A stretch of DNA of 64,000 nt from the NCBI GenBank assembly GCA_041913465.1, contig JAYSFJ010000015.1, forward strand, positions 46,548 to 110,547, given 5' to 3'. Below, piece after piece: positions 1 to 64,000 of the stretch. Within the stretch, counting starts at the first letter, position 1, and each line of letters begins with the position of its first letter. Both the position numbers and the translations under genes were made by a program. The stretch is from Mesorhizobium sp. GTDB taxonomy: Bacteria; Pseudomonadota; Alphaproteobacteria; Rhizobiales; Rhizobiaceae. The notes under the pieces are model-generated. The model saw nothing but the letters and a program-made list of their open reading frames with translations. It was not told the DNA's origin and searched no databases.

Positions 1-149
1 AGGCCCGCGATGAGCGAGATTGCAAGGAACGCCAGGAACACGAAGAATAGGATCTGCGCGATCCCAGCGGATGCCCCGGCTATGCCGCCGAAACCCAGGG
101 CGCCGGCGATGATGGCGACGACGAGAAAGACGAGGGTCCAGTACAACAT
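1..149 (-). CDS. UPF0391/DUF1328 small membrane protein (3' end cut by window edge)
   Basis: Reverse-strand ATG at 149 preceded by GGAGAG. Translation [49 protein letters not shown] fits the YtjA/UPF0391 two-helix pattern. Absent from the ORF track because it runs off the window. Confidence 0.75.
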
Positions 150-245
150 CCAACTCTCCTGAAATCAGCGGGCCAATGCCTCTCGCGGAGGGCATCTCCC
201 AGCTTCTGGCAAAATTGTGACCGACGGGGTCGATCTTCTCACCAG

Positions 246-270
246 AACGCCTCGTCGCGTGTTTTGTTCC
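246..270 (-). promoter_or_regulatory. EcfG-type (general stress sigma) promoter motif for the UPF0391 gene
   Basis: Minus strand reads GGAAC-N16-CGTT (plus strand AACG 246-249, GTTCC 266-270). It lies 96 nt upstream of the ATG at 149, between the phyR stop and the UPF0391 gene. Confidence 0.6.
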
Positions 271-292
271 CCTGTCCAGGGGCGCCTGGCGG

Positions 293-1087
293 CTACGCCG
301 CCGCTTTTGCCTGGCGGTCGAAGAAGAGCGCCTGGCTGATCAGAGCCTTCACCATCTCCGGATTGAAGGGCTTGGTGACCAGGAAAGCGGGTTCGGGGCG
401 TTCGCCGGTGAGGAGCCGCTCGGGGAAGGCGGTGATGAAGATCACCGGAACCGCGGTGGTCATGAGAATCTCGTTGACCGCGTCGATGCCCGAGCTGCCA
501 TCGGCAAGCTGGATGTCCGCCAGAACCATCTTGGGCTGGGTCCGGTTGAAGAGGCCGATCGCTTCCTTGTGGGTGCGCGCGGTGCCGACCACGCGGTGGC
601 CGAGGCTTTCCACCATCTCCTCGATGTCCATCGCAATCAGCGGCTCGTCCTCGATGATGAGGATGTCGGTGGCGACCTGTCGCGAAATCTCGCGCGACGC
701 CTCCGCGATCAGGTTTGCGAACTCCTCCTCGGACACATCGAGGATTTCAGCGGCCTGTTCGTCGGTGAACCCTTCGACGGCGATGAGGACGAACGCCTGA
801 CGCGGCAGCGGAGCAAGCGTGGCAAGGTTGGCCGCGGCGCGGCGCTCCCATGCCGACGTCGGCGGTTCGGTCGGCAGGTTCGACGCGATCGACGAGAAAA
901 GACGCGTGAAAATCTTGTAGAGCGCCACCCGATCGCTGGAGGCCTTCGGAAAGATGCTCACATCGGCAATGATCGCCTCGAGAACGGCGGCGACATGGGC
1001 GTCCCCACTCGACTGAGAACCGGACACCGCCCGCGAGAAGCGGCGCAGGAACGGCAGGTGCGGGGCGATGCTTGCGGAAAGGCTCAT
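293..1087 (-). CDS. phyR: PhyR anti-anti-sigma factor (sigma-like N-terminal domain plus receiver domain)
   Basis: ORF 293..1135. N-terminal half is ECF-sigma-like (LPRQAFVLIAVEGFTDEQAAEILDVSEEEF). C-terminal half is a receiver (ILIIEDEPLIAMDIEEM..VLADIQLADGSSG..TKPF). Divergent from nepR-ecfG. I prefer the ATG at 1087 (MSLSAS). Confidence 0.93.
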   Translation of the reverse strand: MSLSASIAPHLPFLRRFSRAVSGSQSSGDAHVAAVLEAIIADVSIFPKASSDRVALYKIFTRLFSSIASNLPTEPPTSAWERRAAANLATLAPLPRQAFVLIAVEGFTDEQAAEILDVSEEEFANLIAEASREISRQVATDILIIEDEPLIAMDIEEMVESLGHRVVGTARTHKEAIGLFNRTQPKMVLADIQLADGSSGIDAVNEILMTTAVPVIFITAFPERLLTGERPEPAFLVTKPFNPEMVKALISQALFFDRQAKAAA

Positions 1088-1146
1088 GGTAACTACGTCT
1101 CCCTCAACGACGAACTGCGCCCGGAAACGGCGCATCTATGCTTTTC

Positions 1147-1171
1147 AACGTACCGGCCAAAATAAAGTTCC
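1147..1171 (-). promoter_or_regulatory. EcfG-type promoter motif for phyR
   Basis: Minus strand reads GGAAC-tttattttggccggta-CGTT, a perfect GGAAC-N16-CGTT, 59 nt upstream of the phyR ATG at 1087. Confidence 0.7.
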
Positions 1172-1179
1172 CGGGATAC

Positions 1180-1204
1180 GGAACTTTTTTCGCCCCCGCT
1201 CATT
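1180..1204 (+). promoter_or_regulatory. EcfG-type promoter motif (near-consensus) for nepR-ecfG
   Basis: GGAAC-ttttttcgcccccgct-CATT (CATT instead of CGTT), 100 nt upstream of the nepR ATG. It sits back-to-back with the phyR motif, 8 nt apart. Confidence 0.6.
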
Positions 1205-1304
1205 TCGCCGGTGTCATTGCTGACGGCGGGCGGCAATGAGCGGCGTATTGCGCGGTCGGGGACGGTGCGCGGGCGCCAGCAACACCATAGGGCGAGTTTA
1301 CCGA

Positions 1305-1499
1305 ATGACGAAAGACAAGACACAGTCCGAGCAGCGGCCGGGGCGGGTGGGCAGCACGGATATCCTCGGCACCAATACCGAAATTGGACGCAAGCTGCGT
1401 CAGTATTATGACGGGTTGGTTTCCGAGGACGTTCCAGACCGGTTCGCCCAACTGCTCCAGGAGCTCGATCAGGCAGAATCTGCCGCGAAGCCGGAGTAG
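1305..1499 (+). CDS. nepR: NepR anti-sigma factor
   Basis: Within ORF 1236..1499. The 64-aa product from the ATG at 1305 carries the NepR signature IGRKLRQYYDGLVSEDVPDRFAQLLQELD and lies immediately upstream of the ECF sigma gene. Confidence 0.85.
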   Translation: MTKDKTQSEQRPGRVGSTDILGTNTEIGRKLRQYYDGLVSEDVPDRFAQLLQELDQAESAAKPE

Positions 1500-1503
1500 A
1501 CCG

Positions 1504-2049
1504 ATGGCAGTCTCAGCCGACTTCAAATCCGGCTTGCTCGGAGCGATCCCGAATCTGCGGGCATTCGCGGTGTCGCTTACGCACAACACCGATCGTGCGG
1601 ATGACCTCGTCCAGGAAACCCTGGTCAAGGCATGGGACAAGCACGAGAGCTTCCAGCCCGGCACGAACCTGAAGGCCTGGCTTTTCACCATCCTACGCAA
1701 CGAATTCTATTCGCAGATGCGCAAGCGCGGGCGCGAAATCCAGGATTCCGACGGGATCATGACGGCGCGGCTGGCGGTACACCCGAGCCAGCACGGTTCC
1801 CTCGACCTCGAGGATTTCCGCGTCGCCCTCGAAAGGCTGCCGGAAGATCAGCGCGAAGCGATCATCCTGATCGGTGCTTCGGGCTTTTCCTACGAGGAAG
1901 CGGCCGAGATCTGCGGTTGTGCGGTGGGGACGATCAAGAGCCGCGTAAGCCGCGCCCGAACCCGCCTTCAGGAACTGCTCGGGATTTCGGGGGAAGGCGA
2001 ATTCGGTCCGGATTCGATCGCCGCCCAGATTCTCGGCACGGCGGTGTGA
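1504..2049 (+). CDS. ecfG: ECF sigma factor EcfG (general stress response sigma)
   Basis: Within ORF 1384..2049, ATG at 1504. Sigma-70 region 2 (DLVQETLVKAWDKHESF..WLFTILRNEFYS) and region 4 (LPEDQREAIILIGASGFSYEEAAEICGCAVGTIKSRVSRAR). The nepR-ecfG/phyR synteny supports the call. Confidence 0.9.
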   Translation: MAVSADFKSGLLGAIPNLRAFAVSLTHNTDRADDLVQETLVKAWDKHESFQPGTNLKAWLFTILRNEFYSQMRKRGREIQDSDGIMTARLAVHPSQHGSLDLEDFRVALERLPEDQREAIILIGASGFSYEEAAEICGCAVGTIKSRVSRARTRLQELLGISGEGEFGPDSIAAQILGTAV

Positions 2050-2066
2050 CCCGCCGTGCTTGCGCA

Positions 2067-2519
2067 TCACTCCTGAGTTCGGGTCTTTCGGATTATCGTC
2101 TGGGCCAGCGCTGCGACAAGGTCGCTGCCCAGATAGGGTTTGGTGATCACGGGCACTCCGGGAAAGCTGGCCGACATTTCCAGCGGGTCGGAATATCCGG
2201 TTGCGAAGACGAAAGGCCGGCCAGTATCGAAGAGGGTGCGCGCGAAATCCACGGCGGATTCCCCGCCGAGGCGTAGATCAACCACCGCCGCGTCGAAATC
2301 GAAGGGCTTGCCATCCGCAGTCCCGATCTCGTTGAGGGTGCGGCAGATGTAGACCTCGGCCGCGCCGTAGTCCCGGCAGGCCTGCTCCACCTCCATTGCG
2401 ATCAGGAACTCGTCTTCCAGGACGAGAATGCTGAGGCCGTCCAGCGGCAGGGTTTTCAAAATTGGTTTCTCCGAAAATGCTTGGGTACGCTCATTGCAGC
2501 ACCGCTCACAGTACGTCAT
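2067..2519 (-). CDS. Single-domain response regulator (receiver only)
   Basis: ORF translation has SILVLEDEFLIAMEVE, AAVVDLRLGG and VITKPY receiver motifs and no output domain. An internal TTG at 2459 with GGAGAA upstream is an alternative start. Confidence 0.8.
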   Translation of the reverse strand: MTYCERCCNERTQAFSEKPILKTLPLDGLSILVLEDEFLIAMEVEQACRDYGAAEVYICRTLNEIGTADGKPFDFDAAVVDLRLGGESAVDFARTLFDTGRPFVFATGYSDPLEMSASFPGVPVITKPYLGSDLVAALAQTIIRKTRTQE

Positions 2520-2556
2520 TTAACTATGACATGTGCCTGAGGCGGGAGGAGATGAG

Positions 2557-3312
2557 GTGACTATCGCAGCGCCGAGCCTGGGCAAGCTTTATCCTTGCGA
2601 GATATGCCCGCTGCGGCCCCTCCACACCTTCCGCGATTTCCAGCCTGACGAACTGGCCTTCATCAGCCGGTTCAAGACCGGCGAACTGACGGTCGATCGC
2701 GGAACGACCGTTCTCGTGGAAGGCAGCCATAGTGCTCACCTGTACACCGTTCTGTCGGGTTGGGCTTTCCGCTACAAATTGATGTCCGATGGCAGGCGTC
2801 AGATCCTGAACTATGTCGTGCCAGGCGATCTCATCGGCCTTCAGGGCAGTCTGACCGGCGAGATGCAGCACTCCGTCGAGGCACTGTCGACCCTGATGCT
2901 GTGCGTGTTCGAGCGCGATCAGCTCTTCACGCTCTATCGCAACCATCCCGGACTCGCGTACGATCTCACCTGGCTCGCCGCCCGGGAGGAACAGATGCTG
3001 GATGAAAACCTGCTCAGCGTCGGGCGACGGAGCGCGCTGGAGCGTGCGGCCTATCTTCTGGCGTTCCTGCACCAGCGCGCGAAGACGGTTCACCTCTATG
3101 CCAACGGCCGGGCCACCATCCCGATCACGCAACAGCATGTGGCCGATACACTGGGCCTTTCCATCGTCCACACCAACAAGACCCTTCGCAAACTCATCAA
3201 CCGCAACGCGATCCGCTGGCTCGACCGCGGCTGCGAAGTGCTGGATGAGGCGGCGCTTCTCGGGATCGCAGGTTGGGAAGGGCTTGGCGAGCAGCGCCGC
3301 CCGCTGATGTGA
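2557..3312 (+). CDS. Crp/Fnr family transcriptional regulator
   Basis: ORF 2533..3312. cNMP-binding-like N-terminal region (VLVEGSHSAHLYTVLSGWAFRYKLMSDGRRQILNYVVPGDLIGLQG) and a C-terminal HTH (TQQHVADTLGLSIVHTNKTLRKL). The GTG at 2557 has GGGAGGAG upstream; the start is uncertain. Confidence 0.85.
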   Translation: MTIAAPSLGKLYPCEICPLRPLHTFRDFQPDELAFISRFKTGELTVDRGTTVLVEGSHSAHLYTVLSGWAFRYKLMSDGRRQILNYVVPGDLIGLQGSLTGEMQHSVEALSTLMLCVFERDQLFTLYRNHPGLAYDLTWLAAREEQMLDENLLSVGRRSALERAAYLLAFLHQRAKTVHLYANGRATIPITQQHVADTLGLSIVHTNKTLRKLINRNAIRWLDRGCEVLDEAALLGIAGWEGLGEQRRPLM

Positions 3313-3365
3313 GGAATTCGGCTGGACTCGCGCGGGGAAAGGCATTTTGATACTGGCGGACCGGA

Positions 3366-3390
3366 GGAACCTCGCCGCCGGTCCCGCGTT
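3366..3390 (+). promoter_or_regulatory. EcfG-type promoter motif for the DUF883 operon
   Basis: GGAAC-ctcgccgccggtcccg-CGTT, perfect N16 spacing, 30 nt upstream of the ATG at 3421. Confidence 0.7.
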
Positions 3391-3420
3391 TGGAAACCTG
3401 CAAACGCAAAGGAGCCTTCC

Positions 3421-3774
3421 ATGCCGTCTTCGACAGCAAAAACCGAAAAAGCCGCCAACGGTTCCAGGGACGCAGCTTCGCAGCCGTCGGTTTCCGAGAT
3501 GGAAGCGCAGATCGAAACCCTCAAGGCCGAGATCGCAAAGCTCACGGCACAGGTCCAGAGTTCCGGCGAGCGATCGCTGGAGGCGGTGAAGAACATTGCC
3601 CATGAAGGCCTCAACCAGGCGCGCGCCAAAGGCGAGGCGGCCATGCAGGGCCTGAAGTCCGAGGCCTACGACATCGAGGGCGAAATCGTCGCGCGGGTCC
3701 GCGAAAAGCCGGTCACATCCTTGGCAATAGCTGCGGGCGTCGGCTTCCTCTTCGCGCTGCTGGCACGCCGCTGA
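3421..3774 (+). CDS. DUF883 (ElaB/YqjD-like) stress-induced membrane-anchored protein
   Basis: 117 aa. Coiled N-terminal part and a C-terminal anchor (KPVTSLAIAAGVGFLFALLARR), as in ElaB/YqjD. AAAGGAG ribosome-binding site upstream. Confidence 0.85.
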   Translation: MPSSTAKTEKAANGSRDAASQPSVSEMEAQIETLKAEIAKLTAQVQSSGERSLEAVKNIAHEGLNQARAKGEAAMQGLKSEAYDIEGEIVARVREKPVTSLAIAAGVGFLFALLARR

Positions 3775-3799
3775 CGCCTCGTCCTACCCCGGAACATCC

Positions 3800-4252
3800 A
3801 TGCTCGCGGCGCTGATCCAGTCCATCGTATCCGGAGAGACGACGCGGGCGGCGAAGCGCGTGCGGCGCGCCATGATCGACTATATGATCGCCGGAATCTG
3901 CCTGGCGATCGGCTTGGGCTTCCTGATCGCCGCCGCCTATATCTTCGTCGCGGAGCGATACGGTCCGCTCTACACGGCCATCGGCTTCGGACTGGGGTTC
4001 ATCGCCCTGGCCGGCGTGGCGCTGATAGTCCATCGCATCATTTCCGGCATTCAGGCCAAGCGCCGCGCCGAAGAGGCGCGGGCCGCCCAAATGCAGGCGA
4101 TTGCCGGCGCGGCGGCCTTCGCTATCCTTCCCGCGCTTCTCAAGGGGCGTGGCGGCCTCGTATCGCTTCTGGCGCCGGTCGCCGCCATGGTCGCGTATGC
4201 GATCTTCAAGGAAAACAGCGACCTCGGGCGCGACGACGACCAGGACAGCTAA
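3800..4252 (+). CDS. YqjE-like / holin-X family membrane protein
   Basis: 150 aa with two central hydrophobic helices (MIAGICLAIGLGFLIAAAYIF, LYTAIGFGLGFIALAGVALIV). It follows a DUF883 gene, as in the E. coli yqjD-yqjE arrangement. Confidence 0.7.
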   Translation: MLAALIQSIVSGETTRAAKRVRRAMIDYMIAGICLAIGLGFLIAAAYIFVAERYGPLYTAIGFGLGFIALAGVALIVHRIISGIQAKRRAEEARAAQMQAIAGAAAFAILPALLKGRGGLVSLLAPVAAMVAYAIFKENSDLGRDDDQDS

Positions 4253-4276
4253 GGTCTGATAAATCAGGGCTATTTC

Positions 4277-4301
4277 GGAACCGATGCGGATGAGGCGCAT
4301 T
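4277..4301 (+). promoter_or_regulatory. EcfG-type promoter motif (near-consensus)
   Basis: GGAAC-cgatgcggatgaggcg-CATT, 29 nt upstream of the ATG at 4331. Confidence 0.45.
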
Positions 4302-4330
4302 TGGCATGCGACGATCATGAGGAGCATGTC

Positions 4331-4531
4331 ATGCGTAGATTTTTCCAGGCCCGGGAAGCACGTCAGGGCCGCCGCGGCTTTCCGGTCTTCGTCATCCTCC
4401 TGGTTTCACTCGCGCTTGCCTGCGCGGTCTGGTTCGCCGTCGAGATGTATGGAACGGCGATCCAGTCGCCGCAGACTGAAGCCACCCAGCCGACGACGGG
4501 CGAGACGACTCCAGCCACGTCGGGCGGCTGA
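4331..4531 (+). CDS. Small single-pass membrane protein (unknown family)
   Basis: Within ORF 4301..4531. ATG at 4331 preceded by GAGGAG. One TM helix (FPVFVILLVSLALACAVWFAV) and a T/P-rich tail. Confidence 0.5.
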   Translation: MRRFFQAREARQGRRGFPVFVILLVSLALACAVWFAVEMYGTAIQSPQTEATQPTTGETTPATSGG

Positions 4532-4534
4532 CGC

Positions 4535-5431
4535 TTATGCGGGGACCAGCACCCGAAGCGATTTCGGATGAATTCGGATCGTCGTCTCGTGCTCGATCGG
4601 TGATAGCTCTCCGTCGATCACGCAGCGGTGCCGCTTGTGCAGGCGGGTGAACTTCAGCACGACCTGCCGGCCCGTGTGGATCTCGACATGCGCATTTCGC
4701 CGCCACTGTCCGACCAGCATGTGGAGGAGGGCGGACAGGAGATGCGGCAGGCGCCGCGCCGTGGTGACGTAGACGCCGAGCGTTCCGCCGTCAGGGTGGT
4801 CCGCGTAAGGCAGGTGCCCCTCGCCGAACAGGTTGTTGGTGACACCGATGCCCGATGCCCGCACCAGGATTTCGGTACCGTCGATGTCGATGCTGACCAG
4901 CATCGACGGCGGCCGGACCAGGGTCGCGAAGGTGGCGCGGACCGAAGCGCCGATCTTTCCGAGGCGCGAAGAGAAGGTCATCTCGTCGCGGATCTTCACC
5001 AGCTTGGCGTGAAGGCCGACCGAATACTGATGGACGAACGGCGTGCCGTTGGCGGTTGCGACGTCCACCTCCCTGGCCGTGCCGGTCGCCAACGCTGCGA
5101 CTGCCGAGTCGAGATCGAGCGGCATGCCGAGGCTGCGTGCGAAGAGGTTCATCGTTCCGGCCGGAAGGACGGCGAGTATCTTGTCCGTATCCATGACGAC
5201 GCCCGCCGCAGCCGAGATCGTGCCGTCTCCGCCCCCCGCCAGGATCACATCCGTGTCGGGTGAGGCAACCGCCTGACGCAGCGCGTCCATGAGGCCGCTG
5301 CCTTCCACGATGCGAACGTCCACCGTGTGTCCGGCCTCGCCCAGCCGATCACGCAGGGTGGCGGCGAATGCATCGAGATCCATCGTGCGCAGCGTTCCCC
5401 CACCACTGTTCAGCACGGCGACAAACCGCAT
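4535..5431 (-). CDS. Diacylglycerol/lipid kinase family protein (YegS/DAGK catalytic domain)
   Basis: ORF 4535..5473. Motifs VILAGGGDGTISAAAG and LAVLPAGTMNLFARSLG are typical of DAGK_cat. I prefer the ATG at 5431 (MRFVAVLNSGGG), which has GGAG upstream. Confidence 0.85.
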   Translation of the reverse strand: MRFVAVLNSGGGTLRTMDLDAFAATLRDRLGEAGHTVDVRIVEGSGLMDALRQAVASPDTDVILAGGGDGTISAAAGVVMDTDKILAVLPAGTMNLFARSLGMPLDLDSAVAALATGTAREVDVATANGTPFVHQYSVGLHAKLVKIRDEMTFSSRLGKIGASVRATFATLVRPPSMLVSIDIDGTEILVRASGIGVTNNLFGEGHLPYADHPDGGTLGVYVTTARRLPHLLSALLHMLVGQWRRNAHVEIHTGRQVVLKFTRLHKRHRCVIDGELSPIEHETTIRIHPKSLRVLVPA

Positions 5432-5490
5432 GGCATACTCCGGATGGGTTGGATGGGCTGGGATCTGCATCACGCAAACAGGCGCCCAGT

Positions 5491-5515
5491 AACGCGCAAA
5501 CGGAGTAAAGGTTCC
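5491..5515 (-). promoter_or_regulatory. EcfG-type promoter motif for the lipid kinase gene
   Basis: Minus strand reads GGAAC-ctttactccgtttgcg-CGTT, a perfect match, 59 nt upstream of the ATG at 5431. Confidence 0.65.
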
Positions 5516-5572
5516 ACATTTTTTCTTTGAAAATCAAAGCGCAAGGCAGGACGCCGACTGTCGGTCTATTTG

Positions 5573-5597
5573 GGAACCCGATCCGCAAACCGGCGTT
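5573..5597 (+). promoter_or_regulatory. EcfG-type promoter motif for the PRC-barrel gene
   Basis: GGAAC-ccgatccgcaaaccgg-CGTT, a perfect match, 87 nt upstream of the ATG at 5685. Confidence 0.7.
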
Positions 5598-5684
5598 AAC
5601 CGGACTGTGAGGCCGCGCCACCTTCACAGCGACGATCGAATGGCGCGGCCGTGCAAAGAAACCCTGCACGAAGGAGAGATTACC

Positions 5685-6722
5685 ATGATCCGCAAGCTTT
5701 TGGCGACCACCGCAATCCTGACGATCGTTTCGACCGGCGCGTTTGCCCAGACGACCGCCCCGACCACGGAGCCGGCCCCGGCGACTCCCCCGGCCGCGAC
5801 CGAAGCAGCCCCGGCTGCGCCGCTTGCTCCGGGCGTAGCCGTTGAGCAGTCCGAAGTGACGGCCGATGGCCAGCTCGCCTCCAATCTGATCGGCGAGAAT
5901 GTCTACAACAGCACCGCCGAAGATGCCGAGAAGGTCGGCGACGTCAACGATCTCGTCCTCTCCAAGGACGGCATGGTCGAGGCCATCGTGATCGGTGTCG
6001 GCGGCTTCCTCGGAATCGGCGAAAAGGATGTTGCGATCGACTTCAAGACGATCGACTGGGCCGAGCGCGACGGCGACCGCTGGATCGTGATCCAGGCGAC
6101 GGCCGATCAGCTGAAGGAGCTTCCTGACTTCGATCGTGGTGCGTATGCGCCTGCCCCGGCAGTCGCTTCGAACGACGCGGCGACCCCGCCTGCGACGACA
6201 ACCCCGTCGACCGACATGAGCCAGAACAACGCGGCCACCCCGCCGACCGCGACCGACAGCACGGCTGAGGCTCCGGCCGCCTCCGGCACCGACAAGACCG
6301 CAGAGGCTCCGGCTGCTTCGGGCACCGAGACGACGGCTCAGGCGCCTGCTGCGACGGACAAGACTGCAACGGCAGCTATCGACCGTTCGAAGCTCAAGGA
6401 GCTGAACACGGCCGAGATTCGCTCGGAGGATCTGGTCGGCACGACGGTCTACGGCGCCAACGAGGAGAACATCGGCGAGATCGGCGACGTCGTCCTGCAG
6501 GGCGACAAGGTCGATGCGGTGATCATCGACGTCGGCGGCTTCCTCGGCGTCGGCGAGAAGGAAGTGGCCGTGGGCATGGACAAACTGACCTTCATGGCCG
6601 ACGAGGATGGCGACCGCTACCTCTACACGACCTTCACGAAGGAACAGCTCGACGCGGCGCCTGCCTATGACGAGGGCGCCTATGCCGAGAAGCGCGACGA
6701 AATGCGCATCATGCCGAACTGA
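5685..6722 (+). CDS. Secreted protein with two PRC-barrel domains
   Basis: Within ORF 5607..6722. ATG at 5685 with GAAGGAGAG upstream. Signal peptide MIRKLLATTAILTIVSTGAFA. Two PRC-barrel units (VGDVNDLVLSKDGMVEAIVIGVGGFLGIGEKDVAI and IGEIGDVVLQGDKVDAVIIDVGGFLGVGEKEVAV) are joined by an A/P/T-rich linker. Confidence 0.85.
   Translation: MIRKLLATTAILTIVSTGAFAQTTAPTTEPAPATPPAATEAAPAAPLAPGVAVEQSEVTADGQLASNLIGENVYNSTAEDAEKVGDVNDLVLSKDGMVEAIVIGVGGFLGIGEKDVAIDFKTIDWAERDGDRWIVIQATADQLKELPDFDRGAYAPAPAVASNDAATPPATTTPSTDMSQNNAATPPTATDSTAEAPAASGTDKTAEAPAASGTETTAQAPAATDKTATAAIDRSKLKELNTAEIRSEDLVGTTVYGANEENIGEIGDVVLQGDKVDAVIIDVGGFLGVGEKEVAVGMDKLTFMADEDGDRYLYTTFTKEQLDAAPAYDEGAYAEKRDEMRIMPN
6261..6362 (+). 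repeat. In-frame imperfect tandem repeat (36 nt x about 2.8) in the PRC-barrel linker
   Basis: Units 6261-6296, 6297-6332 and 6333-6362 encode TAEAPAASGTDK / TAEAPAASGTET / TAQAPAATDK. Confidence 0.7.
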
Positions 6723-6744
6723 TCGGTCAGGCATGCGGACATCG

Positions 6745-6780
6745 GCCCGCGCGGGGAACCGCGCGGGCCGTTTTCGTTTG
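6745..6780 (+). terminator. Rho-independent terminator after the PRC-barrel gene
   Basis: 11-bp GC stem ggcccgcgcgg/ccgcgcgggcc with loop ggaa, followed by ttttcgttt. Confidence 0.6.
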
Positions 6781-6782
6781 CA

Positions 6783-8336
6783 TCAGAGGTATCGTTTGCC
6801 AGCCACTCCGCCTTCAGTCAGCTCCAGCAATGCCAGGGACTGGTCGAGATGTTCGGCGCGCCATTCGAGCAGGCGTTCGGCCATTTCGAGGCGCGCGGAT
6901 GTATAAGCCGCGTCGCTCGCCAGATTGCGGGTTTCGTCCGGATCCTCCCTCAGATCGAACAGAACCGGCGGCAGGCCGCCGCCGAAGTGTACGTATTTCC
7001 ACCGGTCGGTCCGCAGGACCGCGAGGTTGCACTGCCTCGGCGACAGGCCGAAGCGTTTCTCCGCAGTGCCCTTGGCGATGGAGCGGAAGTCGAACTCCCA
7101 GTGCGCGGCGTCGCGCCAGGCTTTCGGCGATGACCCGTCGAGAAAGGGCGCCAGCGATCGGCCGTCGAGATGCGCCGGCACCGGAGCGCCGACCAGGTCG
7201 AGCAGGGTCGGCATGATGTCGACAGCCTCGGTGAACGCGTCGACGCGGCTGCCGCGTGTTCTTTTCCGTCGCGGGTCGCGGACCACCAGCGGCACGTGGT
7301 AGCTCTGGTCGAAGAAGCCGCCCTTCCCCATCGAGAAGTGGTCCCCCATCATCTCGGCATGGTCGGACATGAAGACGACGATCGTGTCGTCCCAGGCGCC
7401 GCTTGCGGCGATCGCGTCGAATATGCGGCCGAGCTGGCCGTCGACTTCCGTGATCATGCCCCAGTAGAGGGCGCGGATCTGACGGACCTCGTCCTCGCCC
7501 CAGTCGCGCACCTTGCCCTTTGCACCCGGAATGAACTTCGTTTTCCTCAGCCGTTCCATTGCCCAGGCGGAGAACGGATGGATCGCGGCTTCCGCCTCCA
7601 TGTCCGCCGCCCGCCGCAGCGCCGGCCCGTCGGACGGGTCGTACATGGTGTTGAACGGCTCCGGCACGATGAAGGGCGGATGCGGGCTGATGAAGGAGAG
7701 ATGGGCGAACCAGGGCTCGGCCGCCTCCTGTTCGCCCAGCCAGCGGATGAACTCGCCGGCGATGAAGGCGGCGGGTGTCTCGTCCTTCGAATAGACGGGC
7801 GGGGCGGACGAGACTTCGGGAGAGCGCTTCGCCGGCTTGTGAATGTCCGGGAAAGCGGCGGTTGTCTTCACGCCGCGCGCGGCGAGCCTGGACAGCCACG
7901 GCTTCTGATGCTCGGGCAAGAGCACGCGCGGGAAGAAGCCCGGCAGGATGCCTTCATAGGTCCTGAGCGCCGGATCCGACGGGTCGAGCCCCCGCGGATC
8001 GGGCGAGGTGTCGGTGTAGCCGAAGAGCGTCGGCGTGTAGCCGGCGCGCCGGGCGGCGAGCGCGATGTTGTCATGCCGGGCGTCAAGCGGTGTCCCGTTG
8101 CGGCAGACGCGGTTGTTCATCTGGTAGAGGCCGGTGTAGATGCAGGCGCGGGCGGGGGAGCAAGGCGCCGCACCCGCGTAGTGGCGCGAGAACAAGACGC
8201 CCTCCTTTGCCAGCCGGTCGACATTGGGCGTCCGCACGACCGGGTGGCCGACGGCCGACAGGCTGTCGCCGCGCCACTGATCGCAGGTGACGAAGAGCAC
8301 GTTGGGCCGCGCCTTGTTCTTCGTTGCGCTCTTCAC
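6783..8336 (-). CDS. Cys-type sulfatase (alkaline phosphatase superfamily)
   Basis: ORF 6783..8438. N-terminal VLFVTCDQWRGD and the formylglycine motif CSPARACIYTG. I prefer the GTG at 8336 with AAGGAG upstream, because the longer form overlaps the divergent gene at 8404. Confidence 0.85.
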   Translation of the reverse strand: MKSATKNKARPNVLFVTCDQWRGDSLSAVGHPVVRTPNVDRLAKEGVLFSRHYAGAAPCSPARACIYTGLYQMNNRVCRNGTPLDARHDNIALAARRAGYTPTLFGYTDTSPDPRGLDPSDPALRTYEGILPGFFPRVLLPEHQKPWLSRLAARGVKTTAAFPDIHKPAKRSPEVSSAPPVYSKDETPAAFIAGEFIRWLGEQEAAEPWFAHLSFISPHPPFIVPEPFNTMYDPSDGPALRRAADMEAEAAIHPFSAWAMERLRKTKFIPGAKGKVRDWGEDEVRQIRALYWGMITEVDGQLGRIFDAIAASGAWDDTIVVFMSDHAEMMGDHFSMGKGGFFDQSYHVPLVVRDPRRKRTRGSRVDAFTEAVDIMPTLLDLVGAPVPAHLDGRSLAPFLDGSSPKAWRDAAHWEFDFRSIAKGTAEKRFGLSPRQCNLAVLRTDRWKYVHFGGGLPPVLFDLREDPDETRNLASDAAYTSARLEMAERLLEWRAEHLDQSLALLELTEGGVAGKRYL

Positions 8337-8403
8337 GCCAAGCTCCTTTTCAGCAGAGAGTTCCCGTGGTCTGCTAGCAGCCGCATCGAACGGAGGAAAG
8401 CAG

Positions 8404-8706
8404 ATGGTCGTCTGGCGTCGCACGGTTCTATCGGTCATGGCGGGGGCCGCGTTCGCGACGGCGGCGGACGCAGCCTTGCCGCCGCAGTATCAGCGGGCGA
8501 AAGAGCTGACGGCGGTCATCGACGCCGCTGCCGGCGTGCTCGGCGCCCGTCCGATCGAGAGCGTGTACCGGGTCGAGGACGACCTCTACCGGGTCGAAAC
8601 CGCGGGCTGCGTGCTCGATGTCCGGATCGAGGGCCTGCCCATGCCGCAGGGTATGGTCGGACCGCGCAGATTCAAGGCCGTTCCCGGCGAACCGGAGTGC
8701 CAATAG
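8404..8706 (+). CDS. Small secreted hypothetical protein
   Basis: Within ORF 8287..8706. ATG at 8404 with GGAGGAAAG upstream. Signal-like VLSVMAGAAFATAADA. High third-position GC. I do not recognise a family. Confidence 0.6.
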   Translation: MVVWRRTVLSVMAGAAFATAADAALPPQYQRAKELTAVIDAAAGVLGARPIESVYRVEDDLYRVETAGCVLDVRIEGLPMPQGMVGPRRFKAVPGEPECQ

Positions 8707-8715
8707 CGAAATCTA

Positions 8716-8739
8716 TGAACGATTTCTTGTGATCGTTCA
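8716..8739. promoter_or_regulatory. Perfect 8-bp inverted repeat, candidate operator upstream of the dioxygenase operon
   Basis: TGAACGAT-N8-ATCGTTCA, 110 nt upstream of the ATG at 8849. Confidence 0.35.
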
Positions 8740-8848
8740 CAAATGGAGCACGGTCCTTGCTGTGACCGGCGGCTTTCCTTCCGGCGCCGGCGACCGACAT
8801 ATGGACGCGACGGGCGGCGCGGGCCGCCGAAGCGAAGGGAGCACCCTC

Positions 8849-9781
8849 ATGCTCGACCAGATCAAGGGACTGCACCACGTCACATCGATGGCGGCGGATG
8901 CCAATCAGAACAACCACTTCTTCACGAAGACTCTCGGCCTGCGCCGGGTCAAGAAGACGGTCAACTTCGACGCGCCGGACGTCTATCACCTCTACTACGG
9001 CGACGAGACCGGCGCGCCGGGCTCGGTGATGACCTATTTCCCGTTCCCTCACATCGCCAAGGGCCAGCCCGGTGTCGGCGAGGTCGGCACGACCGTCTTC
9101 TCGGTGCCCGAAGGCTCGCTCGGCTGGTGGCAGGAGCACCTGGCGAAGGAGAACGTCGCGGGCCTCGAGCCCGGCGAATCCTTTGGCGAGAAGCGTCTCC
9201 GCTTCAAGGGGCCCGACAATGACGGTTTCGCGCTGGTCGAGCACAAGGGTGACGCGCGCGCTGCCTGGACGCAGGGCGGCGTGCCCGACGACTACGCCAT
9301 CCGCGGCTTCCACTCGGCCTCGATGCGGCTGCGCGACAGCGGAGCGACGGCCGAGCTCCTGAAATTCATGGGCTACAGCCAGGTCGACCAGTCGAAGAAC
9401 GTCACCCGCTTCGCGGTGCCAAACGGCATGGGCGCCGATGTCATCGACATCGAGGCGTTGCCGGTGACGCCGTTTGCGCGGCAGGGCGCAGGCTCGGTGC
9501 ACCACATCGCCTTTGCGGTCGAGAACCGGGCAAAGCAGCTCGAGGTGCGCAAGGCGCTGATGGACACCGGCTACCAGGTCACGCCGGTGATCGACCGCGA
9601 CTATTTCTGGGCGATCTATTTCCGCACGCCGGGCGGCGTGCTGTTCGAAGTGGCGACCAACGAACCGGGCTTCGACCGCGACGAGGACACCAAACACCTG
9701 GGTGAGGCGTTGAAGCTTCCGAGGCAGCACGAGCATCTGCGGGCGATGCTCGAAGGCCACCTCCAGCCGATCGAGGACTGA
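8849..9781 (+). CDS. VOC-family ring-cleaving dioxygenase (MhqO-like, two glyoxalase/VOC modules)
   Basis: Within ORF 8618..9781. ATG at 8849 with GAAGGGAG upstream. IKGLHHVTSMAADANQNNHFFTKTLGLRRVKKTVNFD and a second module with GSVHHIAFAV match this family. Confidence 0.85.
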   Translation: MLDQIKGLHHVTSMAADANQNNHFFTKTLGLRRVKKTVNFDAPDVYHLYYGDETGAPGSVMTYFPFPHIAKGQPGVGEVGTTVFSVPEGSLGWWQEHLAKENVAGLEPGESFGEKRLRFKGPDNDGFALVEHKGDARAAWTQGGVPDDYAIRGFHSASMRLRDSGATAELLKFMGYSQVDQSKNVTRFAVPNGMGADVIDIEALPVTPFARQGAGSVHHIAFAVENRAKQLEVRKALMDTGYQVTPVIDRDYFWAIYFRTPGGVLFEVATNEPGFDRDEDTKHLGEALKLPRQHEHLRAMLEGHLQPIED

Positions 9782-9783
9782 CC

Positions 9784-10395
9784 ATGACGCGGAGCTATAT
9801 CGAGAAGGTCCTGCCCGGGAAACCGGGCGGGCCGTTGCTCTTCACCTTGCACGGCACCGGGGGCGACGAGCATCAGTTCCCGGCGCTTGGCCGCGACCTG
9901 ATGTCCGACGCGACGATCATCTCGCCGCGCGGCGACGTCTCCGAACATGGCGCGGCGCGCTTCTTCCGCCGCGCCGCCGAGGGCGTCTACGACATGGACG
10001 ACCTGACCCGTGCGACCGCCAAGATGAAGGCCTATGTCGAGGCGCATGTCGCGGCGGCGAAGCCCTCGGCTGTCTACGGCATCGGCTATTCCAACGGCGC
10101 CAACATCCTGGCGTCGACCATCTTCGCGGCGCCTGACCTGTTCGACGCGGTCGTGCTGATGCATCCGCTGATCCCGTTCCAGCCGGACATCAGGGGCGAC
10201 CTCAAGGGCCGGCGGATCCTGATGACGGCCGGGCGGCAGGACCCGATCTGCCCGCCGCTCTACACCCACCGCCTCGAAGCCTGGTTGCGCGACGCGGGCG
10301 CCGATGTCATCGTCGAATGGCACCCGGGCGCGCACGAAGTGCGTCCCAATGAGATCGAGGCGGCGCGCCGCTTCCTCCAGCCTGTCGGAGCCTGA
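9784..10395 (+). CDS. Alpha/beta hydrolase, phospholipase/carboxylesterase family (MhqD-like)
   Basis: 203 aa. LLFTLHGTGGDEHQF and YGIGYSNGANI (nucleophile elbow GxSxG). Starts 2 nt after the dioxygenase stop. Confidence 0.8.
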   Translation: MTRSYIEKVLPGKPGGPLLFTLHGTGGDEHQFPALGRDLMSDATIISPRGDVSEHGAARFFRRAAEGVYDMDDLTRATAKMKAYVEAHVAAAKPSAVYGIGYSNGANILASTIFAAPDLFDAVVLMHPLIPFQPDIRGDLKGRRILMTAGRQDPICPPLYTHRLEAWLRDAGADVIVEWHPGAHEVRPNEIEAARRFLQPVGA

Positions 10396-10397
10396 CC

Positions 10398-10694
10398 ATG
10401 ACCGAACTCCCCGAGATCAAAGTCGAGGACACCGGCTCCAAAGGCCGCTATTTCATCCGGCTCGACACCGGCGAAGAGGCCGAGATGACCTTCACCAAGA
10501 TCGGCGAGCACCAGATCATCATCGACCATACCGAAGTGCCGGATGCGTTCCGCGGGCAGGGCGCCGGGCTCAAGCTCGTCTCCCGCGCGGTGGAGGACAT
10601 GCGCAAGGCTGGCAAGACGATCATCCCGCTCTGCCCCTTCGCCGCCGCGCAGTTCCGCCGCCATCCGGAATGGTCCGACCTGTTGAGGAAGTGA
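10398..10694 (+). CDS. YjdJ-type GNAT family protein (about 98 aa)
   Basis: FRGQGAGLKLVSRAVEDMRKAGKTIIPLCPFAAAQFRRHPEW matches the short GNAT_YJDJ pattern. Confidence 0.8.
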   Translation: MTELPEIKVEDTGSKGRYFIRLDTGEEAEMTFTKIGEHQIIIDHTEVPDAFRGQGAGLKLVSRAVEDMRKAGKTIIPLCPFAAAQFRRHPEWSDLLRK

Positions 10695-10695
10695 C

Positions 10696-10989
10696 ATGAC
10701 GCCCGAGATCCAGTTCGAGACCACGCACAAGGGCGGCCGCTACTTCGTGCCGATGCCCAACGGCGAGGATTCGCGGCTGACCTTCGTCAAGGTGTCGGAC
10801 GGCCACATCATCGCCGACCATACCTTCGTGCCGGTGCCCTATCGCGGCGACGGCATCGCCGAGGCACTGGTCGAGCGGCTGATCGCGGACGCCCGCACGA
10901 ACGGCTGGAAGATCACGCCGACCTGCTGGTACGTCGCAGACGAGATCGCGCGGCATGCACCGGACTGGGATGATGTGGTGAAGAGGTGA
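10696..10989 (+). CDS. YjdJ-type GNAT family protein, tandem paralog
   Basis: YRGDGIAEALVERLIADARTNGWKITPTCWYVADEIARHAPDW. Same architecture as the preceding gene and starts 1 nt after its stop. Confidence 0.8.
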   Translation: MTPEIQFETTHKGGRYFVPMPNGEDSRLTFVKVSDGHIIADHTFVPVPYRGDGIAEALVERLIADARTNGWKITPTCWYVADEIARHAPDWDDVVKR

Positions 10990-11002
10990 GGGGAATTGCG
11001 TC

Positions 11003-11125
11003 TCTCTCCCCGTTCACGGGGAGAGATGTCCGGCAGGACAGTGAGGGGCGGCGCAGACTCTCGCAAGCTCGCGCCATGCCCCTCATCCGCCCTTCGGGCA
11101 CCTTCTCCCCGTAAACGGGGAGAAG
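11003..11125. repeat. REP/RIME-like intergenic mosaic of GC hairpins
   Basis: Four hairpins: tctctccccg/cggggagaga (11003-11026), tgaggggc..gcccctca (11042-11085), gccc-ttc-gggc (11089-11099) and ccttctcccc/ggggagaagg (11101-11125). The last two form a bipartite module that recurs at 19389-19423 and 19513-19550. Confidence 0.6.
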
Positions 11126-11135
11126 GAGAGGCGTC

Positions 11136-11492
11136 TCACCCCTTGATCCGCTCCGCCAGCACTTCCATCCGCTCGGCCAGGCCCGCCAGCGCGCCGGTGA
11201 GGGCGGCGTCGTTCTTGTCGGCCTTCATGAGTGCGTCGTCGCGGGTTTTGCGCAGGGTTTCTATTTCGGTTTCCAGCCCCTTCACGCGGCGCTGCAGTTC
11301 GGAGAACTCGTCCATGACCATTATGCCGGCCATCACGGTCAGGCGGTGGTCGCCGATTTCGCCGAACGAACCCTTCAGGTGGCCGACATAGCGGTCGAAG
11401 CGGTTGGCGAGGTCGATCAGGTGCTCTTCCTGGCCCTCGTCGCAGGCCATCCTGTACTGCTTGCCGTCGATGGTTACGGTGACTTGTGCCAT
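11136..11492 (-). CDS. zapA: Cell division protein ZapA
   Basis: 118 aa. VTVTIDGKQYRMACDEGQEEHLIDLANRFD followed by a coiled-coil tail, the typical ZapA pattern. Confidence 0.88.
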   Translation of the reverse strand: MAQVTVTIDGKQYRMACDEGQEEHLIDLANRFDRYVGHLKGSFGEIGDHRLTVMAGIMVMDEFSELQRRVKGLETEIETLRKTRDDALMKADKNDAALTGALAGLAERMEVLAERIKG

Positions 11493-11496
11493 GGCC

Positions 11497-11769
11497 TCAC
11501 CTGTCCAGCACGGCGCGGATCGTCTCCATCGCCGTAACGAGGCGGCGCGAGACTTCCTTGTTGGCGCCTTCGAGCCGCTCGGCCCGGGCCTCCGACGCGT
11601 CGAGTTCCTGCGCCAGGCGGGCGCGGTCGGTGTTCATGCGCTGCACCTCGGCCTCGGCTTCGGCGTAATCCTGGTCGCGCTCGAACCGCGCCGCCACCGC
11701 GTCCTCGAGCATGGCGATCGCCTTGCCGAGCCGGTTGATGACTTCCTTCAGCGTGACATCGCCGGTCAT
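11497..11769 (-). CDS. DUF4164 coiled-coil protein (commonly upstream of zapA in alphaproteobacteria)
   Basis: ORF 11497..11784. I prefer the ATG at 11769 (MTGDVTLKEVINRLGKAIAMLE). Coiled-coil composition. Sits 4 nt upstream of zapA. Confidence 0.8.
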   Translation of the reverse strand: MTGDVTLKEVINRLGKAIAMLEDAVAARFERDQDYAEAEAEVQRMNTDRARLAQELDASEARAERLEGANKEVSRRLVTAMETIRAVLDR

Positions 11770-11904
11770 TGTTGAGCGTTCCACCCGTCCCGACGCGCGA
11801 ATCGCGCATTATTCGAACGAATTATCCTGTCAAGCTTAGGCGTCGGGCGAAGCGGGCGTCAACAAAGCGCGCCGGCTTTCCCCTGCTATCCGAGCGCTCC
11901 GCGC

Positions 11905-11932
11905 GTTGACAGGTGTCGGGCACCTGCTATGT
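11905..11932 (+). promoter_or_regulatory. Possible sigma-70-type promoter for tkt
   Basis: GTTGAC-N16-CTATGT compared with the rhizobial consensus CTTGAC-N17-CTATAT, about 70 nt upstream of the tkt ATG. Confidence 0.3.
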
Positions 11933-12004
11933 GTCCCTCGCATTTTCCGGGGGGATGCGGCCGATGCGCGTCCGCTCCTGGCCTTATGGGGCTCGAGGTA
12001 CAAG

Positions 12005-13999
12005 ATGACGTCACGTGAAAAGCATGACCGGATGGCGAATGCGATCCGCTTCCTGTCGATGGACGCGGTCGAGAAGGCCAATTCCGGCCATCCGGGCCTG
12101 CCGATGGGCGCGGCCGACATCGCCACGGTGCTGTTCACGAAATACCTGACCTTCGACCCGGCCAACCCGCACTGGCCCGACCGCGACCGCTTCGTGCTGT
12201 CGGCCGGCCATGGCTCGATGCTGCTCTATTCGCTGCTCTACCTGACCGGCTACGAGGACATCACGCTCGACGAGATCAAGAACTTCCGCCAGATCGGCTC
12301 CAAGACCGCCGGCCATCCGGAGTATGGCCACGCCGCCGGCATCGAGACGACCACCGGCCCGCTCGGACAGGGCCTCGGCAATTCCGTCGGCATGGCGCTC
12401 GCCGAACGGATCCTCAACGCCTCGTTCGGCGACGACCTCGTCGACCACTGGACCTATGTGCTCGCCGGCGACGGCTGCCTGATGGAGGGCATCAGCCAGG
12501 AGGCGATCGCCTTTGCCGGCCACCTCAAGCTCGGCAAGCTGGTCGTCTTCTGGGACAACAACAACATCTCGATCGACGGGGCAGTCTCGCTGTCGGATTC
12601 GACGAACCAGCTCGAGCGCTTCGCCGCGTCCGGCTGGCACACCATCTCCTGCGACGGCCACGACCCGGACGCGATCGCCCAGGCGATCGAAGCCGCGCGC
12701 GCCGACGATCGCCCGAGCCTTATCGCCTGCAAAACGACCATCGGCTTCGGCGCGCCGACCAAGGCGGGGACCAACAAGGCGCACGGCTCGCCGCTCGGCA
12801 AGGACGAGATCGCGGCAACGCGCAAGGCGCTGGGGTGGACCTCGGCGCCGTTCGAGGTGCCGTCCGACATCCTCGATGCCTGGCGTCTCGCCGGGCTGCG
12901 CTCGGTCAAGCGCCGCAAGGAATGGGAGGCCCGTCTCGCCAAGGCCGATACGGACATCCGCGGCGAGTTCGAGCGGCGCATGCGCGGCGATCTGCCGGGC
13001 GGCTTCGAGCCGGCGATGGCCGCCTACAAGCAGAAGCTCGCCGCCGACAAGCCAAAGGTCGCGACCCGCAAGTCGTCGGAAATGGCGCTGGAGATCGTCA
13101 ACGGCGCGGTGCCCGAGACGATCGGCGGCTCGGCCGACCTGACCGGCTCCAACAACACCAAGACCAGCCAGACCAGGCCGATCACGCCGACCGACTTCTC
13201 CGGCCGCTACGTCTATTACGGCATCCGCGAACACGGCATGGCCGCCGCCATGAACGGCATGGCGTTGCACGGCGGGCTGATCCCCTATTCGGGCACGTTC
13301 CTGGTCTTCTCCGACTATGCCCGTCCGGCCATGCGGCTCGCCTCGCTGATGCACCAGCGCGTCGTCTTCGTGATGACGCATGATTCCATCGGCCTCGGCG
13401 AAGACGGCCCGACCCACCAGCCGGTGGAGCATCTGGCCGCCCTGCGCGCCATCCCTAACCATCTCGTCTTCCGCCCGGCGGACGCGATGGAGAGCGCGGA
13501 GTGCTGGGAAATCGCGCTCAACTCGCGCACCGCGCCCTCGACGATCGCGCTGACCCGGCAGAACCTGCCGGCCGTCCGGACCGAATACAGCGAGGAGAAC
13601 CTCTGCGCCCGCGGCGCCTACGAGCTCGCGAGGGCGTCGGACGACGCCGCGGTGACGATCTTCGCCACCGGCTCGGAAGTCGAGATCGCGCTCGCCGCCC
13701 GCGCCAAGCTGCAGGCGCACGGCCATCCGACCCGCGTCGTCTCGGTGCCCTGCTTCGAGCTGTTCGAGCAGCAGAGCAAGGACTACCAGACCGCAATCAT
13801 CGGCAAGTCCAAGGTCAACATCGCCATCGAAGCCGGCATCCGCCAGGGGTGGGACCGCTTCATCGGCCGCGACGGCGTCTTCGTCGGCATGCACGGCTTC
13901 GGCGCCAGCGGCCCCTACGAGAAGCTCTACGAGCATTTTGGCATCACGGCGGACGCAGCCGCCGCGGCCGCGGAGAAGCTGCTCCATCCAACCAAGTAA
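12005..13999 (+). CDS. tkt: Transketolase
   Basis: Within ORF 11906..13999, ATG at 12005. [47 protein letters not shown] and [16 protein letters not shown] are diagnostic. Confidence 0.97.
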
Positions 14000-14050
14000 T
14001 CCGGCGGACGCCCGAGCCCGCCTTTCCTCCCGCACCATCGGAGATCGAAC

Positions 14051-15061
14051 ATGACCGTCAGGGTAGCAGTCAACGGATTTGGCCGGATCGGCCGCAACAT
14101 CGTCCGCGCCATCTATGAATCGGGCCGCAAGGACATCGACGTCGTCGCCGTCAACGACCTCGGCCCGGTCGAGACCAACGCGCACCTGCTGCGCTTCGAC
14201 AGCGTGCACGGCCGCTTCCCGGGCGAGGTCAAGGTCGACGGCGACACGATCTCGATCGGCACCGATTCCTTCAAGGTTCTCGCGGTCAAGGATCCGACGC
14301 AGCTGCCGTGGAAGGACCTCGGCATCGACATCGCGCTCGAATGCACCGGCATCTTCACCGCCCGCGACAAGGCGGCGATGCACCTCGCTGCCGGCGCCAA
14401 GCGCGTCATCGTCTCGGCGCCGTCCGATGGTGCCGACCTGACAGTCGTCTACGGCGTCAACCACGACAAGCTGACGAAGGACCACATGGTCATCTCGAAC
14501 GCGTCGTGCACCACCAACTGTCTGGCGCCGGTCGCCCAGGTGCTGAACGACACGATCGGCATCGAGAAGGGAATGATGACCACCATCCATTCCTACACCG
14601 GCGACCAGCCGACGCTGGACACGATGCACAAGGACCTCTACCGCGCCCGCGCCGCCGCGATGTCGCAGATCCCGACCTCCACCGGTGCAGCAAAGGCCGT
14701 CGGCCTCGTGCTGCCGGAGCTCAAGGGCAAGCTGGACGGTATCTCGGTGCGCGTGCCGACGCCGAACGTGTCGCTGGTCGACCTCAAGTTCATCGCCAGG
14801 AAGTCGACCTCGGTGCAGGAGGTCAACGAGGCGCTGATCGCCGCGTCGAAGGGCCGGCTCAAGGGCATCCTCGGCGTCACGACGCATCCGAACGTGTCGA
14901 TCGACTTCAACCACGACCCGCATTCCTCGACCGTCGCGCTCGACCAGACCAAGGTCATGGACGGCAACTTCGTCTCGGTCCTGTCCTGGTACGACAACGA
15001 ATGGGGCTTCTCGAACCGCATGGGCGACACCGCCGTCGCGCTCGGCAAGCTGATCGGCTGA
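14051..15061 (+). CDS. gap: Glyceraldehyde-3-phosphate dehydrogenase (type I)
   Basis: 336 aa. [16 protein letters not shown] and the active site [12 protein letters not shown]. Confidence 0.97.
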
Positions 15062-15084
15062 ACGGCCCGCATACCGCTTTCGAA

Positions 15085-15110
15085 TGCCCGGCTCCGGCCG
15101 GGCATTTTTC
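15085..15110 (+). terminator. Rho-independent terminator after gap
   Basis: tgcccgg-ctccgg-ccgggca stem-loop followed by ttttt. Confidence 0.65.
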
Positions 15111-15222
15111 GTTCGGGCCACCGGTTCGGGCAAGAAAATCGGGCAGGCCATGCATTTGTTTCCGCAGCGCCTTTTCTTCGCCGCACTATCTTATGAGGAG
15201 GAATAAAGAGGGTCGGGGACGA

Positions 15223-17073
15223 ATGTTCGAAGGGGTCTATCTCGTTACGCTTGCCGGAACCGCGATGGTTCTTGCCGCCGCGTTCTCGAGCCTGATCGCC
15301 TTCCGCTTCGGTGCCCCGCTGCTGCTTCTCTTCCTCGGTATCGGCCTGCTCGCGGGTCAGGACGGGCTCGGGATCCCGTTCGACAACGCGTCCGCCTCCT
15401 ATTTCATCGGCTCTATCGCGCTGGCGGTGATTCTGTTCGATTCCGGCTTCGGCACGGCCCTGTCGTCGCTGAGGCTCGCCGCACCGCCGGCGCTCTCCCT
15501 GGCGACGATCGGCGTGATCCTGACCGCCGGCTTCTTCGGTGCCTTCGCCTTCGCGATCACCGACCTCGACTGGCTGGAATCCTTCCTGCTCGGCTCTATC
15601 GTCGCCTCCACCGACGCCGCCGCGGTGTTCTTCCTGCTGCGAGCCGGGAACCTTCACATCCGCGAACGTGTGCGCAACACGCTGGAGATCGAATCTGGCT
15701 CCAACGACCCGATCGCGATCTTCCTGACCATTGCCTTCGTCGAGCTGATCAGCGCCGGCGCCGCGATCCAGCCGGGCGAACTGGCCGTCGGTGTCGTTCT
15801 CGGCTTCCTGCGCGAGATGGGCGTCGGTGTATTCGCCGGACTGCTCGGCGGTCGCCTCATCGTCATGTTCGTCAACCGTTTGAAGCTCGATCCCGGCCTG
15901 CTGCCGATCTTCGTCATAACGGTTGCGCTGGTCTTGTTCGGCATCACCGGCGCGGTGCATGGCTCGGGCTTCGTCGCCGTCTACACGGCAGGTCTCGTCG
16001 CCGGAAACTCGGGCATGCGCTCGACCGCGACGCTCAAGCGCTTCCAGGACGGCATCTCCTGGCTTGCCCAGATCATCATGTTCCTGGTGCTCGGCCTCTT
16101 CGCCACCCCGTCGCAGTTCACCTCGATCCTGCCCGTCGCCATCGCGCTGTCGCTGTTCCTCATCTTCATCGCGCGGCCGGTCGCGGTGTCGCTCTGCCTG
16201 CTGCCGTTCCGCTTTGCGCGGGCCGAGACGGCGTTCATCTCCTGGGTTGGCCTGCGCGGCGCGGTGTCGATCCTTCTGGCGCTCGCTCCGATCATCGGCG
16301 GGCTGGAGAACGGCAGGGAGCTGTTCAATATCGCCTTCATCATCGTGCTCGTGTCGCTCCTGGTTCAGGGCTGGACGATCGGTCCGGTCGCGCGACGGCT
16401 CGGGCTGATCATCCCGCCGCGCAGCGGTCCGCTCGACAAGGTCGAGCTGGAACTGCCAGGTTCGGCACACCATGAGCTGCTGGCCTATCGCGTGGCCGCC
16501 GGCAGCCCGGTCGCGCGCGGAGGACGCATCCCGCGCTGGGCGCGGCCTTCGCTGGTCATCCGCGAAGGCCGTTCGCTCAAGCCGCAGGACGCCGGACGCC
16601 TGCTGGCCGACGACCTCGTCTACATCTTCGTTTCGGACCGCTATCCGCGCCTGCTCGACCGGCTGTTCGCCACCAAGGTGTCGCTGGCGGCCGACGACGA
16701 GGAGTTCTTCGGATCGTTCACCGTCGACCCGGACCACCTCGCCAGCGAGATCAGCGCCGCCTACGGAGCAGAGCTGCGCGAGGGCGAGGCCGGTCTCACG
16801 ATTGCGCAGCTGATGCTCGCCAGGCTCGGCGGCCATGCCGAATATGCCGACCGCGTGCAACTCGGCCCGATCGAACTGATCGTGCGCGACACAGACGCCA
16901 AGGGCGAGATCGATTCCGTCGGCCTCGCGCTCGAACCGCAGGCACTGGCGCCATCGATGCCGCTGCTTCTCACCGCCGGAGAGATCCGCGACCGGCTCGC
17001 GCGCTTCGTGCGGCGAATGCGCGCGAAACCGCCGAAATCGCCGGACGGGCCGGCCGCGCCCGGCGCGGCTTGA
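15223..17073 (+). CDS. nhaP2: K+/H+ (cation:proton) antiporter, NhaP2/CvrA-like, with C-terminal TrkA-C-like domain
   Basis: Only the distal 616 codons of ORF 14308..17073 look coding. ATG at 15223 (MFEGVYLVTLAG), followed by about 12 hydrophobic helices (LLLLFLGIGLLAGQDGLG, ESGSNDP motif) and a soluble tail. The first 305 codons overlap gap out of frame. Confidence 0.88.
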   Translation: MFEGVYLVTLAGTAMVLAAAFSSLIAFRFGAPLLLLFLGIGLLAGQDGLGIPFDNASASYFIGSIALAVILFDSGFGTALSSLRLAAPPALSLATIGVILTAGFFGAFAFAITDLDWLESFLLGSIVASTDAAAVFFLLRAGNLHIRERVRNTLEIESGSNDPIAIFLTIAFVELISAGAAIQPGELAVGVVLGFLREMGVGVFAGLLGGRLIVMFVNRLKLDPGLLPIFVITVALVLFGITGAVHGSGFVAVYTAGLVAGNSGMRSTATLKRFQDGISWLAQIIMFLVLGLFATPSQFTSILPVAIALSLFLIFIARPVAVSLCLLPFRFARAETAFISWVGLRGAVSILLALAPIIGGLENGRELFNIAFIIVLVSLLVQGWTIGPVARRLGLIIPPRSGPLDKVELELPGSAHHELLAYRVAAGSPVARGGRIPRWARPSLVIREGRSLKPQDAGRLLADDLVYIFVSDRYPRLLDRLFATKVSLAADDEEFFGSFTVDPDHLASEISAAYGAELREGEAGLTIAQLMLARLGGHAEYADRVQLGPIELIVRDTDAKGEIDSVGLALEPQALAPSMPLLLTAGEIRDRLARFVRRMRAKPPKSPDGPAAPGAA

Positions 17074-17160
17074 CCTCTGCCATCTTGCGCTCGCGCGGGC
17101 CGGCTGTATGGTCCTGCGCGATTTGGCCGGCGCCGGGCGCCGGAAGGCATGGAGGGTGTG

Positions 17161-18357
17161 ATGGCCGCGTTCAGGACGCTTGACGACATCGGCGATGTGA
17201 AGGGCAAGCGCGTGCTCGTGCGCGTCGATCTCAACGTGCCGGTACAGGACGGCGAAGTCAGCGACGCCACGCGCATCGAGCGTGTCGCGCCGACCATCCT
17301 CGAGCTTTCGGACAAGGGTGCCAGGGTCGTGCTGCTTGCCCATTTCGGCCGGCCGAAGGGCGCGCCCGATCCGGCGCAGTCGCTCGAACCGATCGCCCGG
17401 GCGACGGCAAGGGTGCTCGGCCGCGACGTCGCCTTCGGCTCCGACTGCGTCGGCGAGGCGGCGGCCAAGGCCGTCTCGAACCTGAAGGACGGCGGAATCC
17501 TGCTCCTGGAGAATACGCGCTTCCACAAGGGCGAGGAGAAGAACGATGCCGACTTCGCCAAGGCCCTTGCCGCCAATGGCGATGTCTATGTCAACGACGC
17601 GTTCTCCGCGGCCCATCGGGCGCATGCCTCGACAGAGGGCATCGCCAAGCTGCTGCCGGCCTTCGCCGGCCGCACGATGGAGGAAGAGCTGTCGGCGCTG
17701 GAGAAGGGCCTCGGCAAGCCGGTGCGCCCGGTGGTGGCCATCGTCGGCGGGGCCAAGGTCTCGACCAAGATCGACCTTCTGATGAATCTCGTCACCAAGG
17801 TGGATGCCCTCGTCATCGGTGGCGGCATGGCCAACACCTTCCTCGCCGCGCGCGGCACGGACGTCGGCAAGTCTCTGTGCGAGCATGACCTCGCGGCGAC
17901 AGCCAAGCAGATCATGATCGAGGCGGCGACCGCCGGCTGCGCCATCGTGCTGCCGGTCGACGGCGTGGTGGCGCGCGAGTTCAAGGCGGGCGCGGCGAGC
18001 GAGGTGGTAGATGTTGCCGTGGTGCCGGCCGACGCGATGATCCTCGACGTCGGGCCGAAGACCGTCAAGGCGGTGACCGACTGGATCGACCGTGCCGCGA
18101 CGCTGGTCTGGAACGGGCCGCTCGGTGCCTTCGAGATCGAGCCTTTCGACACAGCGACGGTGGCCGCGGCGAAACACGCGGCGGCGCGCACGAAGGCCGG
18201 CAAGCTGGTCTCCGTCGCGGGCGGCGGCGACACGGTGGCCGCGCTCAACCATGCCGGCGTGGCCGACGACTTCACCTATGTCTCCACCGCCGGCGGCGCC
18301 TTCCTCGAATGGATGGAAGGCAAGGCGCTGCCGGGCGTCGAGGCGCTGAAGTCGTAA
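17161..18357 (+). CDS. pgk: Phosphoglycerate kinase
   Basis: ORF 17149..18357, ATG at 17161. [27 protein letters not shown] and STGGGAFLEW-type motifs. Confidence 0.97.
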
Positions 18358-18486
18358 GTCCGCCACACATCGTCGCGGGGCCGGCCCTTTCAATCGATTG
18401 AGCCGTCCGCGCGGCATTCCGTCTCGTCCTGAGTTCTGCTAAGCGCGCGCAAACTCACGGAAATCGGTCGAACGACGGAGACAGGA

Positions 18487-19377
18487 ATGAACAAGGAAAT
18501 GGCCGCGCAGGCCGCGAACAAGGACGGTTTCATCGCGGCGCTCGACCAGTCGGGCGGCTCCACGCCGAAGGCGCTCAGGCTCTACGGCATCGCCGAAGGC
18601 TCGTGGTCGAACGACGCCGAAATGTTCGATCTCATCCATCAGATGCGCGCGCGGATCATCAAGTCGCCTGCCTTCACCGGCGACAAGGTGATGGGCGCGA
18701 TCCTGTTCGAGCAGACCATGGACCGCGACATCGACGGCACGCCGACCGCGCAGTATCTGTGGGAGAAGCGCGGGGTCGTTCCGTTCCTGAAGATCGACAA
18801 GGGCCTCGCGGCCGCGGCGGACGGCGTCCAGCTGATGAAGCCGATGCCGGAGCTCGACGCCCTCCTGAAGCGCGCCGTCGCCAAGGGGATTTTCGGGACG
18901 AAGGAGCGTTCGGTGATCGACGCGGCGAATCCGAAGGGTATCTCTGCCATCGTCGCCCAGCAGTTCGAGGTCGGCAGACAGGTCCTGGCGCACGGCCTCA
19001 TCCCAATCATCGAGCCGGAGGTGACGATCTCGATTCCCGACAAGGCGGCGGCGGAGGACATGCTGCTTGCTGAAATCCTCAAGCATCTCGACAGCCTGCC
19101 GGCCGGCCAGAAGGTGATGCTGAAGCTGACGCTGCCCACGAAGGCGAACCTCTACAAGCCGCTGGTCGACCATCCCAAGGTCATGCGCGTGGTTGCGCTG
19201 TCCGGCGGCTATTCGCGCGACGAGGCGAATGCGAAGCTGATGCAGAACGACGGCGTGATCGCCTCCTTCTCGCGCGCCCTGACCGAGGGCCTTTCCGCGA
19301 AGCAGAGCGACGCCGAGTTCAACAAGTTGCTGGGGTCGGCGATCGACAGCATCTTCGAGGCATCGCGGGCGCGCTAA
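18487..19377 (+). CDS. Fructose-bisphosphate aldolase, class I
   Basis: 296 aa. [17 protein letters not shown] and [10 protein letters not shown] (Schiff-base lysine region) match bacterial class I FBA. Position after pgk is consistent. Confidence 0.92.
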
Positions 19378-19388
19378 GCACCCCCTCC

Positions 19389-19423
19389 GGCCCTTCGGGC
19401 CACCTCCCCCGTCGAGGGGGAGG
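19389..19423 (-). repeat. Bipartite REP-like hairpin module (copy B)
   Basis: ggccc-ttc-gggcc followed by cctccccc-gtcga-gggggagg. The reverse complement aligns with copies at 11089-11125 and 19513-19550. Confidence 0.6.
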
Positions 19424-19512
19424 AGGGCGAGAAATCGCGATCTGCCTTGACAAGTTGAATTTCAGTTCTGGCCGCGTTCTCATTGCCAGAGCGGTGCAGA
19501 ATGGAGCGCCCT

Positions 19513-19550
19513 CCCTCCCCTTGACGGGGAGGGTGCCGGGCGAAGCCCGG
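19513..19550 (+). repeat. Bipartite REP-like hairpin module (copy C)
   Basis: ccctcccc-ttgac-ggggaggg, then tg, then ccgggc-gaa-gcccgg. Confidence 0.6.
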
Positions 19551-19634
19551 TGGGTGGGGTGGGCCACCTTCGCGATAGGCCGTGGCGCAGATCCGCGCTG
19601 CGTTTTTCGTCGCCTTGTATCGGCGAACAATGCT

Positions 19635-19656
19635 AAGGGGGCCGCGCGGCCCCCTT
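19635..19656. repeat. GC-rich perfect hairpin/palindrome
   Basis: aagggggcc-gcgc-ggccccctt, 22 nt upstream of the next ATG. No T-tract follows. Confidence 0.5.
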
Positions 19657-19678
19657 ACTGCTTCATAGATCCTCGCCC

Positions 19679-20938
19679 ATGCCCACCGCCCAGCCTGCCG
19701 ACCTTGACGCCGACATCGTCGTGATCGGTGCCGGCATCGTCGGCATCTGCGCGGCGACCTTCCTCGCCGACGCGGGCCAGCGGGTGCTGGTCGTCGACCG
19801 CACCGGCGTCTGCGAGGAGACGAGCTCGGGCAATGCCAGCGCCTTCGCCTTCTCGGACGTTCTGCCGCTCGCCCACAAGGGCATGATGAAGAACCTGCCG
19901 AAATGGCTAGCCGACCCGCTCGGGCCGTTGGCGATCCGACCTTCCTATCTGCCGCAACTGCTGCCCTGGCTTTACCGGTTCTGGCGCGCCGGCCGGACCG
20001 GCTACGAGGCGGCGCTGTCGGCGCAGGCCGGCCTGATGCGGCTGGCGGAGGCCGAGTGGCTGGCCCTGCTTGACCGCTCCGGCACGAGGCCGATGCTGCG
20101 CGAGGACGGGTCGCTCGAACTCTACGAGAGCGAGGCCGAGTTTCGCGCCGCCCTGCCGGGCTGGGCCGCCCGCGAGCGACACGAAATCGGCTTTCGCCAT
20201 GTCGAGCGCGACGAACTCGCCTCGCTCCAGCCGGGCCTCTCGCGGCAGTTCGTCAAGGGCACTTTCGTGCCCGGCTGGAAGACCGCCGACGATCCGATGC
20301 TGCTCGGCAAGGCGGTCTGGGCTCATGCGGAGGCGAAGGGAGCCCGGTTCGTTCACGGCACGGTGACGGATGTGGCCGGTTCCCCGCAGGAGATCCTTCT
20401 GAGCCTGGCCGACGGCCGCAGGATCGCCGCGCCGAAGCTGCTGGTCGCCGCCGGCGCCTGGTCGCATCTCTGGACACGCCGCTTCGGCGACAAGGTGCCG
20501 CTCGAGACCGAGCGCGGCTACAACACGACGCTTCCCGCCGATGCCTTCGACGTAAAGCGGCAGCTGATCTTCTCCGGCCACGGCTTCGTCATCACGCCGC
20601 TGTCGACCGGCCTGCGCGTCGGCGGCGCGGTCGAGTTCGGCGGGCTGGACTTGCCGCCCAACTACGCGCGCTCGAAAGCGATGCTGGAGAAAGCGAAACG
20701 CTTCCTGCCCGGCCTGAAGACCGAAAGCGGACGCGAGTGGATGGGCTATCGTCCGTCGATGCCTGACTCGCTTCCCGTCATCGGACGCGCGCGCCAGTCG
20801 CCGAACGTCTTCTACGCCTTCGGCCACGGCCATCTCGGCAAGACGCAGGCGGCGGCCACCGGCCGGCTGGTGCGGGACATGGTGCTGGGGCAGCCTCCGG
20901 CCATCGACCTGTCGCCGTTCTCGCCGCAACGGTTTTGA
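19679..20938 (+). CDS. FAD-dependent oxidoreductase, D-amino-acid/D-hydroxyproline dehydrogenase-like (DadA family)
   Basis: 419 aa. The N-terminal DIVVIGAGIVGICAATFLADAGQRVLVVDR is a dinucleotide-binding fold. Adjacent to a 4-hydroxyproline epimerase. Confidence 0.85.
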   Translation: MPTAQPADLDADIVVIGAGIVGICAATFLADAGQRVLVVDRTGVCEETSSGNASAFAFSDVLPLAHKGMMKNLPKWLADPLGPLAIRPSYLPQLLPWLYRFWRAGRTGYEAALSAQAGLMRLAEAEWLALLDRSGTRPMLREDGSLELYESEAEFRAALPGWAARERHEIGFRHVERDELASLQPGLSRQFVKGTFVPGWKTADDPMLLGKAVWAHAEAKGARFVHGTVTDVAGSPQEILLSLADGRRIAAPKLLVAAGAWSHLWTRRFGDKVPLETERGYNTTLPADAFDVKRQLIFSGHGFVITPLSTGLRVGGAVEFGGLDLPPNYARSKAMLEKAKRFLPGLKTESGREWMGYRPSMPDSLPVIGRARQSPNVFYAFGHGHLGKTQAAATGRLVRDMVLGQPPAIDLSPFSPQRF

Positions 20939-20985
20939 GAGGGCTCCGCATGAACCGGCCCGCTTCCGCAAGCAAGAGATAGCCA

Positions 20986-21987
20986 ATGTCGCGCCATTCG
21001 TTCCACATCATCGACGGCCACACCTGCGGCAACCCGGTCCGCCTCGTCGCGGGGGGAGGGCCGCTGCTTAACGGTTCGACCATGATGGAGCGACGGGCGC
21101 ATTTCCTGGCCGAATACGACTGGATCCGCACCGGGCTGATGTTCGAGCCGCGCGGGCACGACATGATGTCCGGCTCCATCCTCTATCCGCCGACCCGTCC
21201 CGACTGCGACATCGCGATCCTGTTCATCGAGACGTCCGGCTGCCTGCCGATGTGCGGCCACGGTACGATCGGCACGGTGACGATGGCAATCGAGCACGGA
21301 CTGGTGAAGCCGAAGACGCCGGGCCTGCTGCGGCTCGACACCCCGGCCGGGCTGGTGCTCGCCGAATACCGCCAGGAGGGCGAGTATGTCGAAGAGGTGC
21401 GCATCACCAACGTGCCGTCCTTCCTCTATGCCGAGGGTCTGACGGCCGACGTTCCCGGTCTCGGCGAGATCGTCGTCGATGTCGCCTATGGCGGCAATTT
21501 CTACGCCATCGTCGAGCCGCAGAAGAATTTCCGCGACATCGCCGACCACCCGGCGGGCGAACTCATCGGCTGGAGCCCGCTGCTGCGCAAGGCGCTGAAC
21601 GAGAAATACACCTTCGAGCACCCGGAAAACCCCGGCATCAACCGGCTGTCGCACATCCTGTGGACCGGCGCGCCGACACAGGACGGCGCGGACGCGCGCA
21701 ACGCCGTGTTCTACGGCGACAAGGCGATCGACCGCAGCCCCTGCGGGACGGGCACGTCGGCGCGGATGGCGCAGCGCCATGCCAAAGGCCTGCTGAAGGA
21801 AGGAGACGGCTTCGTGCACGAGTCCATCATCGGCTCGCTGTTCAAGGGCCGCGTCGAGAAGGAGACGACTGTCGCAAACCGCAAGGCGATCGTGCCCTCG
21901 ATCGGCGGCTGGGCGCGCACCACGGGCTACAACACGATCTTCATCGACGACCGCGACCCCTATGCACACGGTTTCGTGGTGAAGTAA
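20986..21987 (+). CDS. 4-hydroxyproline 2-epimerase (proline racemase family)
   Basis: 333 aa. IDGHTCGNPVRLV and the two catalytic Cys contexts LPMCGHGTIG and DRSPCGTGTSARMA. Confidence 0.9.
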   Translation: MSRHSFHIIDGHTCGNPVRLVAGGGPLLNGSTMMERRAHFLAEYDWIRTGLMFEPRGHDMMSGSILYPPTRPDCDIAILFIETSGCLPMCGHGTIGTVTMAIEHGLVKPKTPGLLRLDTPAGLVLAEYRQEGEYVEEVRITNVPSFLYAEGLTADVPGLGEIVVDVAYGGNFYAIVEPQKNFRDIADHPAGELIGWSPLLRKALNEKYTFEHPENPGINRLSHILWTGAPTQDGADARNAVFYGDKAIDRSPCGTGTSARMAQRHAKGLLKEGDGFVHESIIGSLFKGRVEKETTVANRKAIVPSIGGWARTTGYNTIFIDDRDPYAHGFVVK

Positions 21988-22288
21988 GACTTTGGACGAA
22001 GCGCTCCGGACTCGCAAGAATCCGTAACTCTCGAGCCCCCACGCGACGGATTCTGCGAATCCGGCCTGTGACATGCGTCGAAAAGTCAAAGACTTTGCGA
22101 TGGGCCAATGATAGCGTCCGGCTTGGTCCAGGTCGTGGACCGTTCATGTCGCGGATTTAGGCAGTGCCCTTCGGGGAGGCTCGATGTCGCAATTTGACAT
22201 TGCATTCCGGCATCGAACGGCTACGACTTAAGAGAACCACATAAGGGATGCGCCAGGGGCGGCGACATTCCAGGGGAGCCGGTTAACG

Positions 22289-23191
22289 ATGGAATATTTT
22301 ATCCAGCAGCTCATCAACGGGCTGACGCTGGGATCTATCTACGGGCTGATCGCGATCGGCTACACGATGGTCTACGGCATCATCGGCATGATCAATTTCG
22401 CCCATGGCGACATCTTCATGCTTGGTGCGTTCGTCGCGATGATTGTCTTCCTGATCCTCGTGGCGATGTTCACCACGGTCCACGTGGTCTTCTTCCTCCT
22501 GGTCATGATGATCGTCGCGATGCTGACGACATCGCTGTGGAACTGGACGATCGAACGCACCGCCTACCGACCGCTGCGCGGCTCGTTCCGCCTCGCGCCG
22601 CTGATCACGGCGATCGGCATGTCGATCTTCATCTCCAACTTCGTGCAGGTCACGCAGGGTCCGCGCAACAAGCCGATCCCGCCGATGATCAATTCGGTCT
22701 ACAACGTCGCCGGCATCTCGATCTCGCTGAAGCAGATCGTCATCGCGGTGGTGACGATCGTGCTGCTCGGGATCTTCTGGTACATCGTCAACAAGACGCC
22801 GCTCGGACGCGCCCAGCGCGCCTGCGAACAGGACCGCAAGATGGCGGCGCTGCTTGGCGTCGACGTCGACAAGACGATCTCGATCACCTTCATCATGGGT
22901 GCGGCGCTCGCCGCCGTCGCCGGCACGCTTTTCCTGATGTACTACGGCGTCGTCGCCTTCTCCGACGGCTTCGTCCCCGGGGTGAAGGCGTTCACGGCGG
23001 CAGTGCTCGGCGGCATCGGCTCGCTGCCCGGCGCGGTGCTGGGTGGCCTTTTGATCGGAACGATCGAGTCGCTCTGGTCGGCCTATTTCTCGATCGACTA
23101 CAAGGACGTCGCCGCCTTCTCGATCCTGGCGATCGTGCTGATCTTCCTGCCCTCCGGCCTTATGGGCCGCCCGGAAGTGGAGAAAGTCTAG
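22289..23191 (+). CDS. livH: Branched-chain amino acid ABC transporter permease
   Basis: 300 aa. MEYFIQQLINGLTLGSIYGLIAIGYTMVYGIIGMINFAHGD is a canonical LivH N-terminus. Confidence 0.93.
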   Translation: MEYFIQQLINGLTLGSIYGLIAIGYTMVYGIIGMINFAHGDIFMLGAFVAMIVFLILVAMFTTVHVVFFLLVMMIVAMLTTSLWNWTIERTAYRPLRGSFRLAPLITAIGMSIFISNFVQVTQGPRNKPIPPMINSVYNVAGISISLKQIVIAVVTIVLLGIFWYIVNKTPLGRAQRACEQDRKMAALLGVDVDKTISITFIMGAALAAVAGTLFLMYYGVVAFSDGFVPGVKAFTAAVLGGIGSLPGAVLGGLLIGTIESLWSAYFSIDYKDVAAFSILAIVLIFLPSGLMGRPEVEKV

Positions 23192-23195
23192 AGCC

Positions 23196-24593
23196 ATGGC
23201 GACGACCCATTCGACCGCTGCCGCCACCACGAGCGCGCAGCCCAGCGTCATTGCCAATGCCTTGAAGGAGGCGTTCTACGCAGGACTGATCGCGCTCGGC
23301 CTGTTCGTGCTGATCATTGGCCTCAAGACCGACCAGAACATCCGCAACGAACTGATCGTCGTTCAGCGCTGGAGCCTGCTGTTCGTCGTCGTCGCGATCG
23401 TCACGGTCGGGCGCTTCGCCTTCTCGGCTTTCGTCTGGCCGGAGGTCGAGCGCCGCCGTGCGATCGGCAAGAAGGTGGCCGTCGCTTCCGAGCCCGGCTT
23501 TCTCAAGCGGAACATCAACTGGATCGGCGTTCTCGCGCTGTTCCTGTTCCCGGCTATCGTGATCTGGACGAGCGGGGTCCAGGGCTCGCTGAAATGGATC
23601 GACAATTTCGGCATCCAGGTGCTGATCTACGTCATGCTGGCCTGGGGTCTCAACATCGTGATCGGGTTGGCCGGCCTGCTCGACCTCGGATATGTCGCCT
23701 TCTATGCCGTCGGCGCCTACACCTACGCGCTGCTGGGCACAGAGTTCGGCCTCTCTTTCTGGATCCTCCTGCCGGCCGCCGGGGCAATGGCCGCGCTGTG
23801 GGGTATCCTGTTGGGCTTTCCGGTGCTGCGCCTGCGCGGCGACTACCTCGCCATCGTCACGCTCGCCTTCGGGGAGATCATACGACTCGTGCTGATCAAC
23901 TGGCGCGAGGTGACCAATGGGTCGGCCGGCATTTCCGGCATCCCGAAGATCACCTTCTTTGGCATCTTCGATTTCGACGTGTCGTCGCCGTTCTACATCG
24001 GCAAGGTGTTCGACCTGCCGACCTCGGGCGTCTACTACAAGATCTTCCTCTACTACCTGATCCTGATCCTCGCCCTGATCACCGCCTTCGTCACGGTTCG
24101 GCTGCGGCGCATGCCGGTCGGCCGCGCCTGGGAAGCGCTGCGCGAGGACGAGATCGCCTGCCGGTCTCTCGGCATCAACACGACCAACACCAAGCTCACG
24201 GCCTTCGCCATCGGCGCAATGTTCGGCGGTTTCGCGGGCTCGTTCTTCGCGGCCCGTCAAGGGTTCATCAATCCCGAGTCCTTCGTTTTCCTCCAGTCCG
24301 CCATCATCCTGGCGATCGTCGTGCTGGGCGGCATGGGCTCGCTGGTCGGCATCGCCATCGCCGCGCTGGTGATGATCGGCGGCATGGAGGCACTGCGCGA
24401 AATGCAGTTCCTCAAGCTCGCCTTCGGGCCGAACTTCACCCCGGAACTCTACCGCATGCTGCTGTTCGGCATGGCCATGGTCGTTGTCATGGTCTGGAAG
24501 CCCAGAGGCTTCGTCGGCAGCCGCGAGCCAACCGCCTTTTTGAAATCGAGGAAATCTGTGTCCGGTTCATTCACGCGCGAGGGACACGGCTGA
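23196..24593 (+). CDS. livM: Branched-chain amino acid ABC transporter permease (long form)
   Basis: 465 aa. [24 protein letters not shown] and [19 protein letters not shown] motifs. Confidence 0.92.
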
Positions 24594-25953
24594 TGACGAC
24601 GGCATCCGATCCGATCCTCAAGGTCGAGCATCTATCGATGAAATTCGGCGGCCTGGTCGCCGTCGGCGACCTGTCCTTCGAAGCCAGGCGCGGCGAGATC
24701 ACCGCGCTGATCGGCCCGAACGGCGCCGGCAAGACGACCGTGTTCAACTGTATCACCGGCTTCTACAAGCCGTCGGAAGGCATGATCACGCTGACGCGAC
24801 GCGACGGCACGACCTATCTGCTCGAGCGGCTGCCGGACTTCCAGATCCCGGCCAAGGCCAAGGTGGCGCGCACGTTCCAGAACATCCGGCTGTTTTCGGG
24901 GATGACTGTTCTGGAGAACCTGCTCGTCGCCCAGCACAACAAGCTCATGCTGGCGTCCGGCTTCACGGTGCTCGGCCTGTTCGGCGCGCCGGCCTATCGC
25001 AAGGCGTCCGCCGAATCGCGCGAGCTCGCGGCTCACTGGCTGGAGAAGGCCGACCTGATCGACCGCGCCGACGATCCGGCGGGCGATCTGCCCTACGGGG
25101 CGCAGCGGCGCCTCGAGATCGCGCGCGCCATGTGCACCGGGCCGGAACTGCTCTGTCTCGACGAGCCGGCGGCAGGCCTGAATCCGAAGGAATCCCTGGC
25201 GCTCAACGCGCTCCTCAACGACATCAAGGACAATACCGGCACCTCGATCCTGCTGATCGAGCACGACATGTCGGTCGTCATGCAGATTTCGGATCACGTC
25301 GTGGTGCTTGAATACGGCCGCAAGATTTCCGACGGCGACCCAAGCTTCGTGAAGAGCGATCCCAAGGTCATCGCCGCCTATCTCGGCATCGACGACCAGG
25401 AGGTCGAGACGGTGCTGGTGGAAGTCGGCGACGAACACGTGATCGAACAGCTCGACGGGACGCCGGATCCGCATCATGGGCCGGCCGCGTCATCGTCGAT
25501 GATGGCAGGTCCCGTGTCCGACACGATCGAGCACGCCGCCGATCACGAAGGCCTGGTGACCGTGTCGCCGGGCGCATCGAAAGCCGATCGGGTGAAGGCG
25601 GCCGCTCCGGTCGCAAAGCCCGCGGCGGCGAAGCCAGCAGCCAAGCCGGCGACGGTTCGCAAGTCCAAAGCCGCAGCTACCCCGGTGGCCGCGAAAGCCG
25701 CTCCGGCCGCTGCCGATGACCTCACGCTGATCAAGGGCATCGGCCCGGTCAATGCGCGCAAGTTGAACGAGCACGGCGTGACCAGTTTCGCGCAGATCGC
25801 CGCGTGGAAGAAGGCGGATATCGTCGCGGCCGAGGCCTATCTCGAGTTCGACGGCCGGATCGCCCGCGAGGACTGGGTCGGCCAGGCCAAGCGGCTTGCA
25901 AAGGGCAGCAAACCAGCCAAAGCCTCGACTGCCAAGACCGGAGGGCGCGGCTG

Positions 25954-25954
<1 letters not shown>
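24593..25954 (+). CDS. livG: Branched-chain amino acid ABC transporter ATP-binding protein with a C-terminal extension of about 190 aa
   Basis: Distal part of ORF 23594..25954. ATG at 24593 overlaps the livM stop (ATGA). Walker [10 protein letters not shown], signature [14 protein letters not shown], Walker [12 protein letters not shown]. After ..VIAAYLGI the protein continues for about 190 aa (see findings). Confidence 0.9.
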
Positions 25955-26682
<728 letters not shown>

Positions 26683-26695
26683 GGAGGGACGTTCG

Positions 26696-27043
26696 ATGCA
26701 CGGTATTCTCTACGAAGAGCCCAGTATCTGGCAGTTCTTCTTCGTCACGCTCGTTCTCGGCGGCGGTGCCGCATGGATGACGGGGCGCGCCTGCGCGCAG
26801 ACGTGGCGGCCGGTGTCCAGCCTGGTCGCCTTCCTGCTGATGCTCGGGATCGCTGTCAGGTTCATCCACCATGCGCTGTTCGACGGCACGATGTTCACGG
26901 CGCAGTATTACATCGTCGACACGATCATCCTGATGGTGATCGGCTATATCGGCTACCGCTACACGCGGGTGAACCAGATGGTGAGCCAGTATCACTGGCT
27001 TTACGAACGCGATTCACTTCTCTCCTGGAAGGAGAAGCGCTGA
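26696..27043 (+). CDS. DUF6867-like small membrane protein associated with liv operons
   Basis: Within ORF 26633..27043. ATG at 26696 with GAGGAGGG upstream. Three hydrophobic helices (WQFFFVTLVLGGGAAWM, LVAFLLMLGIAV, IVDTIILMVIGYIGY). The family name is from memory. Confidence 0.7.
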   Translation: MHGILYEEPSIWQFFFVTLVLGGGAAWMTGRACAQTWRPVSSLVAFLLMLGIAVRFIHHALFDGTMFTAQYYIVDTIILMVIGYIGYRYTRVNQMVSQYHWLYERDSLLSWKEKR

Positions 27044-27181
27044 CGTTCACCATTAACGCCGAATCCAGCAGGATTCGGCGTGACAAGTGCCTGAAAATGG
27101 GCAAAGTTTCCTTTCTGCGAGTTGGGTGGGCATCGCATGAAAGCAATCATCCAGGCCCGCCCGTTTAACGGGAGTGTATCA

Positions 27182-28300
27182 ATGAAGAAGTCTCTCTTGT
27201 CGGCCGTTGCCATGACCGCGGTTCTCGCGTTCAGTGGCAGTGCGTGGGCCGACATCCTGATCGGCGTGGCCGGTCCGATCACCGGTCCGAATGCTGCCTT
27301 CGGTGCGCAGCTCCAGAAGGGCGCCGAGCAGGCGGCGGCCGACATCAATGCCGCCGGCGGCATCAATGGCGAGCAGATCAAGATCGTCATCGGCGACGAC
27401 GTCTCCGACCCGACCCAGGGCGTTTCCGTTGCGAACAAGTTCGTCGCGGACGGCGTCAAGTTCGTCGTCGGCCACTTCAACTCGGGCGTGTCGATCCCGG
27501 CCTCGGAAGTCTATGCCGAGAACGGCATCATGCAGATCACCCCGGCCTCGACCAACCCGAAGTTCACCGAGCGCGGCCTGTGGAACACGTTCCGCACCTG
27601 CGGTCGCGACGACCAGCAGGGTGCAGTCGCCGGCGCCTACATCGCCGCCAACTTCAAGGACGGCAAGGTCGCCATCATCCACGACAAGACCCCCTATGGT
27701 CAGGGCCTTGCCGACGAGACCAAGAAAGCCGCCAACGGCGCCGGCGTGACGGAAGTCATGTATGAAGGCATCAACATCGGCGACAAGGACTTCTCGGCCC
27801 TCATCGCCAAGATGAAGGAAGCCGGCGTCACGGCCGTCTACTATGGCGGCCTGCACACCGAAGCCGGCCTGATCATGCGCCAGCTGGCCGACCAAGGCCT
27901 GAAGGCCGCCTTCATGTCGGGCGACGGCATCGTCTCGAACGAGCTCGCCTCGATCGCCGGCGACGCGGTCAATGGCACGCTGATGACGTTCGCTCCGGAT
28001 CCGCGCAAGAACCCGGCCGCGAAGGAAATCGTCGAGAAGTTCCGCGCCGCGGGCTTCGAGCCGGAAGCCTACACGCTCTACTCCTACGCCGCCGTGCAGG
28101 TCATCGCAGGCGCGGCGAAGGCCGCCGGCGACCTCGACCCGACGAAGGTCGCGGAAGCCGCCAAGGCCAAGGGCCCGTTCCCGACCGCGATCGGCGATCT
28201 GGGCTTCGACGCCAAGGGCGACATCACCCGTCCGGACTACGTGATGTACACGTGGAAGAAGGGCGACGACGGCAAGTACAGCTACTTCGAGAACGAATAA
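27182..28300 (+). CDS. livJ: Leu/Ile/Val-type periplasmic substrate-binding protein (LivJ/BraC family)
   Basis: Within ORF 27122..28300, ATG at 27182. Signal peptide [23 protein letters not shown], then [39 protein letters not shown]. Confidence 0.92.
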
Positions 28301-28325
28301 CCGCTCGAAGCGTTTCGAAAAAAGT

Positions 28326-28358
28326 GCCCGGCGCGTCCTCGCGCCGGGCATTTTCGTT
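28326..28358 (+). terminator. Rho-independent terminator after livJ
   Basis: gcccggcgcg-tcct-cgcgccgggc stem-loop followed by attttcgttt. Confidence 0.7.
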
Positions 28359-28462
28359 TGCCCAAGGCGTAGGCAGGCGCGAATTCTGCCGATTCTGTTT
28401 GCAGTGCAGCATTTTCCGGATAAACATCTTCCGCAGCGTCCCGCCCCTCCCGGAGTGCTTCC

Positions 28463-31400
28463 TTGCAGATCAAGAAGATCCTCGTCGCCAACCGCTCCGA
28501 AATCGCGATCCGCGTCTTCCGCGCCGCCAACGAACTGGGCATTGAGACGGTCGCCATCTGGGCGGAGGAAGACAAATACGCGCTGCACCGCTTCAAGGCA
28601 GATGAGAGCTACCAGATCGGCCGCGGGCCGCATCTTGAGCGCGATCTCGGACCGATCGAGAGCTACCTGTCGATCGAGGAGGTGATCCGGGTCGCCAAGC
28701 TCTCGGGGGCGGATGCGATCCATCCCGGCTACGGGCTGCTCTCCGAAAGTCCGGAATTCGCCGACGCGTGCGCCGAGGCTGGCATCGTCTTCATCGGCCC
28801 GAAGCCGGAGACGATGCGCAGGCTGGGCAACAAGGTGGCGGCACGCAATCTCGCCATCGAGATCGGCGTGCCGGTCATCCCCGCCACCGAACCGCTGACC
28901 GACGACATGGAGGCGGTGAAGCGGCTGGCGCTCGAGGTCGGCTATCCGCTGATGCTGAAGGCGTCGTGGGGCGGCGGCGGACGTGGCATGCGCGTCATCC
29001 GCACAGAGGCGGAACTCGCCAAGGAAGTCACCGAGGGCAAGCGCGAGGCGAAGGCCGCGTTCGGCAAGGACGAGGTCTATCTCGAGAAGCTGATCGAGCG
29101 CGCCCGCCATGTCGAGGTGCAGGTGCTGGGCGACACGCATGGCAACACGGTGCACCTGTTCGAGCGGGACTGCTCGATCCAGCGCCGCAACCAGAAGGTC
29201 GTCGAGCGCGCGCCTGCGCCTTACCTATCAGGCGAGCTGCGCGAGGAACTGTGCGGCTATGCGCTGAGGATCGCCGATGCCACCGCTTATATCGGCGCGG
29301 GCACGGTCGAGTTCCTGCAGGATGCCGATACCGGCAAGTTCTACTTCATCGAGGTCAATCCCCGCATCCAGGTCGAGCATACGGTGACCGAGCAGGTGAC
29401 CGGCATCGACATCGTCAAGGCGCAGATCCACATCCTCGAAGGCGAGGCGATCGGCACGCCTGAATCCGGCGTGCCGCCACAGGAGCACATCCGGCTGAAC
29501 GGCCACGCCTTGCAGTGCCGCATCACCACGGAAGATCCGGAGCAGAACTTCATCCCCGACTACGGCCGCATCACCGCCTATCGCGGCGCCACCGGCTTCG
29601 GTATCAGGCTGGACGGCGGCACCGCCTATTCGGGCGCGGTCATCACCCGCTTCTACGATCCGCTGCTGGAGAAGGTGACGGCCTGGGCGCCGACGCCGCT
29701 GGAGGCGATCGCCCGCATGGACCGCGCGTTGCGGGAGTTCCGCATCCGGGGCGTGGCGACGAACCTCACCTTCCTCGAAGCGATCATCACGCATCCATCC
29801 TTCAAGGACAATTCCTACACGACCAAGTTCATCGACTCGACGCCGGAACTGTTCGCGCAGGTGAAGCGCCAGGACCGGGCGACGAAGCTGTTGAACTATC
29901 TCGCCGACGTGACGGTCAACGGCCATCCGGAGGCGCGCGGGCGGCCGATGCCGAAGGCGGACGCGGCCGCGCCGGTGGTGCCCTTCCACGGCGGCGAAAT
30001 ACCTGACGGCACGAAGCAGAGGCTCGACCAGCTCGGCCCGGCCGGCTTTGCCAAATGGATGCGTGCGCAACCCCAGGTGCTCGTCACCGACACGACGATG
30101 CGCGACGGCCACCAGTCGCTGCTGGCGACCCGCATGCGCACCTTCGACATCGCGCGGGTGGCCGGAACCTACGCTCGCGCCCTGCCGCAGCTGCTCTCAC
30201 TCGAATGCTGGGGCGGCGCGACCTTCGACGTCGCCATGCGATTTTTGACCGAGGACCCGTGGGAACGGCTCGACTTGATCCGCAAGGGTGCGCCGAACCT
30301 GCTGTTGCAGATGCTGCTGCGCGGCGCCAACGGCGTCGGCTACACCAACTATCCCGACAATGTGGTGAAGCATTTCGTCCGCCAGGCCGCGGCCGGCGGC
30401 ATCGACCTGTTCCGCGTGTTCGACTGCCTCAACTGGGTCGAGAACATGCGCGTCGCGATGGACGCCGTCGGCACCGAGGGCAAGCTGATCGAGGCGGCGA
30501 TCTGCTACACCGGCGACATCCTCGATCCGGCGCGCGCCAAATACGACCTCAAATACTATGTCGCGCTGGCGAAGGAGCTGGAAGCGGCCGGCGCACACAT
30601 CATCGCGGTCAAGGACATGGCGGGGCTGCTGAAGCCCGCCGCGGCGCGAGCGCTGTTCAAGGCGCTGCGCGAGGCGACCGACCTGCCAATCCACTTCCAC
30701 ACGCATGATACGTCCGGCATTGCCGCTGCGACGGTGCTGGCGGCGGTGGAATCGGGCGTCGATGCGGTCGACGCGGCGATGGATTCGCTCTCCGGCAACA
30801 CCTCGCAGCCCTGCCTCGGCTCGATCGTCGAGGCGCTGAAGGGCACCGAGCGGGATCCGAGCCTCGATACTGGCTGGATCCGCAAGCTGTCGTTCTATTG
30901 GGAGGCGGTGCGCAACCAGTACACGGCCTTCGAGAGCGACCTGAAGGGGCCGGCGTCCGAAGTCTACCTACACGAGATGCCGGGCGGCCAGTTCACCAAC
31001 CTCAAGGAGCAGGCGCGCTCGCTCGGGCTCGAAACCCGCTGGCACGAGGTGGCGCAGGCCTATCACGACGTCAACCTGATGTTTGGCGACATCGTCAAGG
31101 TGACGCCGTCGTCCAAGGTCGTCGGCGACATGGCGCTGATGATGGTCTCGCAGGACCTGACGGTCGCCGACGTCGAGAACCCGGCCAAGGACATCGCCTT
31201 CCCCGACTCGGTCGTCTCCATGCTCAAGGGCGACCTCGGCCAGCCTCCGGGCGGATGGCCGGCTGGCCTGCAGAAGAAGGCGCTGAAGGGCGAGACGCCG
31301 ATTACCGTGCGCCCCGGCTCGCTGCTCAAGGACGCCAACCTTGGCAAGGCGCGCAAGGACGCGGAGGAGAAGGTTGGGCGCAAACTCTCGGAATTCGAGT

Positions 31401-31921
31401 TCGCGTCCTATCTGATGTATCCGAAGGTGTTCTCCGATTTCGCCGCCGCGCAGGACGCCTACGGCCCGGTCTCGGTGCTGCCGACGCCGACCTATTTCTA
31501 CGGCATGAAGGGCGAGGACGAGATCCTCCTCGACATCGAGAAGGGCAAGACGCTGGTCGTGCGCTGCCTCGCCATCGGCGATGTCGACGACAAGGGCATG
31601 GTCACCGTCTTCTTCGAGCTCAACGGCCAGCCGCGTCGCGTCAAGGTGCCTGATCGGGCGCATGGCGCGGGCGCCGGCAAGGTGCGCCGCAAGGCGGAGC
31701 CCGGCAACGAAGCGCATGTCGGTGCGCCGATGCCCGGCGTCATCTCGGGCGTGGCGGTCGCCGCCGGCCAGGCGGTCAAATCAGGCGACATCCTCGTCTC
31801 GATCGAGGCGATGAAGATGGAGACGGCACTGCACGCCGAGCGCGACGGCACCATCGCCGAGGTGCTGGTGCGGGTCGGCGAGCAGATCGACGCGAAGGAC
31901 CTGCTGGTGGTGTTCGGGTAG
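28463..31921 (+). CDS. pyc: Pyruvate carboxylase
   Basis: 1152 aa. Biotin carboxylase N-terminus (KILVANRSEIAIRVFRAANELG), carboxyltransferase domain (TTMRDGHQSLLATR) and C-terminal biotinylation site (EAMKME). Apparent TTG start with GGAG upstream. Confidence 0.97.
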   Translation: MQIKKILVANRSEIAIRVFRAANELGIETVAIWAEEDKYALHRFKADESYQIGRGPHLERDLGPIESYLSIEEVIRVAKLSGADAIHPGYGLLSESPEFADACAEAGIVFIGPKPETMRRLGNKVAARNLAIEIGVPVIPATEPLTDDMEAVKRLALEVGYPLMLKASWGGGGRGMRVIRTEAELAKEVTEGKREAKAAFGKDEVYLEKLIERARHVEVQVLGDTHGNTVHLFERDCSIQRRNQKVVERAPAPYLSGELREELCGYALRIADATAYIGAGTVEFLQDADTGKFYFIEVNPRIQVEHTVTEQVTGIDIVKAQIHILEGEAIGTPESGVPPQEHIRLNGHALQCRITTEDPEQNFIPDYGRITAYRGATGFGIRLDGGTAYSGAVITRFYDPLLEKVTAWAPTPLEAIARMDRALREFRIRGVATNLTFLEAIITHPSFKDNSYTTKFIDSTPELFAQVKRQDRATKLLNYLADVTVNGHPEARGRPMPKADAAAPVVPFHGGEIPDGTKQRLDQLGPAGFAKWMRAQPQVLVTDTTMRDGHQSLLATRMRTFDIARVAGTYARALPQLLSLECWGGATFDVAMRFLTEDPWERLDLIRKGAPNLLLQMLLRGANGVGYTNYPDNVVKHFVRQAAAGGIDLFRVFDCLNWVENMRVAMDAVGTEGKLIEAAICYTGDILDPARAKYDLKYYVALAKELEAAGAHIIAVKDMAGLLKPAAARALFKALREATDLPIHFHTHDTSGIAAATVLAAVESGVDAVDAAMDSLSGNTSQPCLGSIVEALKGTERDPSLDTGWIRKLSFYWEAVRNQYTAFESDLKGPASEVYLHEMPGGQFTNLKEQARSLGLETRWHEVAQAYHDVNLMFGDIVKVTPSSKVVGDMALMMVSQDLTVADVENPAKDIAFPDSVVSMLKGDLGQPPGGWPAGLQKKALKGETPITVRPGSLLKDANLGKARKDAEEKVGRKLSEFEFASYLMYPKVFSDFAAAQDAYGPVSVLPTPTYFYGMKGEDEILLDIEKGKTLVVRCLAIGDVDDKGMVTVFFELNGQPRRVKVPDRAHGAGAGKVRRKAEPGNEAHVGAPMPGVISGVAVAAGQAVKSGDILVSIEAMKMETALHAERDGTIAEVLVRVGEQIDAKDLLVVFG

Positions 31922-31927
31922 GAGCGC

Positions 31928-32821
31928 CTACAGCCGCTCCCCATATCCCGCAAAAGCCGCGACGAGGCTGTCGAACACGGCCCTGACCCTGGGCACCTTG
32001 CTCAGGTTCTCGTGCGTCACGACCCAGGTGTCGAGGACGAGCGCCGTGACGTCCGGCAAGACCTGGCGCAGGCGCGGGTCGCGCCGACCTACCGGCACCT
32101 GAGCCACGGCGATGCCGATGCCGGCGCGGGCGGCGGCGATCTGCGCCGGATGGCTGTCGGTGCGCAGCACGAACCTGACTTGGGAAAAACCCGCTCCAAG
32201 CCGTTCCACGAGCGCGAGGTCGGCGAGCTTACGATCCGGGCCGATCATGTCGTGGCGTCCCAGATCCTCAAACGTCTGCGGTATGCCGTGCCGTTCGAGG
32301 TAGTCGACCGAGGCGAAGAAGCCCAGGGGGATCGACGCCACCTTCTTCGCCACCAGAGCCTCCTGTTTCGGGCTGACCGTTCGCACCGCCACGTCGACCT
32401 CCTGCGCCAGCAGGTCGGCGGGCGCGTTGCTCAGCGACAGTTCGATCCGGATAGCCGGGTAGGTGTCGCGCAGGACCCTCAGCATGGCCGGGATGACCTC
32501 TATGCCCATGAAATCCGGCACACTGATCCGCACCACGCCGGCGATCTCGCCCGGCGTTCCGGAGGCGTGGCGGATGAACAGGTCGGAGGCCATGGCCATG
32601 GTCCGGGCCGGCTCGCGCAGCGCTTCTGCGCTGTCGGTCGGTGTCAGGCCGTTCACCGAGCGAGTGAAAAGGACCGTGCCGAGCGCGGCCTCCAGCGCCT
32701 CAAGGCGGCTGCGGACAGTCGGATGGGAAACACCCAGCCGCCGCGCCGCGCCGGACAGGCTGCCTTCTTCAAGCACCGCCAGAAAGACGCGCTGGTCGTC
32801 CCACGAGATCGATCCGCTCAT
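31928..32821 (-). CDS. LysR family transcriptional regulator
   Basis: ORF 31928..32830. N-terminal HTH (WDDQRVFLAVLEEGSLSGAARRLGVSHPTVRSRLEALE) and a LysR substrate-binding domain. Confidence 0.9.
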   Translation of the reverse strand: MSGSISWDDQRVFLAVLEEGSLSGAARRLGVSHPTVRSRLEALEAALGTVLFTRSVNGLTPTDSAEALREPARTMAMASDLFIRHASGTPGEIAGVVRISVPDFMGIEVIPAMLRVLRDTYPAIRIELSLSNAPADLLAQEVDVAVRTVSPKQEALVAKKVASIPLGFFASVDYLERHGIPQTFEDLGRHDMIGPDRKLADLALVERLGAGFSQVRFVLRTDSHPAQIAAARAGIGIAVAQVPVGRRDPRLRQVLPDVTALVLDTWVVTHENLSKVPRVRAVFDSLVAAFAGYGERL

Positions 32822-32838
32822 AAGAAACATACTAGCTA

Positions 32839-32867
32839 CTGAAAGGAAACTTGCAATTTCTTTTCAG
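32839..32867. promoter_or_regulatory. Imperfect inverted repeat, candidate LysR-type operator
   Basis: CTGAAAGGAAA-N7-TTTCTTTTCAG (9/11 arm complementarity) in the 91-nt divergent intergenic region between the LysR gene and the SDR gene. Confidence 0.4.
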
Positions 32868-32912
32868 GTAACACCGGCGCATCCTTCCGGAACAAGTTCA
32901 AGGAGATCGGTC

Positions 32913-33902
32913 ATGACACAGCGGAAAACAGTTCTCGTCCTCGGCGCCTCCGGTGGAATCGGCGGCTCGATCGCCGCGGCGTTGCTGAGGCACGGCTGGC
33001 AGGTCCGCGGCATGGCACGCGACGTCATGTCGGTGAGTCATCGCGCCAATCCGCATATCGAGTGGGTTCAGGGCGATGCCCTGTCCCGCGACGACGTGGT
33101 GCGTGCGGCATCGGGCGTCGCGATGATCGTCCACGCAGTCAATCCGCCCGGCTACCGCAACTGGGGCAAGGTGGTTTTGCCGATGATCGACAACACGATC
33201 GCGGCGGCGCGTGCGGCGGACGGTGCGCGTATCGTCCTTCCGGGGACGATCTACAACTACGACCCGGCGCGCACGCCGGTCGTCGATGCCGGCTCGCCGC
33301 AGGAGCCGCGAAGCCGCAAGGGCGCGATCCGGGTTGCTCTCGAACAGCGGCTCGCGGACGCGGCGCCCGAGGTGCCGTCGCTGATCCTGCGCGCCGGCGA
33401 TTTCTTCGGCCCGGGCGTCAGGTCGAGCTGGTTCTCGCAGGCGATGGTGACGCCCGGCAAGCCCTTGACGCGCATCGTCAACCTGGCCAGGGGCGCGGGC
33501 CATTCCTGGGCCTACCTGCCGGACCTGGCGGAGGCCTTCTCCCGTCTCATGAATGCCGAGGACAGGCTGTCGCCGTTCGAGCGGGTTCAGTTCGAGGGCA
33601 TCTACGACGCGAGCGGCACGCTCATGACCGACGCGTTGCGCCGGATCGCGGGCCGCAAGGTTCCCATCTGGAGCTTTCCGTGGTGGCTCATGCGTCTTGC
33701 CGCGCCATTTGGTGGCTTCCCCCGCGAGGCGGCCGAAATCGCCCAATACTGGGGGCACCCGGTCAGGTTCGACAATCGCCGGCTGGTCGACCTGATCGGG
33801 CCTGAGCCGCGCACCGACCTCGACCTGGCGGTCAGGGCGAGCCTCGTCGACATGGGCTGCCTCGCTCCGGAGCCGAAACTGCTCCCCGCGGCGGCGGTGT
33901 AG
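32913..33902 (+). CDS. NAD-dependent epimerase/dehydratase family (extended SDR) protein
   Basis: Distal part of ORF 32463..33902. ATG at 32913 with AAGGAG upstream. VLVLGASGGIGGSIAAALLRHGWQVRG is a Rossmann motif. Confidence 0.8.
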   Translation: MTQRKTVLVLGASGGIGGSIAAALLRHGWQVRGMARDVMSVSHRANPHIEWVQGDALSRDDVVRAASGVAMIVHAVNPPGYRNWGKVVLPMIDNTIAAARAADGARIVLPGTIYNYDPARTPVVDAGSPQEPRSRKGAIRVALEQRLADAAPEVPSLILRAGDFFGPGVRSSWFSQAMVTPGKPLTRIVNLARGAGHSWAYLPDLAEAFSRLMNAEDRLSPFERVQFEGIYDASGTLMTDALRRIAGRKVPIWSFPWWLMRLAAPFGGFPREAAEIAQYWGHPVRFDNRRLVDLIGPEPRTDLDLAVRASLVDMGCLAPEPKLLPAAAV

Positions 33903-34026
33903 TGGCTGATTGAAACGCGCGTTGTGCCGGTCCGCGGAGGTCGAGAGCCTTCCGCGACCGGTCTGGCCCAATCGGTCGCGCGAGGAGCGGCTTGATGGAG
34001 TTTCTAAATCGATTTAACAAGCTCCA

Positions 34027-35181
34027 ATGTCAACTCTCGCCGCCACTGCTTCTCCAACGCGCGCCCGCTGGGCGGTCGCCGCACTGTTTGCGGTCAACGG
34101 CTTCCTGATCGGGAGCTGGGCGCCGCAGATCCCGCTCTTCCTGGCGCGACTCGGCATCAGCGAGTCCACGCTCGGCCTGCTGATCCTCGGCTTCGGTCTC
34201 GGCGCGCTGATCGCCATGCCCACCGCAGGCTATGTCATCGGACGCCAGGGCTCGCGCGTCACGGTCACCTGGTTCTCCTTCGCCGCCGCTTTCGGCCTGA
34301 TCCTGGTCGTCGCAGCGCCCAACGTCTGGACGGCTGCGCTGGCGATGGTTCTCTTCGGCGGACTGGTCGGCGGCATGGACGTGTCGATGAATGCCAATGC
34401 GGTGGCCGTCGAGCGGGCGCTTGGGCGCGCCATCATGTCGTCGTCGCACGGCTTCTGGAGCCTCGGCGGCTTCGCCGGCGGGGCGGCCGGAGGGCTCCTC
34501 ATCGAGCGTTACGGCGCGCTGGCGCATGCCGGGCTCGTCACGGTGCTGGCGCTCGCGGCGGTCACGCTCGCGGTGTCGCAGCTCGGCGGGGACGACAGGC
34601 CGGAGGCCCATGAGCGCCAGCCGCTCGCCCTGCCGCGCGATCCGACGCTCTACCTCGTGGGGCTGATTGCCCTGTTCTGCATGGTGCCCGAAGGGGCGGT
34701 TCTCGACTGGGCGGCGCTCTACCTGCAACAGGAGCGCGGCGCGTCCGTCGCCAACGCCGGCTTCGCCTTCGCCGCCTTCTCGGCCGCCATGGCCACCATG
34801 CGTTTCCTCGGCGACCGGGTGCGCGACCGGTTCGGTGCCGTGCGCACGCTTCGCATCTCCGCGCTGATCGCCGCCGTCGGCATGCTCGGCGCCGGGATAG
34901 CGCCCGAGGAGTGGATGGTGATCGCGGCCTTCTCGTTCGCGGGGCTCGGCATCGCCAATACGGTGCCGATCGCGTTCTCGGCCGGCGGCAACCATCCCGG
35001 CCTGCCGCCCGGCGCCGGCATGAGCGTCGTCACGACGATCGGCTATTCGGGCATCCTGGTTGCGCCTTCGGCTCTCGGCTTCGTCGGCGAGCATGTCGGC
35101 TTCGCACCTGTCTATGTCGGCGTCGCCGTGGTTCTCCTCCTTGTCGCCGCACTTGCCCGCTATGCGAAAGCTGCGGATTGA
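34027..35181 (+). CDS. MFS transporter
   Basis: 384 aa, about 12 predicted hydrophobic helices, typical MFS composition. Confidence 0.85.
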   Translation: MSTLAATASPTRARWAVAALFAVNGFLIGSWAPQIPLFLARLGISESTLGLLILGFGLGALIAMPTAGYVIGRQGSRVTVTWFSFAAAFGLILVVAAPNVWTAALAMVLFGGLVGGMDVSMNANAVAVERALGRAIMSSSHGFWSLGGFAGGAAGGLLIERYGALAHAGLVTVLALAAVTLAVSQLGGDDRPEAHERQPLALPRDPTLYLVGLIALFCMVPEGAVLDWAALYLQQERGASVANAGFAFAAFSAAMATMRFLGDRVRDRFGAVRTLRISALIAAVGMLGAGIAPEEWMVIAAFSFAGLGIANTVPIAFSAGGNHPGLPPGAGMSVVTTIGYSGILVAPSALGFVGEHVGFAPVYVGVAVVLLLVAALARYAKAAD

Positions 35182-35237
35182 CCCGCGACGCGCCGCCGCT
35201 CTGGCGCGAACGACCGGAGAGGCGTAAGGCGACCACC

Positions 35238-35645
35238 ATGAGCCCGCAGCCGCACAAGGCAAGACAGCGCCCGACGCACATCCTGTCGGCGGCGATGCTG
35301 TGGCTCGCGGCCGTTTTGTCTCTCGCCGCGGGCGTGCAGCGGGTCGTCCCGCTCGACCTCGGACAATCCCGCCAGGCGTCCTCCGACGCGGCGCGCGCCG
35401 GCGATCTCCCGGCTCAGCGCTCGACCGCCGCCAGCCTGCAATCGCGTCTCGCGCTCCTGTCGGAACGCGCGCTCGAGGCCTTGCCCGCCTCGGGCTTCGA
35501 CGGGCCGGATACGGCCGTTCTTCCCCACCTCGGCCTCGACCTTCCGGCGCACATAGCCGCACAGGGCCACAGGCCGCTTGAATCCTTCGCGCTTCAGGCC
35601 CGTCCGGCCAACGTCCGCGCCCGCGCACCGCCGATCCTCGCCTGA
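35238..35645 (+). CDS. Hypothetical membrane-anchored/secreted protein
   Basis: In-frame ATG at 35238 within ORF 34911..35645. N-terminal helix ILSAAMLWLAAVLSLAAG. Very high third-position GC. The antisense ORF 35160..35672 is Arg-rich junk. Confidence 0.45.
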   Translation: MSPQPHKARQRPTHILSAAMLWLAAVLSLAAGVQRVVPLDLGQSRQASSDAARAGDLPAQRSTAASLQSRLALLSERALEALPASGFDGPDTAVLPHLGLDLPAHIAAQGHRPLESFALQARPANVRARAPPILA

Positions 35646-35729
35646 CCCATCCCGCCCCAACGGGCGGTTCATGTTCAGGCATTCGACGCCGCCGGCTCAA
35701 CCGGTGCGCGTCCATCGAAGGATCACACC

Positions 35730-38267
35730 ATGCGCACTCCAAGGAGCGTGATGTGGGGCTATGCCCTCATCATCCTCGTCGGCATCATTGCCGCTCTTCC
35801 CAACCTCTTCACCGCGCGGCAGCTCGCTGCGTTCCCCAACTGGTTGCCAAAGCACCAGATCACGCTCGGCCTCGACCTCCAGGGCGGGTCGCACCTCGTG
35901 CTCGAGGTCGATTCCGCCACACTCAAGAAGGACCGACTCCAATCGCTGCTCAACGATGCCCGCACGGCGCTGCGCAAGGATGGCGTCCGAACGGACTCGA
36001 TCCGGCTCGCAGGGGATTCGGTCGTCGTCGCGGTGACCGATCCTGCGACCCGCTCCAAGGCCGTCGATTCCCTGACGGCGCTGGCCACGCCGGTGACAGC
36101 GATCGGCTTCTCGGCCGGTTCGTCCGACCTTGCGGTGGACGGCGCCGATGCCAGCCAGCCGATCAAGGTCACGCTGACGGAGGCGGGCATGAAGGACCGG
36201 CTTGACCGCGCCGTCGAACAGAGCCTCGAGATCGTGCGCCAGCGCGTAGACCAGGTCGGTGTCGCCGAGCCGACGATCCAGAGGGTCAATTCCGACCGCA
36301 TCCTCGTCCAGTTGCCCGGCCTGCAGGACCCGACACGGCTGCGCCAGCTGCTCGGCAGCACGGCCAAGATGACTTTCCACATGGTGGCCAATGTCGGCCA
36401 GGGCGAGCCGCTGCCGCGTGGCGTCACGCTTCTGCCCAACGCGAAGGACGGCGGCCAGGTGCCGGTCGAGGATCGCGTCGCGCTCGACGGCGAGCGGCTG
36501 ACGGATGCCCGCGCGGGCTTTGACCAGCGCACCAAGGAGCCGATCGTCACCTTCCGCTTCGACAGTCTCGGCGCCCGCCAGTTCGCCGAGATCACCGGCC
36601 AGAATGTCGGCAAGCCGTTTGCCATCGTGCTCGACGGCAAGGTGCTGACCGCGCCGGTGATCCGCGACGCCATCGTCGGCGGCTCCGGCCAGATCAGCGG
36701 CAATTTCACCGTCGACGAGACGGTGACGCTGTCGGCCCTGCTGCGCTCGGGCTCGCTGCCGGCGCCGCTGACCGTCATCGAGGAGCGCACCGTCGGTCCC
36801 GATCTCGGCGGTGACGTCATCAAGATGGGCATCTACACCGGCATCGCCGGCTTCGTGGCGGTGACGCTGTTCATGGTCGCGCTCTACGGCATGTGGGGCA
36901 TGATCGCGAATTTCGCGCTGTTCCTGCACGTGGCGCTCACCTTCGGTGCGCTCGGCATGCTGGGCGCAACGCTGACGCTTCCCGGCATTGCCGGCATCAT
37001 CCTCGGCATCGGGCTCGGTGTCGACGCCAATATCCTGATCAACGAGCGCATCCGGGAAGAAACCAAGCGCGGGCTCGGGGCGTTTGCCGCGCTCGATCAG
37101 GGCTTCAAGCGGGCCTATTCCACCATCGTCGACGCCAATGCGACCTCATTGATCGTCTCCAGCCTCCTGTTCATGTTTGGAGCGGGACCGGTGCGCGGTT
37201 TCGCGGTGACGATGGTGCTCGGCACGCTGCTGTCGATGTTCACTGCCGTGGCGGTTACGCGCGTGGTGATGCAGGAGGTGGTGCGGCGGCGGAAGCTGAA
37301 GACGCTCAGGATCGAGCCGATCGTCCGCTTCTTCCCCGACAAGACGTCGATCTCGTTCATGAACGGCCGGTTCCTCGGCATCGGCGTGTCGATCTTCCTG
37401 TCGCTCGCCTCGATCGGCCTGTTCCTCAAGCCGGGCCTCAACTACGGCATCGACTTCAAGGGCGGCATCCAGGCGGAGATCGCGACGTCGCAGCCGGCCG
37501 ATCTCGGCCTGTTGCGCTCAACTCTGTCCAGCCTCGACCTCGGCGAGGTCGCCTTGCAGAACGTCGGTGATGCGGACCATGTCCTGATCCGCGTCCAGCG
37601 GCAGGAGGGTGGCGAGACGGCGCAGACGGCGGCGGTCGAGAAGGTGAAGGCCGCGGTTCAGAAGCTCGACCCCGGCGTCAAGTTCGAGCGCACCGAGGTC
37701 GTCGGGCCGAAGGTCTCGGGTGAACTGGCGCAGTCCGGCGTATTGGCGGTGGTGCTCGCGGCCGCTGCCATGCTCGGCTACATCTGGTGGCGGTTCGAGT
37801 GGAACTTCGCCATCGGCGCGATTGCGACGCTGGTGCTCGACACGACCAAGATGGTGGGCTTCTTCGCGCTGCTCGGGCTCGACTTCAACCTGACGGCGAT
37901 CGCCGCTCTGCTGACCATCATCGGTTATTCGGTGAACGACAAGGTGGTCGTCTACGACCGGATGCGGGAGAACCTCAGAGCCTACAAGAAGATGCCGCTG
38001 CGCAGCGTCATCGACATGTCGATCAACCAGGTGTTCGCGCGCTGCGTCTACACCTCGATCGCGATCCTGCTGTCGATCCTGCCGATGGCGATCTGGGGCG
38101 GCAAGGCGGTGGAGAATTTCGCCGTGCCGATGGTGGCCGGCGTGGTGGTGGCGACGACGTCGTCAATCTTCATCGCCGCGCCCATCCTGCTCTTCCTCGG
38201 CGACTGGTGGACGAAGCGCCACCCGAACCGGGCGCTGGAGCCGGACGCCCTGCCTGCCAAGGGATGA
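35730..38267 (+). CDS. secDF: Protein translocase subunit SecDF (fused SecD/SecF)
   Basis: 845 aa. SecD periplasmic domain (LGLDLQGGSHLVLEVD, GKPFAIVLDGKVLTAPVI) and SecF half (NYGIDFKGG, IGYSVNDKVVVYDRMRE). Confidence 0.95.
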   Translation: MRTPRSVMWGYALIILVGIIAALPNLFTARQLAAFPNWLPKHQITLGLDLQGGSHLVLEVDSATLKKDRLQSLLNDARTALRKDGVRTDSIRLAGDSVVVAVTDPATRSKAVDSLTALATPVTAIGFSAGSSDLAVDGADASQPIKVTLTEAGMKDRLDRAVEQSLEIVRQRVDQVGVAEPTIQRVNSDRILVQLPGLQDPTRLRQLLGSTAKMTFHMVANVGQGEPLPRGVTLLPNAKDGGQVPVEDRVALDGERLTDARAGFDQRTKEPIVTFRFDSLGARQFAEITGQNVGKPFAIVLDGKVLTAPVIRDAIVGGSGQISGNFTVDETVTLSALLRSGSLPAPLTVIEERTVGPDLGGDVIKMGIYTGIAGFVAVTLFMVALYGMWGMIANFALFLHVALTFGALGMLGATLTLPGIAGIILGIGLGVDANILINERIREETKRGLGAFAALDQGFKRAYSTIVDANATSLIVSSLLFMFGAGPVRGFAVTMVLGTLLSMFTAVAVTRVVMQEVVRRRKLKTLRIEPIVRFFPDKTSISFMNGRFLGIGVSIFLSLASIGLFLKPGLNYGIDFKGGIQAEIATSQPADLGLLRSTLSSLDLGEVALQNVGDADHVLIRVQRQEGGETAQTAAVEKVKAAVQKLDPGVKFERTEVVGPKVSGELAQSGVLAVVLAAAAMLGYIWWRFEWNFAIGAIATLVLDTTKMVGFFALLGLDFNLTAIAALLTIIGYSVNDKVVVYDRMRENLRAYKKMPLRSVIDMSINQVFARCVYTSIAILLSILPMAIWGGKAVENFAVPMVAGVVVATTSSIFIAAPILLFLGDWWTKRHPNRALEPDALPAKG

Positions 38268-38276
38268 ACGAATAAG

Positions 38277-38301
38277 CCGGCGGCGGAGCGATCCGCCGCC
38301 G
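38277..38301. terminator. GC hairpin between convergent secDF and the ATPase gene
   Basis: ccggcggcgga-gcga-tccgccgccg(g), 10-11 bp stem. No clear T-tract on either strand. Confidence 0.45.
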
Positions 38302-38310
38302 CTCTTCCAT

Positions 38311-39807
38311 CTATTCCGCCGCGTCGCGCTGCGGTTCGTCGGGCGCTTCGGGGTGGCCGGGGGCGGTTTCGCAGCCGAGGTCGGGAAAGGCAAGGACGCG
38401 GCGCTGGTGGAAATCGGTGCGCACGACGAGAAGGCCGCGTTCCTCAAAATAGGCAAGCAGGCGCCGCGCGCGGCGCGGCGAGTGGCTGCCATAGGCGCGG
38501 GCGAGCGTGGCGTCGGATGGGGCCGGGGCGTTGAGCGTCGCGGCGCGCGCGACCATCAGGAACACGCCCTGGAGGTCGTCGGGCAGGGTTTCCGAGAGCG
38601 AGAGCGCCTTCGCCCAGACTTCGCCGCCGGCATGTTCGTCGACGCCGGCGCGGGCGACAGCCAGGCGCCGGCGGAAACCCGACAGAGACAGCGGTTCGCC
38701 GGGCACGCGGCGAATGCGGATGCGGACCAGGAAGTCCTGATAGAGCACGGCGTCGGTGCGGAAAGCCGCATCCGGATCGTCGAGGATCTCGCGCAGCACA
38801 GCGTCGATGCCGGCGTCCCGCTCGGCCTCGTCGATGATGGCGAAGACCGGCTCGGCCGGCGGCGCGGGTGCGGGTTTGGGCCGCGACAGCTGCGCCAGCA
38901 GGTCGGCGGTCGGGATCGGCGTCGGCGGCGGCTTGCGCACCACCAGGCGTGCCTCGTCGGGCGCGGGCGTGAAGATCAGGTCGCCGGCATCCTGCGGCGC
39001 CTCCGGCAGCGGCATCAGCTTCGGGCTGCCCGAGCGCGCGGAGGTCTCGACGCTGCCGATGGTGATCGGCAGCGGGCGGCGCGACAGGGCCGGCCCCAGC
39101 GCGACGAAATTGCCGCGCGCCAGGTCGCGGAACATCTCGGCCTGACGGCGATCCATGCCGAGCAGGTCGGCGGCGCGCGCCATGTCGATGTCGAGAAAGG
39201 TGCGGCCCATCAGGAAGTTGGACGCTTCGGCGGCGACGTTCTTCGCGAGCTTGGCCAGCCGCTGGGTCGCAATGACGCCGGCCAGGCCGCGCTTGCGGCC
39301 GCGGCACATCAGGTTGGTCATGGCGCCGAGCGAGAGTTTCCTCGCCTCGTCCGAGACCTCGCCGGCTATTGCCGGCGCGAAAAGCTGCGCCTCGTCGACG
39401 ACGACGAGCACCGGATACCAATGATCCCGCTCGGCATCGAACATGCCGCCGAGAAAGGCGGCCGCCGCGCGCATCTGCTGCTCGACGTCGAGCCCTTCGA
39501 GGTTGAGCACCACAGAGACGCGGTGCTGGCGCACGCGGCCGGCGATCCGCGTCAGCTCCGCCTCGGTGCGGGCGGCGTCGACCACCTGATGGCCGAACTT
39601 GTCCGCCAGCGTGACGAAATCACCCTCCGGGTCAATGATGCATTGCTGCACCCAGGGTGCGCTCTGTTCCAGCAGACGGCGCAGCAGATGCGACTTGCCG
39701 GACCCGGAATTGCCCTGCACCAGCAAGCGGGTCGCCAGCAGTTCTTCGAGATCCATCTCCGCCACGGCGCCGCGAGCCGCGACGCCCATGTCGATGTTGA
39801 CCTTCAT
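38311..39807 (-). CDS. HerA/FtsK-like P-loop ATPase with Pro-rich linker and uncharacterised C-terminal domain
   Basis: 498 aa. Walker A LVQGNSGSGKSHLL, Walker B VLVVVDEAQLFAP and ATQRLAKLAKNV. The C-terminal 230 aa or so have no motif I recognise. Confidence 0.8.
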   Translation of the reverse strand: MKVNIDMGVAARGAVAEMDLEELLATRLLVQGNSGSGKSHLLRRLLEQSAPWVQQCIIDPEGDFVTLADKFGHQVVDAARTEAELTRIAGRVRQHRVSVVLNLEGLDVEQQMRAAAAFLGGMFDAERDHWYPVLVVVDEAQLFAPAIAGEVSDEARKLSLGAMTNLMCRGRKRGLAGVIATQRLAKLAKNVAAEASNFLMGRTFLDIDMARAADLLGMDRRQAEMFRDLARGNFVALGPALSRRPLPITIGSVETSARSGSPKLMPLPEAPQDAGDLIFTPAPDEARLVVRKPPPTPIPTADLLAQLSRPKPAPAPPAEPVFAIIDEAERDAGIDAVLREILDDPDAAFRTDAVLYQDFLVRIRIRRVPGEPLSLSGFRRRLAVARAGVDEHAGGEVWAKALSLSETLPDDLQGVFLMVARAATLNAPAPSDATLARAYGSHSPRRARRLLAYFEERGLLVVRTDFHQRRVLAFPDLGCETAPGHPEAPDEPQRDAAE

Positions 39808-39882
39808 AGGGTATTCCTTCGGGCCCCGGCCTCGGCATGCGCTTTCGGGAGGCAGGTGGCGCCCGGCGACACCGTTGGGCCT

Positions 39883-40143
39883 TTACTCCATGCCGAGCGC
39901 GGCCTTGTAGAGGTCGAGGATCGCCTCTTCCTCCTGCCGCTCGGCCGCATCCTTCTTGCGCAGCCGGATGATCGTGCGCACGGCCTTGGTGTCGAAGCCC
40001 GTGCCCTTCATCTCGGCGTAGACGTCCTTGATGTCGTCGGAGATCGTCTGCTTCTCCTCCTCGAGCCGCTCGACGCGCTCGATGAAGGCCTTGAGCTGGC
40101 CGGCAGCCACTGTCTGGGAGGTTTCGGTGATCTCGTCGGCCAA
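39883..40143 (-). CDS. gapR: GapR (DUF2312) nucleoid-associated protein
   Basis: Within ORF 39883..40245. [69 protein letters not shown] closely parallels Caulobacter GapR. Likely TTG start at 40143 with GAGGAG 7 nt upstream. Confidence 0.85.
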
Positions 40144-40260
40144 GGCGGAACTCCTCAATCTTGTCGTTGCAGGGCGACTCGCACATCGCCGGGTCCGCCT
40201 GCGATGCCCCACCGTCCCGGCAGGGTCAAGGCGCAAACCGGCCACATCGGGGTGCTGCTG

Positions 40261-40569
40261 TCAGTGGTCCTTCGGACGGTTCTGTTCGAAAGCCGCCTTC
40301 TTGGCGTCGGACGCCTCGGTCTGGTTGAGCGCCTGCCACTCCGCATAGGGCATGCCGTAGATGATCTCGCGCGACTCGTCCTTGGACATGTCGTGGCCGG
40401 CCGCGTTGGCGGCGTCGCGGTACCAGTTCGACAGGCAGTTGCGGCAGAAACCTGCGAGGTTCATCAGGTCGATGTTCTGCACATCATTGCGCTCGCGCAG
40501 ATGCTGGACGAGGCGGCGGAAGGCGGCGGCCTCGAAGTCGCGCTGCTCGGTCTCGGTCAGGTCGGTCAT
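40261..40569 (-). CDS. DUF1244 family protein
   Basis: Within ORF 40261..40686. ATG at 40569 with GAGGAGG upstream. NLAGFCRNCLSNWY motif. Confidence 0.85.
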   Translation of the reverse strand: MTDLTETEQRDFEAAAFRRLVQHLRERNDVQNIDLMNLAGFCRNCLSNWYRDAANAAGHDMSKDESREIIYGMPYAEWQALNQTEASDAKKAAFEQNRPKDH

Positions 40570-40579
40570 CTGTGCCTCC

Positions 40580-41377
40580 TCAGATCGGTCCAGTACGGGA
40601 GCCGAACTGCTTTGCCTCATGGATATCGGGCCGGGCGTTGATCGCGTCAAGGATGGGAGCCAGGCGCCGCGCCCATTCATCCGCACCCGCCTCCGTGGCG
40701 ATCAGGTCCTGTCGGATCTCGATCAGCACATGGGCGAAACCGTTGACGATGGCATGGCGGAACATGGTGTCGCCGCGCAGCGCCCCGTCATAGGGCTCGT
40801 TGTCGCCGACGACCAGCGCGGGGTCGGCCGCCAACGCCTCGATCAGCGGAAGAGGCGCGCGCGGGTCGCTGTCCCACAGGATGCCGGCATGCCACGGCCG
40901 CGGGCGCCCTTGCATGGACGGTGTGAAGGAATGCATCGAGACGATGAAGGGTGAACGGCCGGACGCTTCCGCGACGGAGGCCATCAGCGCGCCGACGGCA
41001 TCGTCATATGGCCGATAGAAGCTGTCCAGCCGGCGTGCGCGCTCCTCCTCCGACATCGGATAATTGCCGGGGATCACGGTGCCGTCATAGAGCTGGCGGA
41101 TCAGCGTCGGGTCGTCCTCGCCGCGATTGGGATCGATCAGCAATCGCGAGAAGCCGGCCATCACAGCCGGCGCTCCGGTCAGTTCGGCGAGCCTGCGCGT
41201 CACCCATTCGACGCCGATGTCGTAGGCGATGTGGCGGTCGAACTCGGCGGCGGGAAGGCCGAGATCGCCGTATTCGTCGGGCATTTCGCGCATGGCATGA
41301 TCGGCAACGATCAGCATGCCGCCGGCACGGTTGCCTTCGATGATCTCGAAAGGGGAAAAGAGGGCCGTCTTGGCCAT
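40580..41377 (-). CDS. N-formylglutamate amidohydrolase family protein
   Basis: Distal 265 codons of ORF 40580..42067, ATG at 41377. LIVADHAMREMP, FSRLLIDPNRG and VSMHSFTP are family motifs. Confidence 0.85.
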   Translation of the reverse strand: MAKTALFSPFEIIEGNRAGGMLIVADHAMREMPDEYGDLGLPAAEFDRHIAYDIGVEWVTRRLAELTGAPAVMAGFSRLLIDPNRGEDDPTLIRQLYDGTVIPGNYPMSEEERARRLDSFYRPYDDAVGALMASVAEASGRSPFIVSMHSFTPSMQGRPRPWHAGILWDSDPRAPLPLIEALAADPALVVGDNEPYDGALRGDTMFRHAIVNGFAHVLIEIRQDLIATEAGADEWARRLAPILDAINARPDIHEAKQFGSRTGPI

Positions 41378-41584
41378 GTCGCCCGTGAACCTGTTTCGCA
41401 AACGGATGTCGCGTCTTCTTTCATCTCGGGCGCATCGACGCAATACGTCACGCCACCCTTGGGAAACGAGCACCGGTCCGTCTTTGTATCGATTTAAGGT
41501 CCCCCGCGGCGGAGTTTCGTTGACAGAGCGCGCGAGTTTTCCGAAAAGAACCCTACATTGCTTCGTCAGCCGAAGAGTTCGAAA

Positions 41585-42070
41585 ATGCAGGTCGCCAAGG
41601 CCGCAAGCGTGCGCCATGCCATAACCCTGCCGGCGCTTTTCGCGGCGGCGATCTTCGGGACGTTCGCCTTCTCCACACCGGCGCTTGCCGATTTCCGAGT
41701 GTGCAACGCGACCCAGAGCCTTGTCGGCGTGGCGATCGGCTATCGCGCCGCGGCGGGCTGGATCACCGAGGGCTGGTGGCATATCGAGAAGTCGACCTGC
41801 AAGACGCTGATCGAAGGTCCGCTCGCCTCGCGCTATTATTATCTCTACGCGGAAGACGCCGAGCGCGGCGGCCGCTGGGACGGTCCGACCAACATGTGCG
41901 TGGCCGAAAAAGAGTTCAAGATCACCGCCGTGAACGACTGCGTGAGGCGCGGGTTCCAGCGGGCCGGGTTCCAGGAATACGACACCCGCGAACAGTCGAG
42001 CTGGATGGTCGAACTCACCGACGAACTGCCGCCCGGCAGTCCCCCTCCCAGCCCGACAGGCACTCAATGA
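41585..42070 (+). CDS. DUF1036 family secreted protein
   Basis: Within ORF 41558..42070. Signal peptide, then DFRVCNATQSLVGVAIGY..GWW.I..C motifs typical of DUF1036. Upstream of pyk, as in many alphaproteobacteria. Confidence 0.85.
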   Translation: MQVAKAASVRHAITLPALFAAAIFGTFAFSTPALADFRVCNATQSLVGVAIGYRAAAGWITEGWWHIEKSTCKTLIEGPLASRYYYLYAEDAERGGRWDGPTNMCVAEKEFKITAVNDCVRRGFQRAGFQEYDTREQSSWMVELTDELPPGSPPPSPTGTQ

Positions 42071-43503
42071 GACGCAGCCGCAAGGTCAAGATCCTCGCCA
42101 CGCTTGGACCCGCATCGTCCTCCGTGGAGATGATTCAGAAGCTGTTCGAGGCCGGTGCGGACGTGTTCCGCATCAATATGAGCCACACCGACCATCCGTT
42201 GATGCGCGAACTGGTAGCGCGCATCCGTGCCGTCGAGACCAAGGTCGGCCGGCCGATCGGCATCCTCGCCGATCTGCAGGGACCCAAGCTTCGCGTCGGT
42301 ATCTTCGCCAACAGCAAGGAAGAGCTGACGCCCGGGCAGACCTTCACGCTCGACGACAATCCTGAGCCGGGCAACGCAATGCGCGTGCATCTTCCGCACC
42401 CCGAGATCCTGGCTTCGGTCAAGCCCGGCGACCGCCTGCTGATCGACGACGGGCGCCTGGCGCTGGTGGCGGAGAACGCTGACGGCAAGACCATTGTCTG
42501 CCGGGTTGTTTCGGGCACGACGATCTCGAACAAAAAGGGCGTCAGCCTGCCCGACACTGACCTGCCGGTCGGCGCATTGACCGACAAGGACCGCAGCGAC
42601 CTCGACGCCGTGCTGGCGACCGGAGTGGACTGGGTCGCGCTGTCCTTCATCCAGCGCCCTGAGGATCTCGCCGAAGTGCGCAAGATCGCGCGGGGCCGGG
42701 CGGCGCTGATGTCGAAGATCGAGAAGCCGCAGGCGGTGGCACGGTTGTCGGAGATCATCGAACTCTCCGACGCGCTGATGGTCGCGCGCGGAGACCTCGG
42801 CGTCGAGATGCCGCTCGAGGCGGTTCCGGGCATCCAGAAGCAGATCACGCGCCTGGCGCGGCGCGCAGGCAAGCCGGTGGTCGTGGCGACGCAAATGCTG
42901 GAATCGATGATAAGCGCGCCGGTGCCGACGCGCGCCGAGGTGTCGGACGTATCGATCGCCGTGTTCGAGGGCGCGGATGCGATCATGCTGTCGGCAGAAT
43001 CCGCCGCGGGCCAGTATCCGATCGAGTCGGTGGCGATGATGAACAAGATCGCCGTGAAGGTGGAGCAGGATCCGCTCTATCCGGGCATCATCAATGCCCA
43101 GCGCTCCGAGCCGGAAGCAACCGGAGCCGATGCGATTTCCGCCGCCGCGCGCCAGATCGGCGAGACGCTGAAGCTGTCGGCGATCGTCACCTACACCTCG
43201 TCCGGCACGACAGGCCTGCGCGCCGCCCGTGAACGGCCGCAACTGCCGATCATCTCGCTGTCGCCGGTGCTTGCCACGGCGCGTCGACTGTCGCTGGTCT
43301 GGGGCCAGCATTGCGTGGTGACGCCGGATGCCAACGATCTCGACGATATGGTCGACCGAGCCTGCCGCATCGCCTTCGACGAGGGATTCGGCAAGCCGGG
43401 CGACAGGATCATCATCACCGCCGGCGTACCCCTGGGCACCCCTGGCGCAACCAACATGCTGCGCATCGCATATATCGGCTCCGACGGCATGACGGGGATG
43501 TAG
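42067..43503 (+). CDS. pyk: Pyruvate kinase
   Basis: Distal part of ORF 41701..43503. ATG at 42067 overlaps the DUF1036 stop. KILATLGPAS, FRINMSHT, MVARGDLGVE and ATQMLESM. Confidence 0.96.
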   Translation: MRRSRKVKILATLGPASSSVEMIQKLFEAGADVFRINMSHTDHPLMRELVARIRAVETKVGRPIGILADLQGPKLRVGIFANSKEELTPGQTFTLDDNPEPGNAMRVHLPHPEILASVKPGDRLLIDDGRLALVAENADGKTIVCRVVSGTTISNKKGVSLPDTDLPVGALTDKDRSDLDAVLATGVDWVALSFIQRPEDLAEVRKIARGRAALMSKIEKPQAVARLSEIIELSDALMVARGDLGVEMPLEAVPGIQKQITRLARRAGKPVVVATQMLESMISAPVPTRAEVSDVSIAVFEGADAIMLSAESAAGQYPIESVAMMNKIAVKVEQDPLYPGIINAQRSEPEATGADAISAAARQIGETLKLSAIVTYTSSGTTGLRAARERPQLPIISLSPVLATARRLSLVWGQHCVVTPDANDLDDMVDRACRIAFDEGFGKPGDRIIITAGVPLGTPGATNMLRIAYIGSDGMTGM

Positions 43504-43520
43504 GCCGCTTTGTCCGGCGG

Positions 43521-43898
43521 TCAGATACCGTCCGGCAGCCAGTGATGCCGGTGGTGCGCGTAGACCGATTTCTCCGGCGCGGGGAAGGCGGGATCGGCGA
43601 AAGCGCCGCTCGCGACAGCGACGAAATCCGGCTTGCGCGACGGTTCCCACCAGACCGTGCTGCCGCAGACGGGGCAGAAGTGGAACGTCACCGGAAAGCC
43701 GCTGTCGGACGCACGTTCCCATTCGGTCGACCGGCCGGACACCGTAGTCGCCAGCCTTGAGAAGAATGCCGCAATGCCGAACGGGCCACCGGTGCGGCGC
43801 TGGCATTCGAGGCAATGGCAGAGCGACACCGAGACGGGCTCTCCGACACATTCGACGCGCAGGTCGCCGCAGGAGCAGGTTGCGATCCGGGTCGCCAT
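43521..43898 (-). CDS. GFA (CENP-V/glutathione-dependent formaldehyde-activating-like) family protein
   Basis: Last 125 codons of ORF 43521..44993, ATG at 43898. Zinc-site cysteines: CSCG, CHCLECQRRTG and FCPVCGS. Confidence 0.85.
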   Translation of the reverse strand: MATRIATCSCGDLRVECVGEPVSVSLCHCLECQRRTGGPFGIAAFFSRLATTVSGRSTEWERASDSGFPVTFHFCPVCGSTVWWEPSRKPDFVAVASGAFADPAFPAPEKSVYAHHRHHWLPDGI

Positions 43899-43900
43899 GC

Positions 43901-44974
43901 CTATTCCCCGGGCTTGAGCTCGGGCGAACGATGGGGCGCGCTTTCGTCGACGCAGATGCCGACGCCGTAGCTGTCGCCCGACAGGCGCGCTTCGACCTGC
44001 TTTGCAACAGCCTGGAGGTCGGTGGGCTTTCCGGCCAGCTTCTCGATAGCCGCGACGGCGAGGTCGGTGGCGATCCATTCCGGCTTGTGGCCGAGATTGT
44101 GCACCCAGATCAGTTCGGCACCGGGGATATCCCGTCCGAGACCGGCCGAGTGAATCTCCTCGTAGACGACCGTGTCGCGGTCGCCCGAGATCACAACCGT
44201 CGGGGCTGCGATCTCGCCATAGCGCGGCGCGGTTGCGACTGCGTGGCGGTAGAGGCCTTCGACATCGGTGGCGTTGGCCCGGAAAGCGGCAGGCCGGAGA
44301 ACCAGCGAGATCGACGCGTCGCGGGCATAGTCGTCGGGCGCCTTGTTCGGCGAGAAGACGCAGTCGGTTGCAGCACCCAGCCGCAATACGCCGCCGGGGT
44401 AGGACAGGGTTTCGGAGAACAGCGGTCCGATCACCGGCGTCGTCGTCAGAGTGTAGTACCAGGAAGTGGCGCCGCCGGGCCACGGATGGCTGGCCGGCGC
44501 GAGAAACAGCACTCCCGCGGTCCGATCGGGGAAATCGAGGGCGAAGGTCGCGGCGATCGCGCCGCCGAAGGAATGGCCGACGACGATCGCGCGATCGATC
44601 CCGACATGATCCATCAGCGCGGCGATCGTCTTCGCCTGGCCATGCGGATCCTCGTTCGCGGACCCGCGGCCGGACCAGCCATGGCCGGGCCGGTCGAAGA
44701 ACAGCATCTCCGCCCGCCCCACCAGATGCTTGCGGAACGGCAGCATCTGGTCCTTCAGGTTGCCGCTGGCGCCGTGGATGAAGATCACCGGCGGAAGGTC
44801 GGCGCCCTTCGGCTCTTCGGCTTGGACGAAGTGCATCCGCGTGGCATTGACGGTGGCGAAGGTTCCGACCGGCGGGTTGCGGCGCTCGATCAGCCAGGCG
44901 CCCACGCGGGTCACACCGGCAAGCGCGAGAAGAAGTGCCGCGAGGAAGCAGATCAGCGCGTAGAGGAGATTCAT
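43901..44974 (-). CDS. Alpha/beta hydrolase with N-terminal membrane anchor
   Basis: 357 aa. VIFIHGASGN and the nucleophile elbow VVGHSFGG. N-terminal TM helix LLYALICFLAALLLALAG. Confidence 0.85.
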   Translation of the reverse strand: MNLLYALICFLAALLLALAGVTRVGAWLIERRNPPVGTFATVNATRMHFVQAEEPKGADLPPVIFIHGASGNLKDQMLPFRKHLVGRAEMLFFDRPGHGWSGRGSANEDPHGQAKTIAALMDHVGIDRAIVVGHSFGGAIAATFALDFPDRTAGVLFLAPASHPWPGGATSWYYTLTTTPVIGPLFSETLSYPGGVLRLGAATDCVFSPNKAPDDYARDASISLVLRPAAFRANATDVEGLYRHAVATAPRYGEIAAPTVVISGDRDTVVYEEIHSAGLGRDIPGAELIWVHNLGHKPEWIATDLAVAAIEKLAGKPTDLQAVAKQVEARLSGDSYGVGICVDESAPHRSPELKPGE

Positions 44975-45047
44975 GTACGCCGTGGAGGAGCAAGGGAAGT
45001 AGAGACGTGACTATCGCGCCTCGCGGCGGAGAAGGAAAGATGCCGGC

Positions 45048-45641
45048 TCAGATGCCTTCACCCGCCAGTTCCTCGGACAGTTCGGCCACTTCCTTCTGGG
45101 CGTTGCGCATCATCGGATAGATTGATAGCGCACGTTCGTAGGCGTCGAGCGCGAGTTCCTTTCGGCCCGACTGCTTGAGGATCGAGCCCATCCCGGACAG
45201 CGCTCCGAAATGGCGCGGCTCCAGCCGGAGCGTCCGGTCAATGTCGGCCATCGACTTGCGATAATTGTTCATCAGGAAATGGACGGTGGCGCGCCTGTTC
45301 CAGCCCTCCGCATAGTCGGGCTGGAGCACGGTGACGCGGTCGAGGAAGTCGAGTGCGACGCCGTATTTCTTGGCTTCGATGGCCTCCTGCGACCATTGCA
45401 TCATCGCGTCGATCGAGGCGCTGCCGGAATCGAACCAACTCTCGCGGATACGTGAGGCGATGCGCTCCGCCGCCATCTCCTTGCGCTCGCGCCTCAGCTC
45501 CTCGAAGAGCTTGTCGAGAGCCTTGGCTTTTTCGGATTGCGTCATCGCCGGCGCGACCGCGGCCGCGCTCGATTGCGAATATGAGGAGAATGTCGGGGCG
45601 AATACGCCCAATCCGACGAGCAATAGCAAAACGCTGCGCAT
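45048..45641 (-). CDS. Secreted TPR-repeat protein
   Basis: 197 aa. Signal peptide, then TPR-like units (PDYAEGWNRRATVHFLMNNYRKSMADIDRTLRLEPRHFGALSGMG..ALDAYERAL). Confidence 0.8.
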   Translation of the reverse strand: MRSVLLLLVGLGVFAPTFSSYSQSSAAAVAPAMTQSEKAKALDKLFEELRRERKEMAAERIASRIRESWFDSGSASIDAMMQWSQEAIEAKKYGVALDFLDRVTVLQPDYAEGWNRRATVHFLMNNYRKSMADIDRTLRLEPRHFGALSGMGSILKQSGRKELALDAYERALSIYPMMRNAQKEVAELSEELAGEGI

Positions 45642-45700
45642 ACCTGGAAACTAGTCCCGATTCGCGCAGCGTTAAACTGAAATTCGCGTGAAGCGGACGA

Positions 45701-45826
45701 TCAGCCCTGGCGCGCCTTGTAGCGCGGAGCCGTCTTGTTGATGATGTAGATGCGGCCCTTGCGGCGAACCAGCTGGTTGTCGCGATGCCGGCCCTTGAGC
45801 GCCTTGAGCGAGTTCTTGATCTTCAT
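45701..45826 (-). CDS. rpmJ: 50S ribosomal protein L36 (bL36)
   Basis: My own translation of the reverse strand gives [41 protein letters not shown], then stop. This is the alphaproteobacterial 41-aa L36 form. It is too short for the ORF track, and the track ORF 45672..45932 is in the wrong frame. Confidence 0.93.
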
Positions 45827-45942
45827 GGTCTTGACCCGTCGGTGAGGCCCGTTCGGGCCAAAATGCAAGACGCGCCGAACGGGCGCGCCAAAAACGATGC
45901 GGGTCCATACCGGCGCGGCGGATGGCTGTCAAGGCGGAGAGC

Positions 45943-46221
45943 TCATCGTGCCGTCAGGGAGACGTTGAGACGCGTTCCCGTAGCCTCGGCATAGCGACGA
46001 AGCGTCGACAGCGACGGCGAGATCCGGCCGCTTTCGAGCCGCGCGATGGCTGACTGGGTCGTTCCAAGGCGGGCGGCCAGATCCGCCTGCGACAGACGCG
46101 CCGAGGTTCGGGCGGCGATCAATGCCTCGATCACGGCGTATTCTTCGTCGGCCTTGCGGTACTCTGTGTCAAATTCCGGACTTTCCCGGAGCCTTTGCTT
46201 CAGTTCAGTCAGCTTCGTCAT
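45943..46221 (-). CDS. XRE-family HTH antitoxin (HigA-like)
   Basis: 92 aa. HTH region LSQADLAARLGTTQSAIARLESG. Overlaps the upstream toxin gene by 4 nt. Confidence 0.8.
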   Translation of the reverse strand: MTKLTELKQRLRESPEFDTEYRKADEEYAVIEALIAARTSARLSQADLAARLGTTQSAIARLESGRISPSLSTLRRYAEATGTRLNVSLTAR

Positions 46222-46544
46222 CGCATCACCCGCTTCAATCTATCTTCGGCGATAGCCAGTGCCCCTGGCGGGGTCTTCTGCGATTTCTTCGCGAAGACAT
46301 GGAGGACGACCACTCGCTGGCCGGTGACGGCGACGTAGATGCCTCTCGCGATTCCTTCGGGAGACTTTGCTCTGAGCTCCCACAGCTTGCCGCGCAAGTG
46401 CTTGGCATGCGGCTCGTGTATCCTTTCGAGGCCTAGATGCTCCACCATCTCGAACAAGCGGATCAGGCGCGCTTGCAGGGATATCGGCAGCGCCGCGATT
46501 TCGGCGTCGACGGTTACGTCCAGAGTCTCGACCGTCCACGGCAT
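46218..46544 (-). CDS. RelE/ParE-superfamily toxin (HigB / phage Gp49-like)
   Basis: 108 aa. KHLRGKLWELRAKSPEGIARGIYVAVTGQRVVVLHVFAKKSQKTP matches the Gp49/HigB-like toxin pattern. Toxin-first gene order. Confidence 0.8.
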   Translation of the reverse strand: MPWTVETLDVTVDAEIAALPISLQARLIRLFEMVEHLGLERIHEPHAKHLRGKLWELRAKSPEGIARGIYVAVTGQRVVVLHVFAKKSQKTPPGALAIAEDRLKRVMR

Positions 46545-46563
46545 CGGTAAGTTCCAAAGCGTG

Positions 46564-46585
46564 TTTATAGCAAATATGCTATAAA
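46564..46585. promoter_or_regulatory. Perfect AT-rich inverted repeat, candidate TA operator/promoter
   Basis: TTTATAGCA-AATA-TGCTATAAA, 20-41 nt upstream of the toxin ATG at 46544. Overlaps the purK stop codon (46579-46581). Confidence 0.45.
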
Positions 46586-47664
46586 GCTCGTCTCGTCAAC
46601 CGCGTAAAATGCCCCATCTTGCGCCCGGGGCGGGCTTCGGCCTTGCCGTAGAGGTGGATGACGACATCCGGCTGCGCGGCGAGTTCGGCAAGGCGGTTCA
46701 CGTCGTCGCCGATCAGGTTCTCCATCACGCAGTCGGAGTGACGCGACGGGTCGCCCAGCGGCAGGCCGACGATTGCTCGGATGTGCTGTTCGAACTGCGA
46801 GACGGCGCAGGCCGCTTCGGTCCAATGGCCCGAATTGTGAACGCGGGGCGCAATCTCGTTGACCAGCAGGTTGCCGTCCGTCAGTACAAAGAACTCGACG
46901 CCGATAACGCCGACATAGCCGAGTTCGGTCAGGATTTTCATCGCTGCGCTCTTCGCCGCTTCGGCGGTCGGACCCGATACACGGGCCGGAACCGTCGAGC
47001 TGTGCAGGATGCCGTCGCGGTGAACATTCTCGACCGGATCGTAGCATTGGACCGCGCCGTCGCGACCCCGGGTCCCGATCACGGAGATCTCGCGCTCGAA
47101 CGGGATCAGGCTTTCGAGGATCAGGGGCACACCGCCCATCGCGGCGTAGAGCCCCAAAAGGTCGCCAGGCATCGCTCCGCGGAGCACGCGCTGGCCCTTG
47201 CCGTCATAACCCATGCGGCGGGTCTTCAGCACGCCGGAACCGCCGAAAGCCCCGCAGGCGGCGATCAGGTCGGCGTCGCTGTCGACGGCGCGGAAGTTCG
47301 CGGTAGGGATACCGGCCGCGTTGACGAAGCTCTTTTCTGTCAACCGGTCCTGCGACACCTCGAGCGCCATTGGAGGCGGCGAGACCTCTGCGGGCGACGC
47401 CAGCGCGGCAGCGGCCCCCACCGGCACGTTCTCGAACTCATAGGTAACGACGTCGCAGGTTCTGCCCAGCTCGGCCAAGGCTTGCGGATCGTCGTAAGCC
47501 GCGACGATCTGCCGGTTCGTCACCTGGGCAGCCGGGCAATCGGCCTGAGGCTCGAGCACGATCGTGCGGTAGCCGAGTCGCGCGGCCGCCATCGCCAGCA
47601 TGCGGCCGAGTTGGCCACCGCCGATGATGCCGATCGTCGAGCCCGGCGCCAATGGGCCGCTCAT
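46579..47664 (-). CDS. purK: 5-(carboxyamino)imidazole ribonucleotide synthase
   Basis: 361 aa. [17 protein letters not shown] and an ATP-grasp domain. Overlaps the purE stop by 4 nt. Confidence 0.95.
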
Positions 47665-48155
47665 TCAGCGTTGTCCGACGGAGTCAGCGCCACCTTGTCG
47701 CTCTGCGCCTTGCGGAAGGCGTCGAGGCGCTCGGCCAGCGCGTCGTCGTTGAGCGCCAGGACGGCTGCCGCCAGCAGCGCGGCATTGACCGCGCCGGCGC
47801 GACCGATGGCCAGCGTGCCAACGGGGATGCCGGCGGGCATCTGAACGATCGAAAGGAGCGAGTCCTGTCCAGACAGCGCCTTGGACTCGACCGGCACTCC
47901 GAACACCGGCAGAGGAGTGAGCGAAGCGGTCATCCCCGGCAGGTGCGCAGCGCCGCCGGCACCGGCGATCACCACCTTGTAGCCCTTGGCCTTCGCGCGG
48001 CGGGCGAAGTCGTAAAGCCGTTCGGGTGTGCGGTGGGCGGAGACGATCAGGCGGTCGTGAGGAATGCCGAGGGTCTCGAGCGTCTCGGCGGCATGACGCA
48101 TGGTCGCCCAGTCGGACTGGCTGCCCATGATGATCGCGACGTCGCTGCCGGCCAT
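47661..48155 (-). CDS. purE: 5-(carboxyamino)imidazole ribonucleotide mutase
   Basis: Within ORF 47661..48209, ATG at 48155. [18 protein letters not shown] and [10 protein letters not shown]. Confidence 0.95.
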
Positions 48156-48230
48156 GTCGGATTCCCTCGTCAAGGCGGCGGACCTAGCGGAAACGGGCAA
48201 TGCGTGCAAGCAGCGGCCACAGCGCAGCCG

Positions 48231-48434
48231 TCACGCAATGATGTCGGGAACGACCTTGTCGGAAAGCTGCAGCAGCCTGTCCTTGAGATGCAGCTTCTTC
48301 TTCTTCATCCGCTGGATCTGCAGCGGGTCGCAGCCGGTTGCGATCATGGCGTTGATCGCCGCGTCGAAATCGGCATGGTCCTGTTTGAGACGAGCGTATT
48401 CGAGTTTGATCTCTGCCTGGTCCTGGTCGGACAT
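48231..48434 (-). CDS. DUF465 (YdcH-like) small protein
   Basis: 67 aa. The LQIQRMKKKKLHLKDRL pattern is typical of DUF465. Confidence 0.8.
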   Translation of the reverse strand: MSDQDQAEIKLEYARLKQDHADFDAAINAMIATGCDPLQIQRMKKKKLHLKDRLLQLSDKVVPDIIA

Positions 48435-48667
48435 CTAGGTTCCGTCTCAATGCAATGCGCGTTTGCGCTAAATGTCGGGGAGCCCGGACACGGGACTGCG
48501 ACCGGCGAGTCGCCATATCACATTTCACCCTGAAACGAAATCCTACTCCTTGGAGTTCGACAATCCGCCTATTGGGTGGCACACTGTCATCGATCCGTCA
48601 TGAACGCCGTCCGGCGGGACGGCCTTCTCTGGCGGAAACGAGGAAACCAGCGAAGGGAGAAAGATAA

Positions 48668-48862
48668 ATGTCTTTGGTGTCCCACCTTGCGGAGCTCCAG
48701 AAGCGCCACAGCGAGATTGAAGAACAGATCGCCGAAGCGCAGGCCAGCCCATCCGTGGACGACATCGCGATCGTCGCGATGAAGCGCAGGAAACTGGCCC
48801 TCAAGGATCAGATCTTCCGGCTTCGCAATGCACGGGAAGAGGAAAAGCAGACCCGTCACTGA
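48668..48862 (+). CDS. DUF465 (YdcH-like) small protein, divergent paralog
   Basis: 64 aa. LQKRHSEIEEQI..AMKRRKLALKDQI. AAGGGAGAAAG ribosome-binding site upstream. Confidence 0.8.
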   Translation: MSLVSHLAELQKRHSEIEEQIAEAQASPSVDDIAIVAMKRRKLALKDQIFRLRNAREEEKQTRH

Positions 48863-48896
48863 TGTTCGATGCGCTTGACGCGCAAGATTTGACTTC

Positions 48897-48934
48897 GCGG
48901 CCCGTCGGTCCTCCCCGGCGGGCCGCTTGCGTTT
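48897..48934 (+). terminator. Terminator-like hairpin between the DUF465 and ArsR genes
   Basis: gcggcccgtcgg-tcctcc-ccggcgggccgc (one mismatch) followed by ttgcgttt. Confidence 0.55.
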
Positions 48935-48943
48935 ACGGCCGGC

Positions 48944-49207
48944 TCATTCCTGCCAGAACTGGTCGAGCCACAGGTTGAGCCGCAGGAAGCCCGCATTCTC
49001 GACCGCATAGATGCGCCGCGTGCCCTCTGAGCGGACAGAGACCAGACCGGCGTCGAGCAGGACTTTCAAATGCTGGGAAACGGCGGGCCGGGAGACGGGC
49101 AGTCCCGAGGCGAGTTCGTTCACCGTGCGCGGAGATCGCCGGAGTTCTTCCAGGATCGTCCGCCGGTTGGAATCCGATATCGCCAGGAACGAGTCTTCGA
49201 GCGCCAT
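48944..49207 (-). CDS. ArsR/SmtB family transcriptional regulator
   Basis: 87 aa. LSDSNRRTILEELRRSPRTVNELASGLPVSRPAVSQHLKVLLDAGLV. Confidence 0.85.
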   Translation of the reverse strand: MALEDSFLAISDSNRRTILEELRRSPRTVNELASGLPVSRPAVSQHLKVLLDAGLVSVRSEGTRRIYAVENAGFLRLNLWLDQFWQE

Positions 49208-49237
49208 ATCCCAGCGTAAGCGAGTGTGCCGGCCACT

Positions 49238-50488
49238 TCAACGGTTCTCGGGCGATTCGCCGCTGCGCGGATCGAGCCGCAGCGCCTCAGGGGTGGCGGC
49301 GCGCTCCGAAGGAAGGGTCTGGAACGTCTCGCGCTCGGCGATCGGCACAGGCGCGCGGGCGCGGATGCGAACCAGCGTGTAGGCAGCCAGCGCCAAGTGG
49401 GCGAGCGCCGTCGAGAGGAAGATCGCATCCGGCCGCAACTGTTCCATGAGCACCGCCGCCAGCACCGGCCCGATCATTGTGCCGAAGCCGTAGAGGAGCA
49501 GCAGCCCGCCCGACACCTTGACGAAATTCGCGGCGTCGGCATGGTCGTTCGCGTGGGCCACCGCGATCGAATAGAGCGTGTAGGCGAGCGCGCCGTAGCA
49601 GGCGGTCATAACCAGAACGAAGACGTCGGATCGCGGCTGGAGGAAGAAGATCAGCACGCCGATCAGGGCGGTGATCAGCGCCGCGCCGGCCAGCACGTTG
49701 CGGCGGTCGGTCATGTCGGAGATGCGCCCGACCGGTATCTGCATCGCGGCGCCGGCCACGACGGTCAGGCTCATCATCAGTGCGATCGTGGCCGTCGAGA
49801 CACCGATCTGCGCGCCGTAGACGGCGCCGAGCGTGCCCCAGGCGCCGTTGGCTATGCCAACAAGCAGACAGGCCGCCACGGAGACCGGAGAGTTGGCATA
49901 AAGCTTCCGGATGTCGAGCGACACTTCCTGCAGCGGCTTCGGGGTGACCGCCGTGGAGACGGCCGTGGGGATCAGGGAGAGGCAGAAGAAGATGCCGGCC
50001 ACCATGAAGAGCTTGTCGGTCGTCACGTCGCCGAAGGCGACGAGAAGCTGGCCGGCCATGATCGAGGCGTAGGTGACCATCATGTAGAGGCCGAAGACAG
50101 TACCGCGGTTTTCGTTGGTGGCGCGCTCGTTGAGCCAGCTTTCGATGACCATGAAGGCGCCGGCCATCGCGAAACCGGTGAAGACGCGCAGAACGACCCA
50201 GACGATCGGATGGATAAGCAGGCCCGTCATGAGCGCGATGATGGCGGCGGCAGCCGCAAACGCACCGAAAGCGCGCACATGGCCGACCCTTCGCACGAGA
50301 CGCGGCGCGAACAGGCAGCCGCCGACGAAACCGGCCGCCCAGGCGGTTCCGAGCAGACCGAGCGAGGAGGTCGAGAAGCCCTCGGCCTGACCGCGCAGCG
50401 GCAGGAGCAGGCCGTGCAGTCCAGAGGCGGCGAGCAGGAAGGCGGTACCCCGCAGAAGCGCGAGAATCGGACCGAAGGATGCGAACAT
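49238..50488 (-). CDS. MFS transporter
   Basis: 416 aa, 12 hydrophobic segments. Lies upstream of the ArsR gene on the same strand. Confidence 0.85.
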   Translation of the reverse strand: MFASFGPILALLRGTAFLLAASGLHGLLLPLRGQAEGFSTSSLGLLGTAWAAGFVGGCLFAPRLVRRVGHVRAFGAFAAAAAIIALMTGLLIHPIVWVVLRVFTGFAMAGAFMVIESWLNERATNENRGTVFGLYMMVTYASIMAGQLLVAFGDVTTDKLFMVAGIFFCLSLIPTAVSTAVTPKPLQEVSLDIRKLYANSPVSVAACLLVGIANGAWGTLGAVYGAQIGVSTATIALMMSLTVVAGAAMQIPVGRISDMTDRRNVLAGAALITALIGVLIFFLQPRSDVFVLVMTACYGALAYTLYSIAVAHANDHADAANFVKVSGGLLLLYGFGTMIGPVLAAVLMEQLRPDAIFLSTALAHLALAAYTLVRIRARAPVPIAERETFQTLPSERAATPEALRLDPRSGESPENR

Positions 50489-50639
50489 GAAGGGCTTCCG
50501 CTTTGGGATTCGGTTCGGCTGAAGATACCTGCTTTATGTCCTTTCAACGACCCCGCGGGCGACGGTTCGGGTTCGTTTGCGTCGCATACCCGATCTGATA
50601 GCACTGGTGACAGAAGGATTATTACCGGGGAGGCGCGAC

Positions 50640-51110
50640 ATGGACCGACTGAGCCTGCAGGATCCGCTGTTTGCCACCTATGCGATTTGCGCCGCGCTGA
50701 TGATCCTCAAGGCGGTGGGCATGTCCTGGCTCACCGTCTACCGCATGACCAAGGTGAAGGGTGGTTACCGTTCCCCCGAGGATCTGCGCAGGACGCGGCT
50801 CAATCCGGAGCCCGATCCGAGCCAGCTCGGGCCGAACGATTATGTCGACCGGATCCGCCGGATCCAGCTCAACGATCTGGAAAACCTGCCCTTCTTCCTG
50901 GCAGCCGGCTTCCTGTTCGTGATCGCAGGACCGTCACTGCTTCATGCGCAGATCCTGCTCTACGGCTATGTCGTGTCGCGCCTCTTGCATTTCGCGGCCT
51001 ATCTGACCGCGCAGACCCATGATGTCCGTGCCACCTTCTGGACGATCGGCTCGCTGATGCTGATCTACATGACGCTCTACGTGCTCGCCGCAGCCCTCGG
51101 GCTTGTCTGA
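50640..51110 (+). CDS. MAPEG family membrane protein (microsomal GST-like)
   Basis: Within ORF 50577..51110, ATG at 50640. RIRRIQLNDLENLPFFL is the MAPEG signature region. Four helices. Confidence 0.8.
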   Translation: MDRLSLQDPLFATYAICAALMILKAVGMSWLTVYRMTKVKGGYRSPEDLRRTRLNPEPDPSQLGPNDYVDRIRRIQLNDLENLPFFLAAGFLFVIAGPSLLHAQILLYGYVVSRLLHFAAYLTAQTHDVRATFWTIGSLMLIYMTLYVLAAALGLV

Positions 51111-51113
51111 GGC

Positions 51114-51305
51114 CTAGCGCTTGAACAGCGCGTCGGCGGCGCTGCGGGTCGTGCCCTTGGCCGCCTTCTCCGCCTCCAGGCGCGATATCTCCTCGCGCAG
51201 CAGATTGATCCGCTCTGTCAGTTCGCCGACCGAGAGGGTCGCCAGATCCTGGCCGATCTCGTGGACCAGCTTCCTCTTTCTCGGTTCCTCCTCGAACAAG
51301 GCCAT
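51114..51305 (-). CDS. DUF1192 family protein
   Basis: 63 aa. LSVGELTERINLLREEISRLEAE is the typical DUF1192 coiled motif. Confidence 0.8.
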   Translation of the reverse strand: MALFEEEPRKRKLVHEIGQDLATLSVGELTERINLLREEISRLEAEKAAKGTTRSAADALFKR

Positions 51306-51395
51306 GGCGTTCTCCGGTTTGCCTCATTGCCCGCAGAGGTTACATAGGGCCTGGCGATGGATGCGAACAAGCCCCGGCAGCGGGGGAGGATGTGA

Positions 51396-52406
51396 ATGAA
51401 ACAGACGGCGAAACTCCCGGCGGCGATGACGGCTATCGCGATTACCGAACCCGGCGGACCGATGGTGCTGAAACCCGAGAGGCGGCCGCTGCCGCTGCCC
51501 GGTCCGGGGGAAATCCTGATCAGGGTGAAGGCGGCGGGCGTGAACCGGCCCGACGTGCTGCAGCGGCAGGGCGCCTATCCGCCGCCGCCGGGCGCATCGG
51601 ACCTGCCCGGCCTGGAAGTGGCCGGCGAGGTCGCGGCGCTTGGAGAGGGCGTGAAGAGATGGCGTATCGGCGACGCGGTGACGGCGCTCACGCCGGGCGG
51701 CGGTTATGCCGAGTTCTGCCTCGTCGACGAGAGCAACGCCCTGCCGGTGCCGCACGGCTTCACCTTCACCGAGGCGGCCGCGGTGCCTGAAACCTTCTTC
51801 ACCGTCTGGCACAACGTCTTCCAGCGCGGCGGGCTGAAGGCGGGCGAGACCTTCCTTGTGCATGGCGGCACGTCGGGCATCGGCACCGCGGCGATCCAGC
51901 TTGCCAAGGCGTTCGGTGCGCGCGTGATCGCGACCGCCGGCTCGGCCGAAAAGTGCGAAGCCTGCACGAAACTCGGCGCCGATCGGGCCGTGAACTACCG
52001 GAGCGAGGATTTCGTCGCAGCCGTGAAGGAGGCAACCGGCGGCAAGGGCGCGGACGTGATCCTCGACATGGTGGGCGGCGACTATATCGGCCGCAACTAC
52101 GACGCCGCGGCAGTCGACGGACGGATCGTCCAGATCGCGTTCCTGCAGGGTGCGAAAGCGAACGCCGACTTCACCAAGCTGATGATCAAGCGTCTGACGC
52201 ATACCGGCTCGACGCTTCGCCCGCGCAGCGTCGAGTTCAAGGCAGGCATTGCCGCCGAGCTCGAGCGGCAAGTCTGGCCGCTGCTCGCGGAGCGCAGAAT
52301 CGCGCCCGTCATGGACATGATCTTCCCCCTGCGCGAGGCATGGCGGGCGCACGAGCGCATGCAGGAAGGCGAGCATATCGGCAAGATCGTCCTGGATGTC
52401 GGCTGA
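51396..52406 (+). CDS. qor: NAD(P)H:quinone oxidoreductase (zinc-type ADH superfamily, PIG3/Qor group)
   Basis: 336 aa. GEILIRVKAAGVNRPDVLQRQGAYPPPPGASDLPGLEVAGEV and VHGGTSGIGTAAIQLAK. Confidence 0.9.
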   Translation: MKQTAKLPAAMTAIAITEPGGPMVLKPERRPLPLPGPGEILIRVKAAGVNRPDVLQRQGAYPPPPGASDLPGLEVAGEVAALGEGVKRWRIGDAVTALTPGGGYAEFCLVDESNALPVPHGFTFTEAAAVPETFFTVWHNVFQRGGLKAGETFLVHGGTSGIGTAAIQLAKAFGARVIATAGSAEKCEACTKLGADRAVNYRSEDFVAAVKEATGGKGADVILDMVGGDYIGRNYDAAAVDGRIVQIAFLQGAKANADFTKLMIKRLTHTGSTLRPRSVEFKAGIAAELERQVWPLLAERRIAPVMDMIFPLREAWRAHERMQEGEHIGKIVLDVG

Positions 52407-52625
52407 GTGTGGGCCGCCCGGACTCTTTCGTCTCCCGCGTGGTCACGACAAATCCGACACTGTCTTCGATTTGTGCAGTGCAAAACGCTCGACGAGATGC
52501 CAAAGGAGATGCTTCCGGTTATTTTGGTCCCGATGCGATTCGATGAGCTTGACGTTTGAGCCCCGCCGAGTTTTCCGACCAGTCCAACCGTCGGGCGTCC
52601 GGTTCGCTCGGGTAGGCCCTCAACG

Positions 52626-52650
52626 GGAACGGCTAGCCGGCAAGAGCGTT
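52626..52650 (+). promoter_or_regulatory. EcfG-type promoter motif upstream of the glycosyltransferase/sulfotransferase operon
   Basis: GGAAC-ggctagccggcaagag-CGTT, a perfect N16 match, in the non-coding stretch 141 nt upstream of the ATG at 52792 and in the same orientation as the operon. A single chance hit per window is plausible, so confidence is moderate. Confidence 0.4.
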
Positions 52651-52791
52651 CGTCAGGATGGCATGGCAGGCGCCACACGAATGCAATGCCTTGGCGTTAT
52701 CGCGTAGCACCACACCCATCAATGTAACAAGCTTTGAAGGGCTCATGAAGGCAGCATATCCTTTCAACATCGCGCTGCGGGACAATCCCTC

Positions 52792-53280
52792 ATGCTGATC
52801 GCGACATCGAATTGCTTTGATGTCAGCGAGAGCGTTGATGGCTTGCTTGCGTGGGACGGGCCAGCGCTTCTTGTGTTTCTTCCCGGCTCCAACCCGGGCC
52901 GAAAGAGGCTCAGGGAACTCGAGCAGGATTTTCTCGTTCTCGATTGCCTCGAAAGGCCGGCGGCCGCCAGCTGCCTACTGCTGGATATACTCTCGTTGCT
53001 GAAGGTGCGCTTCGACAGCGAGAGCTGGCCGCTGCTGTACATGGATCGGCCGGGCGATGCGGATTTCGTCAAGGCCCAGTGCGAATTGGGACGGCGTCTT
53101 CCTGGCAGCCTCGAGGCGAGCTTCTCGGACGCAGGCGAACTGGCAACGCTACGGCTGGGGGAGATGATAGCGACGAGTCCGGTACTACGAGACGTCGTTT
53201 CGTTCATGTGCGAGAACCGCGTCGACGACCGCCGCATGGTCGGTCTGCTCAATCTATGCTTTCCCGGTGACCGCTCATGA
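52792..53280 (+). CDS. Hypothetical 162-aa protein, first gene of the operon
   Basis: ORF 52792..53280. Third-position GC about 75% by hand count. The stop overlaps the next ATG (ATGA at 53277-53280), which suggests translational coupling. No recognisable motif and no clear SD. Confidence 0.45.
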   Translation: MLIATSNCFDVSESVDGLLAWDGPALLVFLPGSNPGRKRLRELEQDFLVLDCLERPAAASCLLLDILSLLKVRFDSESWPLLYMDRPGDADFVKAQCELGRRLPGSLEASFSDAGELATLRLGEMIATSPVLRDVVSFMCENRVDDRRMVGLLNLCFPGDRS

Positions 53281-55823
53281 CGGATCTGCTGGCCATATGG
53301 CGCAGGTACGCGTCGATGGCGAACATTCTCGATCGACGTCCGGATTTCAGGTTCGATCCCGATTTCTACGGAGCGCAAAGACGGGAGCTGGACCAGGATC
53401 CCCAGGCTCTTCTCGCGCACTACGAGCAAAGCGGCAGAGAGGAGGGGTCTGCACCGACCCTCTACCGCAGCATCGCGCCGGAAAATCCGGACATGATCGC
53501 AGTCATCGGCCGCCTCGTCACCGATCCGAAACTGTCGAAAGCCATCGAGAGCGGAGATCCCGAGGCCTATCATCTGGCGTTCGAATTGATGCGTCTTGGG
53601 GCTCCCGTCGATGCAAGCATGTCGAATTTCTCGGCGCAGGCATATCAGGGCACCTACTACGACATCGGAAAGGCCGGCGTCGATCCGCTGATCCACTACC
53701 TCCTGTACGGCTCGAAGGAAGGGCGCCAGACGCTGGAACAGCTACGTGCGTCCCGCCATCAGGGGCGCGCCACTTTTTCCCCGGACAAACCGACCTGTCT
53801 GATCGCCACGCACGAGCTTTCGCGCACGGGGGCACCAGTCGTCGCGCTCGATCTCGTCCGCGAGGCCTCTCAGACGCATAATGTGATCGTCGCGTCGTTG
53901 AGGGACGGGCCGCTTCTGGCCGACTTTCTGGAGTATGCCTGCGAGGCTGTCGTCACGACGAAACTGCTTGGCGATTTCGCGCACTATAAAAGCGAGGCTT
54001 TTGCAAAGATCGAATTCGCCATCGTCAACTCCGTCGAGGCGTGGGCGTTCATCCCGTTTCTGGTCGCCCGGGAAATACCCTTCGCGTCCTATGTTCATGA
54101 GTATGCGAACTACCTCTTTCCGACATACAAATCGACGTTCACAGGGCTTTTCGCAGATCTGCTGGTCTTCTCTTCCGAGCACGTGCGGGACAGCTGGGAG
54201 GGACGGCTTCAGGATATCGAATTCGATACCGCTCGCGATTCCACAATCCTCAGACAGCGCAACTTCTCGGTTGGAGGGGTGGATACTGTGGCGCTTGAGG
54301 GCGCTCGGGCGCGCCTGTCGAGCATTCTCGGCCGCGATCTTTCGAAGGTTCGTCTCGTCTGCGGGGCAGGGCATCTGCAGTGGCGAAAGGGCACCGACAT
54401 CTTCGTCATGGCAGCCCAGATCTGCCGATCCCGCGACCGTGACACCGTTTTCGTGTGGATCGGCGACGGGCTGAACTTCGAGGACATCGGCTTCGGCGTA
54501 TGGATGAAATACCATATGCGTCAGGCGGGCTCGGATCGGGCCGGAGGAAACCTGTACTTCCTGCCGGCTGGCCCGGCCTATGGAGACCTGCTGGCGGCGT
54601 CCGATGCGATGTTCGTATCGTCGCGGCTCGATCCGCTCCCGAACGTGGTATTCGACGCACTGGATACCGGCTGCAGGATCGTCCAGTTCGAGGGTGCTTC
54701 GGGCTTCGGCGACAGTCTCTATTCGTCTACCGAGCATTTCATATCGGTTGAGTACGGCAATCCCCAGGCCGCGGCCGAGGCGATAGTGTCGCTGCCACGC
54801 AAAAGACCCTCTGCGGGGGTCGTGTCTCCGCCGCCCCCGCGTCTCTTCGCGAACATTCGAAAGAGCCTTGAGGCGAGGCTTGCGGCGCAGCGTTATTTCG
54901 TGCGCGGTGCGAGCCTGATCGACGTGCCAGTACTCTTCACCACCGACGCGGAGGATCAGCCGCTGCGCGCTCTCGAGAGGGAGAAGATACAACGCTATGG
55001 TCGGCGCTTCGTCTGGCGCGATCCGGCGGAAGCGGAAGAGGAAATCGCGAGTTCCGACAACTGGGTGCATAAGAAGCTACGGCTTGCGCCCTACCGCCAG
55101 GTACGGAATGTGCCCGAGACGGAATTCTCCATCCATGTCCACGCCTATTACACTGACGAACTGAATGACGACCTGAAGCATTACCGCGCCTACCGCTGTG
55201 CCAAACGGATAGTCGTCACGACGGATACGGATAGGAAGGCTGAAGAGATCCGCAAGTTCGCCTTGCTGGAGGGACTGTCGCCCGAAGTTCTGGTCGTGCC
55301 CAATCGGGGGCGGGATATCCTTCCATTCCTGGAGCTGTTCGACGAAGGAGGGGTCGCCGGCGAGGACGACATATGGTGTCATGTCCATCAGAAGAAGTCG
55401 CTGGGGCGGGCCGGTGAAGTCTGGCGGAGGTTCCTCATGCGAATTCTGCTGGGCGACGATAAGGAGTTGTCAACCGCGCTGCATCTGGCCAGCGGGGACG
55501 GAGTGGGCCTTGTCGCTCCGTTCGATCCCTACCTGGTGTCCTGGAACGCGTCGCGCGAGCTGCTGCCCAAGTTCGAGCCGCGCCTGTCGGGGCCACTTCC
55601 CAGCAATCCTCTCTTGTTTCCGGTCGGAAATATGTTCTGGATACGCAGTTCCGTGGTTCTGGCCATGCGGGATTTGTTCGGGCACAATTATCCGTGGCCG
55701 AATGAGCCGATCCCGGACGACGGAACCGAGTTCCATCTGATCGAGCGGCTCTGGCCCGCATTGGCCGCTCAGGTCGGGATGGATTCGGTATTTGTGCATA
55801 AGCTGGACCAGAAGAGGGTGTGA
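53277..55823 (+). CDS. Fusion glycosyltransferase: N-terminal repeat region, GT4-like (Glycos_transf_1) domain and RgpF (rhamnan synthesis protein F)-like domain
   Basis: 848 aa. Two FD..Y......DPL.HY...G..EGR-type repeats lie at aa 25-60 and 118-150. The GT-B core has VRLVCGAGHLQWRKGTDIF..VWIGDG..ASDAMFVSSRLDPLPNVVFDAL. The C-terminal part carries RgpF motifs (VVPNRGRDILPF, HVHQKKS, PVGNMFW, FHLIERLW). Confidence 0.85.
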   Translation: MTDLLAIWRRYASMANILDRRPDFRFDPDFYGAQRRELDQDPQALLAHYEQSGREEGSAPTLYRSIAPENPDMIAVIGRLVTDPKLSKAIESGDPEAYHLAFELMRLGAPVDASMSNFSAQAYQGTYYDIGKAGVDPLIHYLLYGSKEGRQTLEQLRASRHQGRATFSPDKPTCLIATHELSRTGAPVVALDLVREASQTHNVIVASLRDGPLLADFLEYACEAVVTTKLLGDFAHYKSEAFAKIEFAIVNSVEAWAFIPFLVAREIPFASYVHEYANYLFPTYKSTFTGLFADLLVFSSEHVRDSWEGRLQDIEFDTARDSTILRQRNFSVGGVDTVALEGARARLSSILGRDLSKVRLVCGAGHLQWRKGTDIFVMAAQICRSRDRDTVFVWIGDGLNFEDIGFGVWMKYHMRQAGSDRAGGNLYFLPAGPAYGDLLAASDAMFVSSRLDPLPNVVFDALDTGCRIVQFEGASGFGDSLYSSTEHFISVEYGNPQAAAEAIVSLPRKRPSAGVVSPPPPRLFANIRKSLEARLAAQRYFVRGASLIDVPVLFTTDAEDQPLRALEREKIQRYGRRFVWRDPAEAEEEIASSDNWVHKKLRLAPYRQVRNVPETEFSIHVHAYYTDELNDDLKHYRAYRCAKRIVVTTDTDRKAEEIRKFALLEGLSPEVLVVPNRGRDILPFLELFDEGGVAGEDDIWCHVHQKKSLGRAGEVWRRFLMRILLGDDKELSTALHLASGDGVGLVAPFDPYLVSWNASRELLPKFEPRLSGPLPSNPLLFPVGNMFWIRSSVVLAMRDLFGHNYPWPNEPIPDDGTEFHLIERLWPALAAQVGMDSVFVHKLDQKRV

Positions 55824-56831
55824 GTGCCGAAGTTCATATTTCATGTTGGAATGGGAAAGACCGGGTCGACGACAATTCAGGCTGCGTTGGCGGAAAATTC
55901 TTCGGTTTTGGCCGCAAAGGGCTATTTATATTTAGGGCAATGGCTAGGTATAGTTCGACCAGAGTTTGATGAATTTGCAGGGTTTCAATTATTTCTTGAG
56001 CAATCCCCGCGGGAGTTTGATATTTCTTCGTTCCTTTTCCTTAATGCGGCTGAAGATGTTAATATTGGCAGGAAACTCGATAAGTTCATAGTATCAAATG
56101 AGCAGTATTTAGAAAACGTGGCGAAGACAGAGCCATTCTTCAGGGGTATTTCTCGTCGCAGGGAATTAGAGATAATTATATATGTAAGACCGCCTGCGAC
56201 TTGGTTGCCGTCTGCATATATGCAGTGGGGGGTTATACATAAAACAAATCTCGGCCGGTTAGAGTCGTTCTCTGTGCAAGCCCGTGAATTGATGAAGCAG
56301 TATGGGTATATTCGTCAATGGCGCGAGTTGTTTGGCTCTGCTGTCACTGTCCGACCCTTTGATGATAAGTTGGATGTAGTCAAAGACATATCTGATCATC
56401 TTCAAGTGGAATTGGTATCTCACTTGGGGAGGCATCAAGGTCGCCCTGGTGTTTCTGAAGCGCTATTGCGCGGAATGTGCAACAATGTACATCCGGGTAT
56501 TGCATTTCCCGATTTTTACGACGAGATCCTCGCGCGAGGAATCCCGGCCGGCACGCCCCGAAGCTTATCCGCTAAATTCTCATATATGTTTGATGTCGGA
56601 GATATACCGGAAATAATTGCGGAGAATCGTGAAACTATTTCATATATTGAGCGGGAATTTGGACTTGATATGTCCAGCTATGATGCACCGCTCCAAGGGA
56701 ATTTCAATCTAAACGAGCTAACCAACGATATTCTAGGGACGATGATGGATTTAGTATTCAGTCAAGCTCATCAAATAAAAGGTCTCTCTTCTAGAATCGA
56801 AGAGCTTGAACGCCGGAATAAGCCTCGATGA
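55824..56831 (+). CDS. Putative sulfotransferase (P-loop-like 5'-PSB motif), low-GC gene
   Basis: 335 aa. GTG start directly after the upstream TGA, with AAGAGGG 5 nt upstream. The N-terminal FIFHVGMGKTGSTTIQ resembles the PAPS 5'-phosphosulfate-binding loop of bacterial sulfotransferase-like families. About 45% GC (435/960 hand count over 55861-56820). Confidence 0.7.
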   Translation: MPKFIFHVGMGKTGSTTIQAALAENSSVLAAKGYLYLGQWLGIVRPEFDEFAGFQLFLEQSPREFDISSFLFLNAAEDVNIGRKLDKFIVSNEQYLENVAKTEPFFRGISRRRELEIIIYVRPPATWLPSAYMQWGVIHKTNLGRLESFSVQARELMKQYGYIRQWRELFGSAVTVRPFDDKLDVVKDISDHLQVELVSHLGRHQGRPGVSEALLRGMCNNVHPGIAFPDFYDEILARGIPAGTPRSLSAKFSYMFDVGDIPEIIAENRETISYIEREFGLDMSSYDAPLQGNFNLNELTNDILGTMMDLVFSQAHQIKGLSSRIEELERRNKPR

Positions 56832-58474
56832 AATCTGACATGATGGCATCACAAGAGAATTCTCTGAAGGTGGGCGCGTCTGCGCGCACTGCGCTCGTCG
56901 TCCTCGGCATGCATCGATCCGGCACGTCGGCGATGGCCGGCATTCTGGCGCAGATGGGGTGCGATCTGCCGAAGGAGCTAATGCCGCCGACGGATGCCAA
57001 TCCGAAAGGGTATTTCGAATCGTACAAGGCTTACCACCTGAACGACGATCTGCTCGCCTCTGCAGGGTCGTCCTGGGACGATTCAACCGTCTTCAATCCG
57101 GAGTGGTACGGCTCCCCACGATACCCCGAGTACCGCCAGCGGGCGGCCAAGGTCGTCGAGGAGGAGTTCGGCGATTCGGGGTTCTTCGTCCTGAAGGACC
57201 CGAGGATATGCCGTCTTCTTCCGTTCTGGCAGCGGGTGCTGTCCGATCTCGATGTCGGGCCTCGCTATGTCTGCATTCACCGGCATCCCCGGGAGGTGGC
57301 CGCCTCGCTGACCCGGCGCGAGGGCTGGTCGGAGACGGTGGGCCTTCTGCTGTGGCTGCGCCACGTTCTCGAAGCGGAGGCGGGCAGCCGGGGTAAACCC
57401 CGTTCATTCGTGTCCTACGATATGCTGTTGGCAGATTGGCGCGGCACGGTGGCCCGCATCGGCGATGAGCTCGGACTGAACTGGCCGCGTCATCCCGACA
57501 ACGCGGCGTCCGATGTCGAGGAATTCCTTTCCGTCGAGCTTCGACACTTTCGGGCGGCCGGCGAACAGATGCCAAAGCATTCGCTGGCCTTCGGTTGGGT
57601 CGCGCGAGCCTACGAGGTTCTGGAGCGCTGGGCTGCCGATGGCGAACAGACGGCCGATCATGCCGAGCTCGATGCCCTTAGGGCAGCGTTTGACGAAGCC
57701 TCGCCGCTCTTGGGTCTGGTCGCGGTGGAAAATCGGCGCCTCGAAGCAAAGCTGGCGAAGGCCGAGACGACCCTGACCGCCGCGCGGGCCGAGGCGATCG
57801 GGCACGCGGCCAATCATGCGACCGAACAGAGAAGCCGCGGCGCCTTGGAGGGGCTCGTCGCGAAGCTTGAGGCCGAACTGGAGGCGACTGCGCAAAGCAG
57901 GCGGGAGTTGGAGAACGACCTCGTCCAGACGCGCAGTGCGTTCCTACAACGCGGCCACGAACTGGACGAATTGCGGCAGCAGACGGAGCGCGACACGGCC
58001 AGAATCGCGCGGTTGTCAGGCGAATTGGAAACCTTGCGCGACGAACTTGGACACTTCGAGCAGCGCCACGAGCGCGACGCGAGGCATCTCGCACAGATGG
58101 CGCGCCAGCTTGCCCCGCTGATCAGGCAGGAGTTCGGTGCCGTAATCGACGGCAAGCGCGCGGAAGAAGCCGTCGCTCGCCTCGAGGGCGAGAAAGCCGA
58201 ACTGGCTCACGCGAAGATGCTGCTCGAAAAGCGCTACCTGACGATAAGCGAGGAGGTTTCGCGCGGCCGTGAATCGGCTGCGTCCGAGATCGCTGCCCTC
58301 GTGGCAGAACGTGACCGACTCAAGCCGCTGGAGAATGAAGTGGTAGCTCAAGCCAAGGCGCTTGAGCAGAAGGTGGCGGAACTGGAAGCGTTCCGGAGTG
58401 CGATCAAGACCAGCACCTCATGGCGCCTGACGGCGCCACTTCGCGGTCTTTCGCGGCTGGTGAAAGGGCGGTAG
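56828..58474 (+). CDS. Sulfotransferase family protein fused to a long C-terminal coiled coil
   Basis: 548 aa. The ATG overlaps the upstream stop (ATGA). VVLGMHRSGTSAMAG (5'-PSB loop), FVLKDPRICRLLPFW and CIHRHPREVAASL (3'-PB-like). From about aa 265, heptad-rich E/A/R/L sequence runs to the end, with a terminal STSWRLTAPLRGLSRL. Confidence 0.8.
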   Translation: MKSDMMASQENSLKVGASARTALVVLGMHRSGTSAMAGILAQMGCDLPKELMPPTDANPKGYFESYKAYHLNDDLLASAGSSWDDSTVFNPEWYGSPRYPEYRQRAAKVVEEEFGDSGFFVLKDPRICRLLPFWQRVLSDLDVGPRYVCIHRHPREVAASLTRREGWSETVGLLLWLRHVLEAEAGSRGKPRSFVSYDMLLADWRGTVARIGDELGLNWPRHPDNAASDVEEFLSVELRHFRAAGEQMPKHSLAFGWVARAYEVLERWAADGEQTADHAELDALRAAFDEASPLLGLVAVENRRLEAKLAKAETTLTAARAEAIGHAANHATEQRSRGALEGLVAKLEAELEATAQSRRELENDLVQTRSAFLQRGHELDELRQQTERDTARIARLSGELETLRDELGHFEQRHERDARHLAQMARQLAPLIRQEFGAVIDGKRAEEAVARLEGEKAELAHAKMLLEKRYLTISEEVSRGRESAASEIAALVAERDRLKPLENEVVAQAKALEQKVAELEAFRSAIKTSTSWRLTAPLRGLSRLVKGR

Positions 58475-58906
58475 TCAGTTCCGGGCGGACGGCCCGCCGG
58501 AAACGACGGCTGTCCTCGTCGCTATGACGAAGATGAAGTCGTAGCCGCTACCGACGTTCAGGTCTTCCGGCCGCGCGCTCGACTGGAGTGTCGGCACGCT
58601 GATGTTGGCAGTGACGAACTCGCATGCCTGGGGATGGATATCTGATGCGTAAAGCGACGCGCCGGGCAACAGATCGCGCAGATGTCGCGTCACCCGGCCG
58701 TAATCGGAAGCGAACTCAAGGACCCTGACCTCCGTCTCTTTCCGGAAACGCCGGATAGTCGCCGCCGTCTGCGCGGCGTCGGACTTACCACCTTCAAGAT
58801 AAGCCTTCCTCGCGCGTTCTTCGCCAAGTCGTCCCTTCAGAAACCCAAAGAGATGATCTTCGGGGTGTATTTCGGTCAGGAACGGCGGCGCGGTCTCGTG
58901 GTCCAT
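58475..58906 (-). pseudogene. Truncated class I SAM-dependent methyltransferase-like remnant
   Basis: ORF 58475..58999. VRVLEFASDYGRVTRHL (degenerate motif I), LYASDIHPQA (post-I) and YDFIFVIA (motif II), then the frame ends after 14 more residues. Its stop abuts the convergent gene stop with 0 nt between them. About 143 aa is too short for a complete Rossmann methyltransferase. Confidence 0.4.
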
Positions 58907-59261
58907 CCCGATTCTCTCCTGTTGGGAAGCCGCCCTTTGCCGAGATGTTCGGATGGCGATTCGATATGATCTATGAAGACTTTGCCGCATTTGGTCCATG
59001 CCTGAATCCCATCGGCGAAATTCTTTGGCTCACTATATTTCCGATCTTGTTCGTTCGATGCCCCTGCCGCGATGCTGTCGACATCTTCTCCAGCCTCCGT
59101 CCACTGGATCTCGAAACGACGGCTCATCCGCTGAGGAACATGCCCGGCCCTTTCCCTTGCCTCGCTTCCTCATTCGGTTTATATCCATCGCGATTTCCCA
59201 TTCTTCGGTGGTCTGACCACCGCCCGCGCAAGGGACGCGGGCGAACGAGAGGATATTCTTC

Positions 59262-59948
59262 ATGGCCAATACCCTGCTCATGCCCAAGGCGACCGCCGTC
59301 TGGCTGGTCGACAACACCGCGCTTTCCTTCGACCAGATCGCCTTCTTCTGCCACCTCCATCCGCTCGAGGTGCGCGCGATCGCCGACGGCGAGGCGGCGC
59401 AGGGCATCAAGGGCATGGACCCGGTCATGAACGGCCAGCTCACCCGCGACGAGATCAAGCGCGGCGAGGCGGATGCCAATTATCGCCTCAAGCTCAACGA
59501 GCCGAAGGTGCGCGTGCCCGAGGCCAAGCGCCGCGGCGGCCGCTACACGCCGCTGTCGAAGCGGCAGGATAGGCCGAACGCCATCCTGTGGCTGGTGCGC
59601 AATCATCCCGAGCTGAAGGACGCGCAGATCTCGCGTCTGGTCGGCACGACCAAGTCGACCATCGACCAGATCCGCGGCCGCACGCACTGGAACTCGGCCA
59701 GCCTCGCGCCGATGGACCCGGTCACGCTCGGCCTCTGCTCGCAGATCGACCTCGATCTCGAGGTGCAGCGCGCTTCCTCCGGCCGCGCGCCGGCCGCTCC
59801 TGTCGGCGATACGCTTCTGCCTGCATCGCTGACGGAGCGCATGCCCGTGCGCGAGGAAAAGTCCGAGGACGACGAGCTGGACGCTTCGAAAGTCTTCGCC
59901 AAGCTCTCCTCGCTCAAGCGCGCCGAGCCCGTCGACGACGACGAGTAG
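59262..59948 (+). CDS. DUF1013 family protein (TrcR-like, alphaproteobacteria-specific)
   Basis: 228 aa. MPKATAVWLVDNTALSFDQIAFFCHLHPLEVRAIADGE and RPNAILWLVRNHPELKDAQISRLVGTTKSTIDQIR match DUF1013. Acidic tail. Confidence 0.85.
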   Translation: MANTLLMPKATAVWLVDNTALSFDQIAFFCHLHPLEVRAIADGEAAQGIKGMDPVMNGQLTRDEIKRGEADANYRLKLNEPKVRVPEAKRRGGRYTPLSKRQDRPNAILWLVRNHPELKDAQISRLVGTTKSTIDQIRGRTHWNSASLAPMDPVTLGLCSQIDLDLEVQRASSGRAPAAPVGDTLLPASLTERMPVREEKSEDDELDASKVFAKLSSLKRAEPVDDDE

Positions 59949-59981
59949 GACGCCGTCGCGCGGGAGGCGGCCGCCAGGCGC

Positions 59982-60683
59982 TCAGGCCACCCGCGCGTCG
60001 TGCTCCCGCACTTCCATGCGCCGATAGAAGTCTGCGAGCGTCTTGCCGCGCTCGTGACGGAAGATCCGTCCGGCCGGCGTGATGCCGGAGAGGCGATCGA
60101 TGCGGAAGGCGCGAAAATCGTCGCGAAGCTCGCACCAGGCGATCAGTGTCCACACCTTGCCCCAGAACCAGAGACCGAGAGGCCGCACGTCGCGCTGTGT
60201 CGGCCGGCCCTGTTCGTCGCGGTAGTCGATCGCGAGCACCTGCCGCTCCTCCACCGCTCGCTCGGCGACATCGACGGCGGCCCGAACCGCGTCGCTCATC
60301 ACATACTCGGCCACGTGAATCTCGGTGCGCCGGAGGCGGTCCTTCTCGCCAGCGGGAATCACGGCGCCGATCTTGACCAGCGCCTCAGCCGCCGCCCGCG
60401 CCATGGCGGCGCCGCCGAAGGCCTGCACCATCCGGGCGCCGGCAACCAGCGCCACGATCTCGTCGCGCGTGAACATCAGGGGCGGCAGGTCGTAGCCCTC
60501 GCGCATGATGTAGCCGACGCCCGCCTCGCCGTCGATCGGCACGCCGGTCGACTGCAGGTCGGCGATGTCGCGATAGATCGTGCGCTCGGAGACCTCGAGG
60601 CGTCCGCCCAGCATCTGCGCGGTGACCAGACGGCCACCGCGCAGGTGCTGAACGATCTGAAAAAGGCGGTCGGCGCGGCGCAT
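59982..60683 (-). CDS. YafY family transcriptional regulator (HTH plus WYL domain)
   Basis: Within ORF 59982..60728, ATG at 60683. RADRLFQIVQHLRGGRLVTAQMLGGRLEVSERTIYRDIADLQSTGVPI, then a WYL-type region (VLAIDYRDEQGRPTQRDVRPLGLWFWGKVWTLIAWC). Confidence 0.88.
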   Translation of the reverse strand: MRRADRLFQIVQHLRGGRLVTAQMLGGRLEVSERTIYRDIADLQSTGVPIDGEAGVGYIMREGYDLPPLMFTRDEIVALVAGARMVQAFGGAAMARAAAEALVKIGAVIPAGEKDRLRRTEIHVAEYVMSDAVRAAVDVAERAVEERQVLAIDYRDEQGRPTQRDVRPLGLWFWGKVWTLIAWCELRDDFRAFRIDRLSGITPAGRIFRHERGKTLADFYRRMEVREHDARVA

Positions 60684-61054
60684 CAGGCGGAGAACACGCC
60701 GATGGAGTTGCCGTCCGGGTCGAGGCAATAGGCGAAACGGCCGGCGGGGATCGAAATGATCGGGGAGACAACCTGGCCGCCATTGGCTGTCACGCGGCCC
60801 ATCGCCGCCTCGACGTCGTCGACGGCGAGATGGATTGTCGGACCAGTGCCCGCGGCGGCCGGCTTGCCCGGATAGATATGGCCGGCGACCGAATCCTCGC
60901 CGGCGGCTGCGAAACGCGCCATCGGGTTCGGGCCACCATCTTCATCCTGCAACGGATTGCCGGTGACGGCGGAATAGAAGGACTTGGCGCGTACCTGGTC
61001 GGAGACGGGGATCTCGAACCAGACTGCGGCGTGCTGGGGGACTGGCGTATTCAT
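60683..61054 (-). CDS. VOC/glyoxalase family protein
   Basis: Within ORF 60683..61108. I prefer the ATG at 61054, with AAGAGG 8 nt upstream. VWFEIPVSD..FY and YCLDPDGNSIGVFS are VOC motifs. The stop overlaps the yafY-like start. Confidence 0.8.
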   Translation of the reverse strand: MNTPVPQHAAVWFEIPVSDQVRAKSFYSAVTGNPLQDEDGGPNPMARFAAAGEDSVAGHIYPGKPAAAGTGPTIHLAVDDVEAAMGRVTANGGQVVSPIISIPAGRFAYCLDPDGNSIGVFSA

Positions 61055-61087
61055 GATGACGACCTCTTGTTTGGACATCTCACCATC

Positions 61088-61127
61088 GCATGACCCTCCT
61101 GACAACATTTTGTCAGGAGGGTCATGC
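61088..61127. repeat. Perfect 18-bp inverted repeat (40-nt palindrome)
   Basis: gcatgaccctcctgacaa-catt-ttgtcaggagggtcatgc, checked base by base. It lies between the DUF1127 stop (61147) and the VOC start (61054). Confidence 0.9.
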
Positions 61128-61146
61128 AGGTTCCGGACATCTCCTG

Positions 61147-61317
61147 TCAGCGACCGCGCTGCAACTCGTCGATGACATCCGGCCAGCCGATGTCTTTCTG
61201 GATGCTGCGCGGCAGGTTGGCGATGATGCGGCGGGTGAGGGCGGCGGCGCGCATCTCGCGGCTGCGCTCGCGAACGCGGCCGAATGCTGCGAGAACGTTG
61301 ATGGTCGGCATAGCCAT
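61147..61317 (-). CDS. DUF1127 small protein
   Basis: My own translation gives MAMPTINVLAAFGRVRERSREMRAAALTRRIIANLPRSIQKDIGWPDVIDELQRGR (56 aa). The R-rich helix followed by L....KDIGW...I fits DUF1127. GGGAGAG SD upstream. Below the ORF-track length cutoff in this frame. Confidence 0.75.
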   Translation of the reverse strand: MAMPTINVLAAFGRVRERSREMRAAALTRRIIANLPRSIQKDIGWPDVIDELQRGR

Positions 61318-61396
61318 GGCTTCTCTCCCTTCTAATGAAGGGAGTATGCCAAAACCCTGCCGACAGCCTTGTGTCAGGAGCCCGGTCGCCGGTCCG

Positions 61397-62188
61397 TCAT
61401 TTCCTCTCGGCGACAGGCACCGTGTAGTTGAGCGGCAGGCGGCCGCCGTCGGCGTAGATCGTCTGGCCGGTGATGTAGGACGCATCGTCCGAAGCCAGGA
61501 AGGCGGCGACCGCCGCGATCTCGGAAGGCTCGCCAACCCGGCCGATCGGAGTGCGCGACAGGATGCGGCTTTTCGCTGCCGGGTCTGAGTTCACCGATGC
61601 GAGCATCTCGGTCATGATCGAGCCCGGCCCAATCGCGTTGACGCGGATGCCGTAGGCCGCCAGCGAAAGGGCCATCACCTTGGTGAGCTGGTTCACGCCG
61701 CCCTTCGAGATCGAATAGGGCACCTGGTTGGCAATCGCCAGGACGGCATTGATCGACGACATGTTGACGATGGCGCCCGGTGCGCCGCCGGCCTTGACCT
61801 TGTCGACCATGACGCGCGCGACGGCCTGGCCGACCAGGAACGCGCCCTTGAGGTTGACCCTGAGAACCCGGTCGAAATCCTCCTCCTTGAGGTCGAGGAA
61901 GTCGGCGCCGTGGACGATGCCGGCATTGTTGACCAGCACGTCGATGTCGCCATATGCCTCCAGGGTGGCCGCGACGAGATTGTGGGCGTCGAGCCGGTTG
62001 CCGACGTCGGTCCGGACAAAGCGCGCTTCGCCAAGCTTGCTCAGGTCCTGGGCCGCTTTCTCGCCCTTTGCCGCGTCGAGGTCTGCGATCACGACCTTCG
62101 CCTTGTCGCGTACGAAGCGTTCGGCGATGGCATAGCCGATACCGCCGGCGCCGCCGGTGACGATGGCGATCTTGCGTTCAAGCGACAT
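61397..62188 (-). CDS. SDR family oxidoreductase (classical short-chain dehydrogenase)
   Basis: ORF 61397..62203, ATG at 62188. IAIVTGGAGGIGYAIA, NNAG and YSISKGG catalytic motifs. Confidence 0.9.
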   Translation of the reverse strand: MSLERKIAIVTGGAGGIGYAIAERFVRDKAKVVIADLDAAKGEKAAQDLSKLGEARFVRTDVGNRLDAHNLVAATLEAYGDIDVLVNNAGIVHGADFLDLKEEDFDRVLRVNLKGAFLVGQAVARVMVDKVKAGGAPGAIVNMSSINAVLAIANQVPYSISKGGVNQLTKVMALSLAAYGIRVNAIGPGSIMTEMLASVNSDPAAKSRILSRTPIGRVGEPSEIAAVAAFLASDDASYITGQTIYADGGRLPLNYTVPVAERK

Positions 62189-62323
62189 GGCATGCTCCGG
62201 CAAGGGTGCGTCGCCGGCCTTATAGACTGCGGACGGATATGCGGCCAGCAGCTTTCACCCGGCCTTCAATTCGTCAAACTCGTCCCGCCTTTCCGCAAGA
62301 GGCCAGTAGGCGGCGACGGGTGG

Positions 62324-62689
62324 ATGACCGATTTCAGGATTCTGTGGCGCTTCGTGTTCGAGGCAGACGAACAGCCGTCCGCGCAGGGCGCGGCCCGGCG
62401 GGTGGCCGATCTCCTCGCGATTTCCGACCTTCCGCCGGTCGCGGCCTACAAGGAGCCGAACTGGTGGATGACCGATATCGTGGTGGAGGCGAGCGACGCC
62501 ACGCTGCCTGCGCTTTTCGGCCGGCTGCTCGCATGTGCCGGCCGGCTTGCCAACGAATGGTCGGTGCACGGGCTCGCCGGGCTGGAGGCGGGCGAGAGCT
62601 GCTATGCGATCTACAATGTCGGCGAGCGCAATCCGCCAGCCGTCGACGGCCTGCGATGGGCGCTGGTGGAAGCCTGGCCGAAAGACTGA
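62324..62689 (+). CDS. Hypothetical 121-aa protein
   Basis: In-frame ATG at 62324 within ORF 61910..62689. The upstream part is antisense to the SDR gene. High third-position GC. I do not recognise a family. Confidence 0.5.
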   Translation: MTDFRILWRFVFEADEQPSAQGAARRVADLLAISDLPPVAAYKEPNWWMTDIVVEASDATLPALFGRLLACAGRLANEWSVHGLAGLEAGESCYAIYNVGERNPPAVDGLRWALVEAWPKD

Positions 62690-62711
62690 AACCCGCTGTC
62701 CGCGCGCCCGG

Positions 62712-63047
62712 TCAATCGACGCGGGGCGCGCAGTAGAGGCCGTAGAGCGTCTTGAGAACCTCGCCGACCTCTTCGCTCGCCAGGCTGTAATAGATCGTCT
62801 GCCCTTCACGACGCGTCGCGACCAGATCGAGCGCCCGCATCTTCGCCAGATGCTGGGACAGGGCTGGCACCGCCAGTCCGACGATCTCCGCCAGATGGCC
62901 GACCGACTTCTCGCCTTCGAGCAGATTGCACAGCACGACCAGCCGCTTGGCATTGGCCATCGCGGTCAGCAGCCGGGAGGCCTCCTCGGCGCTCGCCTCG
63001 AAGGCCGCCAGGGACTTGGCGTTCATTTCGATATTCATGCTTGACAT
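62712..63047 (-). CDS. bigR: ArsR/SmtB family regulator, BigR-like (sulfide/persulfide-responsive type)
   Basis: ORF 62712..63074, ATG at 63047. LLTAMANAKRLVVLCNLLEGEKSVGHLAEIVGLAVPALSQHLAKMR, with Cys in VLCNLL and near the C-terminus (LYCAP), as in BigR. Divergent from a DUF2892 gene and an MBL hydrolase gene. Confidence 0.8.
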   Translation of the reverse strand: MSSMNIEMNAKSLAAFEASAEEASRLLTAMANAKRLVVLCNLLEGEKSVGHLAEIVGLAVPALSQHLAKMRALDLVATRREGQTIYYSLASEEVGEVLKTLYGLYCAPRVD

Positions 63048-63070
63048 ATTAGCAGTTGCGCAACTATTTA
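63040..63070 (+). promoter_or_regulatory. Sigma-70-like promoter overlapped by a 12-bp palindrome (candidate BigR operator)
   Basis: CTTGAC at 63040-63045, N18, then CTATTT at 63064-63069. The perfect palindrome AGTTGCGCAACT (63054-63065) lies within the spacer and -10 region. Confidence 0.45.
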
Positions 63071-63097
63071 ACAATCAGTTTCTCGATGGAGGTTCCC

Positions 63098-63322
63098 ATG
63101 ATCAATGTCGGCGCGCCCGATCGCATAATCCGCATCGTCCTCGGTCTCGTTCTGCTGGTGGTTCCCTTTCTGCCGATGACGGCGTCTTTCTTCGCTGCCT
63201 GGGGCACATGGAAGCTCCTCGTCGCCGCCATTGGGCTGGTGCTGGTCGTCACCGGTGCCCTTCGCATCTGCCCACTCTACGCGATTCTCGGCATCAACAC
63301 CTGCCCGGCAAACAGGCGCTGA
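63098..63322 (+). CDS. DUF2892 (YgaP-like) small membrane protein
   Basis: Within ORF 63056..63322. ATG at 63098 with GGAGG upstream. INVGAPDRIIRIVLGLVLLVV..GLVLVVTGALRICPLYAILGINTC fits DUF2892. Confidence 0.75.
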   Translation: MINVGAPDRIIRIVLGLVLLVVPFLPMTASFFAAWGTWKLLVAAIGLVLVVTGALRICPLYAILGINTCPANRR

Positions 63323-63379
63323 TCGCGGCCGGCGTTCAACGTCCCATTGTCTGAAAGTCCGGATCAGAGGAATCGTCTT

Positions 63380-64000
63380 ATGTCCGCCCCAATCCCTTTC
63401 CCGGTCGACCTCTCGGTCAGGCCGGAAGTGACTGCCTTCTTCGACGAGCTGACCAACACGGTGAGCTACGTCGTCAGGGATCCGAACTCGACGTCGTGTG
63501 CGGTGATCGATTCCGTCATGGACATCGACTACGCGGCCGGACGCATCGCCTACCAATCCGCCGACAAGATCATCGAGTTCATCCGCGCCAACGGTCTGAA
63601 GCTTGAATGGCTGATAGAGACCCATGTGCATGCCGACCACCTTTCGGGAGCACCTTACATCCAGCAGAAGCTGGGTGGACAGATTGGCATCGGCGCGAAC
63701 ATCACGATCGTGCAGGAGACCTTCGGAAAGGTCTTTAACGAAGGCACCGAGTTCCAGCGCGACGGATCGCAGTTCGACCGGCTGTTCGATGACGGCGACA
63801 GCTACATGATCGGCACGATGAAGGCCTATGCCATGCATACGCCCGGCCATACGCCGGCCTGCATGACGCATGTCATCGGAGACGCCGCTTTCGTCGGCGA
63901 CACGCTTTTCATGCCCGACGGGGGCTCGGCGCGGGCCGACTTCCCCGGTGGCGACGCGCGCACGCTCTACCGCTCGATCAAGCGGGTGCTGGCGCTGCCT
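63380..64000 (+). CDS. blh: MBL-fold hydrolase, Blh/ETHE1-like persulfide dioxygenase (3' end cut by window edge)
   Basis: My own translation from the ATG at 63380 stays open to 64000. TNTVSYVVRDPNS..AVIDSV, the metal site ETHVHADHLSG and HTPGHTPACM. Absent from the ORF track because there is no stop in the window. Confidence 0.85.
   Translation, partial: MSAPIPFPVDLSVRPEVTAFFDELTNTVSYVVRDPNSTSCAVIDSVMDIDYAAGRIAYQSADKIIEFIRANGLKLEWLIETHVHADHLSGAPYIQQKLGGQIGIGANITIVQETFGKVFNEGTEFQRDGSQFDRLFDDGDSYMIGTMKAYAMHTPGHTPACMTHVIGDAAFVGDTLFMPDGGSARADFPGGDARTLYRSIKRVLALP

Follow-up and report, generated by a model that had tools for sequence, protein, structure and literature searches.

An acquired glycosyltransferase-sulfotransferase cassette of Mesorhizobium that may extend and sulfate a surface polysaccharide made elsewhere

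Using a combination of computational methods (profile searches, fold comparisons, codon statistics and alignments with related loci), we showed that a 6.9-kb block of Mesorhizobium sp., located between qor and trcR (the DUF1013 gene) in the 64,000-nucleotide stretch of DNA analysed here (the window), is horizontally acquired DNA inserted at a variable junction. It carries a conserved cassette with glycosyltransferase and sulfotransferase domains, the genes of which are kept under purifying selection and the third of which is exchanged (Table 1). We propose, with confidence and doubt in about equal measure, that the block is an acquired accessory module acting in trans to extend and sulfate (possibly sulfate-cap) a cell-surface polysaccharide made elsewhere. 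Both Mesorhizobium and Sinorhizobium are known to have surface polysaccharides that carry sulfate (PMC6192434; PMC11625862).

Table 1. Features of the block (window positions)
Feature	Positions	Strand	Basis or remark
Putative promoter region/island-specific leader, upstream of gene 1	52407-52791	+	89% identical in L005, ~69% in L002
Gene 1, 162 aa, small orphan family	52792-53280	+	ATGA-coupled to glycosyltransferase gene
Gene 2, 848 aa, two-module glycosyltransferase	53277-55823	+	Pfam, fold, conserved residues
Gene 2 helical domain, aa 1-170	53277-53786	+	Two FDxxxY...DPLxHYxxxGxxEGR repeats
Gene 2 GT4 module, GT-B fold, aa 171-520	53787-54836	+	Pfam and PDB fold matches
Gene 2 RgpF-like domain, aa 613-848	55113-55820	+	Pfam RgpF
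Gene 3 ("slot 3"), 335 aa, divergent PAPS-type sulfotransferase-like	55824-56831	+	Sub-threshold Pfam, PAPS-binding motifs, fold
Gene 4, 548 aa, sulfotransferase with coiled-coil tail	56828-58474	+	Sulfotransfer_3, PSB loop, tail periodicity
Gene 4 head, aa 1-290	56828-57697	+	
Gene 4 coiled coil, about aa 300-530 (~230 aa)	57725-58417	+	
Gene 4 C-terminal motif SWRLTAPLR	58418-58444	+	
Truncated class I SAM-methyltransferase pseudogene, remnant of fifth, convergent cassette gene	58475-58999	-	Alignment to L096
Island-specific spacer	59000-59176		Precedes right border (~59177-59192)

The GC content of the block (52407-59261) is 58.5%, versus 65.5% in the remainder of the window, close to the hand counts from which a sequence-only reading had proposed a lower-GC region, and it is the lowest value of any 6.9-kb window (mean 64.9%, sd 2.2). 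This composition is heterogeneous: genes 1, 2 and 4 have a GC of 60-64% and a GC3 of 71-75%, and gene 3 is a distinct insert of much lower GC (44.6%; GC3 43%), while the flanking core genes qor and trcR have a GC3 of 86-91%. Codon usage deviates likewise, the CAI-like index of genes 1 to 4 (0.42, 0.50, 0.22 and 0.52) being in each case below that of every one of the 28 host genes used as the reference (0.69 ± 0.07; minimum 0.545). In most relatives the junction is cassette-less, with qor and trcR 150-800 bp apart, a comparison that supports an acquired block. Its left border is the qor stop (52406), as proposed earlier, and homology to the cassette-less relatives ends there. Its right border lies at ~59177-59192 and not at 59261, because the final ~85 bp ahead of trcR are a conserved core leader, in which blastn similarity to these relatives resumes. 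The earlier reading recognised no tRNA at the borders, and the search found none in the whole window, no direct or inverted repeats of note in the island flanks and no Rfam match; the leader upstream of gene 1 also lacks a consensus sigma-70 site.

The four plus-strand genes (52792-58474) are intact and translationally coupled by an ATGA (53277-53280), a TGA followed by GTG (55821-55826) and a second ATGA (56828-56831), just as the sequence-only reading described them; their products have 162, 848, 335 and 548 aa. Their dN/dS values range from 0.10 to 0.23 in both the window-L005 and the window-L002 comparisons (gene 1, 0.13-0.21; gene 2, 0.10-0.17; gene 4, 0.15-0.23). The earlier gene list lacked the minus-strand pseudogene, which shows 60% identity to residues 21-149 only of the intact 262-aa methyltransferase of L096 (Pfam Methyltransf_23/12/25), the alignment breaking off past the DFIFVI motif. 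L005 has a similarly truncated copy and L002 lacks the gene. In L005, the closest relative, the glycosyltransferase gene is broken by a 1248-bp deletion. From this deletion and the pseudogene it follows that part of the clade can do without the module and is losing it, and both count against our preferred explanation. They would suit an orphan cassette, cut from a larger glycan cluster, now without its epimerase, methyltransferase and transporter partners, and decaying in a genome that offers it no functional pathway, as would the poorly adapted codon usage and the absence here of the NAD-dependent epimerase/dehydratase gene that adjoins the cassette in most other hosts. We nevertheless regard such decay as improbable, in view of the intact coupled genes, the low dN/dS in both comparisons, the persistence of the island since the common ancestor of the window, L005, L002 and L096 (its synonymous divergence from L005 is close to that of the flanks) and the active exchange of gene 3, which implies selection on its product.

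The product of gene 2 is, as had been read from the sequence, a fusion of a GT4 glycosyltransferase with an RgpF-like domain. Pfam assigns RgpF to aa 613-833 (1.6e-23; 83.6 bits versus a cut-off of 25), Glyco_trans_1_4 to aa 363-506 (1e-7) and, weakly, Glyco_trans_4_5 to aa 174-314. The best PDB folds for its AF2 model (pLDDT 89.3) are GT4 enzymes, namely HepE (4xso, 5.9e-12), followed by MshA, BshA, WaaG and WbnH. More than 120 full-length homologues were found; across 44 of them the invariant residues include R370/K371, D452-x7-D460, H620, H622, D650, N676, G678-R679-D680, H702, H704 and K706, and T648 and T649 are nearly invariant. The predicted catalytic residues of both modules, like those of the two sulfotransferases, are among the invariant positions. 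The RgpF match covers model positions 268-501 of 503 (the C-terminal half only) and the search for a solved relative of this domain found none, so that its catalytic role is our assumption, a point that counts against our explanation. We propose that the 848-aa enzyme would extend, on the cytoplasmic side of the inner membrane, a lipid-linked glycan started and exported by another locus, using a retaining GT4 module plus the RgpF-like module and, as donors, probably 6-deoxyhexose (rhamnose-type) sugars.

The 162-aa protein may be a non-catalytic partner of this enzyme. It has no match in Pfam, NCBIfam or PDB, and its few conserved residues include none that looks catalytic. A set of 1.84 billion proteins contains just 50 cluster representatives of its family, almost all of them standalone (~130-210 aa, with no added domain), and a homologue precedes the ~850-aa glycosyltransferase in L002-L005, L087-L090, L096, L113 and others.

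The 335-aa protein, earlier noted for its PAPS-loop motif, has nothing above threshold in Pfam, and its identification as a divergent sulfotransferase is supported by sub-threshold profile matches, PAPS-binding motifs and low-TM fold matches. Within its family, 24 of 28 members match Sulfotransfer_4 (best 5.8e-6) and eight match Sulfotransfer_3; G11-K12-T13-G14, S91-N92-E93 and the pair R122 and S130 (R-x7-S) are invariant. The best fold match of its AF2 model (pLDDT 81) is the cytosolic sulfotransferase 7r0o (1e-4), with TPST2 and NMP kinases next and a TM of only 0.3-0.38, and hhalign of the gene 3 and gene 4 families was not significant. That this call depends on sub-threshold matches and low TM counts against our explanation. 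A 335-like gene lies directly 3' of the ~850-aa glycosyltransferase gene in about 30 loci, and this position is a recombinational swap slot, cleanly replaced between near-identical islands. The 335-aa enzyme would use PAPS to sulfate the sugar installed by the glycosyltransferase.

The 548-aa protein is a sulfotransferase with a coiled-coil tail, in agreement with the sequence-only reading. Its head matches Sulfotransfer_3 (aa 24-220, 1.4e-9), with a PSB loop (GMHRSGTS) and invariant R152 and S160, and its tail (62-70% A/E/L/R/K/Q) gives SMC-type matches and has a periodicity of 3.5 residues at 3-7 times background. Homologues of 481-877 aa (926 aa in L086) differ only in the length of the tail (~190 to 590 residues), the head and the C-terminal motif being fixed; the latter, STSW[RK]xTxPLR, is conserved in more than 10 of them. 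As judged from sequence, this is a WbdD-like layout (catalytic head, variable-length coiled coil, conserved C-terminal motif), and an extended coiled coil is the characteristic marker of glycan chain-terminating enzymes (PMC11231755). We propose that the C-terminal motif would dock the enzyme to a complex or to the membrane, and that the ~230-residue coiled coil would carry the second sulfotransferase head at its end, so that it acts a fixed distance away from where the chain is polymerised, as chain-length-determining capping enzymes of the WbdD type do. The same enzymes could instead sulfate along the chain, at each repeat or side branch, in the way that sulfated capsules are modified; the coiled coil would then serve only for oligomerisation or as a scaffold. 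Known bacterial sulfated polysaccharides carry sulfate within repeats (PMC11641403), and linkage to the glycosyltransferase is much stricter for the 335-like gene than for the coiled-coil enzyme, as would be expected of a per-residue modifier. Moreover, the ABC ATPases linked in related loci are all short (194-270 aa) and devoid of the carbohydrate-binding module that recognises the cap in the prototype systems, which also counts against capping. We consider along-chain sulfation somewhat unlikely, since a tail of varying length between a fixed head and C-terminal motif is the described molecular-ruler pattern (PMC11231755).

The cassette is not peculiar to this genome and recurs across Alphaproteobacteria. 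It occurs at the same site in a Mesorhizobium subclade (with identical gene order in M. australicum), and with the same order on a 114-kb plasmid of Cereibacter sphaeroides 2.4.1 and inside GLF/GlfT2 glycan clusters of Phaeobacter and Gemmobacter. It is also present in many metagenomic Rhodobacterales, and in Rhodobacterales it can form part of ABC-transporter glycan clusters for rhamnose or galactofuranose. That it is not a described system held for function: none is given in the searched annotations or literature, and the literature search turned up no biochemical or genetic work on any of the members. Among related loci, rmlABCD is linked in at least 10, Wzm/Wzt in five and Poly_export in about five; L086 combines all of these with the glycosyltransferase and the 926-aa protein in a single cluster. 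"Self-contained" was thus an overstatement, the epimerase and these often-linked genes all being missing here. Among the 40 window ORFs of at least 136 aa outside the block, Pfam scans gave none for polysaccharide export or PAPS synthesis and none clearly for nucleotide sugars; the sole exception is an NAD-epimerase-family match in an uncertain ORF call (32463-33902). The earlier deduction that the glycan is made elsewhere is therefore reasonable, although this lack of acceptor, donor, exporter and PAPS genes in the window also counts against our explanation. "Decorating" that glycan fits, and may understate the case, as a two-module glycosyltransferase with a coiled-coil enzyme would equally fit chain extension and capping. 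What the module builds and sulfates might also be something other than a polysaccharide, namely a glycolipid, periplasmic glucan, glycoprotein or small molecule, given that no export or initiation genes lie near it in Mesorhizobium or on the Cereibacter plasmid and that Sulfotransfer_3 includes NodH, an enzyme whose substrate is a lipo-oligosaccharide (PMC11625862). This is the most improbable of the readings, for the informative contexts are polysaccharide clusters (rml, GLF/GlfT2, Wzm/Wzt, Poly_export).

Returning to the extension and sulfation of a polysaccharide, one of the closest described parallels is WbdD/WbdA (E. coli O9a and K. pneumoniae O3), which similarly combines a modifying head, an extended coiled coil and a conserved C-terminal region (PMC11231755, PMC3482155) with a separate multi-module glycosyltransferase; relatives of the cassette also reside in ABC-transporter-dependent glycan clusters. 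Related coiled-coil terminators are WbbB (O12), ORF7 (O4) and ORF6 (O7). The 548-aa enzyme has no sequence homology to WbdD, and its head is a PAPS-type sulfotransferase instead of a kinase/methyltransferase or Kdo transferase. Unlike the WbdD systems, the cassette adds a second free-standing sulfotransferase and the 162-aa orphan protein, is unlinked here to any transporter, and has relatives whose ABC ATPases lack the carbohydrate-binding module. Gene 2 resembles RgpF (PF05045, streptococcal rhamnan pathways) by its above-threshold match and by the rmlABCD often linked in related loci, but has only the C-terminal half, joined to a GT4 module and to a helical domain with repeats; rhamnosyl transfer is putative. 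The rhizobial polysaccharide and Nod-factor sulfotransferases NodH, LpsS and KpsS offer a parallel in that they use PAPS to sulfate glycoconjugates of the cell surface in Rhizobiales (PMC11625862, PMC6192434), and the 548-aa head, with its RxG-type PSB loop, falls in the Pfam family of NodH (PMC11625862); their descriptions in the literature consulted, the basis on which LpsS and KpsS were compared, mention neither a coiled-coil tail nor a fused operon with a GT4-RgpF enzyme. Finally, WbbY (wbbYZ, K. pneumoniae O1) belongs to other glycosyltransferase families, with no sulfotransferases or coiled-coil partner described, and would offer a functional analogy only: from an accessory locus, this unlinked two-module polymerase can extend an existing O-polysaccharide made elsewhere (PMC11231755).

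The island between qor and trcR (the DUF1013 gene) is best read as an accessory module for extending and sulfating a glycan. The sequence-only reading had described a four-gene, low-GC block at this place, and the ORFs (see the table), their junctions (ATGA for genes 1/2, TGA then GTG for genes 2/3 and ATGA for genes 3/4) and the base composition bear it out: the block 52407-59261 has 58.5% GC versus 65.5% for the remaining window, the lowest value among all 6.9-kb windows. The GC content is not uniform within the block, being 44.6% in gene 3 (GC3 43%) and 60-64% in genes 1, 2 and 4 (GC3 71-75%), while GC3 is 86-91% in the flanking qor and trcR. For codon usage, 28 host genes served to train a CAI-like index, on which they themselves scored 0.69 ± 0.07 (minimum 0.545); the values for genes 1 to 4 were 0.42, 0.50, 0.22 and 0.52, respectively.

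Coordinates of the cassette genes and of other features of the window
Feature	Position	Strand	Length	Assignment
Gene 1	52792-53280	+	162 aa	
Gene 2	53277-55823	+	848 aa	Glycosyltransferase
Gene 3	55824-56831	+	335 aa	Probable divergent sulfotransferase
Gene 4	56828-58474	+	548 aa	Coiled-coil sulfotransferase
Island ORF	58475-58999	-		Class I SAM methyltransferase gene, 5' portion
Sulfatase gene	6783-8438	-	551 aa	PF00884 + SGSH_C
PhyR gene	293-1135	-		General stress response locus (293-2049)
ECF sigma factor gene	1384-2049	+		General stress response locus (293-2049)

Elsewhere the window encodes core housekeeping functions (PhyR/EcfG, transketolase, GAPDH, PGK, pyruvate carboxylase, SecDF, pyruvate kinase and PurEK), the general stress response locus occupying the left end. 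The rest of the 64-kb window yielded no gene for polysaccharide export or PAPS and none clearly for nucleotide sugars; with no initiation, donor-synthesis, PAPS or export genes within 64 kb, the cassette would therefore have to act in trans. The sulfatase gene lies about 45 kb from the cassette, and its product may be unrelated to it or have a role in the turnover of sulfated glycans. For a regulatory RNA in the 385-bp leader there was no Rfam match at E ≤ 1, and the promoter and terminator scans of the leader and of the region 3' of gene 4 did not exceed the shuffled expectation.

A genome scan with TrcR gave 80 loci, from Mesorhizobium and from further members of the Hyphomicrobiales. The qor and trcR genes adjoin in about 35 of the 80 loci, and in most Mesorhizobium, Brucella and Pseudochrobactrum the gap between them is 150-800 bp. 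It widens to about 2.5 kb in some genera, where an unrelated minus-strand gene of 740-780 aa lies in it, and a few loci carry other cargo. Insertions thus recur at the qor-trcR junction. The minus-strand gene, which has a signal-peptide-like start, occurs in Phyllobacterium, Nitratireductor and others, and the unrelated cargo of other loci spans 3-6 kb (loci concerned: L015, L039, L046, L050, L052, L062 and L083; also L027, L030 and L019). Nucleotide similarity between the window and its cassette-free relatives stops at the qor stop codon (52404-52409) and restarts at 59177-59192, and the acquired segment is therefore approximately 52407-59176. Its composition and the empty sites in relatives point to acquisition of the island. 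An integrative element or a prophage remnant was rejected as a recognisable mobile element, there being no tRNA in the window, no meaningful flanking repeats at the island borders and no recombinase domain in the five island ORFs.

The cassette stands at the qor-trcR junction in five places: the window; L001, a Logan contig identical to it; L005, a Mesorhizobium MAG with a TrcR 98% identical to that of the window; L002, which is M. australicum; and L096, a metagenomic contig near M. australicum. Between the window and L005, the synonymous divergence is 0.21-0.35 for the cassette versus 0.33-0.40 for the flanks, and the island is therefore older than the split between the two. The dN/dS ratios of 0.10-0.23, obtained for every cassette gene in both comparisons (window with L005 and window with L002), indicate that the cassette genes are under purifying selection. 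Two features lead to the view that the island is kept in some lineages and is eroding in others. First, in the closest relative, L005, the glycosyltransferase gene (4899-6184) lacks 1248 bp, corresponding to 54135-55382 of the window, which leaves ORFs of 303 and 136 aa next to intact genes 1 and 4. Second, the methyltransferase gene is intact in L096 (262 aa), truncated in both the window and L005, and absent in L002; a fifth cassette gene survives in the window as a pseudogene. This pseudogene and the exchange slot of gene 3, described below, go beyond the sequence-only reading.

The domain calls of that reading were right. In gene 2, the Pfam RgpF family (PF05045) matches residues 613-833 (83.6 bits versus a cut-off of 25; E = 1.6e-23), a match that covers only model positions 268-501 of 503 and is thus not a full-length domain. 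Glyco_trans_1_4 (PF13692) matches residues 363-506 (1e-7; 32.7 bits versus 27), PF00534 falls just below its cut-off (24.3 versus 26.4 bits), and Glyco_trans_4_5 gives a weak match at residues 174-314. The AlphaFold model of the protein, built on 44 homologues (pLDDT 89), finds its best PDB matches among GT4 enzymes (HepE, MshA, BshA, WaaG and WbnH), with E-values of 1e-12 to 1e-8 and a target TM of up to 0.69 for the first four; this Foldseek search of the whole chain is dominated by the GT-B module. Gene 2 thus has the fold and profile of GT4, with two Rossmann-like domains in a GT-B arrangement. Neither the 848-aa protein nor the RgpF-domain profile gave a meaningful match in PDB sequence searches, which revealed no solved relative of the RgpF-like domain. 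In GT4 enzymes, the nucleotide sugar is bound by an R/K pair and an E-x7-E motif. At the putatively equivalent positions, R370/K371 are invariant and the acidic pair is D452-x7-D460, not E-x7-E, invariant in the 44 homologues. In these same homologues, H620, H622, T648-T649-D650, N676, G678-R679-D680, H702, H704 and K706 are invariant or nearly so.

The N-terminal 170 residues of gene 2 (window 53277-53786) form a helical region with two FDxxxY...DPLxHYxxxGxxEGR repeats. This motif, which no Pfam family covers, recurs at the C-terminus of a 926-aa protein of locus L086 (5253-8033, minus strand), where a sulfotransferase head is followed by a coiled coil (about 550 aa); the two proteins may share the motif as a module for docking or for membrane contact.

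Gene 4 is built of a head (aa 1-290), a coiled coil (approximately aa 300-530) and a C-terminal motif. The head has the features of Sulfotransfer_3 (PF13469): the profile matches at residues 24-220 (1.4e-9; 39 bits versus a cut-off of 27), the GMHRSGTS loop provides the 5'-PSB, and the invariant R152 and S160, in R-x7-S spacing, provide the 3'-PB arginine and serine. NodH belongs to this same Pfam family (PMC11625862). Residues 300-530 consist for 62-70% of A/E/L/R/K/Q, with little proline or glycine, and show a 3.5-residue hydrophobic periodicity at 3-7 times background together with SMC-type matches. An anti-phage defence system was rejected, the PADLOC match (JetC at 0.0017) being only a coiled-coil artefact. 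The homologues of gene 4 are 481-877 aa long in total and differ in the length of the tail; they all keep the head, and their C-terminal STSW[RK]xTxP[LI]R motif is invariant. The 926-aa protein of L086 bears the FDxxxY-type motif in place of STSWRxTAPLR, and a Phaeobacter glycan cluster (L004) encodes two paralogous coiled-coil sulfotransferases of 567 and 580 aa (3723-5426 and 13741-15483), both ending in SW[RK]VTAPLR. A PDB sequence search with the 548-aa protein gave nothing meaningful.

Gene 3 has no Pfam match above threshold, scoring 13.8 bits against Sulfotransfer_4 (cut-off 22.8). Among 28 relatives, however, 24 match Sulfotransfer_4 (best 5.8e-6) and eight match Sulfotransfer_3. The family keeps G11-K12-T13-G14, whose K12 is part of a KxG[ST]T loop; R122-x7-S130 and S91-N92-E93 are invariant as well. 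R-x7-S is the 3'-phosphate-binding spacing of sulfotransferases and is common to gene 3 and the gene 4 family. The structural model of gene 3 (pLDDT 81) is closest to cytosolic sulfotransferase and TPST2, but at low TM values (0.3-0.38) that NMP kinases reach similarly, and a PDB search with the family profile found nothing meaningful. From the profile matches of the relatives, the conserved residues and the model, we assign gene 3 with moderate confidence as a divergent sulfotransferase. For paralogy of genes 3 and 4, hhalign gave no evidence, its probability for the two families being a non-significant 2%; the R-x7-S region did align.

The position of gene 3 is an exchange slot. First, the island DNA of the window and L005 is about 87-92% identical except at 55826-56879; nucleotide similarity is absent from this stretch, in which L005 encodes a 352-aa relative only 29% identical to gene 3. 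Second, L002 and L096 are 92-98% identical on either side of the slot, whereas the slots themselves (12553-13616 and 12553-13655, respectively) share no DNA similarity and 23% amino-acid identity, which is a precise gene replacement. The slot is AT-rich in Mesorhizobium and Phaeobacter (44.6-51% GC), but not in Cereibacter (69%). Such exchange between near-identical islands is a clear case of modular surface-antigen diversification and is relevant to phage and host recognition among rhizobia and roseobacters.

Gene 1 belongs to an orphan family: out of 1.84 billion proteins, only 50 cluster representatives are members, and almost all are standalone (about 130-210 aa) with no extra domain. It matched nothing in Pfam or in a PDB search with the family profile, and its conservation reveals no catalytic-looking invariant residues.

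The sequence-only reading took the architecture to be undescribed. Our literature search found no study of the cassette and no functional description, yet the cassette is widespread and conserved, not peculiar to this genome. Full-length homologues of the 848-aa architecture number more than 120, most of them from Rhodobacterales, and the four-gene order also occurs in Cereibacter sphaeroides, Phaeobacter gallaeciensis and Gemmobacter lutimaris. In C. sphaeroides 2.4.1, the cassette lies on a 114-kb plasmid (NZ_CP030274.1; L167, 10300-19438; genes DQL45_RS21195-RS21215) and, with its epimerase gene, directly upstream of kaiC-kaiB and a HWE histidine kinase gene; its annotation reads hypothetical, rhamnan synthesis F, hypothetical and sulfotransferase, nothing further. 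As this strain is a tractable model, the function is directly testable. In P. gallaeciensis and G. lutimaris, the cassette sits within clusters encoding UDP-galactopyranose mutase and GlfT2-like enzymes. Our locus survey (41 metagenomic and seven genome-derived loci, L002-L005 and L085-L087) showed a constant core in about 30 loci, namely the approximately 850-aa glycosyltransferase directly followed by the gene 3-like gene, with the coiled-coil sulfotransferase next in line where the relatives are closer. Very often the upstream neighbour is an NAD-dependent epimerase/dehydratase gene, which all Mesorhizobium copies lack. The linked genes include rmlABCD (at least 10 loci), Wzm/Wzt (five) and Poly_export (about five), and L086 joins all of these with the glycosyltransferase and the 926-aa protein. 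The linked ABC ATPases are all 194-270 aa long and have no carbohydrate-binding module. From its enzymes, their conservation and these contexts, the cassette is assigned to the cytoplasmic-face assembly of ABC-transporter-type surface glycans, often containing 6-deoxyhexose.

Bacterial polysaccharide sulfation is poorly understood, few sulfotransferases having been characterised, and the chain-capping chemistries so far are methyl, phosphomethyl, Kdo and pyruvate. The cassette is compact, conserved and under selection, and it is of most interest as a possible source of a new chemistry of chain capping. If gene 4 is a terminator, sulfate would join this short list and would show how chain length can be fixed even where no transporter reads the cap. 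A census of terminator chemistries (Mann et al. 2019, Glycobiology 29:822) reportedly predicted new ones; should sulfotransferases be among them, the novelty would be less. The head and coiled-coil layout has been described as the distinguishing feature of chain terminators equipped with molecular rulers (PMC11231755; PMC3482155). Like WbdD-type terminators, gene 4 has a head, an extended coiled coil and a conserved C-terminal region, and by this analogy sulfate-capping of the glycan is therefore a reasonable hypothesis. Unlike in WbdD-type systems, the cap-binding module of the partner ATPase is missing in the related loci, and the window has no transporter. Sulfate-capping is weakened because the linked transporters lack a cap-reading module, and the same absence speaks for a strong rival, sulfation within the chain; if the module does no more than decorate a glycan, it is an ordinary accessory glycan island. 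The most extended form of the capping proposal, in which sulfate would be a new chain-terminating cap in ABC-transporter-type assembly, installed by a sulfotransferase on a coiled-coil ruler that so sets polysaccharide length, and the exchangeable gene 3 would vary the fine structure of the cap or the repeat, making a compact, portable serotype-switching module for glycans of unlinked loci, we regard as rather unlikely. For S. meliloti and M. loti, sulfation of LPS and of capsular polysaccharides is on record (PMC6192434; PMC11625862), and, like WbbY, the unlinked polymerase of Klebsiella O1 (PMC11231755), the window cassette would act on its glycan from an unlinked locus.
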